A stretch of DNA of 64,000 bases from Candidatus Aldehydirespirator sp. GTDB lineage: Bacteria; Actinomycetota; Acidimicrobiia; Acidimicrobiales; Aldehydirespiratoraceae. Below, piece by piece: positions 1 to 64,000 of the stretch (position 1 is its first letter; each line of letters begins with the position of its first letter). The stretch is from contig OZ241894.1 of assembly GCA_965203575.1 (NCBI GenBank), forward strand, positions 2,380,322 to 2,444,321. Reading direction: 5' to 3'. The notes below the pieces were generated by a model. It ran no database searches. It was not told where the DNA came from and was given only the letters and a program-made list of their open reading frames with translations. A program made the translations under genes and the position numbers.

Positions 1-243
1 GGCCTTCAGTCTGTCATTGCTGAATCTGTAGTTCCTCTGGTTCCACGAGTCGACTTCATACTCCTCTTGTATTCGGTACAGGTTGCGCCATGCAAAGTCG
101 TGCCTCCAACAGCCTTCCTTGAGCGGAGCCTTCGGGGCGAACGGCGTCAATGGAATGTACTCGTTGCCCCAGCCCGTGATTGCTTGAACCGGGCCTGCAA
201 GCCACCTAGGAGACTGCTGAATAATGCCGATTTCGCGCGACAC
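1..243 (-). CDS. edge-truncated CDS (5' part only), prokaryotic phospholipase A2-like
   Basis: Hand translation of minus strand from GTG at 243: VSREIGIIQQSPRWLAGPVQAITGWGNEYIPLTPFAPKAPLKEGCWRHDFAWRNLYRIQEEYEVDSWNQRNYRFSNDRLKA..., runs off the left edge. C-x-RHDF-x-(Y/W)-RN resembles the catalytic motif of Streptomyces-type secreted PLA2. Absent from ORF track because truncated. Locally lower GC. Confidence 0.4.
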   Translation of the reverse strand, partial: MSREIGIIQQSPRWLAGPVQAITGWGNEYIPLTPFAPKAPLKEGCWRHDFAWRNLYRIQEEYEVDSWNQRNYRFSNDRLKA

Positions 244-485
244 GCAAGCCTCTGACCTAGGGTTTTGTGGATCCGAAACGACCGTTTGGGGACATAATCA
301 ACAGTCTCCTAGGAGACTGCTGAGCAACTGGTGTGTGGTCGGGGCTGGGCTGGGCCGGTTGGGTTGGTGTGCGGGTCGGGGGTGTTGTGGCCGGTGCGGG
401 CTGGGGTCCGCGGCGTTGCCGCGGGGGTTCAGATGGTGAAGGCGCCGTTGGTGTGGGTAACCTGCTCCAGATCGAGTGGCGGCGC

Positions 486-1811
486 TCACGACGGGCTGCC
501 GCCCAGAGCTAGCCGTTTGCCGGTCCCGTGGGCGCCGCCCACGGTCAGCGCGAAGTCCGCGTCGAACACGAAGTCCGCGTCGTCCCACGCGCCGTCCAAC
601 ACGCGCAACAGGAACCCGACCTGGAATCCCGTGTAACCGTTGGCTGGGAGCCGGTCTATCGGCGTGTACCCCCACCGGGGCCAGCCGTCCTCGTAGACAC
701 CCACTTCGATCGACTGATACGGGACCAGCTCGCGCGCGTCGAGCACCCTGTCGTCGGCGTCCAGCCAGGTCAGATAGACCCTCAGGTCATCGATCGTCAC
801 GCTGCGGACCTCCTCTGCGATGCTGGGATGAGAGGTGGGCACATACAAATTGACCGAAGTCACAAAGTACTGCCCCCAGTCGTCGTCATGTAGGCCCTCA
901 GGCACCTCGATCAAGAAGGCCGGCAGACGGTGCTGCGCGTCGCTCCAGTGCTCGCCCCAAGTCCCCGGAAGCCCGCTGATATGAAGAGACCGCTTCGGGT
1001 CGGGCTCGGGCACGAACCGCGCGGCGACCTCGAAGCTGATCGAGGCGGGATCGCTGGGTCCCTGGTAGCCCTCGATCACAAACGGAGCCACCTCGGTGGG
1101 CTGCAGCGTCAACGGGAACACCCAGCGCCCCTCGCCCACCGACACCGTCACACCGCGCGCGAACAGCCTGTCGGACATGTTCTGCACCAGCCCGCGCACC
1201 ACACCGCCGCGCACCAGCACCGAGTCCCTGCGCACCGCCACCTCGTCTCTGTGCCCCTCCAGTTCGTAGCGATCCGGCCAGCGCTTAGAACCCAACTCGA
1301 AGAACAAGCCGCCGGGCTCGAACTGGAACCTCAACGGCCCCGGCAGGTCGGCCGGAGCCTCATCGACGGGCCCGCCGGGGTCCTCAGCTTCGCCGGGCGC
1401 GGCGTCCCCGCCGTCGACGGCCCTTTCAGACTCTGTCGGCTCCGACCCGTCGCCGGGGCCGGGCTCCACATCGGGCAGCTCGGACCCGTGGTCGACGACG
1501 ACCCTCTCGAACACCGGCAGCTCCGCACCGTCGGCGGGGTCGGGCTCCATGTCGTCGGCGGGGTCGGGCTCCATGTCGTCGGCGGGCTCCTGCCAGCGGT
1601 CGGCAGGTTCCTGCCCGCCGTCGGGCTCGAAGCCGTCGGGCTGCGCCTGCGGCGGCGCGATCGCCGCAGGCTCCCGCTGGGGGGCCTCGCGGCCGCAGCC
1701 GAACGCCACCACCATCACCGCCGCCGCCACGGTCGCCGCTGCCCGCGCCAGCACCCGCCCCAGCGGACGGGGACTCGCAATGCCCTCCGGGCAGCCGCCG
1801 GGCCGTCTCAT
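486..1811 (-). CDS. hypothetical secreted lipoprotein with acidic repeat region
   Basis: Long ORF (track 486..1979). Internal Met at 1811 precedes a signal peptide with lipobox (VMVVAFGC), then a D/E/P-rich linker (MEPDPADD x2). Same strand and directly downstream of the large secreted protein gene. Confidence 0.6.
   Translation of the reverse strand: MRRPGGCPEGIASPRPLGRVLARAAATVAAAVMVVAFGCGREAPQREPAAIAPPQAQPDGFEPDGGQEPADRWQEPADDMEPDPADDMEPDPADGAELPVFERVVVDHGSELPDVEPGPGDGSEPTESERAVDGGDAAPGEAEDPGGPVDEAPADLPGPLRFQFEPGGLFFELGSKRWPDRYELEGHRDEVAVRRDSVLVRGGVVRGLVQNMSDRLFARGVTVSVGEGRWVFPLTLQPTEVAPFVIEGYQGPSDPASISFEVAARFVPEPDPKRSLHISGLPGTWGEHWSDAQHRLPAFLIEVPEGLHDDDWGQYFVTSVNLYVPTSHPSIAEEVRSVTIDDLRVYLTWLDADDRVLDARELVPYQSIEVGVYEDGWPRWGYTPIDRLPANGYTGFQVGFLLRVLDGAWDDADFVFDADFALTVGGAHGTGKRLALGGSPS
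1531..1578. repeat. perfect 24-bp tandem duplication inside the lipoprotein CDS
   Basis: tcggcggggtcgggctccatgtcg occurs at 1531-1554 and 1555-1578, with a partial third copy after; encodes the MEPDPADD repeat on the minus strand. Confidence 0.9.
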
Positions 1812-1894
1812 CCCGTCACGTCCGCATATCTCATCACGCCTGCACCGTCGGGTGCCCAAGAAGCTCGTCGCGGGCCGTTGCGCATCGGGGGTCC

Positions 1895-4800
1895 TCACAC
1901 CCGATGCCAGCGGCACGGCCCCGGCGCTGCGCAGGTCTTGATGTAGAGCACTCTGTTGTCCACTGTGCCCTCGAACCATCCGTGGCCGTCGCCCAGCGTC
2001 GAGTCTCGGGCGTACTGGTTGGCGGGCACGCCGCGTATCAGCGTCGCGTCGTAGCCGGTCCCGGTGCCGGTCTCGCCTATGTCCGCGGCCGGGAACGCCG
2101 CGTACTTGGTGCCGTCGGTGTCGGTGAACGACACGAAGCCCGACGGCAGGGGGGTTATGTCATAGCAGTCGCCGTCACCGCCGCCGAGTTTCTCCCTGCA
2201 CTTGTCAGCCCACTTCCTGCCCTTGGAGTCTTCGCCGGTGGCGATCCTGCCGTCGGGGTGATAGTCCGTCGGGTCTCCCTCGGCGTTGGCGATGTCATAC
2301 CAGTAGCAGTCGAACTCGCCGCCGTCTGTGCCCCATCGGCACTTGCGGTCCTGAACCCCGCCGTCCACATCCGAGCCCGGCATCCGCTGGATCCACAGCG
2401 AGTCGTTCTCCTCGTCATATATGTCCGCGGCCTTCGGAGCGCAATAGTCGCGCTCCGGATCCTCCCCCGACGCTTTCCTTCCCGCGCACGCAAGCCATGT
2501 GCCAAGGGTGTCCTTCAGGCTCTGCTTGCCGCATAGCCCGGGGAGGAGATGGTCCGCGATCTCCGGGGCCACGATGGCGACATTGGCCCGCTCGGCATGG
2601 TTCCTGGTCAATACCGGATCCCAGATGTCCAGCTGCCACGGTCCCACGCCGGGGCTCCAGTGCGCTTTGGGCTCGCCCTTCTGGGTGCCCCGCGAGAAGA
2701 GATGTTTGCTCTTGGTGTTGGTGAAGACCGAGTCCCAGCGCGACAGGTCCATCAGCGACGGATTCTCACGCCGCAGCTCGCGCAGAGGTATGGCCAGCAT
2801 GTATGAGGCGAGCATGTTGGCTGTGACCGGATCAGTGTCACGGCTGACGCACATCCTCAGGTCATCATCTGTGCCGGCCCGGGCCGCGGCCACAGCTCCG
2901 CTGGAGGCGGAGAGCACGCCGTCGACCATTGCATCGGTGTACTTGAAGCGCGTCTGGGTGCTTGTGGTCGTCGTGGTCTGGGCTGCGGTGACGGTGAGGG
3001 TGAAGCCGCCGGTGGTCTGTTCCTCGCGGTGGGTGGTCTCGATGGTGTAGGTGCCAACGGGGAGGTTCTCGACCGAGATCCGGGGGTTGGCGCCGATGGC
3101 TTGTAGCGATTCGGCGGTGCTGCCGGGCGGGTGCAGCAGGTCCAGGTAGGCGGCGTCGGTGTTGTCGTCGGGGGTCAACTCGATGGTGACGTCGGAGGCG
3201 GTTGTGAGGGTGAGGGTGTAGCTCATGGCGTAGTAGGGTGTGCTCTTGTTGCCGCGCTGGTTTGATGTGCATGCGGTTGTCCACTGGCCGCGGCGGGGGA
3301 CGCCCGACGCGGTGACGGCCAGCGGCTCGGCGCATGTCTGCTGCGTCTGGTCTCGCGCCGCGGGATCCCGCACGGTGAATGTGGCTCCCTCGACGCTGCG
3401 TTTGAGCCGCGGGTGGGTGCAGTAGACGTAGACCCTGATCTTTCCGACGGCCGCGGCTGTGACTGTGACGGTTCGCTCGGCGCCGGTCCGGGGGCTGGTC
3501 GAGACCCGGCTCGCTGTCCTGCCCAGCAGCAGGGCGCGGCATGAGGCGTCCGCGGGCGTGACCGTGAACGTGGCGGTCATCGCGCCGGGGCCTGTGCGCG
3601 AGCCGCCCACATAGCCTTCGATCAGCACCCTCTCCGGCACCACCGGCGTGGTCGTGGTCGTGGTGGGCGGCCTGGTCGTGGTGGGCGGCGTGGTCGTGGT
3701 GGGCGGCGTGGTCGTGGTGGTGGGCGGCGTGGTCGTGGTGGGCGGCACCGGCGTGGTCGTGGTCGTGGTGGTGGGGGGCGGGGGGTGGTCGCCGGAACAG
3801 CCCGTCGGTGCGGTTCCGCCGCCGTGGGCGTCGCGGTGTGCCTGAGTGTTTTGGACTCCCGGCGGGTGCGCGCCCGAGCCGTAGTCGGGGTTGTGGGCGT
3901 GCTCGCCGGCGGCGCAGCGCGCCGTGACGGTGAACGCGGCCGTGCGGGTCGTGTCGGCCCAGCCGCGAGCCGAGCACACCACCCGCACCACCACGGTGCC
4001 CGCGGCGGCGGCCTGCACCGTCACCGAGCGGCCGATCCTGGAGGTCCCGGCCACCGACACCGTCGCGGCCGGCCCCGAGGTCCGCCGCGCGGCGCACGTC
4101 GCCGAGTCGGGCTCCACCGTGAACGCGGAGGTGGCCGTGCCCGCGCCCGACGCGCCCGTGAGGCCATTGACCCTCACATAGGGCCTCGCTGTGTAGCTCG
4201 CAGTGGCGCTGGCGCTGGATCCGAGCCTGCAGGTGACTCTCACCCGGGCGGTGCCGGTGCCCGTCGTGGTGACCCTCAGCACCCGCCACGGCCCCGAGCC
4301 GCCGCTCACCGACACCCCCGCAGGCACCCCCGACAGCCGCCGCGCCGAACACGACGCCGCGCCGGGCGCCACCGTGAACACCTCGCTCATCGCGCCCGGG
4401 CCGTCGCGCGACGCGCCGTCGAGGCCGCCCACCGCCACCGCAGAGAACACCGCATCAGCGCTGCGGGGGCGGTAGCCCGCCCGCGAACAGGCCACCCGCA
4501 CCTTCACCGACCCCGCCGCCTCGCCGGTGTCCACGCTCAAGATGCGCAACCGGCCCGCGCCGTCGAACCACGACAGCGCCGCGGAGATCCCCGACACCCG
4601 CGACGCCGAACACGACGCATCCACAGGCGACACCGTGAACGCCCCCAACATCGTGCCCGCACCCGAACGCGACCTGCCGCCGAAACCGCCGACATCCACC
4701 GTCGTCGTGGGCCGCGCCGTCGTCGTGGGCCGCGCCGTCGTCGTGGGCCGCGCCGTCGTCGTGGGCCGCGCCGTCGTCGTGGGCCGCGCCGTCGTCGTCG

Positions 4801-5446
4801 TGGCCGTGGTCGTGGTCGTCGTGTGGGTGTGCTCCACCGGCTCAGCGGTCACATACCTGTAACAGGAGATGATCCGGCCGTAGCCGCCGCGGGTGTACCC
4901 GTCCGGGCACCGCGCCGTCGTGCGCGTCCTCCACGCGTCGACGGTCCTGTAGCAGCCCCTTCCGATCTTGCGGTACCCCGCCGAGCACACATAGCGGGTC
5001 TCAGTCACCGTGCGGGTGCGGCCCCTCACCCAACACCCCGACCCCGAAGAAACCGCCGTGCTGCAATAGCGGTGACCCCTGAAACTGCGCCAGAAGCCCT
5101 GCCGCACACACCCCGCCCGGGTCGCCAAATCGACGCACACCGTCTTGGTCGTGGTCACCTCGGTCGCGTCCACCCGCAGCGTGCGAGTGCACCTCGAACC
5201 CGACCGCACCCCGCCACAGACCCTCACAGTCTCAATGATCGGCACCCTGTACTGCTTCTTGCGGCAGCCCGAACCGCTCGGCGAAAAGCCCGCAGGGCAC
5301 CGCACATCGGCCGCCGCGGGCTCAGCGCCCGGCGCCAGACCCTCAGGAAGCCCCTCCGGCGGCGAGAACCCCGCCAAACCATACACCACCACCGACACCG
5401 CCAACCCCCACAACAGCGCCCGAACCCGCCCCAGCCGCGACATCAC
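1895..5446 (-). CDS. large (1183 aa) secreted multidomain protein: Cys-rich N-region, Thr/Pro linkers, four Ig-like repeats, PPC-like domain, C-terminal domain of unknown function
   Basis: N-terminal signal-like segment (LLWGLAVSVVVYGLAG). Four ~90-aa repeats sharing G(P/A)G(A/T)M..FTV.P..A.C.A.R.SG....V........V.V......G...VRV.C. Segment YTLTLTTASDVTIELTPDD...GTYTIET resembles pre-peptidase C-terminal (PPC) domains. C-terminal region has a ...PGVGPWQLD... motif faintly like lytic transglycosylases (weak). Confidence 0.75.
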   Translation of the reverse strand: MMSRLGRVRALLWGLAVSVVVYGLAGFSPPEGLPEGLAPGAEPAAADVRCPAGFSPSGSGCRKKQYRVPIIETVRVCGGVRSGSRCTRTLRVDATEVTTTKTVCVDLATRAGCVRQGFWRSFRGHRYCSTAVSSGSGCWVRGRTRTVTETRYVCSAGYRKIGRGCYRTVDAWRTRTTARCPDGYTRGGYGRIISCYRYVTAEPVEHTHTTTTTTATTTTARPTTTARPTTTARPTTTARPTTTARPTTTVDVGGFGGRSRSGAGTMLGAFTVSPVDASCSASRVSGISAALSWFDGAGRLRILSVDTGEAAGSVKVRVACSRAGYRPRSADAVFSAVAVGGLDGASRDGPGAMSEVFTVAPGAASCSARRLSGVPAGVSVSGGSGPWRVLRVTTTGTGTARVRVTCRLGSSASATASYTARPYVRVNGLTGASGAGTATSAFTVEPDSATCAARRTSGPAATVSVAGTSRIGRSVTVQAAAAGTVVVRVVCSARGWADTTRTAAFTVTARCAAGEHAHNPDYGSGAHPPGVQNTQAHRDAHGGGTAPTGCSGDHPPPPTTTTTTTPVPPTTTTPPTTTTTPPTTTTPPTTTRPPTTTTTTPVVPERVLIEGYVGGSRTGPGAMTATFTVTPADASCRALLLGRTASRVSTSPRTGAERTVTVTAAAVGKIRVYVYCTHPRLKRSVEGATFTVRDPAARDQTQQTCAEPLAVTASGVPRRGQWTTACTSNQRGNKSTPYYAMSYTLTLTTASDVTIELTPDDNTDAAYLDLLHPPGSTAESLQAIGANPRISVENLPVGTYTIETTHREEQTTGGFTLTVTAAQTTTTTSTQTRFKYTDAMVDGVLSASSGAVAAARAGTDDDLRMCVSRDTDPVTANMLASYMLAIPLRELRRENPSLMDLSRWDSVFTNTKSKHLFSRGTQKGEPKAHWSPGVGPWQLDIWDPVLTRNHAERANVAIVAPEIADHLLPGLCGKQSLKDTLGTWLACAGRKASGEDPERDYCAPKAADIYDEENDSLWIQRMPGSDVDGGVQDRKCRWGTDGGEFDCYWYDIANAEGDPTDYHPDGRIATGEDSKGRKWADKCREKLGGGDGDCYDITPLPSGFVSFTDTDGTKYAAFPAADIGETGTGTGYDATLIRGVPANQYARDSTLGDGHGWFEGTVDNRVLYIKTCAAPGPCRWHRV
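3647..3790. repeat. imperfect 18/21-nt periodic repeats encoding a (P)PTTTT linker
   Basis: Reiterated ggcgtggtcgtggtgggc-like units on the + strand; minus-strand translation is TTTTTTPVPPTTTTPPTTTTTPPTTTTPPTTTRPPTTTTTTP. Confidence 0.7.
4701..4790. repeat. five perfect tandem copies of an 18-bp unit (encodes ARPTTT x5)
   Basis: gtcgtcgtgggccgcgcc repeated exactly at 4701, 4719, 4737, 4755 and 4773; lies inside the 1895..5446 CDS. Confidence 0.95.
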
Positions 5447-6032
5447 GACTCACCAACCAACACAACCGCCGCTCGAACCGGACCCCCCGGCCCGCGGGGG
5501 GGGGGCGGACGCGGAGGCGGCGGCAGCCCACAGCCGCCGCCTCCCGGACGTGACGCTCGGTCCGGTTGTCGCCCGTATGCGGCCCGCCTGCGCTACCAGG
5601 ATCGCGCGCCTGCCGGACCGACGTGACGTTCACAGCGGCGTGCACCAGGCTCAACCTATACACCTTTCGCCTCAGCCACACGATCAACATATCATGCACA
5701 GTTCGACAAGTTCGACTGAATGAGACTATGAATGATCCTCTGAAACCGACGGACGCGGCAACCCACAGCCAGCACCGCCCCGCGCGACGCCGACGAGCGA
5801 CAACCACTCCGCCAAGCGTCCGGGTTGTCGGTACGCCCAAAGTGCGCGAGTATGGGTCGGGGTTTCCTTCCTTGACCGAGGCCGCGTGGGCCTCCGGTCA
5901 CCTAGCGGGGCGGTGGTGCGCACTACCGGGGGGAGGAGGTGCGCATCACCGCCACCGCCCGCGCTGCCCGCGCCTGCGTCGGCGCCCGCCGAGCAAGGTG
6001 ACCGCGCAGGGCCCGCCCGTGACCGGTGCCGA

Positions 6033-6452
6033 TCAGCTGGCGCGGTGCTGGTAGGCGGCGATCAGCATCATCAGGCTGGCGAGCACCAAGTGGAACACCG
6101 TCGGTATCCATGTGCTGAACCACCCGGAGTGAGACAGCACGCTCAGGCCGAGCACCAGCCGGACGGCCATCACCGCGAAGTAGACGCCCCCCGCGACGGT
6201 CACGGGCAGGATAAGTCGCCGGCTGATCAAGCTGCTGCCGCGGTGCATGCGGGCGACCACCACGACCAGGAGCACGAGTATGGCGATCTGCGCCGCGAGC
6301 AGCACGGGGTACGGCAGGCCGCTTCCCTGGAAGTCGTCGAAGGGCGGTAGGAACGACACCGGGGCCCACTTCTGAACAGCCTGGCTCACCACCCGGGCCA
6401 AGAACGCGACGCTCAGCCCGGCGGTGGCCCACATGAACCGACGCTGCGTCAT
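6033..6452 (-). CDS. small integral membrane protein (about 4 TM)
   Basis: Hydrophobic 139-aa ORF. Its start overlaps the stop of the upstream enolase-superfamily gene by 4 nt (6449-6452), suggesting co-translation. Confidence 0.6.
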   Translation of the reverse strand: MTQRRFMWATAGLSVAFLARVVSQAVQKWAPVSFLPPFDDFQGSGLPYPVLLAAQIAILVLLVVVVARMHRGSSLISRRLILPVTVAGGVYFAVMAVRLVLGLSVLSHSGWFSTWIPTVFHLVLASLMMLIAAYQHRAS

Positions 6453-7600
6453 GGCTGTTCGTTCAGGTGCTCGAGCCCGGGCGTGGCCTGTTCGTCGACG
6501 GTCAGCCCGAAGCCGCCGCGGTCGGTGTCGACCGCTTCGCCGGCCGCGAGCGCTCCGGCGGGGCCGAACATGATGGTGGGTGTCGCCAGATCGCGATCCA
6601 GCAGGTTGGTGCCGAATGCGCCCTCGGCCGCAAGCAGGCCCGGCCTGGCTGCCTGCATCACCGGCAAAGCGGCCCGTGCGAGGATGCTGGTCTCACCCAC
6701 CTGGCATCCGACGATCACACCGATTCCGAGTTCGGCCGCCCTCCCGACGACGTCCAGCGCGCGGATGACGCCGCCCATCTTCGACACCCGGACATTGGCG
6801 ATCCATCGATCCGGGTCGTCGGCGACTGCGTCGAGCTGGCCGGCCCGCAGCAGGCTCTCGTCGAGGATTATCCGGGTTCCGCACCCGCCCGACACCCGCC
6901 GGAACCCGTCGAGGTCGTCGGCCTGAAGCGGCTCCTCCACTGCGAACAGGTCGAGGCCTAGGCCGCCGATGTGGTCGACGCACACATCGGCGGACTGCCA
7001 GAGGTTGTTGGCGTCGATCCGCACCCGCAGGCCGTCGCTCGCAGTCGAGTCCCGGTCGGCGAGAGTTCTCATCTTCCGCCTGTCGCGGCGCAGGTTGCCC
7101 GACGCCTTGACCTTGAAATCGCGGAAACCGTCGGCGAGATAGCGGCGGCACTGCTGGCGGTAGACGAGCCAGGGCGAGTCGCCCAGCACGGCCGAGTACC
7201 GGAAATCGCCGGCTGGCCGGGCGATGTCCAGCAGGTCCTCGGTCGCCCGCCCCTCGACCTTGCCCACCAGGTCCAGGACGGCGAGTTCCACTGCGCAGAA
7301 CGCAGCCGGGTTGCGGTCGATCACCTCCCGGTGAGCGCCCATCCAGGCCTGCAGGCTCGCTACATCGGCGATTCCGCCCGCCATAGCCTCCCGGTGCTCG
7401 ACGACGAACGCGGCCGCGCCGTCGACGGTCTCACCGGTCACGTAGGGGCGGGGGCAGCTCTCGCCCCAGCCGGTGATCCCGTCCGGCCCGCGGGCGGCCA
7501 CGATCAGGTTGCGCGCTCTCCGACGACTCGCCGATGCGTGGCGGAACACCGTGCGGAAGGGCACGCTGAAGGTGAGCACGTCGAGCCGCTCGATTCGCAT
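6449..7600 (-). CDS. enolase-superfamily enzyme, MLE subgroup (N-acylamino-acid racemase / dipeptide epimerase / OSBS-like)
   Basis: FKVKASG (KxK), RIDANN, VEEP and ILDES metal-ligand motifs, and VSKMGG catalytic Lys motif, in the canonical order. Confidence 0.85.
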   Translation of the reverse strand: MRIERLDVLTFSVPFRTVFRHASASRRRARNLIVAARGPDGITGWGESCPRPYVTGETVDGAAAFVVEHREAMAGGIADVASLQAWMGAHREVIDRNPAAFCAVELAVLDLVGKVEGRATEDLLDIARPAGDFRYSAVLGDSPWLVYRQQCRRYLADGFRDFKVKASGNLRRDRRKMRTLADRDSTASDGLRVRIDANNLWQSADVCVDHIGGLGLDLFAVEEPLQADDLDGFRRVSGGCGTRIILDESLLRAGQLDAVADDPDRWIANVRVSKMGGVIRALDVVGRAAELGIGVIVGCQVGETSILARAALPVMQAARPGLLAAEGAFGTNLLDRDLATPTIMFGPAGALAAGEAVDTDRGGFGLTVDEQATPGLEHLNEQP

Positions 7601-7609
7601 ACCAGGTCC

Positions 7610-9325
7610 TCAGTCCGCGCGATCCGGTTCGACGAAGGCGTCGAAGTCGAAGGCGCAGTCGTGGCGGTACTGCACGTGCAGGTACTTGAACTGGGCGTCC
7701 CTCTGGCCCGCGGCCACCTGTGCACGCCGGTACTCCGCGCCCGTGCCGGGTCGCAGACCCCGCAGGACCATGGGTCCGAGCCGGCCGCTGGCCCTCTTGG
7801 CGCCGTACTCGATGTTCATTGCGCCCAGCCGGGAGTCGGCCTCGGCTGCGACCGCGCGGTGACTGTCCGCCTCCCGAGCGGGCGAACGCGCCTGCCCGTC
7901 CGATTGGTTGCTCGGCGCCGGCGTGACCTCGGCGTAGAGCGTGTAGCAGGCTGCGTCCACGTCGGCCAGAACGATGAAGAAGTCGGTCGTGAGGCCGTGC
8001 TCGCGCAGCGCTTCCGGAACGGCGTCGAGCACCTGGGCCTCGTGCAGCTTCTCGCCGGTGATACTGGTGATCCCGCTGCCCTTCTGCACGAACACCAGCG
8101 ACGGGGTTGCGCCCACCCACCCGGTGACCCTCACGATGTCGCTCATGTCGTAGCGGTAGAGCCCGTCGGGCGTGGTCACCACCACGTAGTAGTCGCGTCC
8201 CGCCTCCAGTTCGCTCATGGACAGCAACTCCGCCGCGCCGGCCTCCCACGCGTCCCGCTCGGCGAACTCGAAGAACGTGTCGTCCAGCGCCGGCAGGCAG
8301 GTGTTGGACGGTGGGTCGATGTTGATCGTGCCCTGCATCTCGCTGGCCACGTAACCGGCCTCCATCACCAGGCACGACTCCGGCAGCGAGGATCGGACGT
8401 TGGCGACAGCCACGCCGCAGCTGCCTCCCGTCCACGTCACCACGCCTTGGAGCCGGGGCCAGATGTCGCGGTAGGTGAGCCGGCCGTGGGCGTCCAACTG
8501 CTTCTGAAGCTGCGCGGCGCGGCCGCGGCGGGGCTCGAGGCCGGGATCCTCGGCGGGGTCGAGCAGAGCGGTCAGATGGTCGGGCAGCCGGCCGTCGGCC
8601 ACCGCGGGCAGGATCGTGTCGGCGTGCTCGTGCACCACGGTCAGCAGCCGCATGAGTGTGGAGGGGTTGGCGGTCCCGATCGAGGTCACCTCGGGGTCGG
8701 CCAGCCCCAGGACGGCCATGATGATGTAGCGGGACTCGTAGTCCTCGACCGTGTTGACAGATGACGGCAGCGTGTAGCGCCGCCTCAGCAGGCGGGGCTG
8801 GTTCTCCCGCAGCAGCCCGGTGGCCGATCCGTACGGCGTGCCCCCGGCCATGTGGCCCTCGACCCCGGCCCCACCCACCATGAACACCTTGCCCGACAGG
8901 ATCGGCGCGCTCTTGGACCACACATGGGTGGCCAGGCGCTGGTGGGTCTTGAGCCGCTTGAGGCCGGCCGCGGTGAGCGGGATGTTCTTGGGGTCACCGA
9001 GGGTGCCGCTGGTGCGGTTGTAGTACACGGGCTGCTCGGCGGTGAGGAGCTTCTCTCCGGTGAGCTCCTGGCGCTCAACATGTTGGCGGAGATCCTCATA
9101 GGTCTGCACCGGCACAGCCCGGCGGTAGTCGGCGACGGTGCGTATCGTCCCGAAGGAGTGGTCCGCGCCGAAAGAGGTACGAGAATTGGCGGCCAGGATT
9201 CGTTCCAGCAGTGCCCATTGGGGTTTCTCCGGGGCCTTTGCCGAGGCCAGGAAACGCCGCAGGCGGGGCTCCTGGCCGACAATCAGCGCGGCTCTGAGGG
9301 CGACATAGCCGGCATCCACCGGCAT
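7610..9325 (-). CDS. GH3-family acyl-acid amido synthetase-like adenylating enzyme
   Basis: NRTSGTLGDPKNIPLT (SGT-x-G-x-x-K-x-x-P adenylation motif), GGTPYGSATG and LYRYDMSDIVRVTG (YRxGD-like). Start taken at MPVDAGY (ATG 9325), which shares one base with the upstream stop (TGATG). The track's 806-aa N-terminal extension overlaps the hydroxylase gene and is rejected. Confidence 0.8.
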   Translation of the reverse strand: MPVDAGYVALRAALIVGQEPRLRRFLASAKAPEKPQWALLERILAANSRTSFGADHSFGTIRTVADYRRAVPVQTYEDLRQHVERQELTGEKLLTAEQPVYYNRTSGTLGDPKNIPLTAAGLKRLKTHQRLATHVWSKSAPILSGKVFMVGGAGVEGHMAGGTPYGSATGLLRENQPRLLRRRYTLPSSVNTVEDYESRYIIMAVLGLADPEVTSIGTANPSTLMRLLTVVHEHADTILPAVADGRLPDHLTALLDPAEDPGLEPRRGRAAQLQKQLDAHGRLTYRDIWPRLQGVVTWTGGSCGVAVANVRSSLPESCLVMEAGYVASEMQGTINIDPPSNTCLPALDDTFFEFAERDAWEAGAAELLSMSELEAGRDYYVVVTTPDGLYRYDMSDIVRVTGWVGATPSLVFVQKGSGITSITGEKLHEAQVLDAVPEALREHGLTTDFFIVLADVDAACYTLYAEVTPAPSNQSDGQARSPAREADSHRAVAAEADSRLGAMNIEYGAKRASGRLGPMVLRGLRPGTGAEYRRAQVAAGQRDAQFKYLHVQYRHDCAFDFDAFVEPDRAD

Positions 9326-10218
9326 CAGCGCTGGACCTTGTCCAACTTGGGAACGAAGGGTGTCCGCATCTGCGTCCAGAACCCGGTCGGATAGTCGCGG
9401 TTGATGAGCCCCAGATCGCCTACCTCCCGCTCGGGGGGCAGGAACCGCGTCCCGAACAGCACATCCCACACGATGAGGTTGTTCCCGTAGTTGCTGTTGG
9501 ATTCCGCGATCACTTCCGAGTGGTGCCAGCGGTGCAGCTCGGGGCCGCTGATGACGTAGTTGAGCGGACCCAGCCGCACGTCGCAGTTCGAGTGCTGGAA
9601 GAAGCCGTTCACTGCGTAGAACACGAAGTATGAGGCCAGCACCTCCCTCCCCACCCCCATCACGGCGAAGGGCAAGGTGTCGAGCGCGAGTTGCACCGCC
9701 TTCTCGAAGGGGTGGAAGCGGCCGACGTTGAGCCAGTACAGGCGGTGCGGCGAATGATGGACGGCGTGGTAGCTCCACATGAACTGGTAGCGGTGGAAGG
9801 CCCGGTGCAGCCAGTACCGGCCGAAGTCGGCGGCCAGCAGCATCATCGCCGCCTGCAGCACGACCGGGAGGCTGTGCGGCCAGATGGTGTCGACGGTCAG
9901 CCCGGCGGACCGGAGCCAGTCGGCGAGCCAGATGGTGACCGTGATCGACACCAGGTACGGCAGTGCCATCTGCACCGCCACCATGAACGCCAGGTCGGCG
10001 CCGACTTCGTTTCGATGGGGTTTCCACCACTGCCGGTAGGGGAGCGCGAGCTCGTGCCAGGTCACGAGGGCTGCGGCGACGACAGCCGCCGAGTAGGCGG
10101 CGGGCGTAACGTGCACGCCCGCCGCGGTCAGCAGGCCGAACACCGCCAAGGTGATCAGCACGACCGCCGGATATGAGATCGCGACGACTAGTTTCGCTGC
10201 TCTAGTCCTTTCGGACAC
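9325..10218 (-). CDS. fatty acid hydroxylase / sterol desaturase family membrane protein
   Basis: Histidine boxes HRAFH, HAVHHSPH and HRWHH, with several TM segments; GTG start. Confidence 0.8.
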   Translation of the reverse strand: MSERTRAAKLVVAISYPAVVLITLAVFGLLTAAGVHVTPAAYSAAVVAAALVTWHELALPYRQWWKPHRNEVGADLAFMVAVQMALPYLVSITVTIWLADWLRSAGLTVDTIWPHSLPVVLQAAMMLLAADFGRYWLHRAFHRYQFMWSYHAVHHSPHRLYWLNVGRFHPFEKAVQLALDTLPFAVMGVGREVLASYFVFYAVNGFFQHSNCDVRLGPLNYVISGPELHRWHHSEVIAESNSNYGNNLIVWDVLFGTRFLPPEREVGDLGLINRDYPTGFWTQMRTPFVPKLDKVQR

Positions 10219-10240
10219 AGTCGCATTCTGGCACGGTTGG

Positions 10241-10645
10241 TCAGAGGTCGTCCGGGGGAACGATCACCTCGCAGAGAGGGCCGGTGGCCCGGCTGAGCCG
10301 GCGGTCGAGGGTGACCAGCGGCCAGTCGAGCGCCTCGGCCAGGGCCACATACCAGGCATCGTAGGCGGTGAGGTTGAACCGGAGTTCCCACACGCGTCCG
10401 GCGAAGGGCCCGAACCGGTAGAGCCTCAGGTTCAACCGGAGCAGGTCGCGATGAGCGGCCGCGGCATCCAGGCGCGAGACCGACCCCGACAGCTCTACCC
10501 GGCGCAGGATGTTGGTGGCTTCTGCTAGGGCCAGTTCGGGCGCGGCCAGAGGAGTCTGTGAGATTGACGCGCGTGCCCAGGATCCCTCACGTTGAGAATC
10601 GACACGCGCCGCGACGAGCACCGACGCGTCGACGACCGCACTCAC
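10241..10645 (-). CDS. vapC: PIN-domain toxin VapC
   Basis: VVDASVLV (N-terminal Asp), ...LAEATN..., TAYDAWYVALAE and LVTLDRRL acidic residues; 4-nt overlap with the upstream antitoxin. Confidence 0.85.
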   Translation of the reverse strand: MSAVVDASVLVAARVDSQREGSWARASISQTPLAAPELALAEATNILRRVELSGSVSRLDAAAAHRDLLRLNLRLYRFGPFAGRVWELRFNLTAYDAWYVALAEALDWPLVTLDRRLSRATGPLCEVIVPPDDL

Positions 10646-10878
10646 TTACGGTCGGCGTCGCGTGCGGCGAGGATCTCCTCAGCAGTGACGACTGTGCCCG
10701 ACGCTTCAACCCGCTGCCTCACCTCGCGCAGCCACGTCTCGACCGAAGGCAGGCCCGCGAGCCGCTCCAATTCCTCCCGCAGGAACTCCTGCATGGACTG
10801 GCGCTTGAGCGCAGCCCGGGACGCCAGTTCGTCGCGCACCTCCTCGGGAACGTTCCGGATGGTGATCTGCACACCCAT
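10642..10878 (-). CDS. vapB: ribbon-helix-helix antitoxin VapB (FitA/Arc-like)
   Basis: MGVQITIRNVPEEVRDELASRAALKRQSMQEFLREEL is a typical RHH antitoxin N-terminus; coupled to the PIN gene. Confidence 0.8.
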   Translation of the reverse strand: MGVQITIRNVPEEVRDELASRAALKRQSMQEFLREELERLAGLPSVETWLREVRQRVEASGTVVTAEEILAARDADRK

Positions 10879-10932
10879 GACTGCATTATGACAGCATCAG
10901 CAGCGTTTCGCAAGCAGATATTTCAGATTATG

Positions 10933-11976
10933 TCATGTGACGATGGTGACCTCGGTGGCCTTGAGCGAGGCCCAGATCGTGAGGCCCGGCCGCAGGTCGA
11001 GCTCATCGGCGGAATGCTTGGTGACGTCGGCCTTCACCGCGACCGGTCCGCTCAGGTGCACCCGGGCCCGCTCCCCGTCTATGTCGACCCTGCGCAGCTC
11101 GGCCTGCCAGGCGTTGCGGGCGCTGCCCGCGGGCCGGTCGCGGTGAAGGGTGACCGCATGGGCGGGGAAGGTGACGTAGACGGGTCCGGCTGCTTCCTCG
11201 GCCACGGCGAGCACCAGGCCGCCCTCGGTCGTCACCGACGTGCCGTGCGCCCGGCCCGGGACCACATTGGCGCCCAGGAAGGTGGCTGCCCACTCGCAGC
11301 CCGGTGAGGCCGTCACCTCCGCCGCGGAGCCCCGGCCGGCGACGGCACCGGCGTCGAGCACCACCACCCTCTGGGCCAGCGTGGCCACGTCCACCGGGTC
11401 GTGGGTGATGAGGATCACATGACGGGCCGGCGAGTCGCCGAGCAGGGAGCGCAACTGGGCGCGGCCCGACGAGTCCACCGAGGCCAGCGGCTCGTCCACG
11501 ATCAGCACCTCGGGCTCGGGCGCCAGGGCCCGGGCGATGGCCACTCGCTGGCGCTGCCCGCCCGACAGCGCGGCCGGTCGCCTCGGCCACGCCGCGGAGT
11601 CCACGCCGACCCGCTCCAGCAGGGTCCCAGCCTGCCGGCGGGCGCCGGCCCGGTCCGCTCCCGCCCGGCGCAGCCCGAACGCCACGTTGTCGATCACCCT
11701 GAGATGGCCGAAGAGCCGAAGGTCTTGGAACACCATGGCCACCCGGCGCCGGTGAGCCGGAACGAACACGCCGGCCGCCGGGTCGTCGGCCACGGACCCG
11801 GCGATCACCAGGCGACCATCGGCCAGGCGGTCGAGCCCGGCCACGGCCCGGCCCAGCGTCGTCTTGCCCGTGCCGTTGGCCCCGATCACTGCGGTGACCC
11901 CCTCGTCGATGTCGAGCCCGTCCACCTTCAGCGCCCAGCCTGAACGGGCTACCCGGCCGTCGAACGAGACCGTCAT
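10933..11976 (-). CDS. modC: molybdate ABC transporter ATP-binding protein
   Basis: Walker A GANGTGKTT, LSGGQRQRVAIARAL signature, Walker B LIVDEP, and a C-terminal TOBE-like domain. Sits in a modA-modB-modC order. Confidence 0.85.
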   Translation of the reverse strand: MTVSFDGRVARSGWALKVDGLDIDEGVTAVIGANGTGKTTLGRAVAGLDRLADGRLVIAGSVADDPAAGVFVPAHRRRVAMVFQDLRLFGHLRVIDNVAFGLRRAGADRAGARRQAGTLLERVGVDSAAWPRRPAALSGGQRQRVAIARALAPEPEVLIVDEPLASVDSSGRAQLRSLLGDSPARHVILITHDPVDVATLAQRVVVLDAGAVAGRGSAAEVTASPGCEWAATFLGANVVPGRAHGTSVTTEGGLVLAVAEEAAGPVYVTFPAHAVTLHRDRPAGSARNAWQAELRRVDIDGERARVHLSGPVAVKADVTKHSADELDLRPGLTIWASLKATEVTIVT

Positions 11977-12067
11977 CTCGGCTCCTCCACCAGAATTGGC
12001 AGCTGGAAGGGCCGCTTTGGGAGTCGTGGGCTGCCAGTTCGGGCCAGCACGGTGGGCGTGGAGACCG

Positions 12068-12895
12068 TCATCTCGGCATCCACCGGTCGCGCAGGGTGAC
12101 CAGCACGGCCAGCGCCACCGCCATCAGGACCAGGCTGATGGCCACCGCCGCCTCCGGATTGCGCTCCAGGGCCAGGTAGGTCTCCAGCGGCAGCGTGCGG
12201 GTCCGGCCGGGGAAGCTGCCCGCGAACGTGAGCGTCGCCCCGAACTCGCCCAGAGCCCTCGCCCACGCCAGGGCGGTGCCGGCCGCCAGCGCGGGACGGA
12301 TCGTGGGCAGCGTGACATGGGCCAGGGTGGCCCAGGCTCCCGCGCCGAGGGTGGCCGCGGCCTCGTCGAGCTCGTCGCCGGCTTGGCGCAGGGCGGCCTC
12401 GACGGTCACCACGAAGAAGGGGAGGGCCACGAAGGCGGCCGCCACCACGGACCCGGCCGTCGTGAACGGCAGGCTCACCCCGAACCATGAGTCGAGCCAC
12501 TGGCCCACCAGGCCCCGGCGGCCCAGCGCGAACAGCAGGGCGGTGCCGGCCACCACGGGCGGCAGCACCATGGGCAGCATCACCACGGCCCTGACGATCC
12601 GGGGGAACCGCAGTCGCCGGCGGGCCAGCACGAAGGCCAGGGGCAGGCCCAGCACTATGCAGGCTGCGGTGGCGGCCAGGCTGACGATCAACGAGACACG
12701 CAGGGCCTCCAGCACCTCGGACTCGCCCAGGATCGACGGAAGCGACGGCCATGGAGCCCGCTGCAGCAGCCCCACGATGGGCAGCAGCAGCAGGCCGAGG
12801 GCCACGAACCCCACCCAGGCCAGCGGAGCGGGCAACCGGCTGGCGGGCTGCGGCTCGGTGCCCGGATCGGCCCGGACGCGGGTCGGGGAGCTCAC
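12068..12895 (-). CDS. modB: molybdate ABC transporter permease
   Basis: Multi-TM protein; EAA-loop region ...ALGEFGATLTFAGSFPGRTRTLPLETYLALE is typical of ModB/CysTW-type permeases; 4-nt overlap with modA. Confidence 0.85.
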   Translation of the reverse strand: MSSPTRVRADPGTEPQPASRLPAPLAWVGFVALGLLLLPIVGLLQRAPWPSLPSILGESEVLEALRVSLIVSLAATAACIVLGLPLAFVLARRRLRFPRIVRAVVMLPMVLPPVVAGTALLFALGRRGLVGQWLDSWFGVSLPFTTAGSVVAAAFVALPFFVVTVEAALRQAGDELDEAAATLGAGAWATLAHVTLPTIRPALAAGTALAWARALGEFGATLTFAGSFPGRTRTLPLETYLALERNPEAAVAISLVLMAVALAVLVTLRDRWMPR

Positions 12896-13677
12896 GGCCG
12901 TCCGAACCCGTACGCGTGCAGCGCCTCGGCGCCGGTGCCGCCGGGGCCGGTGAAGTCGTCGATGACCGCCTGCACCTCAGACGCGGGCTCGGCGGACACC
13001 GCGGCGATGTAGTAGCCGTTGCGGTGATCGTTCAGTTCGGGGGCGTCGACCGTGGCCAGTCCCGCCCTTCTCGCGTCGGTGGCGTACACCAGTCCGGCAT
13101 CGAGCTCACCGAGCGAGATCTTGGTGGCCAGGGCCCGCACGTTGGGCTCCAGCGTGTCGGCGGACGGTGTGACGCTTGCCTCGCTGAGTGCCTGCTGAGC
13201 CAGCGTTCCGCAGGGCACCTCCGTCGCGCACAGACCGACCAGGAGGCTTCTCCGGGACAGGTCGGCCAGTCCGGTGACGTCCCCCGGATTGTCGGCCGGA
13301 GTCGCGAGGACGAGGGTGTTCACGGCGATCAGGACGGGCTCGCCCCGCACCGAGCCTTCGGCGACGGCCCGGTCCATGGTGGCCGCATTGGCGGTGATCA
13401 GAACGTCGGCCTCGGCGCCGGCCGCGAGCTGGGCGACCAGCGTCGAGCTCGCCGCGACTACCGGAGTGACGCTCTCACGGTCCTCGAACACGGTCTCCAG
13501 CACATCAGTTAGCGAGGAGGCGGCCATCACCACCACGTCACCATCTCCGGTTCCACTGTCCCCGGCGCTGCTGCAGCCCGCGGCCCCAAGCGTCGCCACC
13601 ACCATCAGGACCGTCGCCGTCAACCACGACACGGTCCACGGTGGGCGCCGGTGGCCGTTGGTGCTGCCCGCCGCCAT
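12892..13677 (-). CDS. modA: molybdate-binding periplasmic protein (lipoprotein)
   Basis: Signal peptide plus lipobox (LGAAGC), ...VVVMAASSLTDVLE... ModA-type fold; first gene of the mod operon. Confidence 0.8.
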   Translation of the reverse strand: MAAGSTNGHRRPPWTVSWLTATVLMVVATLGAAGCSSAGDSGTGDGDVVVMAASSLTDVLETVFEDRESVTPVVAASSTLVAQLAAGAEADVLITANAATMDRAVAEGSVRGEPVLIAVNTLVLATPADNPGDVTGLADLSRRSLLVGLCATEVPCGTLAQQALSEASVTPSADTLEPNVRALATKISLGELDAGLVYATDARRAGLATVDAPELNDHRNGYYIAAVSAEPASEVQAVIDDFTGPGGTGAEALHAYGFGRP

Positions 13678-13750
13678 AGACGGCCGAATCTACCTAGGCC
13701 GTGATTGGGCACTGTGCCCTAGGGGCGGCCCGCCGCGCGGCCTCTAGGGT

Positions 13751-14866
13751 GTGGCGATGCTCATCTTCGCTCAAACATCCACCAGTCAGGGACTCGCCGA
13801 CGCCTGCGGCACGTCGAACCGCGGCTTCGTTTGCGAGCGGGTCTACGAGTGGACCGAGAACGGCGGGTTGGCCACCGCAGCCGACTGGCTGCTCGACCGG
13901 CCCATCCGCATCGCGCTCATCCTGCTGGTGGCCTGGTTCATCGCCCGCATCGCCAAGCGGGCCATCGTGCGCTTCACCAAGCGGATCGCGGCCACGCCGA
14001 GCAGCTCGCGGCTGCAGAAGCTGCGGGAGAAGGGCCCCGGTCGGGCCCTGATCGACGAGGCGGAGCGGTCCAGGGCCGAGGCCCGGGCCGAGACGCTGGG
14101 CCATGTGCTGCGCAGCGTCGTCGTGGCTCTGGTCTGGGGCTTCACCGCGCTGATCATCCTGGGCGAGATCGGCGTGAACCTGGGACCGCTGATCGCGGGC
14201 GCGGGCATCGGCGGCGTGGCCTTGGGCTTCGGCGCCCAGTCGATCGTCAAGGACTTCCTGTCGGGCCTGTTCATGCTGATCGAGGACCACTACGGGGTGG
14301 GCGACTTCGTCGACCTCGGCTACGCCTCGGGCACGGTTGAGGAGGTGTCGCTGCGGTCCACCACCATCCGGGACCTCAGGGGCACGGTGTGGCACGTCCC
14401 CAACGGCGAGATCGCCCGGGTGGGCAACTACTCGCAGCTCTGGTCCAAGGCCGTGGTCGACATCGAGGTGGCCTACGACACCGACGTCCGTGTCGCCATG
14501 GGGATCATGCAGCAGGTGGCCAACGAGCTCTGGGACGATCCGGAGTGGGGTGGCGACGAGCTCTCCGAGGCGCCGACGGTCTTCGGCATCCAGAGCCTGG
14601 GCGCGTCGGGTGTCGGCCTCAGGTTGGCGGTCAAGACCGAGCCCTCGATGCAGTGGTCGGTGGAGCGCGAGATCCGCCTGCGCCTCAAGGAGGCCTTCGA
14701 CGCGGCCGGCATCGAGATCCCGTTCCCGCAGCAGACCACCTGGTTGCGCGACGACAGCGACCATGCAGCCACCGTCCTGTCCGAGGCCGAGCAGGCCGCC
14801 TTCCGGGCGCTCCACGAGGAGCAGCACGCTCCGAGACCGGAAGAAGAGTTCGAAGAGGACCGGTAG
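13751..14866 (+). CDS. MscS-family mechanosensitive channel
   Basis: LGPLIAGAGIGGVALGFGAQSIVKDFLSGLFMLIEDHYGVGDFVDL matches the conserved MscS TM3/beta-domain junction. Start could be GTG 13751 or ATG 13757. Confidence 0.85.
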   Translation: MAMLIFAQTSTSQGLADACGTSNRGFVCERVYEWTENGGLATAADWLLDRPIRIALILLVAWFIARIAKRAIVRFTKRIAATPSSSRLQKLREKGPGRALIDEAERSRAEARAETLGHVLRSVVVALVWGFTALIILGEIGVNLGPLIAGAGIGGVALGFGAQSIVKDFLSGLFMLIEDHYGVGDFVDLGYASGTVEEVSLRSTTIRDLRGTVWHVPNGEIARVGNYSQLWSKAVVDIEVAYDTDVRVAMGIMQQVANELWDDPEWGGDELSEAPTVFGIQSLGASGVGLRLAVKTEPSMQWSVEREIRLRLKEAFDAAGIEIPFPQQTTWLRDDSDHAATVLSEAEQAAFRALHEEQHAPRPEEEFEEDR

Positions 14867-14952
14867 AGGCCGAGCGAACAGGCGAGCGAGTCTGCCCATA
14901 CGGGTGAGGCCGTGGCCCGAGCGGCCCGTGAGCGAAGCGAACAAGAGCGGGA
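14866..14952 (+). repeat. intergenic repeat element, copy 1 of 3
   Basis: gaggccgagcgaaca + 16 nt variable + catacgggtgaggccgtggcccgagcggcccgtgagcgaagcgaacaagagcggga. Begins on the last base of the MscS stop codon (TAG). Confidence 0.85.
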
Positions 14953-15031
14953 TACAGGCCGAGCGGATCCGGTCGGGAACTTCTGGGAGCCGCTTGACAA
15001 GGGAAGTTTGTAAGGTAATGTTACTAACAAT

Positions 15032-16222
15032 ATGGGAGAGGGCTCTGGCTCGGGCGTTCTGAGGCTGCTCAACGGGCAGCGGATAGTCGACGCGCTGTTC
15101 TCGGCTCACCCGACCCGGATGTCGCGGGCCGGCATCGCCCGGGCCACCGGCCTGTCCAAGCCCACCGTGTCGGCGCTCATCGCCGACATGGAATCGGCGG
15201 GCCTGGTTCGGATCTCCGACGAGAGCCCCAGTTCGGGGTCGATCGGCCGCCCGGCCGCCCTGTACGAGCTGGTCCCCACGGTCCGCCACTCGGTAGTGGC
15301 CGACATCGGTGCGACGAAGATCCTCGTGGGCGTTGTCGACCTGTTCGGCAACCTGGTCGCCGAACAGGAACTCACCACCGGCCCCGATGCCCGCGCCGCA
15401 TTGGAGAGTGTCACCACAGCCGCGTCGGAGATGTTGCGCGGCATCGACGGCGGATGCCACGCGATGTGCGTCGGTGTTCCCGGGATCTACCGGCCCGGCC
15501 GCGATCGCGTCGAACAGGCCCTCAACCTCCCCGGCTTCGACAACCTGGCCCTGGGCGCCTACCTCTCCGAGAGGTTCGACGCCCGCGTCCATGTCGAGAA
15601 CGACGTCAACCTGGCCGCCCTCGGCGAGTTGACCCGGATGGGCGAAGAGCAGGCCGACGGGGACTTCGCGGCCATCTCCGTGGGCACGGGCATCGGCCTG
15701 GGAATGGTGGTCGGCGGCGACCTCTACCGGGGCGGCACCGGATCGGCGGGCGAGCTGGGATCCCTGTTGCTGTCGCCGCCCAAGCCGGGCGAGGCGCCCG
15801 TGACCCTCGAGGATGTGGCCTCCGCGCCGTCCATCCGAAAGCGGTTCGGTCGGGCTATCGAGGACGGCCACGGCTCGGGACTCGACGCCAGCGCCGACGT
15901 TCCCGACATATTCACGGCCGCGGCCACCGGTGACGCCGCCGCGTCGGCTGTGCTGGACGAGGTGGCGGCGGCCATGGCTCTGGCCGTGTCGCACCTGTGC
16001 CTGATCGCCGACCCGACCCGGGTCGTGTTCGGCGGTGGAGTCGGAGCCAACCCCGTGTTCGTGGATGCCGTTCGGGTCCACCTGTCCCGTCTTGTGGCCG
16101 CACCGCCGGAGCTCGCGGCGTCGACATTGGGGCGGCAGGCGGCCCTGGTGGGAGCGGTGTCCATGTCGTTGCGCTTCATCCACGAGTCCCTGGTGCCCGA
16201 GATCCTGGGGGACCAGCAGTGA
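15032..16222 (+). CDS. ROK-family transcriptional regulator
   Basis: N-terminal winged HTH (MSRAGIARATGLSKPTVSALIADMESAGLV) followed by a ROK sugar-kinase-like domain. Confidence 0.8.
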   Translation: MGEGSGSGVLRLLNGQRIVDALFSAHPTRMSRAGIARATGLSKPTVSALIADMESAGLVRISDESPSSGSIGRPAALYELVPTVRHSVVADIGATKILVGVVDLFGNLVAEQELTTGPDARAALESVTTAASEMLRGIDGGCHAMCVGVPGIYRPGRDRVEQALNLPGFDNLALGAYLSERFDARVHVENDVNLAALGELTRMGEEQADGDFAAISVGTGIGLGMVVGGDLYRGGTGSAGELGSLLLSPPKPGEAPVTLEDVASAPSIRKRFGRAIEDGHGSGLDASADVPDIFTAAATGDAAASAVLDEVAAAMALAVSHLCLIADPTRVVFGGGVGANPVFVDAVRVHLSRLVAAPPELAASTLGRQAALVGAVSMSLRFIHESLVPEILGDQQ

Positions 16223-17469
16223 CGAGCGCGGCCACACGGGTCGCGTCGGCGGTCGATGGCGAGGCGGTCACCGAGCTCGTCCGCGAGGCCACCCGCATTC
16301 CGAGCATCACCCCGAACGAGGAGGAGTTCGCGCGCTGGGCTTGCCGCCAGATGGCCGAGTCGGATGCCTTCGACTCGGCCGAGCTCTTCGAGTGCGAGCC
16401 GGGCCGGCCCAATGTCTGGGGAACGGCCGGGGACGGCGCAGGAAGGTCGCTGCTGCTGGCCGGACACCTCGACACGGTGGCCGTCGAAGACTGGTCCCAT
16501 CACTGGGCGGGAACCGACCGGGAGGATCCCTTCGGCGCCCACGTGATCGACGGCGAGCTATGGGGCCGGGGAGTCGCCGACCAGAAGGCCGGCATCTGCG
16601 CCATCATCGAGGCGGTCCGGGCCTTCGGCCGGGTGGGCCTCCGGCCCGCCGGAAGGGTGTCGACCCTGTTCGTGTGCGACGAGGAGTCGGGCCAGCCCGG
16701 CAGCGGTGTATCGGCCGGGATCCGGGCGTCGGTAGAGGGCCGGGCCGGACCGCGGCCCGATGCGGACTTCGCGATCTACACCGAGCCGACCACCTCCGCC
16801 ATCTACACCGCCCAGATGGGCTTCCTCATCGCCGACATCTCCTATACGGGGGTCTCCGCCTACTTCGGCCGGCCCGAACTCGGCGTCGACGCCCTGCGAG
16901 CCGGGCACCGCCTGCTCGACCGCCTGTGGGAGCACTCCGACCGGCTGCGGGAGTCGGTGCCCGCCCACGAGCTGCTGGGCGAGGCCTTCCTACTGGTCAC
17001 GTCGGTCGAGTCGGGAGGCAACATCGCGGTGCCGGGCCGCTTCGAGCTGTCGCTGATCCGCAAGATCCTGCCGGGCGAGAGCCTCGACGCCGCGGCCACC
17101 AGCATCCAGTCCATTGCCGCTGACGTTGCCGGCGAGCACGGCGTCGAGTGCAGCGTCGAGTTCAGCGCGCCCCGCGACCACCGGTTCGGGGGCACACCCG
17201 ACGAGGTAGCCGCCGACCAGCCGGGGGTGGCCGCGCTGGCGCGGTCGATCGAGGCGGTGACCGGCGAACCGGCCCGCATCGAGGGAGCGCCGTACTGGTC
17301 GGAGAAACCGTTCCTGCGGGACTTGAAGATCCCCGGCGTGTACTTCGCACCGGGCGACATCTCCAACTGCCACACCCCGTTCGAGCGCCTCGCCATCGAC
17401 GAGCTGGTGGCGGCCACCCGCACGCTCGCTCATTTCATCGCCCAGTGGTGCGGCGCTCACGATCCATAA
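16219..17469 (+). CDS. M20-family metallopeptidase / deacylase (ArgE/DapE-like)
   Basis: GHLDTV and GRGVADQKAG motifs. Start set at GTG 16219 (GTGA overlap with the ROK stop); the longer track ORF upstream overlaps the ROK gene. Confidence 0.8.
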   Translation: MTSAATRVASAVDGEAVTELVREATRIPSITPNEEEFARWACRQMAESDAFDSAELFECEPGRPNVWGTAGDGAGRSLLLAGHLDTVAVEDWSHHWAGTDREDPFGAHVIDGELWGRGVADQKAGICAIIEAVRAFGRVGLRPAGRVSTLFVCDEESGQPGSGVSAGIRASVEGRAGPRPDADFAIYTEPTTSAIYTAQMGFLIADISYTGVSAYFGRPELGVDALRAGHRLLDRLWEHSDRLRESVPAHELLGEAFLLVTSVESGGNIAVPGRFELSLIRKILPGESLDAAATSIQSIAADVAGEHGVECSVEFSAPRDHRFGGTPDEVAADQPGVAALARSIEAVTGEPARIEGAPYWSEKPFLRDLKIPGVYFAPGDISNCHTPFERLAIDELVAATRTLAHFIAQWCGAHDP

Positions 17470-17516
17470 ACCGGACCCAAAGGGAGGGGCCATGACAACC
17501 AATAGGAAGAGGCCAA

Positions 17517-17604
17517 GAGGCCGAGCGGGCAGGCGCACGAATCCGGTCCATACGGGCGAGGCCGTGGCCCGAGCGGCCCGTGAGCGCAGCGAACAGGAGC
17601 GGGA
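17517..17604 (+). repeat. intergenic repeat element, copy 2 of 3
   Basis: gaggccgagcgggc... + catacgggcgaggccgtggcccgagcggcccgtgagcgcagcgaacaggagcggga. Starts 48 nt after the M20 stop and lies upstream of the likely true start of the SBP gene. Confidence 0.85.
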
Positions 17605-17620
17605 GACGCACCGCCGCGGC

Positions 17621-18811
17621 GTGACGGGCTTGCACCTGCCAACGCGCGGTCCCAAGTGGCTGCTGATCGTGTCGCTGCTCGCAGTGTTCGCGGTCTTGGC
17701 CGCGGCATGCGCCGACGATGCCGACGACGCGGCACCGCCGGCCACGACTGCGGCGCCCGAGGCAGCGCCAGAACCCACCGATGAGACACCGGCTGAGCCT
17801 GTGGCTGAGGCGCCGAGGACTCAGGGGCCTGGTGGTGAGGAGGCGGTTGCTTCCAGCGAGGTGACGTTGAGTGACGATGAGGTTGCTGAGGTGCAGGCGG
17901 GCGGTCACACGGCCGCGTTGTTGTGGCATACCGCGGGGGCGTTCACCGACGCGGTCAGCCAGGGCGCCCGTGACGCTTTCGCGGAGCTCGGGATCGAGGT
18001 CATTGCTGAGACCAACGCCCAGTTCGACGCGGCCCAGCAGGCCAACGATGTGGAGACGGTCATGGCGTTGAGCCCCGACATCATCATCAGTTTGGCCATC
18101 GGTCCCGACGCGGGCGCGGAGGCGTTCCGCCCGGCGGTTGACGCGGGCGTGCAGCTGGTGTTCTTGTCCAACGTTCCCCAGGGTTATGTCCACGGTGAGG
18201 ACTATGTGGGCATCGTCACCGACGACCTGGCCGCCATGGGCATCACCGCCGCGGACCTGCTGGCCGACGCTCTCGGAGGCGAGGGCGAGGTCGGCTACAT
18301 CTTCCATGACGCCGCCTATTACGTGACCAACCAGCGCGACCAGGCGTTCAAGGCTTGGATCGAGATCAACTATCCCGGCATCGCCATCGTCGCCGAGCAG
18401 GGTCTGGCCGACCCGGCCGCGGCGGAGGAGATCGCCACGGCCATGCTGACCCGCAACCCCGACCTCGACGGCATCTACGCCCCGTGGTCGGCGGGTCCCG
18501 CCGACGGGGTGCTGGCCGCCCTCCGGGCTGCGGGCGCCTCCGATGTGGCTCTGGTGACCATGGATCTCGACACCAACGTGTCGCTGGACCTGGTCGAGGG
18601 CGGCAACGTGGTGGGCATAGCCGCCGACGAGGCCTACAACCTCGGCCGCACCATGGCCATCGAGGGCGCCTACGGGATCCTCGGCAAGCCGGCCCCGGCG
18701 TTCGCGGTGGTGCCGGCCATCGGCGTGACCGCCGACAACATCGTCGAGGGCTACCGCCAATCACTGGCCGCCGACCCACCCCAAGAAGTCCTCGACGCCA
18801 TCGGCGGCTGA
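17621..18811 (+). CDS. sugar ABC transporter substrate-binding lipoprotein (RbsB/periplasmic-binding-protein type I)
   Basis: Signal peptide plus lipobox (LLAVFAVLAAAC) then a PBP type I fold. Start placed at GTG 17621, because the track's upstream 43 codons are the repeat element; start uncertain by a few codons. Confidence 0.75.
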   Translation: MTGLHLPTRGPKWLLIVSLLAVFAVLAAACADDADDAAPPATTAAPEAAPEPTDETPAEPVAEAPRTQGPGGEEAVASSEVTLSDDEVAEVQAGGHTAALLWHTAGAFTDAVSQGARDAFAELGIEVIAETNAQFDAAQQANDVETVMALSPDIIISLAIGPDAGAEAFRPAVDAGVQLVFLSNVPQGYVHGEDYVGIVTDDLAAMGITAADLLADALGGEGEVGYIFHDAAYYVTNQRDQAFKAWIEINYPGIAIVAEQGLADPAAAEEIATAMLTRNPDLDGIYAPWSAGPADGVLAALRAAGASDVALVTMDLDTNVSLDLVEGGNVVGIAADEAYNLGRTMAIEGAYGILGKPAPAFAVVPAIGVTADNIVEGYRQSLAADPPQEVLDAIGG

Positions 18812-18891
18812 GGCAGACTTGCCCCCCAAGCCCCGGCGGCAACCAGAATTGAGTTGTCGCCGGGGCTCCGGGCCCCCTCAGTGAGGAACGC

Positions 18892-19890
18892 ATGACAGAC
18901 GACTCCGCCGCGGCCGGGCGGCTGCTTCCTGCCCACCAATGGCTGGCGCGGCGGCGCCGGGATCCGGGCCTGCGTCAATACGTGGTGTACGCGGCCGCGG
19001 TGCTCATCTTCGGGATGTTCGCCGTCATCCTCGCCGACGACGGGTTCCTCACCGCCTCCAACCTGCTCAACATCGGCCGCCAGGCTGCTCCGATCGCGGT
19101 GATGGCGGTGGGCATGACCTTCGCTCTGGCTGCGGCCGAGATCGACCTGTCGGTCGGAGCGACCTGTGCCCTGTCATCGCTGGTAGCCGCCGAGGCGGTG
19201 GGGAGCTACGGGTTCGTGGCCGGCGCCGCGGTGGCGCTGGCAGTCGGCGCCGGCATCGGGCTCGTCAACGGCGCCATCGCCGTCAAGGTGCGCATCCCGT
19301 CGTTCCTGGTGACGCTGGGGATGCTGGGGATCGTCAGCGGCATAGCCCGCAACATGAACAACCTGCAGTCGCTGCCGATCCGCAACGACACCTTCCTGGC
19401 CGTCTTCGGGGCCGGATCGGTGGGGCCCATCTCGTCGCTGCTCATCTGGACCGTCGTGGTCGGACTGATCGGGCACCTCGTACTGCACCAGCTCCGGTGG
19501 GGCCGCCACGTGCTGTCGGTGGGCGCCGACCGCGCCGCGGCAGGCGCGCTCGGCATCAACACGGATCGCATCCGCATCACCGCGCTGATGACCAGCGCAG
19601 CCGCGGCCTCGTTCGCGGGCGTGCTGCTGGCCGGACGGCTGGCGATCGGGCGCCACGACCTGGGCGAGAACCTGCTGCTCACGGTGATTGCCGCGGTGGT
19701 CATCGGCGGCACCAACCTGTTCGGCGGCCGGGCCTCGGTGGCCGGCGCCATAGCGGGGTCGGTGGTCATGGCCATGCTCAACAACGGCCTGATCCTCATG
19801 GGCTTGCGGGTCGCCGACCAGCTGATCGCCCGGGGCGTGATCATCATCCTGGCGGTGGCGCTGAGCATGCGAGAGCAGAAGGAGACGTGA
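18892..19890 (+). CDS. sugar ABC transporter permease (RbsC/BPD type)
   Basis: About 9-10 TM helices; typical ribose/xylose-family permease sequence (...GGTNLFGGRASVAGAIAGSVVMAMLNNGL...). Confidence 0.85.
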   Translation: MTDDSAAAGRLLPAHQWLARRRRDPGLRQYVVYAAAVLIFGMFAVILADDGFLTASNLLNIGRQAAPIAVMAVGMTFALAAAEIDLSVGATCALSSLVAAEAVGSYGFVAGAAVALAVGAGIGLVNGAIAVKVRIPSFLVTLGMLGIVSGIARNMNNLQSLPIRNDTFLAVFGAGSVGPISSLLIWTVVVGLIGHLVLHQLRWGRHVLSVGADRAAAGALGINTDRIRITALMTSAAAASFAGVLLAGRLAIGRHDLGENLLLTVIAAVVIGGTNLFGGRASVAGAIAGSVVMAMLNNGLILMGLRVADQLIARGVIIILAVALSMREQKET

Positions 19891-19940
19891 TGGGGGAGCG
19901 GGCGGTGGCGCTCAGCACGCGAGAGCAGAAGGAGGCCTGA
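19851..19940. repeat. imperfect 40-nt duplication (period 50 nt) of the permease 3' end
   Basis: 19851-19890 ggcggtggcgctgagcatgcgagagcagaaggagacgtga versus 19901-19940 ggcggtggcgctcagcacgcgagagcagaaggaggcctga (36/40); both end in TGA. Confidence 0.9.
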
Positions 19941-19941
19941 C

Positions 19942-21150
19942 GTGTTCCTGCAGCCGCTGCTGAGGCGCAACCCGCAGTTCGTTGAAGCCGCAGTCGAGTT
20001 CCATCAAGCGGGACGGATACCGGCCAACAGCTGCGTTCTCGACCTCGACGCGATCGAGACGAACACGGCTGGACTGTGCCGGCAAGCCCGTCGGCTGGGA
20101 CTCACCGTCTACGCCATGACCAAGCAGATCGGCCGGGCCCCGGCGGCGCTGGCTGCCATGACCGCCGGCGGTGTCGACGGCTATGTCGCTGTGGACATGG
20201 CCTGCGCCCGACCGATCGCCCGCCACGGCCACAACCTCGGCCACGTCGGCCATCTCGTGCAGGTGCCCCGAGCCGAGGCCGGCGAGGCTGCCGGGCTCGA
20301 GCCCGACTACTGGACGATCTTCTCTGAGAACAAGGCCGAGGAGGCCGCGGCCGCGGCCCGTCGTCTCGGGCGGTCCCAGCGGCTGCTGGTGCGGGTGTTC
20401 GCCGAAGGGGACACGTTCTACGCCGGCCACGAGGGCGGTGTCGGGCTGGACGACCTGCCCGCCATGATCGATCGCATCGCCGGGATGGAGGGAGCCGAGT
20501 TCGCCGGATTGACCACCTTCCCGGCGCTGCTGTTCGACTCCGCTTCGGGCGGGGCCCGCCTCACCCCAAACGCCGCGACGCTGGCCCGGGCTGCGGAGAT
20601 CGCCCGTGGCCACCCCGCCTGCCCACCGACGCTGGAGATCAACGCGCCCGGCACCACCTCGACCGAGGTGCTCGGCATGCTGGCCGAGGCCGGCGCCACC
20701 CAGGTCGAGCCCGGCCACGGACTCACCGGCACGACTCCCCTCCATGGGGTGCGGGACCTTCTGGAGCAGCCCGCGGTGCTCTACCTCAGCGAGGTGGCCC
20801 ACATCCACCAGGGCGTGCCGCTCTGCTTCGGCGGGGGGCTGTACGTCGACCCGGTGTTCGGCGACTACGACGTGCGAGCCGCTGTCGCCCACGACCCGTC
20901 GGAGGTCTCGACGGAACCGGTGCCGGTGGACATGCCCGCCCCGGCGGCCATCGACTACTACGCCAGACTCCACCCCGGCGAGAGCCGGACTGTGGCCGAG
21001 GGCGCCACCGTCGTCTTCGGTTTCCGGGTCCAGGCCTTCGTCACCAGGACGTTGATCGTGGGCCTCACCGGCGTTTCTTCCGGCCGGGCGCAGGTGGCGG
21101 GAGTCTGGAACGGCTTCGGGGACGAGGTCTCCGTCGGGGGCTCGAAGTGA
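19942..21150 (+). CDS. fold-type III PLP enzyme (alanine-racemase N-terminal domain family, YhfX-like)
   Basis: N-terminal ...CVLDLDAIETNTAGLCRQARRLGLTVYAMTKQIGR... with a candidate PLP lysine in a TIM-barrel context. The YhfX resemblance is from memory only. Confidence 0.45.
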   Translation: MFLQPLLRRNPQFVEAAVEFHQAGRIPANSCVLDLDAIETNTAGLCRQARRLGLTVYAMTKQIGRAPAALAAMTAGGVDGYVAVDMACARPIARHGHNLGHVGHLVQVPRAEAGEAAGLEPDYWTIFSENKAEEAAAAARRLGRSQRLLVRVFAEGDTFYAGHEGGVGLDDLPAMIDRIAGMEGAEFAGLTTFPALLFDSASGGARLTPNAATLARAAEIARGHPACPPTLEINAPGTTSTEVLGMLAEAGATQVEPGHGLTGTTPLHGVRDLLEQPAVLYLSEVAHIHQGVPLCFGGGLYVDPVFGDYDVRAAVAHDPSEVSTEPVPVDMPAPAAIDYYARLHPGESRTVAEGATVVFGFRVQAFVTRTLIVGLTGVSSGRAQVAGVWNGFGDEVSVGGSK

Positions 21151-21926
21151 CGGGCGCGGCCGGCACCCCCGCACTCGAGGTCGAGGGCCTGTGCAAGTCG
21201 TTCCGGGCCGTGCAGGCGCTCGATCATGTGGCGCTGAGCCTCCACTACGGCCGGGTCACGGCCCTGCTGGGCGACAACGGCGCGGGCAAGTCGACGCTGG
21301 TCAAGTGCATCTCCGGCGTGTACGCGCCCGACGCGGGCGTCGTCAAGGTCGACGGGACCGTCCAGGCGGTCGCATCGCCCGAGGCGGCCCGGTCGCTGGG
21401 CATCGAGACCGTCCATCAGACGTTGGCCGTGATCGACCCCCTCGATGTGGTCGAGAACCTCTTTCTCAACCGGGAGCACACCCGCGGCGGGCGGCTCGGC
21501 GCCTGGCTCGGGGTGCTCGACAAGAAGCGCATGCGGGCCGAGTCCGGCGAGATCCTGGGGAGACTCGACATTCGCATCCCGTCGTTGCGCCGGTCGATGA
21601 GCGCCCTGTCGGGCGGCCAGCGCCAAGCGGTGGCCATCGGCCGGGCGGCCGCATGGGGACAGCAGATCGTCCTGCTCGACGAGCCCGCGGCTGCACTGGG
21701 TGTGGAGCAGGCGGCCCGGGTGCTCGACCTCATCCGCAGCCTGCGCGACGCCGGCGTGGCGGTCCTGTTGATCACTCACAACATGGACCGCGTCACCGAG
21801 GTCTGCGACCGCGCCGTGGTGCTGCGCCAGGGCCGCAAGACCGCCGAGGTGGACGTGGGCGAGGTGACCAAGGACGACCTGGTCGCCTACATCACCGGCG
21901 CCAGAACGGGCGACCTGGGTCCATGA
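21147..21926 (+). CDS. sugar ABC transporter ATP-binding protein
   Basis: Walker A GDNGAGKST, LSGGQRQAVAIGRA signature, Walker B VLLDEP; GTGA overlap with the upstream gene. Confidence 0.85.
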   Translation: MTGAAGTPALEVEGLCKSFRAVQALDHVALSLHYGRVTALLGDNGAGKSTLVKCISGVYAPDAGVVKVDGTVQAVASPEAARSLGIETVHQTLAVIDPLDVVENLFLNREHTRGGRLGAWLGVLDKKRMRAESGEILGRLDIRIPSLRRSMSALSGGQRQAVAIGRAAAWGQQIVLLDEPAAALGVEQAARVLDLIRSLRDAGVAVLLITHNMDRVTEVCDRAVVLRQGRKTAEVDVGEVTKDDLVAYITGARTGDLGP

Positions 21927-22705
21927 GCGCAGGATCCGACATGCAGCTCGGCATAGATGTCGGGGGCACCAGCATCAAGGGCGCGGTGGTCGATCTGGAC
22001 ACAGGCGAACTGGCCGGGGCCATCCGCTCCGAGCCGACGCCTGAGACGGCGACGCCCGGTGACGTCGCATCCGCCATCGGTCGCATCGCGTCGGCGGTGG
22101 GCTGGTCCGGCCCGGTCGGTGTGGCCCTGCCGGGCGTCATCGACGGGTCGTTGCTGCGCCATGCCCCCAATCTCTCCGGCGCGTTCGAGGAGAATGGTGC
22201 GCTGGCCTGCCTGCGGTCGGAGGAGGGCGCCAACGCGGTGCTCATCAACGACGCCGATGCCGCGGGGCTGGCCGAGCTGACCTACGGCGACGCCGGACTC
22301 GACCGGGACGGGCTGACCATCGTGCTGACCTTCGGAACGGGCATAGGCAGCGCGCTGCTTCACAACGGCGATCTCATCGCCAACTCGGAGCTGGGCGGCC
22401 TAGTCGGCACCAACGGGCGCTTCGAGGAGATCGCCTCCGGGAGGGCGATCTCCACCGAGGAGCTCTCCCCGGTCGAATGGGCCCGGCGGGCCCAGCCCTT
22501 CTTCGACGAGCTGGAGGCCATGCTCAACCCGTCCCGCTGGGTGGTGGGCGGGGGACTGAGCGAGAACTTCGACCGCTTCGCGTCGAGGCTCAAGCTGTCC
22601 AAGCCCATCACGGCCGCCCACCTCGGCGTGCACGCCGGCGTAGTCGGCGCCGCTGTCGCCGTGCGCCGCGCCGGACGCGGCACCGCGGGCACCGCGACAC
22701 AGTGA
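21923..22705 (+). CDS. ppgK: ROK-family glucokinase (polyphosphate glucokinase-like)
   Basis: MQLGIDVGGTSIKGAVVDL ATP/phosphate-binding motif; about 260 aa as for PpgK; ATGA overlap with the upstream ABC ATPase. Confidence 0.65.
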   Translation: MSAGSDMQLGIDVGGTSIKGAVVDLDTGELAGAIRSEPTPETATPGDVASAIGRIASAVGWSGPVGVALPGVIDGSLLRHAPNLSGAFEENGALACLRSEEGANAVLINDADAAGLAELTYGDAGLDRDGLTIVLTFGTGIGSALLHNGDLIANSELGGLVGTNGRFEEIASGRAISTEELSPVEWARRAQPFFDELEAMLNPSRWVVGGGLSENFDRFASRLKLSKPITAAHLGVHAGVVGAAVAVRRAGRGTAGTATQ

Positions 22706-23475
22706 GGGTCGTCGTAAGCGAGTCTGCAGCCGCAGCCGCACGGGTGGTCGCTGATCTCGTCGAGCGGTACATGACTTCCGCGCCGCGGCCTGCTCTAGGC
22801 CTGGCCACCGGCGAGACGATGGAGGCGGTGTTCGTCGAACTGGTGCGGCGCCACCGTGAGCAGGGCCTGAGCTTCGCTCGCGTCGACGCCTATCTTCTCG
22901 ACGAGTACCTGGATGTCGCCCACGACGATCGGTGCGCCTACCGCAACGTGGTGCACCGGCTGCTGGCCGGTCAGGTCGACATGGACTCCGGCGCCGTCCA
23001 CGGCCCCAACCCCCAAGCGCCTGATGTGGTCGCGGAGTGCGCCCGCTACGAGCGGCAGGTGCGGGAGGCCTCCATCGGGCTGCAGCTGCTGGGCATCGGA
23101 GCCAACGGCCACATCGCCTTCAACGAGCCGGGATCTCCGCTGGACAGCGCTACCCGTGTGGTCGAGTTGAGCGAGCAGACCCGGGCCGACAACGCTCGCT
23201 TCTTCGGTGCGGGGCGGTCCGTGCCCGCCCGAGCCATCACCCAGGGCATCGCCACTATCAGTGCCGCCGCCCGACTGGTGCTGATCGCCTGCGGGGAGCA
23301 CAAGGCCCAGGCCGTGGCCCGAGCCCTGGAGGGTCCTGTGGCCCCACGAGTCCCCGCCTCAGCCATCCAGCGCCATCGCAGCGTCACCGTGGTGCTCGAC
23401 GCTCCCGCAGCGTCCCGCTTGCGGCGATGCAACGAACGGACCGTCCCGGTCGGGTCGAAGGTTCCCCTCGCCTGA
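22702..23475 (+). CDS. nagB: glucosamine-6-phosphate deaminase
   Basis: LGLATGETM and GIGANGHIAFNEPGS signature; GTG start overlapping the previous stop. Confidence 0.85.
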   Translation: MRVVVSESAAAAARVVADLVERYMTSAPRPALGLATGETMEAVFVELVRRHREQGLSFARVDAYLLDEYLDVAHDDRCAYRNVVHRLLAGQVDMDSGAVHGPNPQAPDVVAECARYERQVREASIGLQLLGIGANGHIAFNEPGSPLDSATRVVELSEQTRADNARFFGAGRSVPARAITQGIATISAAARLVLIACGEHKAQAVARALEGPVAPRVPASAIQRHRSVTVVLDAPAASRLRRCNERTVPVGSKVPLA

Positions 23476-23499
23476 GTAGGGGTCGAGGCCCTGCTGGGC

Positions 23500-24681
23500 T
23501 CAGAGGCCGTGCAGCGGCGAGCGGTGCAGTCGGTGCCAGGGGACTAGCAGGCCGTCGCTGCGTTCCTGCGGGTCGTCGCCTCCGTAGACGCAGACGACGC
23601 CGGCATCGGGATGCAGTTCCGCGAGATGGCCTCGTACCCTGCGGGCGCCGGCCAGCAGGCTCGACGACGGTGTGGCAGAGGACTTGGCCTCTACCAGCGA
23701 CAGCCCCGCCGGGTGTTCGATGACGAGGTCCACCTCGGCGCCGTTGCGATCCCGGTAGAACGACAGACCGCCCGTCAGGCCTCGGTTGGCCCGGTGCTTG
23801 GCGACCTCGGAGACGACCCATGTCTCGAAGATCGCGCCGCGCAGCGGATGGGTCGCGAGCTGCTCTGGTTCGCGGATGCCCAGCAACCAGCACACCAGGC
23901 CGGTGTCGTAGAAGTGCAGTCTCGGCATCTTCACGATCCGCTTGCGCAGCCTGGCGTGGAAGGCGGGAAGGCGGAAGGCGACGAAGCCCGCTTCCAGGAT
24001 GCTCAGCCACGCCTTGGCCGTGGGCTGGGAGACTCCGCAGTCGTCGGCCAGCGACGAGTAGTTGACGAGTTGCGCGGTCCGGCCCGCGCACAACTGCACG
24101 AACCTCTGGAACGCAGCGAGGTCGCCCACGTTGGTCACCGTGCGCACGTCGCGCTCGATGTACGTGGCCACATACGCGCTCAGCCACTCGACGGGATCGA
24201 GGCCCCGGTCGAAGATGGCGGGGTACCCCCCCGTGAACAGGGCCTCGTCGAGGCTGGCCGGGTGCTCAGCGAAGCGCAGAACCTCGCTGCGGGCGAGCGG
24301 TAGGAGGTGCAGGACCGCAGTGCGCCCAGCGAGCGACTGGCTGACCGACTCGACGAGGGCGAGGTTCTGCGATCCTGTGAGGATCCATCGCCCGGGCGTG
24401 GGGTCTGCGTCGATTGCACCCTGGAGATACGACAGCAGGTCGGGCACTCGCTGCACTTCGTCGATGACGGCGCCGTCCGGGTACTGGCCGAGGAAGGCCC
24501 TCGGGTCCTCCGACGCGAACGCACGCACGTCGGGCGACTCCAGACTGGCATAGGCATGTTGGGGGAAGAGCCTCCGGCATAGCGTCGTCTTGCCGCTCTG
24601 GCGCGGTCCGGTCAGTGTGATCGCAGGCCAACCGGCGGCGGCCCGTTCCAGCCGCGCCGTCAGATCACGTTCGATGATCAC
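23500..24681 (-). CDS. AAA ATPase with C-terminal DUF4143-like domain
   Basis: Walker A LTGPRQSGKTTL; overall architecture of the ATPase+DUF4143 family common in mobile or accessory regions. Confidence 0.75.
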   Translation of the reverse strand: MIIERDLTARLERAAAGWPAITLTGPRQSGKTTLCRRLFPQHAYASLESPDVRAFASEDPRAFLGQYPDGAVIDEVQRVPDLLSYLQGAIDADPTPGRWILTGSQNLALVESVSQSLAGRTAVLHLLPLARSEVLRFAEHPASLDEALFTGGYPAIFDRGLDPVEWLSAYVATYIERDVRTVTNVGDLAAFQRFVQLCAGRTAQLVNYSSLADDCGVSQPTAKAWLSILEAGFVAFRLPAFHARLRKRIVKMPRLHFYDTGLVCWLLGIREPEQLATHPLRGAIFETWVVSEVAKHRANRGLTGGLSFYRDRNGAEVDLVIEHPAGLSLVEAKSSATPSSSLLAGARRVRGHLAELHPDAGVVCVYGGDDPQERSDGLLVPWHRLHRSPLHGL

Positions 24682-25073
24682 AGCTTGAGCCTAGCCAGAG
24701 CTAGACTGTTTCAAAGTAGTGTTTTGAGATGGCCCATAGCTCTGTGTCTCCAATGGCTGCGTACACCCGCCGGGTGCTCAGGGGCATGGTGGCCGCTGGC
24801 ACCCTGGAGGTCGTACCCCGCACCGGCAGCCGTGCCAGGCTCTACCGGGTGGTCGACGGCTCCCCGTAGAACGCGAAATAAGGGGCCTGGAGCGACGTTG
24901 GAGGTCGAGGGTGCCCTGAACCCCTCCCGGACCCTCCACGTCGTTCCTGGCGCGTCTGGGTGGTTCTCTGGGCGGATACGGGTGGACCTGGGACCCCAGG
25001 AACCAGAAACCCCCGCCCTCCCCGACCCTACCACCGGCACCCCCGCTCAAGATGAGGGCTAGTCTGGAAGCCA

Positions 25074-25319
25074 ATGTGGCCTACCGCTTCCGTTCTCGTT
25101 CTCACCGGGCTGTATGTCGGGCAGATCGTGGCAGTGGTGGCGTTCGCCGCTTTGGGGGTCGCGGGGCTTGTGCCTGCCTGGGCCGCTTGGACTGTGGTGC
25201 TCATCTTCGCGGCCTCGTTCCTGGTGCCCGAGCTGCTCGGTCCGCTGCCCATAGTGGCTGCCGCGGTGGCTGCGGTGTGGTCCATCGTTGTCGCCGTCGA
25301 GCAGGGACTGATCCTCTAG
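25074..25319 (+). CDS. small hydrophobic membrane protein
   Basis: 81-aa ORF, 2-3 predicted TM helices; no homology recognised. Confidence 0.4.
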   Translation: MWPTASVLVLTGLYVGQIVAVVAFAALGVAGLVPAWAAWTVVLIFAASFLVPELLGPLPIVAAAVAAVWSIVVAVEQGLIL

Positions 25320-25330
25320 CAGGTGGAGGC

Positions 25331-25555
25331 ATGTACCTATTGCGGGCTCTCGCCTTCTACGCGGTCAAGACCATCATTTATGCCGCCTACGCCGCCCTCG
25401 GTGCCGGGCTCGGCTGGTTCGCTGTTTACGTCGTCGGTCTCAACGGGTCCGTCGTGATCTACGCCGCCCTGCTCATCATGCTCTACCCCACCAGAGCTGC
25501 CCGTGCCCGATTGCGTCAGCGGTTCGGTAAGGATGCTGTACGGTCAGGGCCGTGA
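25331..25555 (+). CDS. small hydrophobic membrane protein
   Basis: ATG at 25331 preceded by aggtggagg (RBS). MYLLRALAFYAVKTIIYAAYAALGAGLGWFAVYVVGLNGSVVIYAALLIMLY..., two TM helices. Confidence 0.5.
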   Translation: MYLLRALAFYAVKTIIYAAYAALGAGLGWFAVYVVGLNGSVVIYAALLIMLYPTRAARARLRQRFGKDAVRSGP

Positions 25556-25563
25556 GCACCAGT

Positions 25564-25592
25564 AACCCCCCGCCCTGGTCGGGCGGGGGGTT
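25564..25592. terminator. perfect 12-bp stem / 5-nt loop hairpin between convergent genes
   Basis: aaccccccgccc tggtc gggcggggggtt; no clear U-tract. Confidence 0.55.
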
Positions 25593-25631
25593 CCCGGTCA
25601 TTCACCTTGCCCGGTCGGGACCGGGAGCGGG

Positions 25632-25979
25632 TCAGCGTAGCAAGTGGTCGGCCCACGCCTCCATGACTGGCCTGCGGGCCTCCAGGAGGTCCGAGCGCTG
25701 GTAGGCACCCTCCACGCCGGGCACCACGTGACCTAGTGCGGTCTCGGCAACCTCGCGGGCTACCCCGGTGCCCGCGCACCAGGACCGGAACGCCGACCGC
25801 AACCCGTGGACCGTGCCCCGCTCGGGGTTCTCCACCTTCTGCCAGGTGCGCCGCAGCGCCACCGGGGTGAGCGTGTCACCACGGGGGGCCGGGAACACCA
25901 GACCCTCGCCCTCGGTGGTACGCCGACTAGACCCGTGCTGCCGGTAGTTCACTACCCATCCCTGGTGGTCGGAGAATAC
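25632..25979 (-). pseudogene. tyrosine recombinase (phage integrase family) C-terminal remnant
   Basis: ...LVFPAPRGDTLTPVALRRTWQKV...GTVHGLRSAFRSWCAGTGVAREVAETALGHVVPGVEGAYQRSDLLEARRPVMEAWADHL holds the HxxR...H...Y catalytic C-terminus. The N-terminal and box I region is absent (the FAH gene starts at 26031). The rest of the 365-aa track ORF is antisense to FAH. Confidence 0.7.
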
Positions 25980-26030
25980 GATGGAGCGGCATGTCGGCCA
26001 CCATCTCTCCGCTCTGTTGACCGATTTCCG

Positions 26031-26807
26031 ATGCGGTACGGACGAATCTCTATCGACGGCGAGACCCGCTGGGTCCGGGTGGACAACGACGCGGTCCATG
26101 TGCTGCGCAGTTCTCCCCTCGAGGGCGACCCCGTCGTCGAGCGGTCCCGAGCGCTCGAGGGGTTGGCCTTCCTGCCGCCGGTGGTGCCGTTCGTGTTCTA
26201 CGCGGTCGGCCTGAACTACCGGCGTCACATCGAGGAGCAGATAGCGGCGGGACGGGACGTCGCCGTGCCTGATCGCCCGGAGGTGGGTTACCGGGCGAAC
26301 AATGCGTTGATCGGGCATGGCGAGCCCATACTCGTGCCGCCCGACGTGACCGGCCGTTTCGAGGCCGAGGGCGAGGTCGTGGCCGTTCTCGGCCGCCGCC
26401 TGCGCAACGCGTCGCGGGCCGAGGCGCAGGAGTCGGTGTTCGGCTGGACGATCGGCAACGACGTGAGCGCCCGCGAGTGGCAGCGCTCCGACCGCTCGTT
26501 CTGGCGGAGCAAGAACAGCGACACCTTCAAGCCCATGGGCCCCTGGATCGAGACCGACGTCGACCCCATGGCCCAGACCACCACGGTCCGGGTCGACGGC
26601 CACGTTCAAGCCGAATTCGCCACCGGCGACATGGTCTTCGACCCGTGGGACTTCATCGTCGAGGCGTCCCGCTACATCACCTTCCATCCCGGAGACGTGC
26701 TGTGGATGGGAGCCGACTCGACCTGCCATCTCACACCGGGAGACACCGTCGACGTCGAGGTCACCGGCATCGGCGTGCTCTCGAACCCGGTCCGGCTAGC
26801 CAACTGA
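26031..26807 (+). CDS. fumarylacetoacetate hydrolase (FAH) family protein
   Basis: MRYGRISIDGETRWVRV... then ...YAVGLNYRRHIEE... and Ca/Mg-ligand-rich C-terminal domain (FEAEGEVVAV, WTIGNDVSAREWQ). Confidence 0.8.
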   Translation: MRYGRISIDGETRWVRVDNDAVHVLRSSPLEGDPVVERSRALEGLAFLPPVVPFVFYAVGLNYRRHIEEQIAAGRDVAVPDRPEVGYRANNALIGHGEPILVPPDVTGRFEAEGEVVAVLGRRLRNASRAEAQESVFGWTIGNDVSAREWQRSDRSFWRSKNSDTFKPMGPWIETDVDPMAQTTTVRVDGHVQAEFATGDMVFDPWDFIVEASRYITFHPGDVLWMGADSTCHLTPGDTVDVEVTGIGVLSNPVRLAN

Positions 26808-26871
26808 GACCGGGGAGTGAGGACGGCCCGGCCCAAGGTCGTGGTGCCGGCGGGCCGGTGACGGCCGGCGC

Positions 26872-27534
26872 TCAGGTTGGACGTCGGGCGATCAATGAGA
26901 GGCCGTCGCCTACGGGCAGCAGCGACACGAGCACCCGATCGTCGGCGAGGACGTGGGCGTTGAAGGCCCGGATCTCCTCGGTGGTGGAGTCGGCCTGGTC
27001 CGGGTCGGCAACATTGCCGTGCCAGAGCACGTTGTCCACCAGGATCACTCCTCGCTCCGACAGACGGGGAACCAACTCGGTGTAGTAGTCGATGTAGCCC
27101 CCTTTGTCGGCGTCGATGAAGGCGAGATCGACCTTCGGCTCGGTTGGCAGGGCTCGCAGCGTGTCGAGAGCCGGAGCGATGCGAAGATCGATGCGGTCGG
27201 CTACTCCGGCGCGTTTCCAGTGCTCGCTGGCGATTGCGGTCCACTCCTCAGAGATGTCGCAGCACAGCAGCCGGCCGCCCGGCGGCAGCGCCCTGGCCAC
27301 CGCAAGGGCCGAGTAGCCGGTGAATGTGCCGATCTCCACCGCGAACTGAGGTCGCAGCAGGCCGGTGAGAATCGTCATCAGGGTGCCCTGGGCCGGGCTT
27401 ATCTGCATGACGCTGGCGTCGCCGAGCTCGGCTGTGGCTGCTATCAGATCCCGCTGGACGTCGTCGGGGCCATCGGAGTAGTTCTCCACGTACTCGGCGA
27501 GAGCCTCGGCCAGAAGGACGTGTTCAGAACTCAT
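26872..27534 (-). CDS. class I SAM-dependent O-methyltransferase (caffeoyl-CoA OMT-like)
   Basis: VEIGTFTGYSALAVARAL SAM motif, FIDADKGGY and characteristic length (220 aa). Confidence 0.8.
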   Translation of the reverse strand: MSSEHVLLAEALAEYVENYSDGPDDVQRDLIAATAELGDASVMQISPAQGTLMTILTGLLRPQFAVEIGTFTGYSALAVARALPPGGRLLCCDISEEWTAIASEHWKRAGVADRIDLRIAPALDTLRALPTEPKVDLAFIDADKGGYIDYYTELVPRLSERGVILVDNVLWHGNVADPDQADSTTEEIRAFNAHVLADDRVLVSLLPVGDGLSLIARRPT

Positions 27535-27696
27535 GGCTCGTCGATGCTAACGACTGGTGCAGCGCGACCGCGTCGGCGGAGGAGAGCCGGCCGATCCGGT
27601 GGAGGATCCAGGAAAGCACCGGATATATTGAAATCAGACGAGTATCGCGACCCAGTCGTCCGGGCGCCGGATATCCGCTCACGCAGGAGGAGCACC

Positions 27697-28065
27697 ATGG
27701 CGCCGTTCGTGATGACCGCGGAGTTCGCGTTCTTCGGATTTGCCATGTTCAACATGGGGTTGATCGTCCCCTTGGCGAGGAACAGGTGGTACCGCTGGCG
27801 GATGCAGCGCGAGCGCGCCGGCCGCGGCGATGGCAGGACCATCACCAAGGACGACATCCGCGAGGAGCTGTGCCGCGACCCGGTGGCCATCGACATGTTC
27901 ATGAGCGACTGCACACCCGACGACGTGCAGAGGTACCTGTACCTGGAGGCCGAGCGCCGGGCGATCATGCGCAAGCGGAAGCAGCTCGCCGACCACGAGA
28001 ACGACTTCTTCGCCCCGCCGAGGCGTCCCGGCCCGGACCCGGGCTTCAGCGGCTGCCGGAGCTAG
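27697..28065 (+). CDS. hypothetical protein with N-terminal TM segment
   Basis: ATG 27697 preceded by gcaggaggag RBS; 122 aa; no family recognised. The track ORF 26953..28065 upstream part is antisense to the OMT gene. Confidence 0.5.
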   Translation: MAPFVMTAEFAFFGFAMFNMGLIVPLARNRWYRWRMQRERAGRGDGRTITKDDIREELCRDPVAIDMFMSDCTPDDVQRYLYLEAERRAIMRKRKQLADHENDFFAPPRRPGPDPGFSGCRS

Positions 28066-28149
28066 AGGCCGAGCGAATAGAGGTGCATTCGGCGCATACG
28101 GGCGAGGCCGTGGCCCGAGCGGCCCGTGAGCGCAGCGAACAAGAGCGGG
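28064..28149 (+). repeat. intergenic repeat element, copy 3 of 3
   Basis: gaggccgagcgaata... + catacgggcgaggccgtggcccgagcggcccgtgagcgcagcgaacaagagcggga. Begins inside the TAG stop of the 27697..28065 gene. Confidence 0.85.
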
Positions 28150-28208
28150 AGTGGCGCCGGCCCGACTGCCGTCCATGGCGGCCCGGCGCGCCGTAGCATC
28201 GTGCCGCG

Positions 28209-29162
28209 ATGGCCTCGATCACACCGCCGGGCGGCTGGACCTACGGCGTAGCGCTGCCGGTCCACACACTCACCGCCACGCTGGCCGACCCCTGGGAGCA
28301 CACCGCCACCGTCGAGGACCTGGTGCGCATCGCCCGCAAGGCCGAGGGCACCGGCCACCACTTCGTGGGCATCACCGACCACGTCGCCATCCCCGACAAC
28401 GACTACGCGGCTCACATGAGCACCACCTGGTACGACACGGTGGCCACGCTGTCGTACCTGGCTGCGTGCACTGAGACGGTCAACCTGGCCTCGGTGGTGT
28501 GGATCGCGGCCTACCGCCATCCCCTGCAGACGGCCAAGTCCTTCGCCACGCTGGATCATCTCTCGGGCGGACGGGCCATCCTCGGCGTGGGGGCGGGGCA
28601 CGTGGAGGCCGAGTTCGAGGCGCTGGGGGTGGACTTCGAGGCCAGGGGCCGGCTGCTCGACGAGATCCTGGAGGCGGTGAGGGGAGCTTTCGCCGGCACC
28701 TACGTGAGCCACACCGGTGAGGCCTTCAGCTATTTCAACGTCGGAGTGGGGCCGCCGCCTGTGCGGGAGTTGCCCATCTGGGTGGGGGGCAGCGGCCGGG
28801 CCGCGTGGCGGCGTGCCGGGCGTCTGGGCGACGGCTACGTGCCGATGGGCAATCCTGTGTCGCAGTACGGCGAGATCATCGACACGATGAACGCCGCCGC
28901 GGCCTCCGCCGGCCGCGCCGGCGCTGGCTTCGACATCGGCTTCATGCCGCCGTGGTGCTATCTGCTGGCCGACGCCGCGCCCGAGGGTCTTCCACCGGTC
29001 ATGGCCTGCGGCGTGGAGCCTGTCGCGGCCAGCATCCGGGCCGGCCGGGCCGCGGGGGCCAACACCTTCCACCTCAAGTTCCGGACCCGCACCCTCGACG
29101 AGTACCTGGAGCAGTTCGACGTCTTCGCTGAGTCGGTCGTCCCCCTGGTAAACGAAGCCTGA
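28209..29162 (+). CDS. LLM-class (luciferase-like) F420-dependent oxidoreductase
   Basis: Luciferase-like TIM barrel sequence (…HHFVGITDHVAIP…LDHLSGGRAILGVGAGH…). Confidence 0.8.
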   Translation: MASITPPGGWTYGVALPVHTLTATLADPWEHTATVEDLVRIARKAEGTGHHFVGITDHVAIPDNDYAAHMSTTWYDTVATLSYLAACTETVNLASVVWIAAYRHPLQTAKSFATLDHLSGGRAILGVGAGHVEAEFEALGVDFEARGRLLDEILEAVRGAFAGTYVSHTGEAFSYFNVGVGPPPVRELPIWVGGSGRAAWRRAGRLGDGYVPMGNPVSQYGEIIDTMNAAAASAGRAGAGFDIGFMPPWCYLLADAAPEGLPPVMACGVEPVAASIRAGRAAGANTFHLKFRTRTLDEYLEQFDVFAESVVPLVNEA

Positions 29163-29183
29163 CCGCCGGCCAGCGCGCTCGCG

Positions 29184-30782
29184 CTAGTTGACGCGGCGGT
29201 CGCGGCCGGCCCAGAGCTGGTCACGCAGGGCGAACTTCTGGATCTTGCCGGTGGCGGTCTTGGGCAGGTCGCCGAACGTCACCGACTTGGGGGCCTTGAA
29301 GCGGGCGATGCGGGACTTCACGTGCTCGACGAGGTCGGCCTCGGTCACGGCTGCTCCCGCACGGAGCACCACGAACGCGGCCGGCACCTCGCCCCAGGTG
29401 TCGTCGGGGGCGGCCACCACCGCGCACTCCACCACGTCGGGGTGCGAGGCCAGGGCCTGCTCCACCTCGATGGAGGCGATGTTCTCGCCGCCGGAGATGA
29501 TCACGTCCTTGGCCCGGTCCCGCACCTCCACGTAGCCGTGGTCGTGCATCACGGCCATGTCCCCCGTCCGGAACCAGGTCCCGCCGGGCCCGTCCACCGA
29601 CGCCGTCGCGGTGGCCTCGGGATCCTTGTAGTAGCCGAGCATCACGTTGTTGCCGCGGATGGCGATCTCCCCTTGGGTGGCGCCGTCGGCGGGCACGTCG
29701 GCGCCGCCGGCGTCGATCACCCGCACCGATGAGGTCACCAGCGTGCCCACCCCCTGGCGGGCCTTGATCCGGGCCTGCTCGGCGGCGGGCAGGCCGTCCC
29801 ATTCGCTGCGCCAGTCGCAGATCAGCGAGGGACCGTAGGTCTCGGTCAGGCCGTACAGGTGGGTCACATGGATGTTGAGCTCGGCCATCTGCGCCAGCAG
29901 GGTGGGCGACGGGGGAGCGCCGCCGGTGCAGACCTTCACGGTGCGGGGCGCCGGCGCCGCGTCGGGGTGGTTGACCAGGCCGATCAGCACGGTAGGGGCG
30001 GCGTTGAAGTGGGTGACGCCGTCGTCGCGGATGTGGCGCCACACGATGCCCGGGTCCGGGGTTCGCAGCATCAGGTGCACTCCGCCCACCGCGGTGACCG
30101 CCCACGGGAAGCACCAGCCGTTGCAGTGGAATATGGGCAGCGTCCACAGGAACACTGCGTCGCTGTCGAGGCCGCACTGGGCGGCCATGGCCAGCGCATT
30201 GAGGTTGGCGCCCCGGTGCGAGTACATGACGCCCTTGGGGTTGCCGGTCGTGCCCGACGTGTAGTTGAGGCTCAGCACGGAGTGCTCGTCGGTGATCTCG
30301 ACCCGGTGGGGTTGCGCGGCCGCCAGCAGGGCCTCGTACTCGCAGTCGGAGGCGCCGGACGCACCGGCGTCCTGCGACAGCACCAGCCGCAGGCCCGGCA
30401 CCCTCTCCTGCACGGATCGGGCCACATCGGCCAGGCCGTGGTCGGCGAACAGCACCTTGGACTCCGCGTGATCCACGATCCAGGCCAGCTCCGGTGCCGA
30501 CAGCCTGGAGTTCAGCGCGTTGAACACCACCCCGGCCATGGGGAACCCGAAGGTGGCCTCCAGAGCCATCGACACGTTGGGGGCCAGCACCGACACCGCG
30601 TCGCCCGGCTCGAGGCCCAGGTCGACGGTGGCTCCGGCCAGCCGCTCGCAGCGGTCGGCGAATTCCTCGTAGCTGCGCCGCAGTGGTCCGTCCACCACTG
30701 CGGGGCGGTCGCCGTGCACCAGCCGGGCCCGGTCGAGGAAGGAGACCGGCGTGAGCGGCACCGGCACGAACGGTGAGGTCAT
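29184..30782 (-). CDS. AMP-forming acyl-CoA synthetase
   Basis: YTSGTTGNPKGV (A3) and WFRTGDMAV (A8) motifs. Start set at ATG 30782 (MTSPFVPVPL...). Confidence 0.85.
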   Translation of the reverse strand: MTSPFVPVPLTPVSFLDRARLVHGDRPAVVDGPLRRSYEEFADRCERLAGATVDLGLEPGDAVSVLAPNVSMALEATFGFPMAGVVFNALNSRLSAPELAWIVDHAESKVLFADHGLADVARSVQERVPGLRLVLSQDAGASGASDCEYEALLAAAQPHRVEITDEHSVLSLNYTSGTTGNPKGVMYSHRGANLNALAMAAQCGLDSDAVFLWTLPIFHCNGWCFPWAVTAVGGVHLMLRTPDPGIVWRHIRDDGVTHFNAAPTVLIGLVNHPDAAPAPRTVKVCTGGAPPSPTLLAQMAELNIHVTHLYGLTETYGPSLICDWRSEWDGLPAAEQARIKARQGVGTLVTSSVRVIDAGGADVPADGATQGEIAIRGNNVMLGYYKDPEATATASVDGPGGTWFRTGDMAVMHDHGYVEVRDRAKDVIISGGENIASIEVEQALASHPDVVECAVVAAPDDTWGEVPAAFVVLRAGAAVTEADLVEHVKSRIARFKAPKSVTFGDLPKTATGKIQKFALRDQLWAGRDRRVN

Positions 30783-30869
30783 GGCAGGCAACGCTATGTG
30801 ACCGAATTCACGAATGCGACGGCCGGCACCGGCCATTCAATTGACAAGCAGAAGCAGAAGGAGAGAAAC

Positions 30870-31223
30870 ATGGCTTACGCAATCGCCATCGTGGTCTTCC
30901 TGGTGCTGCCGGCCGTTGCCGCTGCAGCCAGGATTGCCGCCCATCAGCGCCATGGAGCGCACGGCCGTCCCGATCTCGAGGCCGGCCACACCAGGGACCT
31001 GAAGCCGGCAGCGAGTGTGGCTTACAACAACTTGCTGCTTCAGGCTCGAGAGGATGCTTCGGGCGCCCGCACCCGCCGCAAGGACCGATCGGCCACTCTG
31101 AGGCCTGTCTTCAATCTCGGTGCCACACCAGCTCCCGAAGAGGTAAGCCCTTGGGCTTCCGACGAGGCCATCCGCAGGGAGTTCGACCGGGACTCGTCCG
31201 ACGGTCACGGCCGAGCGGCATAG
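30870..31223 (+). CDS. hypothetical small membrane-anchored protein
   Basis: ATG 30870 after gaaggagag RBS; MAYAIAIVVFLVLPAVAAAA... TM anchor. Confidence 0.45.
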   Translation: MAYAIAIVVFLVLPAVAAAARIAAHQRHGAHGRPDLEAGHTRDLKPAASVAYNNLLLQAREDASGARTRRKDRSATLRPVFNLGATPAPEEVSPWASDEAIRREFDRDSSDGHGRAA

Positions 31224-31228
31224 GGGCG

Positions 31229-32968
31229 CTAGGCGTCGCTCACCAGCCGGGCCCGCAGCTCGTGCTTGAGCACCTTGCCTGAAGCATTGAGCGGCAGCTC
31301 CGCTGTGAAGGTGACGCCGCGGGGGGCCTTGTAGTTGGCCATCCGCTCCCGGCACCATGCCACCAGCTCGGCCCCGTCGGCCTCGGTGGCGGCCGCGCCC
31401 GGTGCGGGCACCACGAAGGCGTGGCCCACCTCGCCCAGGCGGTCGTCGCGCCGGCCCACCACCGCCACCTGGCCCACTGCCGGGTGGGCCAGCATCGTGG
31501 CCTCGATCTCGGCCGGGTAGGCGTTGAACCCGCCGCAGATGAACATGTCCTTGAGCCGGTCGGTGATGGCGACATAACCGGCCGCGTCCATGGTGCCGAT
31601 GTCGCCGGTGTGCAGCCACCCGTCGGCGTCGACGGCGCCTGCGGTGGCCTCCGGGTCGTCGAGGTAGCCGTCCATGACGTTGTAGCCCCGCACCACGATC
31701 TCACCCGGCTCGCCGCGGGGTAGTTCGGCGCCGCCCGGGCCGACAACCCGCACTTCCACGTCGTCGATGGCCCGGCCCGACGTTGCCGAGATCGTTTCGG
31801 GGGGATCATCGTGGCGGCACATGGTGGCGATGCCGGAGGCCTCGGTGAGCCCGTAGCCGGTCACCACCACCTCGAAGCCGAGCCGGTCGCGCATGGCCTC
31901 GATCATCGGTACCGGCACGGGAGCGGCGCCGGTCACCGCTAGGCGCAGGGTGGACATGTCGAACGTGTCGAGGTCGGGATGGTTGAGGATGGTCTGGTAG
32001 ATGGCGGGCGGGCCGGGCAGCACCGACACCCGCTCCGCGGGGATGCGGGCCATCACCGAGGGCACGTCGAACACCGGATGGGGGATCATCGTCGCCCCGG
32101 TCATCAAGCAGGCCAGGATCCCGGCGTTGAGGCCGAAGGAGTGGAAGAACGGGTTGACGATCAGGTACCGGTCGCCGTGGCGCAGGCCGATCACCGAGGC
32201 CCAGTTCCGGTAGGCGCGGCAGACCGCTCCGTGGTTGAGCACGACTCCCTTGGGTCGGCCCGTGGTGCCGGAGGTGAACATCACGTGGCAGGGGTCGCTG
32301 CGCCACACCGGGCGGTGGTGGCCGGGCTCGGGCGCCGCGGCCCTGGCCGTGAAGTCGGCGAAGCTCTCGGCGCCGGGCGGAACGGGGCCGCGCATGACCA
32401 CGGTGGCCTCGACCGACTCGGGCATGCCGTCCTTCGCCGCCCTGAGCAGGCCCAGATGGTCGGCGCCCAGGAAGTCGGTGACACAGAACAGGACCCGGGT
32501 CCGGGCCGCGCCGAGCACGTAGGCGGTCTCGTCTCCCTTGAACCGGGTGTTGACCGGCACGACCACACCGCCCATGGCATGGACGCCGAGCGCGGCGACA
32601 GCCCACTCCCAGGTGTTGTGGCCCCACACTGCGGCCCGGTCGCCCGGTGCCAGTCCCCACGCTCGCAGGGCCTCGGCCATGGTGGCGACCCGGTTGCGCA
32701 GGTCCGCGAACGACATCCGCAAGTCGCCGTCCACCAGAGCCTCGGCGTCGCCGAAGCGGTCCGCGGCGTCGTCCACCAGCGCACCGATGGTGTCGGGCAG
32801 GCCGGGGGCGGCGTGGGTGTTGCGGGGCGTGCCGGCGGATGACGCAGTCGTGGCGGCCAGCGGGTCGCCGGCGTCGGCCAGGCGCCGGCGCGATCGGCTC
32901 TGCGTGAGGGAGCCCTCAGCGCCGGAGCGGTCCGGCGTCGCCTGCGGTCCGGCAGAGTCCTCAGGCAT
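31229..32968 (-). CDS. AMP-dependent synthetase/ligase (FadD-like)
   Basis: MFTSGTTGRPKGV and GWLHTGDIGT motifs. The annotated start overlaps the P450 stop by 8 nt; the true start could be internal. Confidence 0.8.
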   Translation of the reverse strand: MPEDSAGPQATPDRSGAEGSLTQSRSRRRLADAGDPLAATTASSAGTPRNTHAAPGLPDTIGALVDDAADRFGDAEALVDGDLRMSFADLRNRVATMAEALRAWGLAPGDRAAVWGHNTWEWAVAALGVHAMGGVVVPVNTRFKGDETAYVLGAARTRVLFCVTDFLGADHLGLLRAAKDGMPESVEATVVMRGPVPPGAESFADFTARAAAPEPGHHRPVWRSDPCHVMFTSGTTGRPKGVVLNHGAVCRAYRNWASVIGLRHGDRYLIVNPFFHSFGLNAGILACLMTGATMIPHPVFDVPSVMARIPAERVSVLPGPPAIYQTILNHPDLDTFDMSTLRLAVTGAAPVPVPMIEAMRDRLGFEVVVTGYGLTEASGIATMCRHDDPPETISATSGRAIDDVEVRVVGPGGAELPRGEPGEIVVRGYNVMDGYLDDPEATAGAVDADGWLHTGDIGTMDAAGYVAITDRLKDMFICGGFNAYPAEIEATMLAHPAVGQVAVVGRRDDRLGEVGHAFVVPAPGAAATEADGAELVAWCRERMANYKAPRGVTFTAELPLNASGKVLKHELRARLVSDA

Positions 32969-34295
32969 CCCAGGCCACTAGCAGCTTTCTGGGGCCGCGG
33001 AAGGTGATGTTGGCGAAGCGCTCCAGGCTCTGGCCCTCGACCAGCCGCAGAGACGGGATCCGCTCGGTCAGAACCTCCAGGGCGACGGTGGCTTCCAGGC
33101 GGGCCAGGCGGGCGCCCAGGCAGAAGTGGATGCCCTTGCCGAAGGAGATGTGGTTGCGGGCATTCGGCCGGTGGATATCGAATTCGCCGGCGTCGTCGAA
33201 GATGTCGGGCTGGTGGTTGGCCGCGGCCAGGCTCATGAAGACGTTGGTCCCGGCGGGCACCCTCACCCCGGCCACCTCGGCGTCGACGTTGGCGACGCGC
33301 CGCCAGCTGGTCTGGGGCGACTCGAAACGCAGCACCTCCTCCAGCGCGGCCGGTATCAGCGACGGGTCCGCGCAGAGCTGATCCCACTGGTCGGGGCGCG
33401 ACAGCAGGCAGATCAGCGAGTTCGACAGGAAGTGGCTGACGATCTCGTGACCCGCGAAGGACAGGCCGTAGACGATCGACTCCACCTCCCGGTAGGTGAG
33501 TTCGTCTGGGTCGGCCTTGTGGACCGCCAGCAGCTCGGAGGCGAAGTCGTCGCCGGGGTCGTCGACCTTGGCGGCCACCACGCTGCGGCAATAGCGCCAG
33601 TAGGCCAGCATCTTGTGGGCGATGTCCGTCTGTTCGGCCTCGGTGGGCTTGCCCCAGCTGAAGGCCAGCCGGTCCGAGCACCATCCCTTGAGCTTCTCGT
33701 CGTCCTCTTCGGGGAAGCCGATGAACCGGAAGATCGTCTCGCCCGGCAGGGGATGCGCGAACACCGGCACGAAGTCGGCGGGGGATCCCGCGGCCAGCAG
33801 GGCGTCGGCGAGGTCGTGGCTGCGGCTGCGGATGTAGGGCTCCAGGATCCGCATGCGCCGGTTCGAGAAGCCCTGCTTGGTATGGTTGCGGATCCGGCCG
33901 TGGTCGGGCGGCTGGCGGTTGGACATGACCGCCACCGGGTTGAAGTCGGGCGCGGCCAGCACAGCGTGGGCGGCAGGGCTGAGGGGGAACACCGGGTCCT
34001 GCACGTTCTGGGACCCGAACGTCTCGGGATCCAGGAACACGTCGCTGACGTCCTCCATGCGGGTTACCACCAGGTAGCCGAGTTCGCTGGAGTAGAACAC
34101 CGGCATGTCCCTCAGCCCGTCCAGCACCGCGTACGGGTCGGCCAGATAGTCCGGCGCGAACGGCGTGAAGCCGGTCACCGGGCAACCCGACGGCGGGGGC
34201 GGCACCGCATCGGGCACCCGGTGATAGGAGGCCTCAGTCTGGGTCACTGATCGCCTGCTCCGAACTTCCGTCGATTGTTGCTCACATACGACCAT
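32961..34295 (-). CDS. cytochrome P450
   Basis: Heme-binding FGKGIHFCLGARLA and EEVLRFESP (ExxR). Start uncertain (ATG 34295 or GTG 34247); the track's 512-aa version is probably too long. Confidence 0.85.
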   Translation of the reverse strand: MVVCEQQSTEVRSRRSVTQTEASYHRVPDAVPPPPSGCPVTGFTPFAPDYLADPYAVLDGLRDMPVFYSSELGYLVVTRMEDVSDVFLDPETFGSQNVQDPVFPLSPAAHAVLAAPDFNPVAVMSNRQPPDHGRIRNHTKQGFSNRRMRILEPYIRSRSHDLADALLAAGSPADFVPVFAHPLPGETIFRFIGFPEEDDEKLKGWCSDRLAFSWGKPTEAEQTDIAHKMLAYWRYCRSVVAAKVDDPGDDFASELLAVHKADPDELTYREVESIVYGLSFAGHEIVSHFLSNSLICLLSRPDQWDQLCADPSLIPAALEEVLRFESPQTSWRRVANVDAEVAGVRVPAGTNVFMSLAAANHQPDIFDDAGEFDIHRPNARNHISFGKGIHFCLGARLARLEATVALEVLTERIPSLRLVEGQSLERFANITFRGPRKLLVAWDA

Positions 34296-34374
34296 AACGC
34301 CCGGACGCGGCTCCCGGAAGTTCGATGAGGGCCGAGGTTCCTCGCTCTGACGGCGCCGCGTTATGGTCTGAGCC

Positions 34375-35898
34375 GTGGCCAGGACGCTCACCGCCGCAAC
34401 CCGCCGGGTGCTGGGGTCCCGACGTCGACGGGACCGTGCGGCTGCCGTCCCGGCCGCCGCCACCGACGCCGCGCTGGTCGCCGACCTGGTCGAGGCCATC
34501 GGGGCCGACCGGGTGCGGGCCGACGCGGCAGCCCGCTACCTGGCCTCCCGTGACGCCTCCATCTACAAGGAGGGCAACGCCGGACCGGTGTGCTATCCCG
34601 ACTCCACCTCCGACGTGGTGGAGTGCGTGAAGGTCGCCACCCGCCACGGGCGGGCGGTGTCGCCCAGGGGGGCCGGCACCGGCCTCGCCGGCGGGGCCGC
34701 GCCGCTGGGCCAGCCCGTGGTCCTGTCGATGACCCGGATGGACAAGCTGCTGGAGATCGACCTCGACAACGGCGTGGCCTGGGTACAGCCCGGCATGGTC
34801 AACCTCGACCTCAGCCGGGCGCTGGCTCCCCACGGCGTGCACTACGCGCCCGATCCGTCCAGCCAGGCGGTATGCACCATCGGCGGCAACCTGGCCAACA
34901 ATGCCGGTGGCCCCCACTGCCTGGCCTACGGCGTGACCAGCGCCCATGTGCTGGCGGTGGAGGTGGTGATGTCGGACGCCTCCGTCGTCACCCTCGGCGA
35001 CATCACCGCCGAGCCGGCCGGCTACGACCTGCGGGGGGCGTTTGTCGGCTCCGAGGGGATGTGCGGCATAGCCACCGCCGTGGCCGTGCGCCTCACCCCC
35101 AACCCGCCCGCGGTGCGAACCATGTTGCTGTGCTTCGAAGACGTGTCGGACGCGGCAGCCACCGTCAGTGCCATCATCGCGGCCGGGATCGTGCCGGCGG
35201 CCATCGAGATGATGGACCAGCGCTGCGTCCGAGCGATCGAGGACTTCGCCCAGGCGGGCTATCCCGAGGACGCGGCCGCGGTGCTGCTGGTCGAGGTTGA
35301 CGGGGCCGAGGGGGGCGTGGCCATCGCCAGCGAGCGAGTGGACGGCATAGCCCGGCGGAACCAGGCCATCAGCGTGCGCATCGCGGCCGACGAGGACGAG
35401 CGGGCCCGGCTGTGGAAGGGGCGCAAGAGCGCGTTCGGGGCGGTGGCCAACGTGATGCCCGACTACTACCTGCACGACACGGTGGTGCCCCGCACCCGGC
35501 TGGTGGAGGTGCTCGAGCGGATCTACGAGATCGTCGATCGTCACGACCTGATCGTGCTCAACGTCTTCCACGCGGGTGACGGCAACCTCCATCCCATCCT
35601 GGCCTACGACTCCAGGGTGCCCGGCACCGTCGAGCGAGTGCACGCCGCGGGCCGGGAGATCATCGAGATGTCGTTGGACATGGGCGGGGCGCTCACCGGC
35701 GAGCACGGGATCGGGGTGGAGAAGCGCGAGTACATGAACCGCATGTTCAGCGCGGTGGACCTCGACCAGCAGAGCCGGCTGCGGGCGTCGTTCGACCCGC
35801 ACTGCCGCATGAACCCCGGCAAGGTGCTGCCCAGCGCCCACAGCTGCTCGGACATCGGCGCGTTGAGAGCCTCCGACGCCGCCGGTGTCTGGGGCTGA
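34375..35898 (+). CDS. glcD: FAD-linked oxidase, glycolate oxidase subunit GlcD-like
   Basis: PCMH-type FAD-binding domain (PRGAGTGLAGGA) plus C-terminal FAD-oxidase domain (GTLTGEHGIG-like GALTGEHGIGVEK). Confidence 0.8.
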   Translation: MARTLTAATRRVLGSRRRRDRAAAVPAAATDAALVADLVEAIGADRVRADAAARYLASRDASIYKEGNAGPVCYPDSTSDVVECVKVATRHGRAVSPRGAGTGLAGGAAPLGQPVVLSMTRMDKLLEIDLDNGVAWVQPGMVNLDLSRALAPHGVHYAPDPSSQAVCTIGGNLANNAGGPHCLAYGVTSAHVLAVEVVMSDASVVTLGDITAEPAGYDLRGAFVGSEGMCGIATAVAVRLTPNPPAVRTMLLCFEDVSDAAATVSAIIAAGIVPAAIEMMDQRCVRAIEDFAQAGYPEDAAAVLLVEVDGAEGGVAIASERVDGIARRNQAISVRIAADEDERARLWKGRKSAFGAVANVMPDYYLHDTVVPRTRLVEVLERIYEIVDRHDLIVLNVFHAGDGNLHPILAYDSRVPGTVERVHAAGREIIEMSLDMGGALTGEHGIGVEKREYMNRMFSAVDLDQQSRLRASFDPHCRMNPGKVLPSAHSCSDIGALRASDAAGVWG

Positions 35899-36841
35899 CC
35901 AGAGGCCGAGCGGGGTGGCTGACCTCGACGAGGCACTGACCGCCTTCGCGGCCGAGGTCGGCCCGGACGGGCCGGTGTGCGTGCGGGGTGGCGGGACCCG
36001 CTGGAGCCTGGGCGGGGACCCGTCGCCGGGCACCCGTGAGGTGCAGGCTCCGGCGGGCATTGTGGCCTTCGAGCCGGCGGAGATGACGGTGCGGGTGCGG
36101 GCCGCAACGCCGGTGGCCGAACTACACGCAGAGCTGGCTGAGGCCGGCCAGCGCACTGCTCTGCCCGAGCGCGCCGGGGGTACGGTGGGCGGAGCGCTGA
36201 TGGCGGGGGAGTCGAGCATCGCTCGCCTCGGGCTGGGGTCGGTGCGGGAAGCTCTACTTCAGGCCCGCTACGTGTGCGCCGACGGCCGGATCGCCAGCGC
36301 CGGCGCGGCCACGGTCAAGAACGTGAGCGGCTTCGACCTGTGCCGGCTGCTGGTCGGGTCGCTGGGCACGCTCGGCCTGATGGGCGAGGCGTTGCTGCGC
36401 ACCTTTCCGGTGGGGGAGACGGAGCGCTGGGTGCGCCTGGCCGGCGTCGATCCGGACGCGGTGCGGTCGTGCTACACAGCCGCGTCCGTGCTGTGGGACG
36501 GTGCCGATGTATGGATCCTGTTGAGCGGCTACGCGGTCGACGTGGACGCCGACCTGAGCCGGCTGACGGCGCTGGGCACCTGCGAGGACGTCGACGGCCC
36601 GCCCCGGCTTCCGCCCCACCGGTGGGTGTGCACGCCCGCGGAGGCCGCCTCCTTCGATGCCCGCAACGGCGCGGCCGACCCCTTCGTGGCCGAGATCGGC
36701 GTCGGGGTGGTGCATGCCTCCGAACCCCAGCCGCCCCGCCCGGTCGAGCAGGGTGTGGTCGAGCTGAACCGCCGCTTCAAGGAGCGCTTCGACCCGACCG
36801 GCCGCCTGAACCCGGGCCGCGACCCCCTGCGTAGGCCGTGA
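35885..36841 (+). CDS. glcE: FAD-binding subunit GlcE-like
   Basis: VRGGGTRWSLGG FAD-binding motif; overlaps the glcD end; followed by the Fe-S subunit. Start uncertain. Confidence 0.65.
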   Translation: MSGADQRPSGVADLDEALTAFAAEVGPDGPVCVRGGGTRWSLGGDPSPGTREVQAPAGIVAFEPAEMTVRVRAATPVAELHAELAEAGQRTALPERAGGTVGGALMAGESSIARLGLGSVREALLQARYVCADGRIASAGAATVKNVSGFDLCRLLVGSLGTLGLMGEALLRTFPVGETERWVRLAGVDPDAVRSCYTAASVLWDGADVWILLSGYAVDVDADLSRLTALGTCEDVDGPPRLPPHRWVCTPAEAASFDARNGAADPFVAEIGVGVVHASEPQPPRPVEQGVVELNRRFKERFDPTGRLNPGRDPLRRP

Positions 36842-36932
36842 TGGCTGCCGTGGCTCGACTCCGACGAAATTGGTGCGGATTCTGTACCTATAGGGGCGGA
36901 TTCGTCATCAATTTCGATTGCGGGAAGCCCTG

Positions 36933-38105
36933 ATGTATCTCGGTTTGGACGACGACGAGCTGGTCGCCTGCGTCTCGTGCGGGCTGTGCCTGCCGCACTG
37001 CCCCACGTTCGTGATCACCGGCCGGGACACCGAGTCGCCCCGGGGACGGATCGCGCTGATGCGAGCCGTGCAGAACGAGGGCGCACCGGTGACCGACGAC
37101 CTGGTCCGCTCGATCGAGACGTGCGTGCAGTGCCGGGGCTGCGAGACGGCCTGCCCGAGTGCGGTGCCGTTCGGCCATCTGATGGAGGGCACCCGGGCCG
37201 CGCTGGCCGGTGCCGGCCGGATCACGCCCGGCTGGCAGCGCCTGGCCATGCGGATGCTGCGGCACCGCCGCCTGCTGATGGCCGGCTCGACCCTGATGGC
37301 GCTGGCCATACGGCTGCGGCTGCTGCCGACGAGGCGCTTGGGGCTGCCGGCGAGGATGCCGCTGCGGCGCCCTCCGCTGCGAACCTCCGGCGACGACGTC
37401 TGGCTGTTCACCGGCTGCGTGATGGACGCCTGGCAGCGCGACGTGCACCTGGCCGTGCAGCGGGTGCTGGAGGCGGCCGGCGTGGGGGTGGAGCCCACCG
37501 GCGGGATCGCGCCGTGCTGCGGGGCTCTGCACATCCACGCAGGGCTGGAGTCCGAGACCAAGGACATGGCCCGCGAGGTGATGGCCGGCCTGTCCGGCGA
37601 CGACCGTCCCATCCTGGTGGACGCGGCCGGATGCGGCGCCTCGCTCAAGGACTACGGGCACCTGCTGGGGACCGACGAGGCCCGGGCCTTCTCGGCCCGG
37701 GTGTACGACGTCCATGAGTGGCTGGCCGAGCGCCTCGACGAGCTGGAGTCGCGGCGGCCGGCCGTTCCGCTGGATCTGACCGTGGCCGTGCAGGATCCCT
37801 GCCATCTGCGCCACGTGCAGCGGGCCCATCAGGCGGTCCCGGCGGTGCTGCGCCCCTTCGTGGCCGAGGTGGTCGCCCTCGACGACGACGGCCTGTGCTG
37901 CGGCGCCGGCGGCGCCTACTCGCTGATGGAGGCCGAGCTGTCGAGGGCCATCCGCGAGCGCAAGACCGCGGCGGTGGCCCGCTCGGGCGCGTCGGTGGTG
38001 GCCAGCGCCAATCCCGGCTGCTCGCTGCATCTGGCCGCGGCCGGCCTGGACGTGCGACACCCCCTGGAGCTGGTCGACCAGGCCCTCTCCGCCTCCCGCT
38101 TCTAA
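36933..38105 (+). CDS. glcF: (Fe-S)-binding subunit GlcF-like with CCG domains
   Basis: CVSCGLCLPHCP and CVQCRGCETACP ferredoxin motifs plus two Cys-rich CCG-type regions (CCG...DPCH). Confidence 0.8.
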   Translation: MYLGLDDDELVACVSCGLCLPHCPTFVITGRDTESPRGRIALMRAVQNEGAPVTDDLVRSIETCVQCRGCETACPSAVPFGHLMEGTRAALAGAGRITPGWQRLAMRMLRHRRLLMAGSTLMALAIRLRLLPTRRLGLPARMPLRRPPLRTSGDDVWLFTGCVMDAWQRDVHLAVQRVLEAAGVGVEPTGGIAPCCGALHIHAGLESETKDMAREVMAGLSGDDRPILVDAAGCGASLKDYGHLLGTDEARAFSARVYDVHEWLAERLDELESRRPAVPLDLTVAVQDPCHLRHVQRAHQAVPAVLRPFVAEVVALDDDGLCCGAGGAYSLMEAELSRAIRERKTAAVARSGASVVASANPGCSLHLAAAGLDVRHPLELVDQALSASRF

Positions 38106-38146
38106 CCCGTCCCTAGCCGGCCCGCCCCTCGCTCCTCCCCGAGTTT

Positions 38147-38183
38147 CCTGTAGTTGGGGACCTCTGGGGTCCTCAACTACTGG
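38147..38183 (+). terminator. 13-bp stem hairpin after glcF
   Basis: gtagttggggacc (38150-38162) / ggtcctcaactac (38168-38180), one G-U position, 5-nt loop, followed by gggatttgg. Confidence 0.55.
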
Positions 38184-38288
38184 GATTTGGAGGACGGCCT
38201 CTTCTTGAGAGGCCCGGGAACCAGACGGCCGCGCGCGTCGTCGTAGGAACCGAATCGGACGCAAAGGGCGTCCACCGCCTGGAGGAGG

Positions 38289-40223
38289 GTGACCATGGAG
38301 ACCAGGGGATCCGAGAGGTTCCGAACTAGGACGAACTGGAGCATCGGATGGCTGGGAGCGGTGCTGGCGCTGAGCCTGCTGGCCGTGTCCTGCAGCGGAT
38401 CCGGCGACGACGACGCCGTCATGGCGGTCTCGACTGCGACGTCCTCATCGGCAGATGCTGGGGACGGGGAGGAACGCGGATCGGCGGATGCAGCCGGTGA
38501 CACGGCGGAACGCGGGTCGGCGGACGTCAGCGGCGACCGGGACAGCTCGGGCAGTGTCGATCTGGGTCCGGCGGCCACCACGACTGTACGCAGCCGGACG
38601 TACGACATGCAGGCTGAGCCCGAGTCGGAGCCGATGCCTGGGGAGGAGCCGATGGCCGAGGAGGCCGCCGACTACGACGACTCCTACGAGGCAGCGGCGG
38701 CGGAAACAGCGGCAGCATCGGCGGCGCTGGAGTCAGCCGCCGAAGCGGCCACCAGCGGCGTGTCCCGGCGGGAGGCGGCCCGGTCCGACCGGGAGCGTCC
38801 CGAGGAGGAGCGCCGCCGCTGCCCCGAGTGCCGGGCCAACACGTTCGAGGACTACGGCGTCAACCCGTTCGTGGACCCGTACGACGACAACCTGTCCACC
38901 TTCGCCCTCGACGTGGACACCGCGTCCTACGTCGTCACCCGCAACCACCTGGAGGGCGGCCAGCTGCCGCCGGTCGGGGCCGTGCGGGTGGAGGAGTTCG
39001 TCAACTACTTCGACGGCGGTTACCGGACCGTCATCGACGAGTTCAACGTCACCCTGGAGGCGGTGCCCTCCCCGTTCAGCGACCCCGACCGGGTGATGCT
39101 GCGGGTGGGCGTGCAGGCGCCCGAGCTGCTGTCGGATCTGGTGATACCGGACACCGTGGTGCTGGTGCTGGACCGCTCCGGGTCGATGAGCCAGTCCGCC
39201 GGGCCCGCCGACCGGCCCATGGACAGGATGAGCCTGGTCCACGAGGCCGTCGAGCTGCTGCTGTCGGGACTGCCGACAAGCACCCGGGTCGGCGTGGTGG
39301 CCTACAACGACCGGGTCGCCACGATCCTCGATCCGACCGAGGTGTCGGGCAACGCCGGCTGGATCATGGACGAGATCCGGGCCCGGGTCTACCCGGGAGG
39401 CTCCACCAACGCCGAGGCCGGTCTCGTGAGGGGCTACGACATGGCGCTGCGGGAGGCCGACCGGGGCCGGGCCGTGCTGGTGCTGCTGCTGTCGGACGGG
39501 GTCGCCAATGTGGGCGCCACCCGAACCGACGACATCCTCGAGGAGATCGGCGAGCGCGGCGACATCGGGCTGTCCACCATCGGCGTGGGCCTGGGCCCGT
39601 TCAACGACGAGCTCATGGAGCAGCTGGCCAACAAGGCCGACGGCACCTACCACTACATCGACACGCCCTCCGAGGCACGGCGCATCTTCGTGGAGAACCT
39701 CACCAGCCTGCTGGCCTCGGTGGCCCGGGACGCCAAGATCCAGGTGGAGTTCGACCGGGACAAGGTGCTCTCCTACCGGCTGCTCGGCTTCGAGAACCGG
39801 GCCATCGCGGACGAGGACTTCCGCGACGACACCCGCGACGCCGGTGAGGTCGGTGCGGGCCAGAGCTCGACCGCCCTCTACGAGGTGACGCTGGACCGCA
39901 GCTGGGACCGCGGCCGGGGGCCGATCGCCACCGCCACCCTGCGCTACCGCAGGCCGGCCAGCGAGCGGATCACCGAGACGTGGGCCAGCCTGCACGCCCA
40001 CGACGTGGGGCGCTCGTTCCGGGACGCCGACCCCCACTTCCGGCTGGCCGTGGTGGCGGCCGAGTTCGCCGAAGTGCTGCGGGACAGCCCGTTCGTGGAG
40101 GACCGCAGCATGGAGGAGCTGAGCTACCAGGCCGACCGGGTGGCCGACGAGCTGCGCCGTGACGCCGATGCCGAGGAACTGGCCGACCTGATCGACACCG
40201 CGCGACGCATCCGCCGCCGTTAG
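38289..40223 (+). CDS. von Willebrand factor type A domain lipoprotein (YfbK-like)
   Basis: Lipobox LLAVSC, FVNYFDGGY N-terminal module, and MIDAS VLVLDRSGSM; acidic low-complexity linker. Confidence 0.8.
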   Translation: MTMETRGSERFRTRTNWSIGWLGAVLALSLLAVSCSGSGDDDAVMAVSTATSSSADAGDGEERGSADAAGDTAERGSADVSGDRDSSGSVDLGPAATTTVRSRTYDMQAEPESEPMPGEEPMAEEAADYDDSYEAAAAETAAASAALESAAEAATSGVSRREAARSDRERPEEERRRCPECRANTFEDYGVNPFVDPYDDNLSTFALDVDTASYVVTRNHLEGGQLPPVGAVRVEEFVNYFDGGYRTVIDEFNVTLEAVPSPFSDPDRVMLRVGVQAPELLSDLVIPDTVVLVLDRSGSMSQSAGPADRPMDRMSLVHEAVELLLSGLPTSTRVGVVAYNDRVATILDPTEVSGNAGWIMDEIRARVYPGGSTNAEAGLVRGYDMALREADRGRAVLVLLLSDGVANVGATRTDDILEEIGERGDIGLSTIGVGLGPFNDELMEQLANKADGTYHYIDTPSEARRIFVENLTSLLASVARDAKIQVEFDRDKVLSYRLLGFENRAIADEDFRDDTRDAGEVGAGQSSTALYEVTLDRSWDRGRGPIATATLRYRRPASERITETWASLHAHDVGRSFRDADPHFRLAVVAAEFAEVLRDSPFVEDRSMEELSYQADRVADELRRDADAEELADLIDTARRIRRR

Positions 40224-40375
40224 CGGCGACCAGGGCTCCTCCAACCCCCTGTGACTCACCCCTGGAGGGGCCCGGCATGGGGCTCGGCGGCCCGGTTTCG
40301 GAGGGGACTGGGCCGCCGAGCCTTCCTCGCGCCCCCGGGTCCGGGACAGGCAGCGGCGGTCCGAGGGCGAGGCGC

Positions 40376-41443
40376 TCAGGCGAAGCCGAACACGGGCGGG
40401 AAGACGACCACGACCGCGGCGGCCCACAGCGCATATACGGGCGCGTAGGCGGTCTGCCAGCGTTCCACCGACGAGAGGGGGCGCCGGCCCACCCAGAAGC
40501 CGAACTGGAGTCGCATCGCCCAGGCCAGGTTCACCAGCAGCACCAGGTTCTCGCCGAGGGCGGCGACCCGATTGGGGGTGAAGCCGAGGTCCGACAGCCG
40601 CACCACTATGGCGCTGAGCGTCAGCACGTCGGCCAGCAGGGCTGTGGTGACGAGGGCCAGCAGGGCGAAGTCGAAGATCCCCGGCGGCTTGTGCGGGTCG
40701 CGGACTGCGATGGAGTAGATCACGAGCCCCACCACCAGTGCCAGCAATACGTCGAAGAAGATCAGGACCTCGCGGTCCATGTCGGCGGCCCTGTCGGTCA
40801 CGGCGGCCACGACGAGGAAGCCGAGCAGGGCGAGAGCCAGCAGGGGCGACAGGATGCTGGTCATCACGGGGGCGATGCGCTCGAGCACGCCCGCTCGGGT
40901 GTCGGCGAGCCAGGCGGCCACTACGACCGCACCCGCGGCGCCGCACATCAGCACCCATTCGAAGATGAGCGGCGCGGCGTCGATGTCGAGAGCCAACAAC
41001 AGGAATACCGCGATGCTGAAGAAGATCTGTCCCGCGACGGCGATGAGCCCGTAGTAGAGGATCCATTCTCCCGTGAAGCGCACGAAGTCCATGCGCTTGC
41101 CATGGGACCGCCAGTCGCCGGAGGCGTGGGCCAGACCGACGACGAGCCACAGCAGGATGGGCAGGTGCAGCGCGGCCAGCACCTCGGTGTCGGCGACGTC
41201 TCGTACTTCGTCGAACGGGTAGGAGTTGACGAGCGCGGCCGGCGCGGCGAAGGCGGCTGCAAGCACGGCCAGGGTCGTCGGGCCGAGCCTGCGCTTCCAG
41301 GCGAAGTAGCCGGCCAGGAAGGGCAGAACCAGCAGGCTGACGTTGCGAGCGTAGAACTCGCCGTCGTGCTCGAGCTGCAGGCCGAAGATCTCTGGTGCCT
41401 TGATGGCGGCGGACGCGCCGCACGCCAGAGCGCCCATGACCAC
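40376..41443 (-). CDS. polytopic integral membrane protein (about 9-10 TM); the frame stays open upstream to 41809
   Basis: Hydrophobic 355-aa ORF from GTG 41443. The same frame stays open with coding-like GC3 for 122 more codons upstream but holds no ATG/GTG/TTG (see findings). Confidence 0.65.
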   Translation of the reverse strand: MVMGALACGASAAIKAPEIFGLQLEHDGEFYARNVSLLVLPFLAGYFAWKRRLGPTTLAVLAAAFAAPAALVNSYPFDEVRDVADTEVLAALHLPILLWLVVGLAHASGDWRSHGKRMDFVRFTGEWILYYGLIAVAGQIFFSIAVFLLLALDIDAAPLIFEWVLMCGAAGAVVVAAWLADTRAGVLERIAPVMTSILSPLLALALLGFLVVAAVTDRAADMDREVLIFFDVLLALVVGLVIYSIAVRDPHKPPGIFDFALLALVTTALLADVLTLSAIVVRLSDLGFTPNRVAALGENLVLLVNLAWAMRLQFGFWVGRRPLSSVERWQTAYAPVYALWAAAVVVVFPPVFGFA

Positions 41444-41871
41444 TAACTCTCGGCGGGCCTCGGGACTGGCGGTGCGTGCCGTCAGTCCCAGCCGCTGCCG
41501 GTGTCCCTCTGACGGCTGCGGAGCGGCGTCCGCCTGCCGCGTGGGCTCCGGTTGTGGGGTGGGCTCCGGTTGCGGTGCGGTGTCCGCCTGCTCGTCGGGT
41601 TCAGGTTCGTCGACACGGGCGATGACGGCTAGGGCCTCATCAAGGGCTCCGACCCGTCTGGCCGCGATCAGGAACGCCTCATCGGGTTCCAGCCCCGCGT
41701 CCGCGAGCCCGATCAGATGCTCCCGCAGCCGGCGTTCGAGTTGGTCGTCGCCGGTCCGGTCGCGCCAGTCGCCGATGAGGGCTTCGAGTCGGTCGTCGAT
41801 GCCCGCAAGCTACTCGCCGCCTCGCAGCCTCCGGTCGGGCCGGCTCCCTGGCCGTGGTGTTGAATGGGGCC

Positions 41872-42312
41872 ATGGACCAGTTCATGCAGGCTGCGATTGA
41901 CGAGGCTCGCAAGGGCCGGGCCAGCGGCGGCATCCCCATCGGGGCGGTGCTGGTGCACGACGGCGAGATCATCGGCCGGGGCCACAACCGGCGGGTGCAG
42001 ATGGGCTCGGCCATCCGCCACGGCGAGACCGACGCCTTGGAGAACGCCGGCCGGCTTCCGGCGAGCGTCTACCGTGACTCGGTGATGTACACCACCCTGT
42101 CGCCGTGCGCGATGTGCACTGGCGCGATCCTGCTCTACGGCATCGGTGAGGTCGTGGTGGGCGAGAACCGGACGTTCATGGGCGAGGAGGCCCTGCTGGC
42201 CGAGCGGGGCGTGAGGGTGACCGTGCTCGACGACGAGGCGTGCGTGGCCATGATGGAGGAGTTCATGGCGGCCGAGCCCGATCTCTGGAACGAGGACATC
42301 GGCGAGGACTAG
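41872..42312 (+). CDS. CMP/dCMP-type zinc deaminase (cytosine/guanine deaminase-like)
   Basis: HGETDALENAG (H-x-E) and PCAMCTGAI (PCxxC) zinc motifs; ATG 41872 (MDQFMQAAIDEARKG). Confidence 0.85.
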   Translation: MDQFMQAAIDEARKGRASGGIPIGAVLVHDGEIIGRGHNRRVQMGSAIRHGETDALENAGRLPASVYRDSVMYTTLSPCAMCTGAILLYGIGEVVVGENRTFMGEEALLAERGVRVTVLDDEACVAMMEEFMAAEPDLWNEDIGED

Positions 42313-42326
42313 CAGCGGCCCCTGCG

Positions 42327-42373
42327 AACTTGACGTAGTTGTGCCGCTATAGGGCGGATAACTACGTCAAGTT
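42327..42373. terminator. perfect 14-bp inverted repeat with 19-nt spacer between convergent genes
   Basis: aacttgacgtagtt (42327-42340) ... aactacgtcaagtt (42360-42373). AT-richer than surroundings; could be a bidirectional terminator or a protein-binding palindrome. Confidence 0.5.
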
Positions 42374-42387
42374 GCTGAGAGACGCCC

Positions 42388-43524
42388 CTACAGACAGGTC
42401 CGGACGGCGTCGATGATCCTGCGGCCGCGGACATCGCCCATCAGGTCGGAGTCCATGCGGTTCATCACGTAGGCGACGCTCAGGCGGTTGTCGAGGTCCA
42501 CCGCGGACAGCGAGCCGCCCCAGCCGCCCCAGAACATCTGGCCCGGTTCGGTGGTGAACGCCTCTCCGAGTTGCAGCCCGAAGCCGAGCCCGTGGCGCAG
42601 GCGGACCATCAGCACCTGGTCGATGCCGTCGATCTGCTCCTCCAGGGCCCGCCGGGCGGTCGCCTCCGACATCAGGCGCACGCCGTTGACCGCGCCTCCG
42701 CAGGCCAGCGCTGAATGGATGCGGGCGATTCCCCGGGCGTTGCCGAACCCGCCGGCGGCGGGGATCTCTGCGGCTCGCCACTCCCGTGTGGCCGGCTCGG
42801 CGGCGGACATGGGGATGCTCAGAATGGCCTTGAGTGCGATCGAGTCGGCCGACACCTCCTGCCCGTTGATGGTGAGCTTGTCGCCGCTGAACACCGGAGG
42901 CACCAGGGCGGCGACCCGGTGGTCCTCGGAGGCGGGCAGGCTGATCCAGAAGTCGGCTCCGAGGGGTTCGGCCACCTCGGTGCGGAACCAGTCGGCCATG
43001 CGCCGGCCGGTGATGCGGTAGAGGATCTCGCTCTGCAGGTTGCCCTGGCTGATGGCGTGGTAGCCCGAGGCGGTGCCCGGCTCCCACCACGGGGCCTGGG
43101 CCGCGAGGTTTGCGGCCACGGCTTCGAGGTCGTAGAGCTGCTCGGTGGTTATGGGCGGGTCGAAGCCGGGCACGCCGGCGGTGTGGGCCATCACGTGGCT
43201 CACCAGCACGCCCTCCTTGCCGTTCTGGGCGAACTCGGGCCAGTACCGGGCCACGGGGGCGTCGAAGTCGAGCTCGCCCCGGTCGGCCAGCATCAGCATG
43301 CAGGTGGCCGCCATGGTCTTGGTGGTGGAGTAGACGTTGACGATGGTGTCGCGCTGCCAGGGTGTTCCTTCGCGGTCGGCGTCGCCGCCCCAGATGTCGA
43401 CGACGAACTCGCCGTCCAAGGTCACCGCCGCAGCCGCGCCGACCTCCAGCCCCTCGTCGAAGTTGGCCTCGAACGCCTCCTGGACCGCTTCGAACCCGGG
43501 CTTGCATGTCCCATAGATCTCCAT
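42388..43524 (-). CDS. serine hydrolase, beta-lactamase/esterase (class C-like) family
   Basis: S-x-x-K motif VYSTTKTMAA; family-typical length; start at ATG 43524 (MEIYGTCKPGFE). Confidence 0.8.
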   Translation of the reverse strand: MEIYGTCKPGFEAVQEAFEANFDEGLEVGAAAAVTLDGEFVVDIWGGDADREGTPWQRDTIVNVYSTTKTMAATCMLMLADRGELDFDAPVARYWPEFAQNGKEGVLVSHVMAHTAGVPGFDPPITTEQLYDLEAVAANLAAQAPWWEPGTASGYHAISQGNLQSEILYRITGRRMADWFRTEVAEPLGADFWISLPASEDHRVAALVPPVFSGDKLTINGQEVSADSIALKAILSIPMSAAEPATREWRAAEIPAAGGFGNARGIARIHSALACGGAVNGVRLMSEATARRALEEQIDGIDQVLMVRLRHGLGFGLQLGEAFTTEPGQMFWGGWGGSLSAVDLDNRLSVAYVMNRMDSDLMGDVRGRRIIDAVRTCL

Positions 43525-43788
43525 GCCCCCATCATGGCGCAGCATGACGCGGTTTGTTGGTCCGGTGTTGCGAGCCAGCGAGCTTGATCAACAGATAGTT
43601 TTCTGCTATAACAGGCATTCAACTTCGTCATGATGCACTCATGACCTGTCCTGTAACTAGCTTCAACAGCCTTTAGTAACACTGAGTATGTCGACGAAGG
43701 TTGATCAACTGAAGACCGTGCAGTGATGTCCGGCCCAGGGGTCTGGGGTCTTGAGCACGGCCCAACCCCGAGGAGGGCTCTCGCGACT

Positions 43789-44490
43789 ATGACTACCGCT
43801 CACAGCCAGGCCGGCGACCCCACTGCCAGCATCGACTCCGGGACCGCCGGCGCTCTTGCGGCTCGCGCCGAGCAATCCGGGTGGGGTGCCTTGCACACCG
43901 CATTCCTGATGCTGCTCATAGCCCCGCCCGTGGTCGCCCTCGTGCTGGTCATGATTGTCCTGCCCATCCGCGACGGCAAGAGGGATGGGGACAGTGCGAG
44001 GGAGACGTACAGCAACCTCCAGTCCTTGACCTACTCGGCGCGCTGGAGGACCGACAGCGAGATCAGAGATGTCCGATGGAATTTGAACAGCGACCTGTAC
44101 TCCCTAGACTCCGCCCTCTGGTCGGTAGGCCTTGACCTGGGCTCACTCACCTACGACCTCGGGGCGGACTCCCGTCCCAAGATCCGAGAGCTGGAGGGCC
44201 AGGTTGAGGCCAGCCGTGACGAAGTCGACCGACTCCGACTCTCGGCCGATGCCCGGTTCGAGCGACTTCAGGACAGCGTCGACGCGAGGCTCGGCGAGCT
44301 GGAGGGCGTCGCCGATGGTGCGATGGACGCCCATTGGGACGAGTCAAGCCGGCGGTTCTCGCGCGACATGCGGATCGTCACCGGCACCCTGTGGGTGATC
44401 GGCGCCACCTTCTTTGCGATGGCGATAGCTGGATTGTGGGCGTCTTGGCGAGACAGTCGGGCCCGCACCCAGCCCGCCGCGGGAGGGTGA
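43789..44490 (+). CDS. hypothetical membrane protein with central coiled coil
   Basis: Two TM segments flank a helical repeat region. ATG 43789 lies 12 nt after aggagg; an alternative start is at 43723/43726. Confidence 0.5.
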   Translation: MTTAHSQAGDPTASIDSGTAGALAARAEQSGWGALHTAFLMLLIAPPVVALVLVMIVLPIRDGKRDGDSARETYSNLQSLTYSARWRTDSEIRDVRWNLNSDLYSLDSALWSVGLDLGSLTYDLGADSRPKIRELEGQVEASRDEVDRLRLSADARFERLQDSVDARLGELEGVADGAMDAHWDESSRRFSRDMRIVTGTLWVIGATFFAMAIAGLWASWRDSRARTQPAAGG

Positions 44491-44680
44491 CCACCATGTG
44501 GCCCTCGGATCGCGGGGGACCAGACCGGACGAGACCGAAGGGGAACGGAGAGATGAAAGAACTTCCGGCGGCAGAGAAGGACCCTCTGCTGAGCGCCATG
44601 GAACAGGGTCCTGAGAGCTTGTGAACCTGGGCGACATGCGTCCGCTCATCGCAAGATCGCCCTTGAGATATCATATTCCT

Positions 44681-44887
44681 GTGAGCAAGACATCTTTGGA
44701 GATCGACCATGATATCGCTGCTGAGGCGGCGATGATCCTGGGCACCAAGACGCTGCGCGACACCGTCGACGCGTCGTTGCGCGAGATTGTCAACGCCAGG
44801 CGTCGTCTCGAGTTGGTCGCCCTGCTCTCGGAGCCGGGGCGCTACGACTTCGATGCGCTTGACGATGCGTGGGGTGGAGAGGACTGA
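44681..44887 (+). CDS. vapB: VapB-type antitoxin
   Basis: VSKTSLEIDHDIAAEAAMILGTKTLRDTVDASLREIV matches the M..TLDIDDxLLxEA... antitoxin family. GTG start; abuts the PIN gene. Confidence 0.7.
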   Translation: MSKTSLEIDHDIAAEAAMILGTKTLRDTVDASLREIVNARRRLELVALLSEPGRYDFDALDDAWGGED

Positions 44888-44888
44888 C

Positions 44889-45308
44889 GTGGCTCGTGCC
44901 GTCTACTTGGCTGACACGAGTGCTTTCGCTCGTCTCAGCAAGCCCCACGTAGCCGCGGCCGTTGCTCCACTCGTTGCGGAGGGCAGCATCGCGCTGTGCG
45001 CGCCGGTCGCGTTCGAGCTTGGCTTCAGCGCTCGCAGCGCCGCCGACCACGATGCCGTCATGAGCCACATCGACGCGTTCGAGTCGGTGCCGACGACCGA
45101 GGGCGACCACCGGCGGGCGCTCGAGCTGCAGGGGCTGCTGGCGGGTCGGGGCCAGCACCGGGCTCTGTCCCTCGTAGATGCTCTTGTTGCCGCCATCGCC
45201 GAGAGCCGGGGCCTCACTGTGCTGCACTACGACTCCGACTTCGATGTTGTGTCGGAGCTCACCGGCCAGCCGACGCAGTGGATCGTCGAGCGCGGTTCAG
45301 CAGACTGA
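44889..45308 (+). CDS. vapC: PIN-domain toxin VapC
   Basis: VYLADTSAF, ...PVAFELGF..., LVDALVAAIAE and LHYDSDFD acidic PIN residues; GTG 44889, 1 nt after the antitoxin stop. Confidence 0.8.
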   Translation: MARAVYLADTSAFARLSKPHVAAAVAPLVAEGSIALCAPVAFELGFSARSAADHDAVMSHIDAFESVPTTEGDHRRALELQGLLAGRGQHRALSLVDALVAAIAESRGLTVLHYDSDFDVVSELTGQPTQWIVERGSAD

Positions 45309-45468
45309 CGTACTAGGGCAGCGGTCCGCAGCCGCCGAGGAGTCCGGCGATGGCTCCTGCGATCCCCCAGCCGATGAGCCCGGGCCATCCGCCCAACCGG
45401 TCGATCGCTCCCATAGCTCTATGATCCCGAAGGGTGTGACACCCGACGGCGAGCATGAGGGAGCGGCG

Positions 45469-45990
45469 ATGGGTTATCCCCGCGAAGAGATGGAGGAGAT
45501 GTGGAGCCGGTGGACCGCGGCCAATGAGGCGGCGGAGGCGGCTGGCGACTGGACGGGGCTCGGAGCGTTCTACACCGAAGACGCGGTCTACACCTGGACG
45601 GTGGGCCACCACGGGGAGTTCGCCGCCCGGGGCCGCCAGGACGTCATCGACCACGTCCTGGTCTTCGAGATGATCGGGTTCGAGGGCTGGACCTACCCGT
45701 ATGAGAAGGTGGTGATCGACGACTCCCGGGGCGAGATCGTCGGGTACTGGAGCCAGGTCACCCCGTTCGAGGACGAGGCGGGCCGACGGATCCGGACCAA
45801 CGGCCTGGGGTGCTCGTGGTTCCGGTACGCCGGCGACTTCAAGTGGTCCGAGCAGCTGGACCTGTTCGACATCGACGATGTGCAGGGGGTCCTGAAGAAG
45901 CTCAACCGGCTCGGCCTTCTCAGCGAGGAGTTCAAGGCCCGCCAGCAGCGCTACGTCGACGGCACCGCGCCAGGATCGCGCTTCGTCTAG
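45469..45990 (+). CDS. SnoaL-like / NTF2-fold protein
   Basis: 173 aa; alpha+beta-barrel-type sequence (WTAANEAAEAAGDWTGLGAFYTEDAVYTW...). RBS gagggagcgg upstream of ATG 45469. Confidence 0.55.
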   Translation: MGYPREEMEEMWSRWTAANEAAEAAGDWTGLGAFYTEDAVYTWTVGHHGEFAARGRQDVIDHVLVFEMIGFEGWTYPYEKVVIDDSRGEIVGYWSQVTPFEDEAGRRIRTNGLGCSWFRYAGDFKWSEQLDLFDIDDVQGVLKKLNRLGLLSEEFKARQQRYVDGTAPGSRFV

Positions 45991-46007
45991 GCGCGGGGGA
46001 GCAGCAG

Positions 46008-46757
46008 GTGGACTCTCTGCGGGGCGCGGCGGTGGTGGTGACCGGGGCCAGTTCGGGGATCGGGCTCGCGGTAGCGGAGCGTTTCGTGGCCGCGGGGGCC
46101 CGGGTGCTGACCGGCAGCCGGAGCGAGCCGCCGGACGGTGGGGGCCGCTGGGTCCGTACCGACGTGGCCGATCCGGCTCAGGCCGAGGCCCTGATCGCTG
46201 CGGCGGCGAAGGCCTTCGGCCGGGTCGATGTGGTGGTGAACAACGCCGGCGTGCAAGTCGAGAAGACGGTGGCCGACACCACCGATGAGGACTTCGACTA
46301 CGTGATGGGCGTGAACGTTCGCGGTGTGTTCAACGTCTGCCGGGCCGCGGTGCGCCAGATGCGGGACCAGCTCGATGGCGGGGTGATCATCAACGTCGGC
46401 TCGATCTCCGGCCGTGTCTCCGACCACGGCATGGCGGTGTACAACACGTCGAAGGCGGCGGTGCACGCCCTGACCCGCTCGATCGCCATCGACCACGGCG
46501 GCGACGGCATCCGCTGCAACGCGGTCCTGCCCGGCTGGATAGAAACCGCCATGGCCGACTCGTCCTTCAGTCACGCAGCCGATCCGGCCACAGCCCGCGC
46601 CGCAGCGGTCGAGCGTCACCCCGTCGGCCGCCTGGGCCGCCCCGAGGACATAGCCGGCCTAGTGCTCTGGCTGGCCAGCACCGAGGCGTCGTTCGTCTCA
46701 GGAAGCCTCTTCACCATCGACGGCGGCCTAACGGCCCAAACCCCTATCGCACCCTGA
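46008..46757 (+). CDS. short-chain dehydrogenase/reductase (SDR)
   Basis: TGASSGIGLA cofactor motif, NNAG, and YNTSKAAV catalytic YxxxK. Confidence 0.85.
   Translation: MDSLRGAAVVVTGASSGIGLAVAERFVAAGARVLTGSRSEPPDGGGRWVRTDVADPAQAEALIAAAAKAFGRVDVVVNNAGVQVEKTVADTTDEDFDYVMGVNVRGVFNVCRAAVRQMRDQLDGGVIINVGSISGRVSDHGMAVYNTSKAAVHALTRSIAIDHGGDGIRCNAVLPGWIETAMADSSFSHAADPATARAAAVERHPVGRLGRPEDIAGLVLWLASTEASFVSGSLFTIDGGLTAQTPIAP
46718..46757. repeat. direct repeat copy 1 (the 3' end of the SDR gene)
   Basis: cgacggcggcctaacggcccaaacccctatcgcaccctga; an imperfect second copy lies at 47340-47379. Confidence 0.8.
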
Positions 46758-46911
46758 TTCTAGCAAGTTAGCTTTAGATTGCTTGAAATAACAGATTGAA
46801 CATGTAGTATCGTTGTCCTGCCGCCTGTTGGGCTGTCAGGCCTGACGGCGGCCTCGGAGCAGCCCTCGCGGGCGCCCCCAGCCGATCAAGTTTCGAACGG
46901 ACGGAGGTCCC

Positions 46912-47334
46912 GTGATGGCCGCAACCCAAGCACAGCGCGCCGCGCTGTACACGCGCCTGGTGGACTCGATGGGCGACGAAGCCGCAGAAACCCTCATGGA
47001 CCAGCTCCCGCCCAGCGGGTGGGACCAGATGGCCACCAAGGATGACCTCGCCGGGGTCGAGCAGCGCCTACAGGCCTCCCTCGCGGTGTTGGCCGCCGAG
47101 ACGAACGCGAAGTTCGCCGAGAGCCACACCAAGCTTGTCGAGAGCCACGCAGCCTTGCAGGTCGCCATGCACCAGGGCTTCGCCGAGGCCGCCAAGGAGC
47201 GTACCGAGATCATCAAGGCTCAGGCTGAGATGATCAAGATCCAGGCCAAGCAACTCTACGTCATCGTCTCGGCCATCGCCGCAGCCACGATCTCGATCTG
47301 GGTAGCTCTGTTCACAATCGGCGCCGGCACATAG
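46912..47334 (+). CDS. coiled-coil protein with C-terminal TM anchor (DUF1640-like)
   Basis: ...WDQMATKDDLAGVEQRLQASLAVL...; heptad-like helix then IVSAIAAATISIWVALF. RBS acggagg before GTG/ATG 46912/46915. Confidence 0.6.
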   Translation: MMAATQAQRAALYTRLVDSMGDEAAETLMDQLPPSGWDQMATKDDLAGVEQRLQASLAVLAAETNAKFAESHTKLVESHAALQVAMHQGFAEAAKERTEIIKAQAEMIKIQAKQLYVIVSAIAAATISIWVALFTIGAGT

Positions 47335-47339
47335 CCGGT

Positions 47340-47379
47340 CGACGGCGACCTAACCGCCCAAATCCCCATCGCCCTCAGA
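47340..47379. repeat. direct repeat copy 2 (relic copy of the SDR 3' end)
   Basis: cgacggcgacctaaccgcccaaatccccatcgccctcaga; about 33/40 identical to 46718-46757. Translates as VDGDLTAQIPIA versus IDGGLTAQTPIAP. Confidence 0.8.
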
Positions 47380-47519
47380 CCCCGCCCCGCCCTCGGACAC
47401 GTGTCAGTGGCAGGAGGCTGAGCCACGGAGCCAGCGGAAGGCCCGACCGCTCACCGTCCGGTGAGGAGTCGGGCCCGCTTCCTTGGGCTAGTGCCCTCGG
47501 CGATCTCAAGTATGCAAGG

Positions 47520-48191
47520 TCACGCAGGTCTTCGCAAGCGTTGCCCGTGACGGAGCAGCAGAGCCGCAGCGGCCGCGATCAGCGACGCCGCTGCCAGGAC
47601 TTGCGGTCCGCAGCCGGTGGATGCCGCGGGGGCACGCTCGCGGGTTTGTTTGCTGTGCCGGTGATGGCGGCTTTCGGCCGAGTCGCCGTGTTCGATCAAT
47701 TCCTGTAGCCGCTCTTTGCGGTCCCAGGACTTGTCCCGGAGTTGTTGGACGGTGCTGCGGAGGTAGCCGTGCTCGGAGGCGTCGGCGAGCGCCATCAGTT
47801 CGACGTTCTCGTGCAGGCCGGCGATGGTGAGGTTGGCCGACCCGACCAGGAAGGCCTGCGGGGTTCCGGCATTGTTGCAGGCCGCCCACACCTTGAGGTG
47901 GGCCTCGGAGCGTCCCTGGTTGGAGCGGCCGGTGCGGTACCAGTTGAGCACGGTCACATTGCCCCGCTGGACGAAGTCGAGCGCAGCACGCCGGTCGGCA
48001 TGGGTGGCATGCGCGAAGTTGCGGCTCTTCATGTCGCCGATGAGCAGTGTCACCGGCCGGCCGCGGGAGCGCTTCGCGAGCCAGACGATTCCCTTCACGC
48101 TCGCCGATCCCACGCACACCACCAGCGGCCCGCTCGGATGCGCTGCCAGGAAGCGCTCCACCCGGTCCGCCGCAGTGTCGCCGAGAGCCAC
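47520..48191 (-). CDS. phospholipase D-family (single HKD) nuclease-like protein with hydrophobic C-terminus
   Basis: HLKVWAACNNAGTPQAFLVGSANLT is an H-x-K...GSxN HKD-type motif (the canonical Asp position is not conserved). One copy only, as in Nuc/BfiI-type nucleases. C-terminal VLAAASLIAAAAALLL segment; GTG start. Confidence 0.65.
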   Translation of the reverse strand: MALGDTAADRVERFLAAHPSGPLVVCVGSASVKGIVWLAKRSRGRPVTLLIGDMKSRNFAHATHADRRAALDFVQRGNVTVLNWYRTGRSNQGRSEAHLKVWAACNNAGTPQAFLVGSANLTIAGLHENVELMALADASEHGYLRSTVQQLRDKSWDRKERLQELIEHGDSAESRHHRHSKQTRERAPAASTGCGPQVLAAASLIAAAAALLLRHGQRLRRPA

Positions 48192-48395
48192 CCGAGCAAC
48201 TTATCGGTGTCCCGCACTCTCGGACGAGCGGCTGCGCGGCGGCTAAAGCCGATGCCTCTGCAACGACCCTCTCGTAGGAGCTTGCCCGGACATCAAGGGT
48301 CCCCAAGCCTCGGGTGGGCTGGAGTCGGCGGCGAGTCCGGAGCGGTGGGTCGGTGGTGAGTAAGATCGACCTGTCGCCTCGGGCTGGCAGGACGC

Positions 48396-49322
48396 ATGGA
48401 CAGGTTGTGGACGGACGACGACGAATCGAATCCAGTTGACGATTGGGTCGAGAGGGTCACGTCCATAGGGCGGTTCAAGAGCAGGGACAAGGACAAGCGC
48501 GCCCCCTACAAGCCGTTGTTGCTGCTGTGGATGATCGGTCGCTTGGCTGGGGGGCTGCCGGGCCGTGTGTCGTTCCGGGAGGCGGAGGAGGACCTGCAGC
48601 GGCTGCTGAACAAGCACCCTGTGGGCAAGTCGAAGCCGAAGGTCGAGAATCCGTTCGTGTACCTCGCAAGCGACCCGAATCTCTGGCGGGTTGAGGATTC
48701 GGGCGGCGGCAATGTGGCCCGCATGGAGCGGCGCAAGAAGATGAGCCCGCCTTTCCTGCGGGCGGAGGCGACCGGCGCGCTCGCGCCCGAGTTCGAGCTG
48801 GCGCTGCGAGATCCGAACGTGAGATCCCGTGTCGTGAACGCCCTGCTTCGGATGGAGTTCCCCGATTCGCAGCACGAGGAAGTCCTGCAGGATGTGAACC
48901 TCGGTCATGTGGTGGCGGTCGCGCCGGCACCCCGTGATCCGAAGTTCAGGATCACGGTGCTGCGGGCCTACGAGGATCGATGCTCGTTCTGCGGATACGA
49001 CCTGCGTCTCGGCGGCTCGCCGGTGGGCATCGATGCCGCCCATGTGCAGATGCACAGAAAGGGAGGGCCCAACCGCATCGAGAACGGGATCGCGCTCTGC
49101 GTGCAGCATCACCGGCTGTTCGACGCGGGCGCGCTCGGCCTGAGCCAGGATCATCGGATCCTGGTGAGCGAGGACTTGAATCTGAGCGACCATGATTCGG
49201 CCGCTCGCATCAAGAGCCTCGTCGGCGAGCGGATGCGCACACCCCTGCGCCGGTACAGCCTCCCGGCCTCCGAGCACATCGACTGGCACACCAAGAACCT
49301 CTTCAAACACCCCGCCCGCTAG
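48396..49322 (+). CDS. HNH endonuclease with N-terminal SBD-like (phosphorothioate-DNA-binding type) domain
   Basis: C-terminal CSFCGYDLRL...IDAAHVQMHRKGGPNRIENGIALCVQHHRLFDAGAL (HNH). N-terminal RAPYKPLLLLWMIGRL..., ENPFVYLASDPNLWRVED and ALLRMEFPDSQHEEVLQDVNL resemble the family I recall as ScoMcrA-type sulfur-binding-domain HNH enzymes. Confidence 0.65.
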   Translation: MDRLWTDDDESNPVDDWVERVTSIGRFKSRDKDKRAPYKPLLLLWMIGRLAGGLPGRVSFREAEEDLQRLLNKHPVGKSKPKVENPFVYLASDPNLWRVEDSGGGNVARMERRKKMSPPFLRAEATGALAPEFELALRDPNVRSRVVNALLRMEFPDSQHEEVLQDVNLGHVVAVAPAPRDPKFRITVLRAYEDRCSFCGYDLRLGGSPVGIDAAHVQMHRKGGPNRIENGIALCVQHHRLFDAGALGLSQDHRILVSEDLNLSDHDSAARIKSLVGERMRTPLRRYSLPASEHIDWHTKNLFKHPAR

Positions 49323-49400
49323 CCGCTGCGCTCAGGCGGCGCCGCGAGCGTCATTCCTCGGCAATGGGGTCCCGGTCGGTTCTACTAGCGCTGCTCAGGC

Positions 49401-49646
49401 TCAGGGCCGGTAGACGCGTCCGCGAGGCCCGACTCGCAGCACGACGACTACTCCGTCGTCGCGCTGCCGGTGGATGATTCGGAAGTCGCCGAACCTCACT
49501 GAACGGCAGCCGCTCAGCCTTCCCTGAAGACGCTTGCCCATGGAGGGGTCCGTGTCGAGGGAGGCGATGATCTCCAGCGCCCTCGAGCGGTCGGCAGCCG
49601 TGAGCCGGTCCAGGCCCTTCTGCGCCGGTCTAGAGAGGAGGGGCAT
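49401..49646 (-). CDS. RelE/ParE-family toxin
   Basis: ...DPSMGKRLQGRLSGCRSVRFGDFRIIHRQRDDGVVVVLRVGPRGRVY matches the RelE/ParE C-terminal consensus (RvGdyRiiY...v.vl.vghR..vY). Confidence 0.75.
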   Translation of the reverse strand: MPLLSRPAQKGLDRLTAADRSRALEIIASLDTDPSMGKRLQGRLSGCRSVRFGDFRIIHRQRDDGVVVVLRVGPRGRVYRP

Positions 49647-49989
49647 AGCGATCGAGAGGAAGCAAGTCGTCGTTCGCTATGTTGTTGTCGGCTTCTTCGA
49701 GGTCGGCCATCGCTTCCGGGTCGTTGAGCAGGGCCAGGGTCTCGAGGGCGCCCTCGGGATCGTTCCAGTCCAGTTCGGGATGCTGTGATCGCAGTCGGCG
49801 CGCGGAAGCAGCGTCCAGATCCTTCTCGCCCAGCACCGCCGGACGGTCCGCGAGGGTCGCCTCGGGCCTAGTGGCGCCGATGGGTCCCGAGTGCGCCGGT
49901 TGGTCCACGTCCCGATCGTAACTCAGGACCGCGACGGCACCCGCCACTCCGCCACCGCAGAGACGGCCGCGCACTACCAGTTTCGTCAA
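49630..49989 (-). CDS. putative Phd/YefM-like antitoxin (start uncertain)
   Basis: C-terminal ...ETLALLNDPEAMADLEEA... is typical of Phd/YefM antitoxins; overlaps the toxin start by 17 nt. The track start is a TTG overlapping the SNF2 stop; GTG 49908 is an alternative. The N-terminal half is atypical. Confidence 0.4.
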   Translation of the reverse strand: MTKLVVRGRLCGGGVAGAVAVLSYDRDVDQPAHSGPIGATRPEATLADRPAVLGEKDLDAASARRLRSQHPELDWNDPEGALETLALLNDPEAMADLEEADNNIANDDLLPLDRYAPPL

Positions 49990-51548
49990 GGAGCTAGGAG
50001 TTCACGAACTGCGTCAGGACGGTGCTGGAGGGCGTCGATGAGCTGGTCAAACGTCATCTCCTTGCGGTCCAGGAGAGGCTGAAGGCGGTCCTCGACGGTA
50101 TCGGCGCAAGTCAGGTAGTGAACGATGACCGGCTTGGTCTGGCCGATCCGCACCACGCGGTCGACGGCCTGCGAGTTGGTCGACGGGTTCCACCAGCGGT
50201 TGACGAAGATCACCCGGTTGGCCTCGGTGAGGGTGAGGCCCTCGCTGGCGACCCGCGTTGAGGCCAGCAGCACCCAGCAGTCGGGATGGGTCTTGAACCG
50301 CGCCACCGAACGCCTTCGTTGATCGAGCGGCTGCTCTCCGGTCAGCATGGCGGCGATGTTGCCATGGGCGGCGACTAGCCGTTTCTGTAGGTGCCGCAGC
50401 GGGTCGAGCATGTACGAGAACACGACCGTCTTGCACCCGTCGGCCATCGCGGACTCGGCGAGCTCGACAGCACGGTCGAGCTTGGCACTCGCGCCCGTCT
50501 CGGGATCGATGTCGCAGATTGATCGCAGCCGGTTGAACAGGGCCAGGTACCCCTCCTCGGAGCGACGGCCCATGGACGACAGGGCGGCGCTGTAGGCACT
50601 CCGCTGCGCGCCGTGAAGTCGGACCTTCTCGACGTGCTCGGTCGCTGCTGGCAGTTCCGGCAGAACGAGATCCTTGGTGCGGCGCAGCAGGTAGGGCCGG
50701 ACCCGGGAGCGCAGCGCGTCGATTCCGTGACGGTGGTCATCGATGGCGAATCGGCGGGGTTCGAGCAGTGACAGCAGGCAGGCAAGATCCTGCGAGTCGC
50801 GCTCCACGGGGGTACCGGTGAGGGCCCACACCCGCGGTGCGGCTATCCGGCGCATCGCCTGGTGAGCGAGCGACTCAGCCTTGCGGAGGCGGTGTGCCTC
50901 GTCGGCGACGATCAGGTCGGGCGGCTGGCCTGCAAGATCGTCCCAGAGCCCGCGCAGGTCTTCGTAGCTGGCTAGAAGGACATGTGCTCGGGCCACGGCG
51001 CCGCGCCAGTGCGCCGGGGTGAAGGTGCGGTTGGTGAACTCCAACCGTTGAGCGATGAGTTCGGGCGCCCACTTGTCGACTTCAGCTAGCCAGTTCGCAA
51101 GCAGTGTCCGGGGTGCGATGACGAGACACGACTCGATGCGGCCGTATCGGTACAGTCGCCTAATCGCAGCGATCACCTGAATGGTCTTGCCCAGCCCCAT
51201 GTCGTCCGCGAGGATCGCCTTGCGATTCTGCAGCAGCCAAGCAACGCCTTTGCGCTGGAACGGGTAGAGATCGTCGCGCACACCCGGCGGCAACAGGAGC
51301 GGCAGAACCCGGCGTAGCCTGCGATCACAGTTGCGCTCATACCCAGGCCGCGGATCGAACGCCAAGGCCAGAGAGTCGGGCGCTACTGCTCGTAGGCGGC
51401 GCGCCAAGCCGCCGTCCCACCTGACCAGTGACTCCGCCGCTTTGTGCAGTCGAGCGCTGCCGGACGATGCCTCAGGGGAGCACGCGATCTCGAACCGATT
51501 GACGTCTTCGGAGGCCGTTACCGATGATGAGATCTGTCGCGAGTCCAT
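49986..51548 (-). CDS. SNF2-family helicase/ATPase
   Basis: DMGLGKTIQ (motif I), DEAHRLRK (II), LTGTPVERD (III), and ...NPSTNSQAVDRVVRIGQTKPV (VI, QxxDRxxRIGQ). Confidence 0.9.
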   Translation of the reverse strand: MDSRQISSSVTASEDVNRFEIACSPEASSGSARLHKAAESLVRWDGGLARRLRAVAPDSLALAFDPRPGYERNCDRRLRRVLPLLLPPGVRDDLYPFQRKGVAWLLQNRKAILADDMGLGKTIQVIAAIRRLYRYGRIESCLVIAPRTLLANWLAEVDKWAPELIAQRLEFTNRTFTPAHWRGAVARAHVLLASYEDLRGLWDDLAGQPPDLIVADEAHRLRKAESLAHQAMRRIAAPRVWALTGTPVERDSQDLACLLSLLEPRRFAIDDHRHGIDALRSRVRPYLLRRTKDLVLPELPAATEHVEKVRLHGAQRSAYSAALSSMGRRSEEGYLALFNRLRSICDIDPETGASAKLDRAVELAESAMADGCKTVVFSYMLDPLRHLQKRLVAAHGNIAAMLTGEQPLDQRRRSVARFKTHPDCWVLLASTRVASEGLTLTEANRVIFVNRWWNPSTNSQAVDRVVRIGQTKPVIVHYLTCADTVEDRLQPLLDRKEMTFDQLIDALQHRPDAVRELLAP

Positions 51549-51601
51549 GGCATCAACTCGGCGGGCAGGATTGGGGTCCGAATGGCACCGTTGCGCCTCG
51601 C

Positions 51602-53017
51602 TCAGCCAACCACTCCCGCTTCGACTTCAAGCCACAATGAATCGGCCTCGGCTGCTGCGGAAGCCGGAAGATAGGCGTACCAGAGGCTGCGCAGCCCACC
51701 CGTTCCGCTGATCTCCTCCTCGGTCAACGGGTCGACGCCGCATTGCCAGCGAACAATGCGCTCCATCAACTGCATGCGCTTCTTGCGTTCCTCGTTGACG
51801 ATTCGCCAGGACGCGGAGGGATCATCTGTCGGTACCAACATGATGTACTTCCATGGTGGGAGGTGGGCATCCCAACTGATCTGGCTCAGCGGATAGAGCG
51901 CCTCGCAGGCTTGCTCGACTGTCATGGGTTCTCGTGACATCGTGTCAGGCATGACTGAGTCGTCAAGTAGGGCCCTTGCCAGATCCGCCACCATTTGTTG
52001 AACCACCGGCCAGAAGAGTACGCAGTCCTGTGATGCTTCGGGGTCGTCTCGCTGCTCAGGAGGCCGGTGATCTCGCATCTGTCTGCCATCTTCACTAATG
52101 ATTGGCAGGGTTTCAATCAGAGCCTCCCAGTACGTGAATACCTCTACCTCTAAAGCATCGATCTCCTCATCCGAGGGACGGAACTTCTTGTAGACTTGCA
52201 GCTGCTCCTGGTTGGCGCCCCAACCCGTGTTGCGTCGTTGTCTGCTCGCCAGCAGTCGAACATTGAGTTCGTACAGAACCTCTAGCGTAGTGAAGAACGG
52301 GTGACTGATTCCAAGGTTCTTGCCAGGCTCCATCCGTATGCGGCCACTGTCGAACTCCGATTCACTGAAGCTGCTGAAGAATGGGTGTTGGGAAACGAGT
52401 CGTCGAGTGACGATAGCTAAGGCGTCGTCTTCATCCATGATGATGTTGTCGTATTGTGACATCGCCTTTGCATATCGATTCAAATGGCCAAACAGTCGCC
52501 TATATCGCACAATGAAATTCGAGGTCTCCTCGAGCTGCTGAGGAGTCACAATGAGTACGCTCACTTCCTCATCACGAAAATGCTCAGGTGGCCTGAAGTC
52601 GGTCGTGTGGTCCAGGAGACTGCGGATTGCTGCGAGACGGTGCTGCCCGTCGAGCGCGTAGTAGTTCTCCGTGCCGTCGAAGGTGAGCACGCCGAAGGCG
52701 TCAGTCAACCGTCCTTTTCCTAGCAACTCGAACTTCGGGTCTTCCTCAAGGCTGACTGGGTGCCACTTGGGGTCGCCTCCGAGAGCTGCGACGACGATGG
52801 CCCCAAAGAACCGGTCGTCATGTCGGGCAAGGTATCTGGCGATCTCGCCCGTGGCGCGGTTCTTGTTGAGGTTGCGCTGAATGGCATCTGACAATTGGGA
52901 GGCACCGTGGATCTCTTCCGCGTAGCGGATGTTCTGAGCGATCTCTACCATCGACATTCGTACGAGATAGTATTGCCAGCGCCCCATTCGGGCTTGCACG
53001 GCGGGATAGATTTGCAC
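51602..53017 (-). CDS. DGQHR-domain (DndB-like / ParB-fold) protein
   Basis: ...NYYALDGQHRLAAIRSL... DGQHR signature preceded by QRNLNKNRATGEIARYL and FFGAIVVA. GTG start with aggtg RBS. Markedly lower GC than neighbours. Confidence 0.8.
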   Translation of the reverse strand: MQIYPAVQARMGRWQYYLVRMSMVEIAQNIRYAEEIHGASQLSDAIQRNLNKNRATGEIARYLARHDDRFFGAIVVAALGGDPKWHPVSLEEDPKFELLGKGRLTDAFGVLTFDGTENYYALDGQHRLAAIRSLLDHTTDFRPPEHFRDEEVSVLIVTPQQLEETSNFIVRYRRLFGHLNRYAKAMSQYDNIIMDEDDALAIVTRRLVSQHPFFSSFSESEFDSGRIRMEPGKNLGISHPFFTTLEVLYELNVRLLASRQRRNTGWGANQEQLQVYKKFRPSDEEIDALEVEVFTYWEALIETLPIISEDGRQMRDHRPPEQRDDPEASQDCVLFWPVVQQMVADLARALLDDSVMPDTMSREPMTVEQACEALYPLSQISWDAHLPPWKYIMLVPTDDPSASWRIVNEERKKRMQLMERIVRWQCGVDPLTEEEISGTGGLRSLWYAYLPASAAAEADSLWLEVEAGVVG

Positions 53018-53037
53018 GATGCACCTGCTTTCACAAT

Positions 53038-53514
53038 CTAGGCGGGGACTGCCTGCTTGATTCGTCCTGATACCGGTTGTGCTGATGGGATCACTCGGTT
53101 CGCGGGTGGGTCCAACACAGTCACGAGAATGTGCTCTGTTTGGTTGAGCCAGTTACTCGACCTCGTCGTGGCATTCTCAGGTACTCGGGTGTATGAGAAG
53201 CGCAGGCGTCCGAATATCGAGCGGAACTGCTTGATACGTTCGTTTTGTGGGTTCGGCGCAGCGTGTTGCCAGAAGCGCCGACGTAGGTTCTTGGTTTGGC
53301 CGACGTACAACACACCCGAGACTTCACTCGGAAGCGAGTAGATGTCTGACAGGATCGTTGGAGAAACATGAAGTATGTAGATTCCTCTTGCTTGTGGCAC
53401 CGCTGAGTCGAACAGCGTGTCCAACCAGGTCGAGTGCCAGTCGGTGCCTTCCAGCGCAGAGATGACGCGGCTCCAAGCGTCGGCGCTTAGGGATAGCCCT
53501 CTAGATCCTGTCAT
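53038..53514 (-). CDS. small GIY-YIG-like nuclease-domain protein
   Basis: GIYILHV...VLYVGQTKNLRRRFWQH...NQTEHIL...N: GIY, YVG, Arg, Glu and Asn elements in the order of GIY-YIG domains, though the GIY-to-YVG spacing is longer than usual. The start overlaps the upstream stop by 14 nt. Confidence 0.55.
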   Translation of the reverse strand: MTGSRGLSLSADAWSRVISALEGTDWHSTWLDTLFDSAVPQARGIYILHVSPTILSDIYSLPSEVSGVLYVGQTKNLRRRFWQHAAPNPQNERIKQFRSIFGRLRFSYTRVPENATTRSSNWLNQTEHILVTVLDPPANRVIPSAQPVSGRIKQAVPA

Positions 53515-56071
53515 GTCCCTGGATGCTCACTGATTTGGGTGCAGGTTCACCGGATTCCTTGAATCGAGCCGCCAGCGGGGCGGCGATGGTGATGCCGCCG
53601 ATGGTGGGAGGCAGTTGCTGGAAGGAAGTAGGCGTCCCAGCGTGGAGTGGCGAGCCTTTGGTCGGTAGCGGGTTCTCGGGTCTCATCGCCAGACCGAAGG
53701 TGACTTCCGAGGGATTGTGAATGGTGAGGCTCACACTGGCACCTTCATTGATTCCGAGTGCTCGCAGCGCCGGGCCCAGACGACCGATCTCGGGCCCGTG
53801 CATCGAGGTCTTGCGCCAGATGACTGAGATGTCCTGACAGCCGTGCGGTGAGCGGACGGCAGCTGTGGTCTTGGTTCCGAAGTAGCAACCCAGCGCGGCC
53901 GCGACGGACGGTGGAACGCTGTGAAGGCTGTAGCCGTCGAGGTGCCGGTCGTACACTGAGAACGACCAGTACGGGTCGTCGTTGTCGTCGCGTCCGTCGA
54001 TCACGTCGTCGAGGCGGCCGACATCGATTCCGGTGCCGTCAGCCTCACTCACCCAGCCGTGCTCCACTCGGAACGCGGGCGTGTTCAAGTACGCCCAGAC
54101 GCTTCCCTCGTTCACTCCGAAGAGGCGGGGAAGCTCGTCAAGAACGCGGTTGAGGCGGGTTGATCCTCCGTCCTCGTTGATGCGCTGCACGATCTCGGCG
54201 GGAATGCCCTCGTAGATGTCGTCTATCCACTCCCGCAGGCCCCAGCGGTGCTTGTCAGCTCGGGCGACTGAGGGGATGTTCGACAGTGCGCCGGCCACCT
54301 GTCGTTCGGACAGGCTGGACTCCTGGGCGAGTTCTGCCTTGGTGGCGGGCGAGCCGATCTTGAGCAGAGCAGCCTTGACCCGGGCTCGAACCGTAGCTCG
54401 GGGCGCGACGTGATCGAACAGGCAGTGCCATCCGATCCAGCGTGTGAGCAGCTCTGAGTGGTCGTGCCACTCGGGGGCGAGCGCACTCCGTAGCCGATCG
54501 GTGGAAATCAGGCCAGCATCGTCTACGAGCTCGTCGACAGCGCCCTTCAGTGCCTCAGCAGCCTCTACAGCCGCAGGGCTGAGGCAGAGTCCCTCGCGGC
54601 ACTCGTAGCCGAGCATGGCGCCTAGCATTCTGCGAGCCACGAGAAGGGCTTGCTGCGCCACCTCGTCTTCGGGCTTAGGAAGTAGCTCAGTCGTCGTAGT
54701 CTCGGTCTCGAGAACTGTCGTCACTTCACCGAGACGCTGATAAGCGATCAATTCGAGAATCCTGAGGGCCGGACCCGCGGCATCTTCCAGTTGCTCCTGA
54801 GCCTTGCGGGCGATCTGACGAATTCGCTCTCGTGACAGTCCTACGCGCTCTGCGAGTTCCGCGAGCGTCATCGGCGAGTCCGATGCAACACGTTCGAGCA
54901 CAGCTAGCCGCTCAATATCGGTCATCTGCGCCAGCGTTGCGCTGACCATCTCGACCGCTCGATCAGTGACCGTGGGGGCATCGATCCCCAGCGGCAGACC
55001 ATCCAGCCCAGCGTCCGCTTCAGCTGCCGCGATCAGATCCGATAGATCCAGCCGGAGCAGATCCCCGAAGGTCGTGGCCCCTCGGAATTCAGCGGCAGCG
55101 GCAGCGATCAGCTCGACCGCGTCGGAATGCAGGACCGCTTCGGGAATTGTTCGGTGCTGAAACGTGACCTCAGCGTGCGCTGAGGCTTCGGCGGTCTGGG
55201 CCGTGCCGACTGCAGCCGCCGGCCATTCGAAGTTCTCGGCTGCCTCGAGTACACACATCAGGTCAAGTAGCGACGCGATCCCAAAGCTGGGCAGACGCAT
55301 CAACTGCCCGAGCGTTGCCTCGGAGAGCGCCCCGCTAGTCAAGCCGGCGCGAAGACAATTGCGTGTCCGGTTCGCAAGCGGCAGGCGGTCAAGTTCGTCG
55401 ACGTCCAAGTGGGGCGGGAGTACCTTGAGACCCTCGGGCGGCAGCATTCTCATGGCCATGTCACGCAGCAACCAGGCCGACACAGCCTGGACGGGCTCGT
55501 TGTAGTGCTCCCAGAAGCGTGCCAGGTCCCGAACATGCCGAGTCGCCGGGTAGGCGCTCGTGAACTCCCGCGGGAGCGTCTTGTGACCATGAGACACCAG
55601 ATACCAGCGCGGTAGAAGGGGGGTGGGCGGGCTGCCCCAAGGTGCTGGCGGGTCGCTGGATGCAATGGAGGGCAAGTCGTCCGCAGGAACGTCGAAATGC
55701 TGAGGCTCAGCGGTCGGCTCACGATTCCTTGAGGCCCCATTCAGCCGCAGCGCGACGCGTCGCCGGCCGGTGACGACTAGATCGACCGACTGTTCGGAGC
55801 AGGCCCCGATGTTCTTCAGAGGCTCGGCGATACTGAGTACGACCGTTCGTGGCGGATCGCCCTCTTCCAAGCAGACCGTCAGTTTGCGGCAACCCATAGG
55901 ATCCTCGACCGCGACGCGAGTGAGCGCGCCGGGCTTGCAGCCGAGTTGGGCGGCGACCTCCTTGGGGAAGGCGACCCGACGGTTGTCCTGAAGGAGGGCG
56001 TCGGTTACTCGGAACGTCCAGGCTGGATTGCCGTCGGTATCCCTCCGCGTTGATGCGACCGCGCTTCTCAT
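53501..56071 (-). CDS. 856-aa multi-HTH protein: related N- and C-terminal ~90-aa domains, RpoA-alphaCTD-like HhH, sigma-70 region-4-like HTH, winged-helix segment
   Basis: ATG 56071 forms an ATGA overlap with the sspD-like stop. NRTRNCLRAGLTSGALSEATLGQLMRLPSFGIASLLDL (alpha-CTD-like). MTLAELAERVGLSRERIRQIARKAQEQL (sigma r4-like). Terminal domains share W(T/S)FxVxD...(F/V)PxxVAAxLGC..G..T..AV..P.GC. The track's extra 121 N-terminal codons overlap sspD out of frame and are rejected. Confidence 0.7.
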   Translation of the reverse strand: MRSAVASTRRDTDGNPAWTFRVTDALLQDNRRVAFPKEVAAQLGCKPGALTRVAVEDPMGCRKLTVCLEEGDPPRTVVLSIAEPLKNIGACSEQSVDLVVTGRRRVALRLNGASRNREPTAEPQHFDVPADDLPSIASSDPPAPWGSPPTPLLPRWYLVSHGHKTLPREFTSAYPATRHVRDLARFWEHYNEPVQAVSAWLLRDMAMRMLPPEGLKVLPPHLDVDELDRLPLANRTRNCLRAGLTSGALSEATLGQLMRLPSFGIASLLDLMCVLEAAENFEWPAAAVGTAQTAEASAHAEVTFQHRTIPEAVLHSDAVELIAAAAAEFRGATTFGDLLRLDLSDLIAAAEADAGLDGLPLGIDAPTVTDRAVEMVSATLAQMTDIERLAVLERVASDSPMTLAELAERVGLSRERIRQIARKAQEQLEDAAGPALRILELIAYQRLGEVTTVLETETTTTELLPKPEDEVAQQALLVARRMLGAMLGYECREGLCLSPAAVEAAEALKGAVDELVDDAGLISTDRLRSALAPEWHDHSELLTRWIGWHCLFDHVAPRATVRARVKAALLKIGSPATKAELAQESSLSERQVAGALSNIPSVARADKHRWGLREWIDDIYEGIPAEIVQRINEDGGSTRLNRVLDELPRLFGVNEGSVWAYLNTPAFRVEHGWVSEADGTGIDVGRLDDVIDGRDDNDDPYWSFSVYDRHLDGYSLHSVPPSVAAALGCYFGTKTTAAVRSPHGCQDISVIWRKTSMHGPEIGRLGPALRALGINEGASVSLTIHNPSEVTFGLAMRPENPLPTKGSPLHAGTPTSFQQLPPTIGGITIAAPLAARFKESGEPAPKSVSIQGHDRI

Positions 56072-56925
56072 AGGGCGCAGACTGTGCAGGGTTCGGTGTC
56101 GTCTTCTTCGTTGAAGGCGTCGGCTAGGGCTTCGATCAGGGGGAGGTTGGCCCTGGTCTTGCTGGCGCGGGCCATGGCGGTCTCGTGGCGTTCGAGGATC
56201 TGGTCGCGGCGGTTGCGGAGCTGGACAAGGGTCTCGCCGCCGGACCAGGTGTACTGGCGGCCTCGCATGGCTCGGTCGCCGAAGTCGGCGTCGCCGTCGA
56301 CGCCGGCGTCCTGGAGGACCTTCTGCTCGATGGCCACCGCCCGCTCGAACAGGTCCGGGTGGCGCTCGGCGAGGCCGATCCACTCGGCCTTGCGCTGGTA
56401 GAAGCAGAAATAGCAGCCCGAGCGGGTCCGCCACTCGTAGTAGGCGGGCAGGCCGATCCCGGCATCGTCTAGGAGCCTCAGCACCTTCGCATGGTCGATG
56501 CCGTCCTCCACGAACGGGAAGCGGGTCTTGATGTTGGGCTTGGTGGAGACGTAGCCCTTGCGGTTCGACTCGTCCGCCCGGATCGCCACGTACGACACCG
56601 CCGGGGCGTCACCGATCCACTCCTCGATCGGCTTGATCTTCATGTTCTTGGTGCACCACCGCATCTGCGGCGACGGCAGCGCCCCCCTGAACACCTCGAA
56701 CCAGTGGTCGAAGCCCCGCGACGCGTTGAGCCTGACGATCGGCCGGCCCAGGATCACCTCCAGGCGGGTCAAGTACTCGTAGGTCTCGGGCAGCTCCGCA
56801 CCGGTGTCGCAGAAGAAGTACTCCATCTCCGGCACGCGGTCCCGCATATACACCGCCAAGGCGCTGGAGTCCTTCCCGCCCGAGATCCCGCAGATGTGGC
56901 GCACCGGCGCCTCCGGCTCACCCAC
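56068..56925 (-). CDS. sspD: PP-loop ATP pyrophosphatase, PAPS-reductase family (SspD/DndC-like)
   Basis: ICGISGGKDSSAL (SGGxDS PP-loop); 285 aa (short, SspD-like rather than full DndC); 8-nt overlap with the upstream ATPase gene. Confidence 0.75.
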   Translation of the reverse strand: MGEPEAPVRHICGISGGKDSSALAVYMRDRVPEMEYFFCDTGAELPETYEYLTRLEVILGRPIVRLNASRGFDHWFEVFRGALPSPQMRWCTKNMKIKPIEEWIGDAPAVSYVAIRADESNRKGYVSTKPNIKTRFPFVEDGIDHAKVLRLLDDAGIGLPAYYEWRTRSGCYFCFYQRKAEWIGLAERHPDLFERAVAIEQKVLQDAGVDGDADFGDRAMRGRQYTWSGGETLVQLRNRRDQILERHETAMARASKTRANLPLIEALADAFNEEDDTEPCTVCAL

Positions 56926-59900
56926 CGGCCACCCTCCTTCGCGCCGCGCCGACCGGGCTCTCGTCAGCGGGAGCCGAGCTGAGGTCGCTGGCTCGGGACT
57001 CGGGCAGCAGGCGCTCGCTCAGCAGCGCCAGGAGGCTCTGGTGGGCGGTCAGGGCCGAGCCCGTGATCTGTGCCAGATCGGCCAGCACCTCTTCCAGCGC
57101 GTCCTCCAGCTCGGGTCGGCGCCTGCCGTCGATGCCCACCAGGCGGATGTACTCGCTTCCGTCGGAGCGGGTGACGGTCACGCGCAGCGCGTCGAACGGG
57201 CCCCTGCCGTCGGCACGGCGCTCCGCGTGCAGGGCGACCAGCCGATGGAACGCCGCCAGTCTCTCGGGCAGCTCGCGGTCGAAGCGCAGCCGGTCGTCGT
57301 CGGTCCATTCCGCAGGGGCCTTGCGGGCCACGACAGTGGCGACCGCCGCCATCCAGGCCGCGTCCGACTCGACGCCGTCGTTGGCCAGGGCGAGCACGAA
57401 CGCCCTTACCTCGGGGTCGAGGACCTCGTCGCCGAGCAGAGCGGCCTCGCCCGTCACCGGCATCCGGCTGCCCGCTCCGCAAGCGTCGAGCAGCGACTCC
57501 ATCAGACCGTCCAAGAGTCGATCCAGGCTCGACTCCAGCTCGGCCAGAGCGGCTGCGACCGCCCTCGCGAATTCGGCTGCGAACTCACAACCGGTCGCGT
57601 CCGCAGCCACGGGGCGGAAGCCCAGCGCTCGGGGCAGGTCGGTGAACAGCAACTCGTCGGGCTCGACTGCTTCGGTCAGAGCGTCCCGCACGGCTCGCGA
57701 CTCGGCGCTCACGCTGCTCGTGCGGCGTGCGTAGTTCTCGAGTCGGCTGATCCGCAGGACAAGGCTGGTGACCACGGCGAGAACATTCGCCACTCGTCGT
57801 TTGCCCCCTCCGATCCGGTGCTCAGCGCGTGTGCGAGCCAGTGCAGGCTGCGAGTGATCCCCGGCGTCCACCGAGAGTCCCAACTGCTCGGTGAGAGCCT
57901 CCACGACCATGAGCCGCCCGCCGCTGGCGTTGGCGAAGTGCTTGACATCGAAGTGGCCCGGATTGCGCACCATCCGCTCGGAGACCTCGGGTGACAGAAC
58001 CGGCTTGAACGTTCCGTGCTCGTAGATGGCGACCTCGTCGCGGAAGGCCAGCAGACCCGCAGTGACGAAGACGGGTACCACCGCAGCCTTCATGCCGACA
58101 GGGGGCGAACGCAGCGCGGCGTGGACGCTGTTCAGGTTGATCCGCCGGTCGGTCGAGCGCCGGAACTCGCCCTCGAGGATCTCCCAAGCGGGCTTGAGCG
58201 TCTCATCGGCGGGCGGTCCGAAGGACATGGTGCCGCCGCGGGGATCGACGGCGTGAAGCCCGGTCCGCAGCAGGAACGCTCGATACATAGCCGTCTCCGG
58301 GCCGTATCCCTCGAATCCCAGATCGGCGATGCCGGACTCGCCGCGTTCGATCATGGCTTCCAGGAGCAGGCGGCGCGACTTGGCTCCCTGGGAGGTGAGT
58401 TCGCTCCGGTTGAGCATCTCATTGCCAACCACGGGGGTGGACGGGTAGGCGATGTCCGCGGCCGATGACAGGGCGGCGCTGCCCCGCCCGCCGGCCAGTT
58501 CGGTTGGGCCTGCGCCGTCCTCGCCCCCCAGCAGGATCCAACGGCAGGATTCGGCGCCGAACGTGTCGGCCAGGGCCTGATCGAAGGCGACTCGGGTCTG
58601 CGCCAGCCGCTCGCCCAACTCGCGCCGCGCCACCTGGTCCTCGGCTACCGCGGGGTCGTCGAGCACCGAAGCCACTGCGGCGATCTCCCGGGCGGCCGCG
58701 TCGAGCGCCGACACATCCCGGGGCAGCGCCGCCACCACCGGCTTGGACCCGTCCACGGATTGGGCGACGGTCGGCGGGCGGCCCGAAGGGTCGACAACGA
58801 GGAGCGCCTCGCCGTCGTAGGGGGAGAACGGCTCGGGAGCCGTGGCCTGCTCGCCCGCTTCGGCATAACGCCGGCGGAAGACGCGCAACACATCGTGCTC
58901 CGCGCTGTGGCGCGCCGCCACGACCGGCTCCGGCCGGTCGGTCTCCGCCACCATCCCAGCGAGCGGCCTGCGCTGCATTCTCTGACGGGCGGAGTCGAGG
59001 AGCAGACCGACGTCGACGTCGCTGCCCTGCCATATCCGGTACTCGTCGGCGAAGTCCCGGAAAGTGACGATCCCCATGCTCTCCAGATCGGCGAGAGCGG
59101 CGTGGGCGCCCCTGCCGGACATCTCCAGGACCTGCCGGGACGCCCGGATGGTCCCCGTCGTGGACACCAGGTTCAACAGAGCGACGGACTTGGCCGTGCG
59201 GGCCTGCGACGGCGTGAGGCCATGGGTGTCGCGCAGCCGGGTGGCGACCTCACTCCAGCGGCTCGACTGGCGCGCCGAGGAGATGCTGAGGGCGCCGCTC
59301 GCTACGAAGTAGTCGTACACCGCTTCGAGGCCAAGGGACGGCAGCGGCCCCCTCGCCGGAAGGTTCGCAGCGCTGAGGAACGACAGGACGCCCGCAGGGT
59401 GCGGGCCGGCGAGGAAGGAGAAGAGCGTTCGTTCGTGCTGGCCGTAGCGGCTGCACAATTCGGGCAGCACGAGCGCCGCCAGCGGGTGAAGCGGGTAGCA
59501 GGCGGCCAGGACGGTCGGGTCGGCGAGGTCCGCGATGCCCAAGGCACGCATCTTCCGGGCGTGCGAGCGCGCCCAGCGGTCGATGCGGGTCCGGAGGTGT
59601 TCGTCGCGGACGTCGAACACGGTGCCGATGAGGGATCGGGTCTGCCCGGCCGAGTCCACGAAGGACACGTCCTCGAAACGGCCCTGCACCTTGGCCCACT
59701 CACGGCGCTGAGCGCTGTCGGCGCTGGCCAGGCAGTCGTCGAGGGACACGTGCTGCAGAGTGACCACGAAGATCGGCAGTCCCGATCCCTGGCCGGCCTC
59801 CGCGAGACGTTGCAGCAGATACGGATCCGCGCCGTGTCCGTCACGAACGGCTTCTAGGTTCTTGCCGAACTCGTCGATGATCAGCAGCAGCGGCGCGTCC

Positions 59901-60477
59901 TCGGCCAGCCGGCGCGCGATATCAACCAGGATCGAGGGTGAAGGGCCGCCTCCCCGGATGTCGTCGTGAGCGGTGTCCTCCAGGGAGCGGATCAGCTCTG
60001 GAGCGTCACCGAGGCAATCCGCAGGGGGGGGGTCTGGTCGTCGCGGAGAACGGCGGATTGCAGGGCGCGCAGCACTGTGCGGGCCAGCGGCTCGCGCTCC
60101 GCGGTGACGAGCGCGCGGGTAAAGCCGCGGTTCAGGGTTCCGTGGCGCCGGTGGGCCCTCCGGATCAGGTCGCCCGATGCGTCCGACGCGTCGTCGATGA
60201 TCCCGAGGGCTGAGCGCCGGAGCTGCGAGCGGCCGCCGAAGGCCGCGTCCAGCAGCAGGGCGAGCGACGACTTACCCGATCCGTACGGACCGGTGAGCGA
60301 CCAGGCACCGCCCGCGGGTCCCGTCGCTGCGGTAGTTGCGATGCGCTCGACCACATCGAGGCCTCGGGCGGTGAGGACGTATCCGTCCAGCGGTTCGGGC
60401 CGGGCGAGGTCGCGCTCGAGGTTCGCCGAGCGGGCGAACCGGCCGCTGACCGAGATGGCGTCACCAAGGGTCGGCAT
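56918..60477 (-). pseudogene. sspC: ~1187-aa P-loop NTPase (SspC-like) split by a frameshift in a C9 (G9 on + strand) tract
   Basis: 5' part 60477..59992 carries GPYGSGKSS (Walker A). The frame shifts at 60024-60032. By hand translation the downstream frame is open from at least 60059 and reads ...PPPADCLGDAPELIRSLEDTAHDDIRGGGPSPSILVDIARRLAEDAPLLLIIDEFGKNLE... (Walker B), joining the 949-aa ORF. One extra C would fuse both parts. Confidence 0.75.
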
Positions 60478-61532
60478 CAGCCGGCTCCCGCCAGGGCGTG
60501 CAGGCTCCGGAGGCTGTCTGTGGAGTTGCGGCCTGCGCCGAGGTCCTCGAGAAGGTTGTCGTCCACCGCCAGATCCCCGATGCAGCCGGCGCACACTTCC
60601 GTCGCCGACGAGCCGTAGTAGTCGTTCAGGACCGCCGTCGCGATCTCTGCCGGGTCGCCCGAGCAGGCGAAGTGCCACGCCCCGGCCGGGGATGCGAGGC
60701 TCAGCCCTTCCGTTCGATCCACGGCAGGCTTGACCGCGGCCAGGAGCTCCGTCTCGTTCAGTTTGAACGCTCGGCCGGGCGCTCCGGGCTCGTGGGCCAG
60801 GCGGCTGAGCGTGACGGTCCTGCCGCCGCTGCCGGTGCGTTCGATGTAGTCGAGCACGGCGTGGACGGCAACCTCGGACGGCAGGGTCGGCTTGGGTCCC
60901 AGCGTGAAGCGAGGCAGTCCCGTTGCGGGAGACCGCCGCAGCAGGTTCAGTTCCCGCAGCGGGCAGTCCAGCAGGTCGTCCACGCTGATGCGGCGGGAAT
61001 GCTCCGACGGCGCATAGGTGCGCAGCAGGGCGCCGACGTCCTTCCTGACCGACGACTCGTGCGGCGCGGCCCAGTCCGCGGAGGCCTCCAGCTGCGTGGA
61101 GACCGCCCCGGCGAGGTCGGTGTCGCTGAACTCGACCGCGTTGAACTCGTTGAACGCGAGCCACCAGACCGGCAGACGCGAGGGCGGCGCCAGCAGCAGC
61201 CAGTGCAACAGCCAGAGCGTTCCGGGATCCTCCATGTAGGGGTCCCAGCCCTGCTCACCGAAGAGCGCGTGGCCGCGGCGGGTGGGCACGAACTGTGGCG
61301 CCCTGCGGTTCGGGGAGTGGGGATCCTCAGTGATGACCTTGGCGGCGAGGCCCCAGAAGCGGATGGCGCGCACCATGTTCTTGCCCACGCCTATTACCAC
61401 CGGCGCGTCCGGCCGCCCGAACGTGTAAGGATCGGCGGCTGCGACCGCATAGGCCTTGCGGAACCAGCCGAAGCGGGGGTGGAAGGTCTCGTGCCGGGCG
61501 AATGAGCGAACGGCAGCGTCCGGCAACCTCAT
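60477..61532 (-). CDS. sspB: DUF4007-like protein (SspB-like)
   Basis: N-terminal MRLPDAAVRSFARHETFHPRFGWFRKAY matches the HETF..R.GW..K signature I recall for DUF4007/SspB. ATG 61532 has a gggag RBS 8 nt upstream (GTG 61571 alternative). Its stop shares a base with the sspC-like ATG. Confidence 0.65.
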   Translation of the reverse strand: MRLPDAAVRSFARHETFHPRFGWFRKAYAVAAADPYTFGRPDAPVVIGVGKNMVRAIRFWGLAAKVITEDPHSPNRRAPQFVPTRRGHALFGEQGWDPYMEDPGTLWLLHWLLLAPPSRLPVWWLAFNEFNAVEFSDTDLAGAVSTQLEASADWAAPHESSVRKDVGALLRTYAPSEHSRRISVDDLLDCPLRELNLLRRSPATGLPRFTLGPKPTLPSEVAVHAVLDYIERTGSGGRTVTLSRLAHEPGAPGRAFKLNETELLAAVKPAVDRTEGLSLASPAGAWHFACSGDPAEIATAVLNDYYGSSATEVCAGCIGDLAVDDNLLEDLGAGRNSTDSLRSLHALAGAG

Positions 61533-61680
61533 TCGCCGGCTCCCGCATTCACGTCGATGAAGATACCGCACCCGTGTGACAGCGACCTGGGTCCTGCAAG
61601 CGAGTCCGTCAGACGGTCTGCCCTACACCCAGTTGGGCATCGGCATCACTGGCGCGACGCGGCGGGCTTGGTTCTGGCGA

Positions 61681-62829
61681 TCAGGTCAGGGCGCGGACAC
61701 GCTTGACGGCAGCGGTGGCGCTCTCTACTGCGGCGTCGACATCAGCCTCGGTGGTGAAGCGGCCGAGACTGAAGCGCACCGACTCGAAGGCGGTCTCATG
61801 GGACCGGCCCATGGCCACGAGAACCTCCGACGGCTCGATCGATCCTGCGCTGCAGGCACTGCCGATGGACACTGCGACAGGGTCCATGTTGGCCATGACC
61901 GCCTCGGCGTCGGCGCCCACGAAGCACAGATTGGCTGTGTTGGGCAGTCGCCTCGACGGGTCGCCGTTCTGCAGCACGCGGGGGAGGCTGGCCTGCAGTT
62001 CGGACACGAGGCGGTCGCGCAGCGCTCCTACAGTCTCGGACTCCCGTTCGCGCTCGTCAGCGGCTATACGGGCGGCGGTACCAAGGCCGACGATGCCAGC
62101 CACGTTGAGCGACCCCGAGCGCAGGCCTCGCTCGTGGCCGCCGCCGTGGAGCAGGGCTTCGAGTTGCCTGAGGCTGTGCCGGGTGCCGACCAATGCGCCC
62201 ACCCCGCCCGGGCCGCAGATCTTGTGCCCGCTCAGCGACACCAGGTCCACGCCCAGCGCCTCCATGTCGAACGGCAGGCGTCCCGCCATCTGGGTGGCGT
62301 CACAGTGGAACAGCGCGCCCGCAGCGTGTACCCGCTCCGCGATCTCACCCGCCGGGTTCAGAACGCCGGTCTCACTGTTGGCTGCCATGACCGACACAAG
62401 CACAACATCGTCGCCGACCATCTCTTCCACGGTGGCCGGCTCGACGAAGCCACCTGCGGTCACCTCGATCACATCCAGCTTCACCAGGCCATAGTCGGCG
62501 AGCCACCTCGCCGTACCTGCCACCGAAGCGTGCTCTACCGCGGAGACGAGCATCCTTTGCCTGTTTTGGGGGGCGGCCTCAAGGGCACCCTGCAGAGCCA
62601 GGTTGTTGGCCTCGGTCGCTCCCGAAGTGAACACGACCCCCGATGCGCGCCCGCCCACCAGAGCCGCTACGTGTTCACGGGCATCGTCCACCGCGGCCGC
62701 CTGTCTGCGTCCGAAGCGATGGACTGACGAGGCGTTGCCGACCGAGTCGGTCAGGATCGGCATCATCGCCTCCGCCACCCGCGGGTCGAGCGGAGACGAT
62801 GCGTTGTAGTCGAGATAGACCTCCCTCAC
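61681..62829 (-). CDS. sspA: class V cysteine desulfurase (SspA/DndA/IscS-like)
   Basis: SLSGHKICGP (PLP Lys), GSACSAGS (persulfide Cys) and HGGGHERGLRSG. GTG start with ggaggtggc RBS. Confidence 0.8.
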   Translation of the reverse strand: MREVYLDYNASSPLDPRVAEAMMPILTDSVGNASSVHRFGRRQAAAVDDAREHVAALVGGRASGVVFTSGATEANNLALQGALEAAPQNRQRMLVSAVEHASVAGTARWLADYGLVKLDVIEVTAGGFVEPATVEEMVGDDVVLVSVMAANSETGVLNPAGEIAERVHAAGALFHCDATQMAGRLPFDMEALGVDLVSLSGHKICGPGGVGALVGTRHSLRQLEALLHGGGHERGLRSGSLNVAGIVGLGTAARIAADERERESETVGALRDRLVSELQASLPRVLQNGDPSRRLPNTANLCFVGADAEAVMANMDPVAVSIGSACSAGSIEPSEVLVAMGRSHETAFESVRFSLGRFTTEADVDAAVESATAAVKRVRALT

Positions 62830-62994
62830 GCCACCTCCGGTGCTGTTGCTGTCACTCGCGGGCCTCGCCGACGTTAGCGCTGTTCAGCGGAGCCGGTGCT
62901 GCATAGCCGGTCGTCGGCCGTACCATGCGGTCGTCGCGGTCGGACGGGAGCTCCGGCCGAGCGACCCATCCGCGAGACAAGAGGTGGTGACCTG

Positions 62995-63444
62995 ATGCTC
63001 ACGCAGGGACTGGACCATGTGGCCGTCATCACGAACGACTCCGACCGGCTCCAGAGCTTCTACATCGACATGTTCGGGGCCACCGTGGAGTTCGACGGCG
63101 AGGAGTTCCCCGGCGGGCCTCGCATGACCGTCATCAACATCGGCCCGGCCACCGAGCTGAACGTGTTCGAGATCGACGGCAACGGCCAGGCCGACCACCA
63201 GACGCCGATGTTCGGCCGGGGCCGGCTCGACCACATCGGCCTGTATGCGGCCAGCCTTGAGGACTTCAACGAGATCCGCTCCAGGCTTACGGCGGCCGGA
63301 GCCACCGACGGCACCGTCACCGACTTCGGCCGCAAGCTCAGCCTGTTCTTCAGGGATCCCGACCGGATGGAGTGCGAGGTGCTGGTGACCAACCCCGAGC
63401 CCGGCCAGGTCCCCATCGGCAGCGCCTCCCACCTCTACCCGTAG
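62995..63444 (+). CDS. VOC/glyoxalase-family protein
   Basis: MLTQGLDHVAVITNDSDRLQSFYIDMFGA... and ...RLDHIGLYAASLEDF... paired beta-alpha-beta-beta-beta modules. Confidence 0.75.
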   Translation: MLTQGLDHVAVITNDSDRLQSFYIDMFGATVEFDGEEFPGGPRMTVINIGPATELNVFEIDGNGQADHQTPMFGRGRLDHIGLYAASLEDFNEIRSRLTAAGATDGTVTDFGRKLSLFFRDPDRMECEVLVTNPEPGQVPIGSASHLYP

Positions 63445-63585
63445 CCCGGCCGCTAACTGCGGCAGACACGCTGGCATTGGGCATGGAAACCACTTGAAAA
63501 TCATCTATACTGAGTTATATTCATGTCTACGGTCTTCAGTTCACCGTGACCGCGGGATTCGGCCGATCATGTGGGAGGTATTGCC

Positions 63586-63942
63586 ATGGGCACGTTTGAG
63601 TGGCCTCTGAGGATTGCTGGCTTGAGCGGCGGACGAAGCGTGGAGATCGAGGCCACGGTGGACACCGGCGCCTTCTACAGCGTGGTGCCGGCACGCCTGC
63701 TGCGCGAGATCGGCGTCGAGCGGTTGGACAGGCGCCGGATGCGGCTGGCCGACGGCAGAGTCGTCGACGCCGATATGGGGGAGGCGCAGGTGACCATCGA
63801 CGGCAAGAGCGTGACGACCCAGGTGATCTTCGGCGAGGACGGTGCCCCGTCCCTGCTAGGGGCCTACACCCTCGAGGGCCTCGCCCTAACGGTCGACCCC
63901 GTCGACCAACGCCTGATTCCCCGCGGCCTCCTCCCCTTGTAA
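63586..63942 (+). CDS. retropepsin-like (clan AA) aspartic protease
   Basis: EATVDTGAFYSVVP (D-T-G-A active site) and overall ~118-aa single-lobe size. Confidence 0.7.
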   Translation: MGTFEWPLRIAGLSGGRSVEIEATVDTGAFYSVVPARLLREIGVERLDRRRMRLADGRVVDADMGEAQVTIDGKSVTTQVIFGEDGAPSLLGAYTLEGLALTVDPVDQRLIPRGLLPL

Positions 63943-64000
63943 ACCACAGCCGCGGGCTCACTTGATACGCGAATGGATCGGTAAGTCGGGTCGTCGTTAC

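What the first reader, a model, noticed from the sequence alone, without database searches (positions are those of the whole stretch)
60024..60032. sspC-like ATPase gene interrupted at a 9-nt homopolymer (G9 on +, C9 in the coding strand)
Seen in sequence:
- The frame carrying Walker A (…RALQSAVLRDDQTPP) runs into the C9 tract and stops 30 nt later at 59992.
- By hand translation the adjacent frame is open from at least 60059. It reads PPPADCLGDAPELIRSLEDTAHDD…LLLIIDEFGKNLE… (Walker B) and continues into the 949-aa ORF ending at 56918.
- Ten Cs instead of nine would give one uninterrupted ~1187-aa protein (…DDQTPPPADCLG…).

Possible explanations: a homopolymer sequencing or assembly error; a genuine inactivating mutation that decouples modification from restriction; or slipped-strand phase variation of a PT-writer gene. 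Slipped-strand switching is well known for methyltransferase mod genes, but I am not aware of it for phosphorothioation.

Caveat: in 70% GC DNA a few G/C runs of 9 or more are expected by chance in 64 kb, so the tract alone is not remarkable. Its position inside an essential modification gene is.
Basis: seen in the sequence. Interest (0 to 1): 0.7.

Follow-up and report, generated by a model that had tools for sequence, protein, structure and literature searches.

The report
Length-variable poly-C switch inside sspC
A DNA-phosphorothioation gene (sspC) of an uncultured sponge-symbiont bacterium is knocked out of frame at a run of nine Cs; in dozens of related genomes the same run varies from 9 to 16 Cs, which looks like a slippage-prone on/off switch, not previously described for this kind of DNA modification in the papers I searched.

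Summary
C9 on the coding (-) strand at 60024-60032 splits an sspC gene. One extra C gives a 1186-aa protein that matches an SspC profile end to end, inside an sspA-B-C-D operon.

The tract alone is no more than chance (3 matches against 3.17 expected). Comparative data show it is not a random lesion:
- In 154 related loci, 13 of 20 with a C-run of 9 or more at this site are frameshifted, against 1 of 134 without one (p = 4e-13).
- The tract is kept throughout one whole sspC clade and arose at least twice more at the same codons. Elsewhere in these genes C-runs are avoided (0 of 67 Pro-Pro pairs are CCC-CCC).
- Alleles of about 94-95% DNA identity carry C9, C10, C11 and C12-13. Pairs 99-100% identical differ by one C (on versus off).
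- Both halves of the gene are under purifying selection (dN/dS 0.17-0.26).
- The C9 state recurs in three other assemblies.

Best reading: a hypermutable contingency tract that switches the PT-writer ATPase, caught here in an off length. This was not tested at read level. Single-locus consensus error and rescue by transcriptional or ribosomal slippage remain open. The closest precedent is the pglX G tract of Streptomyces Pgl.

The parts
60024..60032 (-). Poly-C tract (C9 on the coding strand). It covers the Thr-Pro-Pro-Pro codons (ACC CCC CCC CCN) in the linker between Walker A and Walker B of SspC. It is one base short of the in-frame length of C10.
   Evidence: Homologous tracts of C9 to C16 in relatives.
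59992..60477 (-). sspC 5' fragment, from the ATG at 60477 to the premature TGA at 59994-59992. It encodes 161 aa carrying Walker A only (GPYGSGKS at 60268-60291). The ATG overlaps the sspB stop by one base.
   Evidence: It is identical to the public protein P0255 (161 aa, from a 3.93-Mb contig).
56918..60023 (-). sspC 3' part in the other reading frame, open from 60271. It contains Walker B (LLLIIDEFG at 59864-59890) and the rest of the roughly 1030-residue body. The first possible start codon is the GTG at 59767 (949 aa), after Walker B.
   Evidence: PADLOC SspC match of the repaired protein. The 949-aa ORF is identical to P0132.
60477..61571 (-). sspB (DUF4007).
   Evidence: Pfam PF13182 at 3e-78. 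PADLOC SspB PDLC02768 at 330 bits.
61681..62829 (-). sspA, cysteine desulfurase.
   Evidence: Pfam Aminotran_5. PADLOC SspA at 441 bits. NCBIfam IscS/NifS/DndA-like.
56068..56925 (-). sspD, a PAPS-reductase-like sulfur transferase. It overlaps the sspC stop by 8 nt.
   Evidence: PADLOC SspD PDLC02782 at 365 bits, covering 1-276 of 277 model positions.
53501..56434 (-). Large ORF with a sigma-70 region 4 type HTH in its middle. The listed ORF overlaps sspD, so the true start is probably near 56070. Homologues of 800-870 aa follow sspD in L163, L164, L168 and L170.
53038..53514 (-). Small GIY-YIG domain protein.
51602..53017 (-). DGQHR / DndB-like protein. DndB is the regulator of dnd operons.
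   Evidence: Pfam DndB at 3.6e-30. TIGR03187 DGQHR at 96.9 bits, above its cut-off.
49986..51548 (-). SNF2-family helicase in the variable cassette downstream of sspD.
48396..49322 (+). Phosphorothioated-DNA-binding HNH restriction endonuclease (ScoMcrA-like).
   Evidence: NCBIfam NF045808 at 219.9 bits against a cut-off of 180. The L001 homologue carries Pfam PF26340 DNA-SBD_ScoMcrA plus HNH_2.

Best explanation
The C9 run is one length state of a hypermutable poly-C tract that a whole clade of sponge-symbiont sspC genes carries in the Thr-Pro-Pro-Pro codons between Walker A and Walker B. Strand slippage during DNA replication adds or removes Cs. The gene therefore flickers between in frame (C10 here, giving full-length SspC) and out of frame (C9, C11, C12 and so on).

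In this window the tract is one base short. Translation ends after 161 residues, and no downstream start can give a protein with both Walker motifs. This genotype should therefore make no functional SspC ATPase, and hence no SspABCD phosphorothioate marks, unless slippage restores the frame.

Shown:
- The anatomy of the interruption.
- The identity of the gene.
- Conservation of the tract and polymorphism of its length.
- The link between the tract and frameshifts.
- Purifying selection on both halves of the gene.

Inferred:
- That the length changes arise by replication slippage at high, reversible frequency.
- That they switch PT modification on and off in the population.
- That this is used as bet-hedging, as in other phase-variable modification systems.
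For: Gene identity and operon.

Frameshifts occur almost only where the tract is long. Of loci with a C-run of 9 or more at the site, 13 of 20 are shifted, against 1 of 134 without one (Fisher p = 4e-13; details).

The tract sits at the same codons despite strongly diverged flanks. An NJ tree shows it in every informative member of one large clade. It also appears in two further lineages, L069/L099/L105 and L081.

Same-species alleles with identical flanks differ in length:
- WIN has C9.
- L001, L162 and L163 have C10 and are intact (1181-1186 aa).
- L002, L003, L168, L169 and L170/L171 have C11.
- L163 (C10) and L169 (C11) are 100.0% identical over 3 kb. L162 (C10) and L003 (C11) are 99.0% identical.
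- L099 (C12) and L135 (C9) are 99% identical.

N-terminal fragments in the window's 90% cluster show the same spread. Eight are 157 aa (the C11 state). Four are 161 aa (the C9 state, three of them independent of the window, one seen in a Logan assembly). One is 162 aa (the C12-13 state). Full-length 1186-aa members are in the matching C-terminal cluster.

The only indel inside the sspA-D coding sequence that is not a multiple of three, between the window and L001, L002 or L003, is at the tract.

dN/dS is 0.17-0.26 for both halves, including the window (C9) against L003 (C11).

C-runs are avoided elsewhere in these genes. CCC is 36% of Pro codons, yet 0 of 67 Pro-Pro pairs are CCC-CCC. G/C runs of 9 or more are depleted overall (32 against about 76 expected in 1.84 Mb), and 20 of the 32 lie at this site.

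The 28 tract loci split into 11 in frame, 9 with one base too many and 8 with one too few.

Precedent: a G tract in pglX gives phase variation of Streptomyces Pgl at 1e-2 to 1e-4 (PMC4365076).
Against: - No reads were available, so heterogeneity within a sample and reversibility are untested.
- The window is probably from a 3.93-Mb MAG chromosome. If that is a long-read assembly (my inference), homopolymer length is its typical residual error.
- The tract is a technical trouble spot. Three short-read scaffolds (L015, L164, L165) break there with poly-G/N junk. Some of the truncated proteins are therefore assembly breaks, not clean frameshifts.
- L163 and L169 may be two assemblies of the same sample. 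In that case their C10/C11 difference shows mixed reads, but not whether the mixture is biological.
- About two thirds of tract alleles are out of frame, which is what unconstrained length would give. This fits less easily with a gene that must work, unless switching is fast or expression is rescued at the RNA or ribosome level.
- Tract presence and neighbourhood are phylogenetically correlated, so the loci are not independent samples.
Confidence: 0.68

Rival explanations
1. Consensus or assembly error at a homopolymer. The organism really has C10 and an intact sspC, and the window's C9 is a one-base undercall.
For: - The tract causes technical failures in other assemblies. Scaffolds L015, L164 and L165 break at it with poly-G/N junk.
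- The window's two ORFs match proteins from a 3.93-Mb contig. That is probably a long-read MAG chromosome, where homopolymer indels are the main residual error (inference from general knowledge).
- L163 and L169 are 100% identical but are called C10 and C11.
Against: - Out-of-frame lengths also occur in assemblies whose names indicate short-read pipelines: L002, L008, L168, L169 and L170.
- C9-state N-terminal fragments occur in three other, non-identical sequences of the same 90% cluster, one of them also in a Logan assembly.
- Lengths two or more off the in-frame value exist, at C12, C13 and C16.
- C11 is the commonest call in this species group, not C10.
- No other frameshift was seen in the window's tested adjacent ORF pairs or in sspA-D.
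Confidence: 0.15
2. Expression-level recoding. RNA polymerase slippage on the C run, and/or tRNA-Pro slippage on CCC-C during the Pro-Pro-Pro stall, makes enough full-length SspC from any tract length. Out-of-frame alleles would then be functional, and the DNA frame would be nearly neutral.
For: - The frame states are close to one third each (11 in, 9 plus, 8 minus).
- Both halves nevertheless stay under purifying selection, even between two out-of-frame alleles.
- A +1 shift on C11 or a -1 shift on C9 would give exactly the C10 protein (derived from the sequence).
- From established knowledge: CCC-C sites are known to be prone to +1 shifts, long homopolymers promote transcriptional slippage, and ancient frameshifts in poly(A) tracts of insect endosymbionts are rescued in this way.
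Against: - There is no conserved frameshift direction and no conserved flanking signal, because the flanks are highly diverged.
- The downstream RNA folds no better than shuffled sequence (z = 0.62).
- As far as I know, RNA polymerase slippage is best documented on A/T runs, not C/G runs.
- Recoding does not exclude DNA-level switching. It would only make the off state leaky.
Confidence: 0.12
3. Irreversible pseudogenisation. The Ssp writer is decaying in this lineage, and the frameshift is simply the first lesion.
For: - The gene is interrupted, and neither fragment has both Walker motifs.
- No SspE or SspFGH partner was detected among the downstream ORFs scanned.
- Published surveys found 84% of sspBCD clusters without such partners (PMC8092258).
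Against: - There is no second lesion anywhere in sspA-D.
- dN/dS is 0.17-0.26 on both sides of the tract.
- Intact alleles exist in near-identical strains.
- The same site, and essentially only that site, is hit in 13 independent loci.
Confidence: 0.04

Closest known systems
[quoted passage not shown]
   Same: A G/C homopolymer sits inside the coding sequence of a component needed for DNA modification, in a modification-based phage defence system of a high-GC bacterium. Changes in tract length switch the system on and off (1e-2 to 1e-4 per generation in Pgl).
   Different: - The switched gene there is a methyltransferase, and here it is the ATPase of a phosphorothioate writer.
- Pgl switching is shown experimentally, whereas here it is inferred from allele comparisons.
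- Here the tract is conserved across a gene clade that is spread over MAGs assigned to several phyla.
Phasevarions: simple-sequence-repeat switching of Type III mod and Type I hsd genes in Haemophilus, Neisseria and Helicobacter (reviewed in PMC12707154)
   Same: Slipped-strand mispairing in a repeat inside a DNA-modification gene gives on and off subpopulations.
   Different: - Those systems write methylation, not phosphorothioation.
- The hosts are pathogens rather than uncultured sponge symbionts.
- A regulatory (epigenetic regulon) consequence is shown there and is unknown here.
Canonical SspABCD-SspE and SspABCD-SspFGH systems (Vibrio cyclitrophicus FF75, E. coli 3234/A, V. anguillarum FF-93; PMC8092258)
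   Same: The same four writer genes occur in the same order. The repaired SspC matches SspC profiles end to end. Those systems write 5'-CpsCA-3' on one strand.
   Different: - No homopolymer tract is described in those genes.
- Most homologues surveyed here have IP(P/S) encoded without a long C run at the site.
- No SspE or SspFGH was detected here. Instead there is a variable cassette with a DndB-like DGQHR protein, GIY-YIG, an HTH protein and SNF2, plus a PT-dependent HNH nuclease.
Homopolymer-tract phase variation in Mycobacterium tuberculosis (PMC10334774, PMC11898584)
   Same: Reversible frameshifts occur in short G/C homopolymers of coding genes in a high-GC actinobacterium (abstracts).
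   Different: - Those genes are metabolic or secretion genes, not a defence or modification system.
- The tracts are usually shorter.
- That work used clinical isolate collections with read-level validation.

Membership tests
SspC, the ATPase of the SspABCD phosphorothioate writer | End-to-end match to an SspC profile | tested here: met
   After adding one C, PADLOC PDLC02781 scores 990 bits over protein 16-1132 and model 2-1104 of 1104. Eleven further SspC models also hit. No Pfam or NCBIfam model matches.
SspC, the ATPase of the SspABCD phosphorothioate writer | Operon context sspA-sspB-sspC-sspD | tested here: met
   SspA, SspB (DUF4007) and SspD profiles match the flanking genes on the same strand, with overlapping stops and starts.
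SspC, the ATPase of the SspABCD phosphorothioate writer | Walker A and Walker B motifs in one polypeptide | tested here: not met
   Both motifs are present but in different frames on either side of C9. The first start in the downstream frame lies after Walker B. They are joined only in the C10 version.
SspC, the ATPase of the SspABCD phosphorothioate writer | PT (CpsC) modification of host DNA | not testable with these tools
   This needs LC-MS/MS or iodine-cleavage sequencing of DNA.
Simple-sequence contingency locus (phase-variable gene) | A repeat tract inside the ORF whose length sets the reading frame | tested here: met
   C9 lies in the coding sequence. Adding one base or removing two restores the frame.
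Simple-sequence contingency locus (phase-variable gene) | Tract length differs between closely related strains while the rest of the gene stays intact | tested here: met
   C9, C10, C11 and C12-13 occur at about 94-95% DNA identity. C10 and C11 occur at 99.0% and 100.0% identity. The tract is the only frame-breaking indel. dN/dS is 0.17-0.26.
Simple-sequence contingency locus (phase-variable gene) | Tract maintained against codon-usage expectation over evolutionary time | tested here: met
   The tract is present throughout a clade with flanks down to about 60-65% nucleotide identity. Elsewhere, 0 of 67 Pro-Pro pairs are CCC-CCC.
Simple-sequence contingency locus (phase-variable gene) | High-frequency reversible switching within a clonal lineage, with a phenotype | not testable with these tools
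   This needs reads, amplicons or cultures.
Programmed ribosomal frameshift gene (prfB or dnaX type) | The same frameshift state and direction conserved in orthologues | tested here: not met
   Of 28 tract loci, 11 are in frame, 9 have one base too many and 8 have one too few. Homologues without a tract are single ORFs.
Programmed ribosomal frameshift gene (prfB or dnaX type) | A stimulatory RNA structure or conserved flanking signal | tested here: not met
   The fold of 111 nt around and after the tract has z = 0.62 against shuffles. The flanks are not conserved between clades.
SspABCD-SspE or SspABCD-SspFGH defence system | An adjacent sspE or sspFGH restriction module | tested here: not met
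   PADLOC scans of the ORFs downstream of sspD (53501-56434, 53038-53514, 51602-53017) and upstream of sspA gave no SspE, F, G or H hit. The SNF2, HNH and PLD ORFs were scanned only against Pfam and NCBIfam.

The most novel reading that the evidence does not exclude
The poly-C tract is a portable phase-variation device that travels with this sspC clade between sponge symbionts of different phyla and gives them a switchable phosphorothioate epigenome. In part of these loci it would act together with the neighbouring PT-dependent HNH nuclease. Cells would then alternate between marking their own DNA with PT (writer on) and attacking PT-marked incoming DNA (writer off, reader nuclease free to act). 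This would avoid a clash between writer and reader, and would stop phages that have picked up PT marks in sister cells.
Probability: 0.12. Interest if true: 0.85.

Novelty: new member of a known kind. Interest (0 to 1): 0.6.

Why it matters
Phase variation of DNA-modification genes is a central theme for methylation systems (phasevarions, Pgl/BREX). In the literature I could search it has not been described for DNA phosphorothioation.

If the switch is real, several things follow:
- PT marks in natural sponge-symbiont populations would be heterogeneous by design.
- That would affect how PT-based defence, PT-dependent nucleases and phage escape play out in a community where PT systems are enriched (PMC5099237).
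- Many split or truncated sspC annotations in sponge MAGs would be switch states or assembly breaks rather than pseudogenes. This matters for defence-system censuses.
- The tract offers a simple, testable handle (C9, C10 and C11 constructs) for asking what happens to a cell when the PT writer is turned off next to its putative effectors.

Tried and rejected
- Conserved two-ORF architecture: rejected. Homologues without the tract are single ORFs. Intact alleles exist in the same 90% clusters. The called starts of the downstream fragment vary (949, 981, 996, 999, 1000, 1014 and 1023 aa).
- Old pseudogene: rejected on dN/dS and on the absence of other lesions.
- Specific programmed ribosomal frameshift: not supported, because both directions occur and there is no RNA structure.
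- General sloppiness of the window's assembly: no sign of it. The suspicious overlapping ORF pairs at 15-19 kb are distinct genes (a ROK regulator, an M20 peptidase and a periplasmic binding protein). The 0.5-5.4 kb pair (486-2159 and 1895-5446) had no Pfam match, so the test was uninformative there.
- The second long run, G10 at 5496-5505, was looked at only briefly.
- The JGI metagenome scan found no close relatives of the window (best 64% identity). It did add three tract alleles of a second clade.
- Exact look-ups of the window's 949-aa ORF and of P0132 found no contig on record. The source contig itself could therefore not be read.
- No solved structure is related by sequence, so the position of the tract in the fold was not examined. 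No structure prediction was run.
- Whether L163 and L169, or L170 and L171, are the same sample assembled twice could not be checked.

Full report
**1. What is in the window**

On the minus strand there is an operon:
- sspA at 61681-62829, a cysteine desulfurase.
- sspB at 60477-61571 (DUF4007, PADLOC SspB at 330 bits).
- An interrupted sspC at 56918-60477.
- sspD at 56068-56925 (PADLOC SspD at 365 bits).

The sspC ATG at 60477 overlaps the sspB stop. The frame from that ATG carries Walker A (GPYGSGKS, 60268-60291). It then runs into C9 (60032-60024 on the coding strand) and stops 30 nt later at 59994-59992. The next frame is open from 60271 to 56918 and carries Walker B (LLLIIDEFG, 59864-59890) and the rest of the protein.

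One extra C gives a 1186-aa protein. It matches PADLOC SspC model PDLC02781 over 2-1104 of 1104 positions at 990 bits. The first start codon in the downstream frame is at 59767, after Walker B. Neither product of the C9 allele can therefore be a complete P-loop ATPase.

**2. Is the tract itself unusual?**

No. C9 has 3 overlapping matches in the window against 3.17 expected from shuffles. The only other long runs are G10 at 5496-5505 and C7 at 24226. The case rests on comparison with relatives.

**3. Relatives**

A protein search with the repaired SspC found more than 2500 homologues. Among the closest clusters, many were called as proteins of about 950-1040 aa that begin just after the tract.

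Scans of one genome per species and of JGI metagenomes gave 158 loci. Nearly all of the named ones are MAGs whose names or assembly-sample labels point to sponge-associated bacteria. They are assigned to Acidimicrobiia, Gammaproteobacteria, Gemmatimonadota, Latescibacterota, Acidobacteriota and other groups. Three of the window's closest relatives had already been fetched by exact look-up, and ten more loci were fetched the same way later.

For each locus I compared the reading frame of the N-terminal 145 residues with that of residues 191-450.
- Of 20 loci with a C-run of 9 or more at the homologous site, 13 are shifted.
- Of 134 loci without such a run, one is shifted: L154, a distant homologue.
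- The Fisher test gives p = 4e-13.

These loci are phylogenetically related, so the p-value overstates their independence. The pattern is still clear.

**4. The tract is conserved but its length is not**

At the same codons, flanked by sequence that has diverged to about 60-65% identity, relatives carry C9, C10, C11, C12, C13, C14 and, in broken scaffolds, C13 to C16.

An NJ tree of the C-terminal part puts the window in a large clade. Every member of that clade with sequence at the site has the tract. Two other lineages (L069/L099/L105 and L081) have one at the same position.

Homologues outside these lineages encode YG(K/R)IP(P/S)xxxF there, with mixed Pro codons and runs of 7 or fewer.

Elsewhere in the sspC genes of the tract-bearing loci, CCC makes up 36% of Pro codons. 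Yet only 6 of 67 Pro-Pro pairs start with CCC, and none is CCC-CCC. In 1.84 Mb of locus DNA there are 32 G/C runs of 9 or more against about 76 expected, and 20 of the 32 are at this one site. Long C runs are therefore generally avoided but kept here.

**5. Variation among near-identical alleles**

Ten loci share the window's exact flanks (GACGACCA[G/T]A-Cn-[T/G]GCGGAT) and are about 94-97% identical in DNA.
- The window has C9.
- L001, L162 and L163 have C10 and intact genes of 1181-1186 aa.
- L002, L003, L168, L169 and L170/L171 have C11.
- L163 (C10) and L169 (C11) are 100.0% identical over the next 3 kb.
- L162 (C10) and L003 (C11) are 99.0% identical.

In the second clade, L099 (C12) and L135 (C9) are 99% identical.

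The 90% cluster of N-terminal fragments that contains the window's own 161-aa product holds eight sequences of 157 aa (tail ...TPPPCGL.R, the C11 state). It also holds four of 161 aa (tail ...TPPLRI.SVT, the C9 state) and one of 162 aa (the C12-13 state). Three of the 161-aa sequences are not the window's, and one of those is also found in a Logan assembly. The matching C-terminal clusters mix members of 1186-1187 aa with truncated members.

Over all 28 tract loci, 11 are in frame, 9 have one base too many and 8 have one too few.

**6. The gene is otherwise healthy**

Between the window and L001, L002 and L003, the only indel inside the sspA-D coding sequence that is not a multiple of three is at the tract. 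dN/dS is 0.17-0.26 for both the part before and the part after the tract. This includes the comparison of two out-of-frame alleles, the window (C9) and L003 (C11), at dS of about 0.14-0.18. This rules out an old pseudogene. It means that the frame has been restored often, or is bypassed during expression.

**7. Interpretation**

The simplest account is a hypermutable homopolymer, a contingency locus. Replication slippage changes the tract length, which switches SspC, and with it PT writing by SspABCD, on and off. The window shows an off length.

The mechanism of length change, its rate and its reversibility are inferred, not shown. The closest precedent is the G tract in pglX, which makes the Streptomyces coelicolor Pgl system phase variable at 1e-2 to 1e-4 (PMC4365076). 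The general model is the phasevarion (PMC12707154).

SspC is one of the three core activities of the Ssp writer (PMC12707154), so an off allele should abolish modification.

No SspE or SspFGH partner was found. This is common: 84% of sspBCD clusters lack them (PMC8092258). The cost or benefit of switching off therefore cannot be predicted from known partners.

**8. Rivals**

(a) Consensus error.
- The window's two sspC fragments are identical to public proteins from a 3.93-Mb contig. That is probably a long-read MAG chromosome, which is my inference. Homopolymer miscalls are the typical residual error of such assemblies.
- The tract also breaks three short-read scaffolds, with poly-G/N junk. 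Some of the truncated proteins are therefore artefacts.
- Against an error as the general explanation, out-of-frame lengths occur in assemblies from different pipelines. C9-state alleles recur independently, lengths two or more off exist, and C11 rather than C10 is the commonest call in the window's species group.
- For this single window I leave about 15%.

(b) Recoding by transcriptional slippage, or by tRNA-Pro slippage on CCC-C at a Pro-Pro-Pro stall.
- It would explain why frames are close to one third each while selection persists.
- It would give exactly the C10 protein from C9 or C11.
- There is no conserved direction and no RNA structure.
- It is compatible with DNA-level switching and would make off states leaky.

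(c) Irreversible decay is very unlikely.

**9. Novelty**

Full-text searches combining phosphorothioation or sspC with phase variation, homopolymer or frameshift, plus a recent large review, gave no report of phase-variable PT systems. PT systems are known to be enriched in sponge metagenomes (PMC5099237). The library does not cover subscription journals, so absence there is not proof.

I class this as a new member of a known kind. It is an ordinary homopolymer switch, but in a new type of modification system. It is conserved across a gene clade shared by several phyla of uncultured symbionts.

**10. Limits**
- All tract lengths come from assemblies.
- My assignment of sequencing technology rests on contig naming conventions.
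- Loci fetched through cluster members were chosen by protein length and were left out of the Fisher test.
- The tree is a simple NJ tree on identity distances.

Noticed in passing
window 48396-49322 (+): A phosphorothioated-DNA-binding HNH restriction endonuclease (NCBIfam NF045808 at 220 bits against a cut-off of 180; the L001 homologue has the ScoMcrA sulfur-binding domain) lies 6.7 kb from the end of sspD. A PT reader-nuclease therefore sits next to a PT writer. Homologues lie in the flanks of 7 of 21 tract-bearing loci (counting the window itself, whose HNH gene lay outside the searched segment), against 2 of about 140 others. This comparison is not corrected for phylogeny.
   Followed up: partly
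window 49972-56055: The cassette between sspD and the HNH/ParE region is variable. The window has an HTH protein of roughly 850-977 aa, a GIY-YIG protein, a DGQHR/DndB-like protein, an SNF2 helicase and a 119-aa ORF. L001 and L162 have only GIY-YIG plus DndB-like in about 1.7 kb. Synteny with L001 resumes at 49972.
   Followed up: partly
L028:5723 (G15) and L037:5726 (G11); also L079:5700 (C11) and L062:5753 (G9): Other ssp operons, in Spongiisociaceae and other MAGs, carry long G/C runs near the 3' end of sspB. With G15 in L028 the sspB frame is split, and with G11 in L037 it is intact. This looks like a second, independent homopolymer switch site in the same pathway.
   Followed up: partly
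L049:6161 and L096:4161 (G14); L094:5696 (G19); L060:8393 (C9) and L060:9072 (C10): Further long runs lie inside sspC at other positions. G14 in the Gly codons just before Walker A comes with a frame break. G19, C9 and C10 are in frame in L094 and L060.
   Followed up: no
L164:1735-1900; L165:1-130; L015:1-105: Short-read MAG scaffolds break exactly at the sspC tract, with 60 or more Gs, Ns and G/C-rich junk. Some of the 1000-aa SspC entries in public protein sets are therefore assembly artefacts rather than clean frameshifts.
   Followed up: yes
window 5496-5505: G10 is the only other long homopolymer in the window. It is preceded by C6 (ccggaCCCCCCggcccgcGGGGGGGGGGcgg), which forms an inverted repeat. 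It lies about 50 nt beyond the listed start of the 1183-aa ORF 1895-5446 (-). Its coding status and variability were not examined.
   Followed up: no
L004-L083 (record titles): Closely related sspC genes (55-78% aa identity) sit in MAGs assigned to many phyla: Acidimicrobiia, Gammaproteobacteria, Gemmatimonadota, Latescibacterota, Acidobacteriota, Spirochaetia and Alphaproteobacteria. Most appear to be from sponges. This suggests wide horizontal spread of the operon within sponge microbiomes, or some mis-binning.
   Followed up: no
window 53501-56434 (-): The listed 977-aa ORF overlaps sspD by 366 nt in another frame. Homologues in L164, L168 and L171 (L163/L170 start about 120-170 nt after it) begin at the sspD stop and are about 800-870 aa, so the real start is probably near 56070. 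Only a sigma-70 region 4 HTH is recognisable, around residue 500-550.
   Followed up: no
window 47520-48191 (-): A small PLD-like nuclease domain protein (weak matches to NgoFVII N-terminal and DrmC-like models) lies next to the HNH gene. It adds to the defence-island character of 47.5-63 kb.
   Followed up: no
L154: This is the only frame break found at this region in a locus without a long C run. It is a distant homologue (about 45% identity) on a 2.9-kb contig, and the cause was not examined.
   Followed up: no
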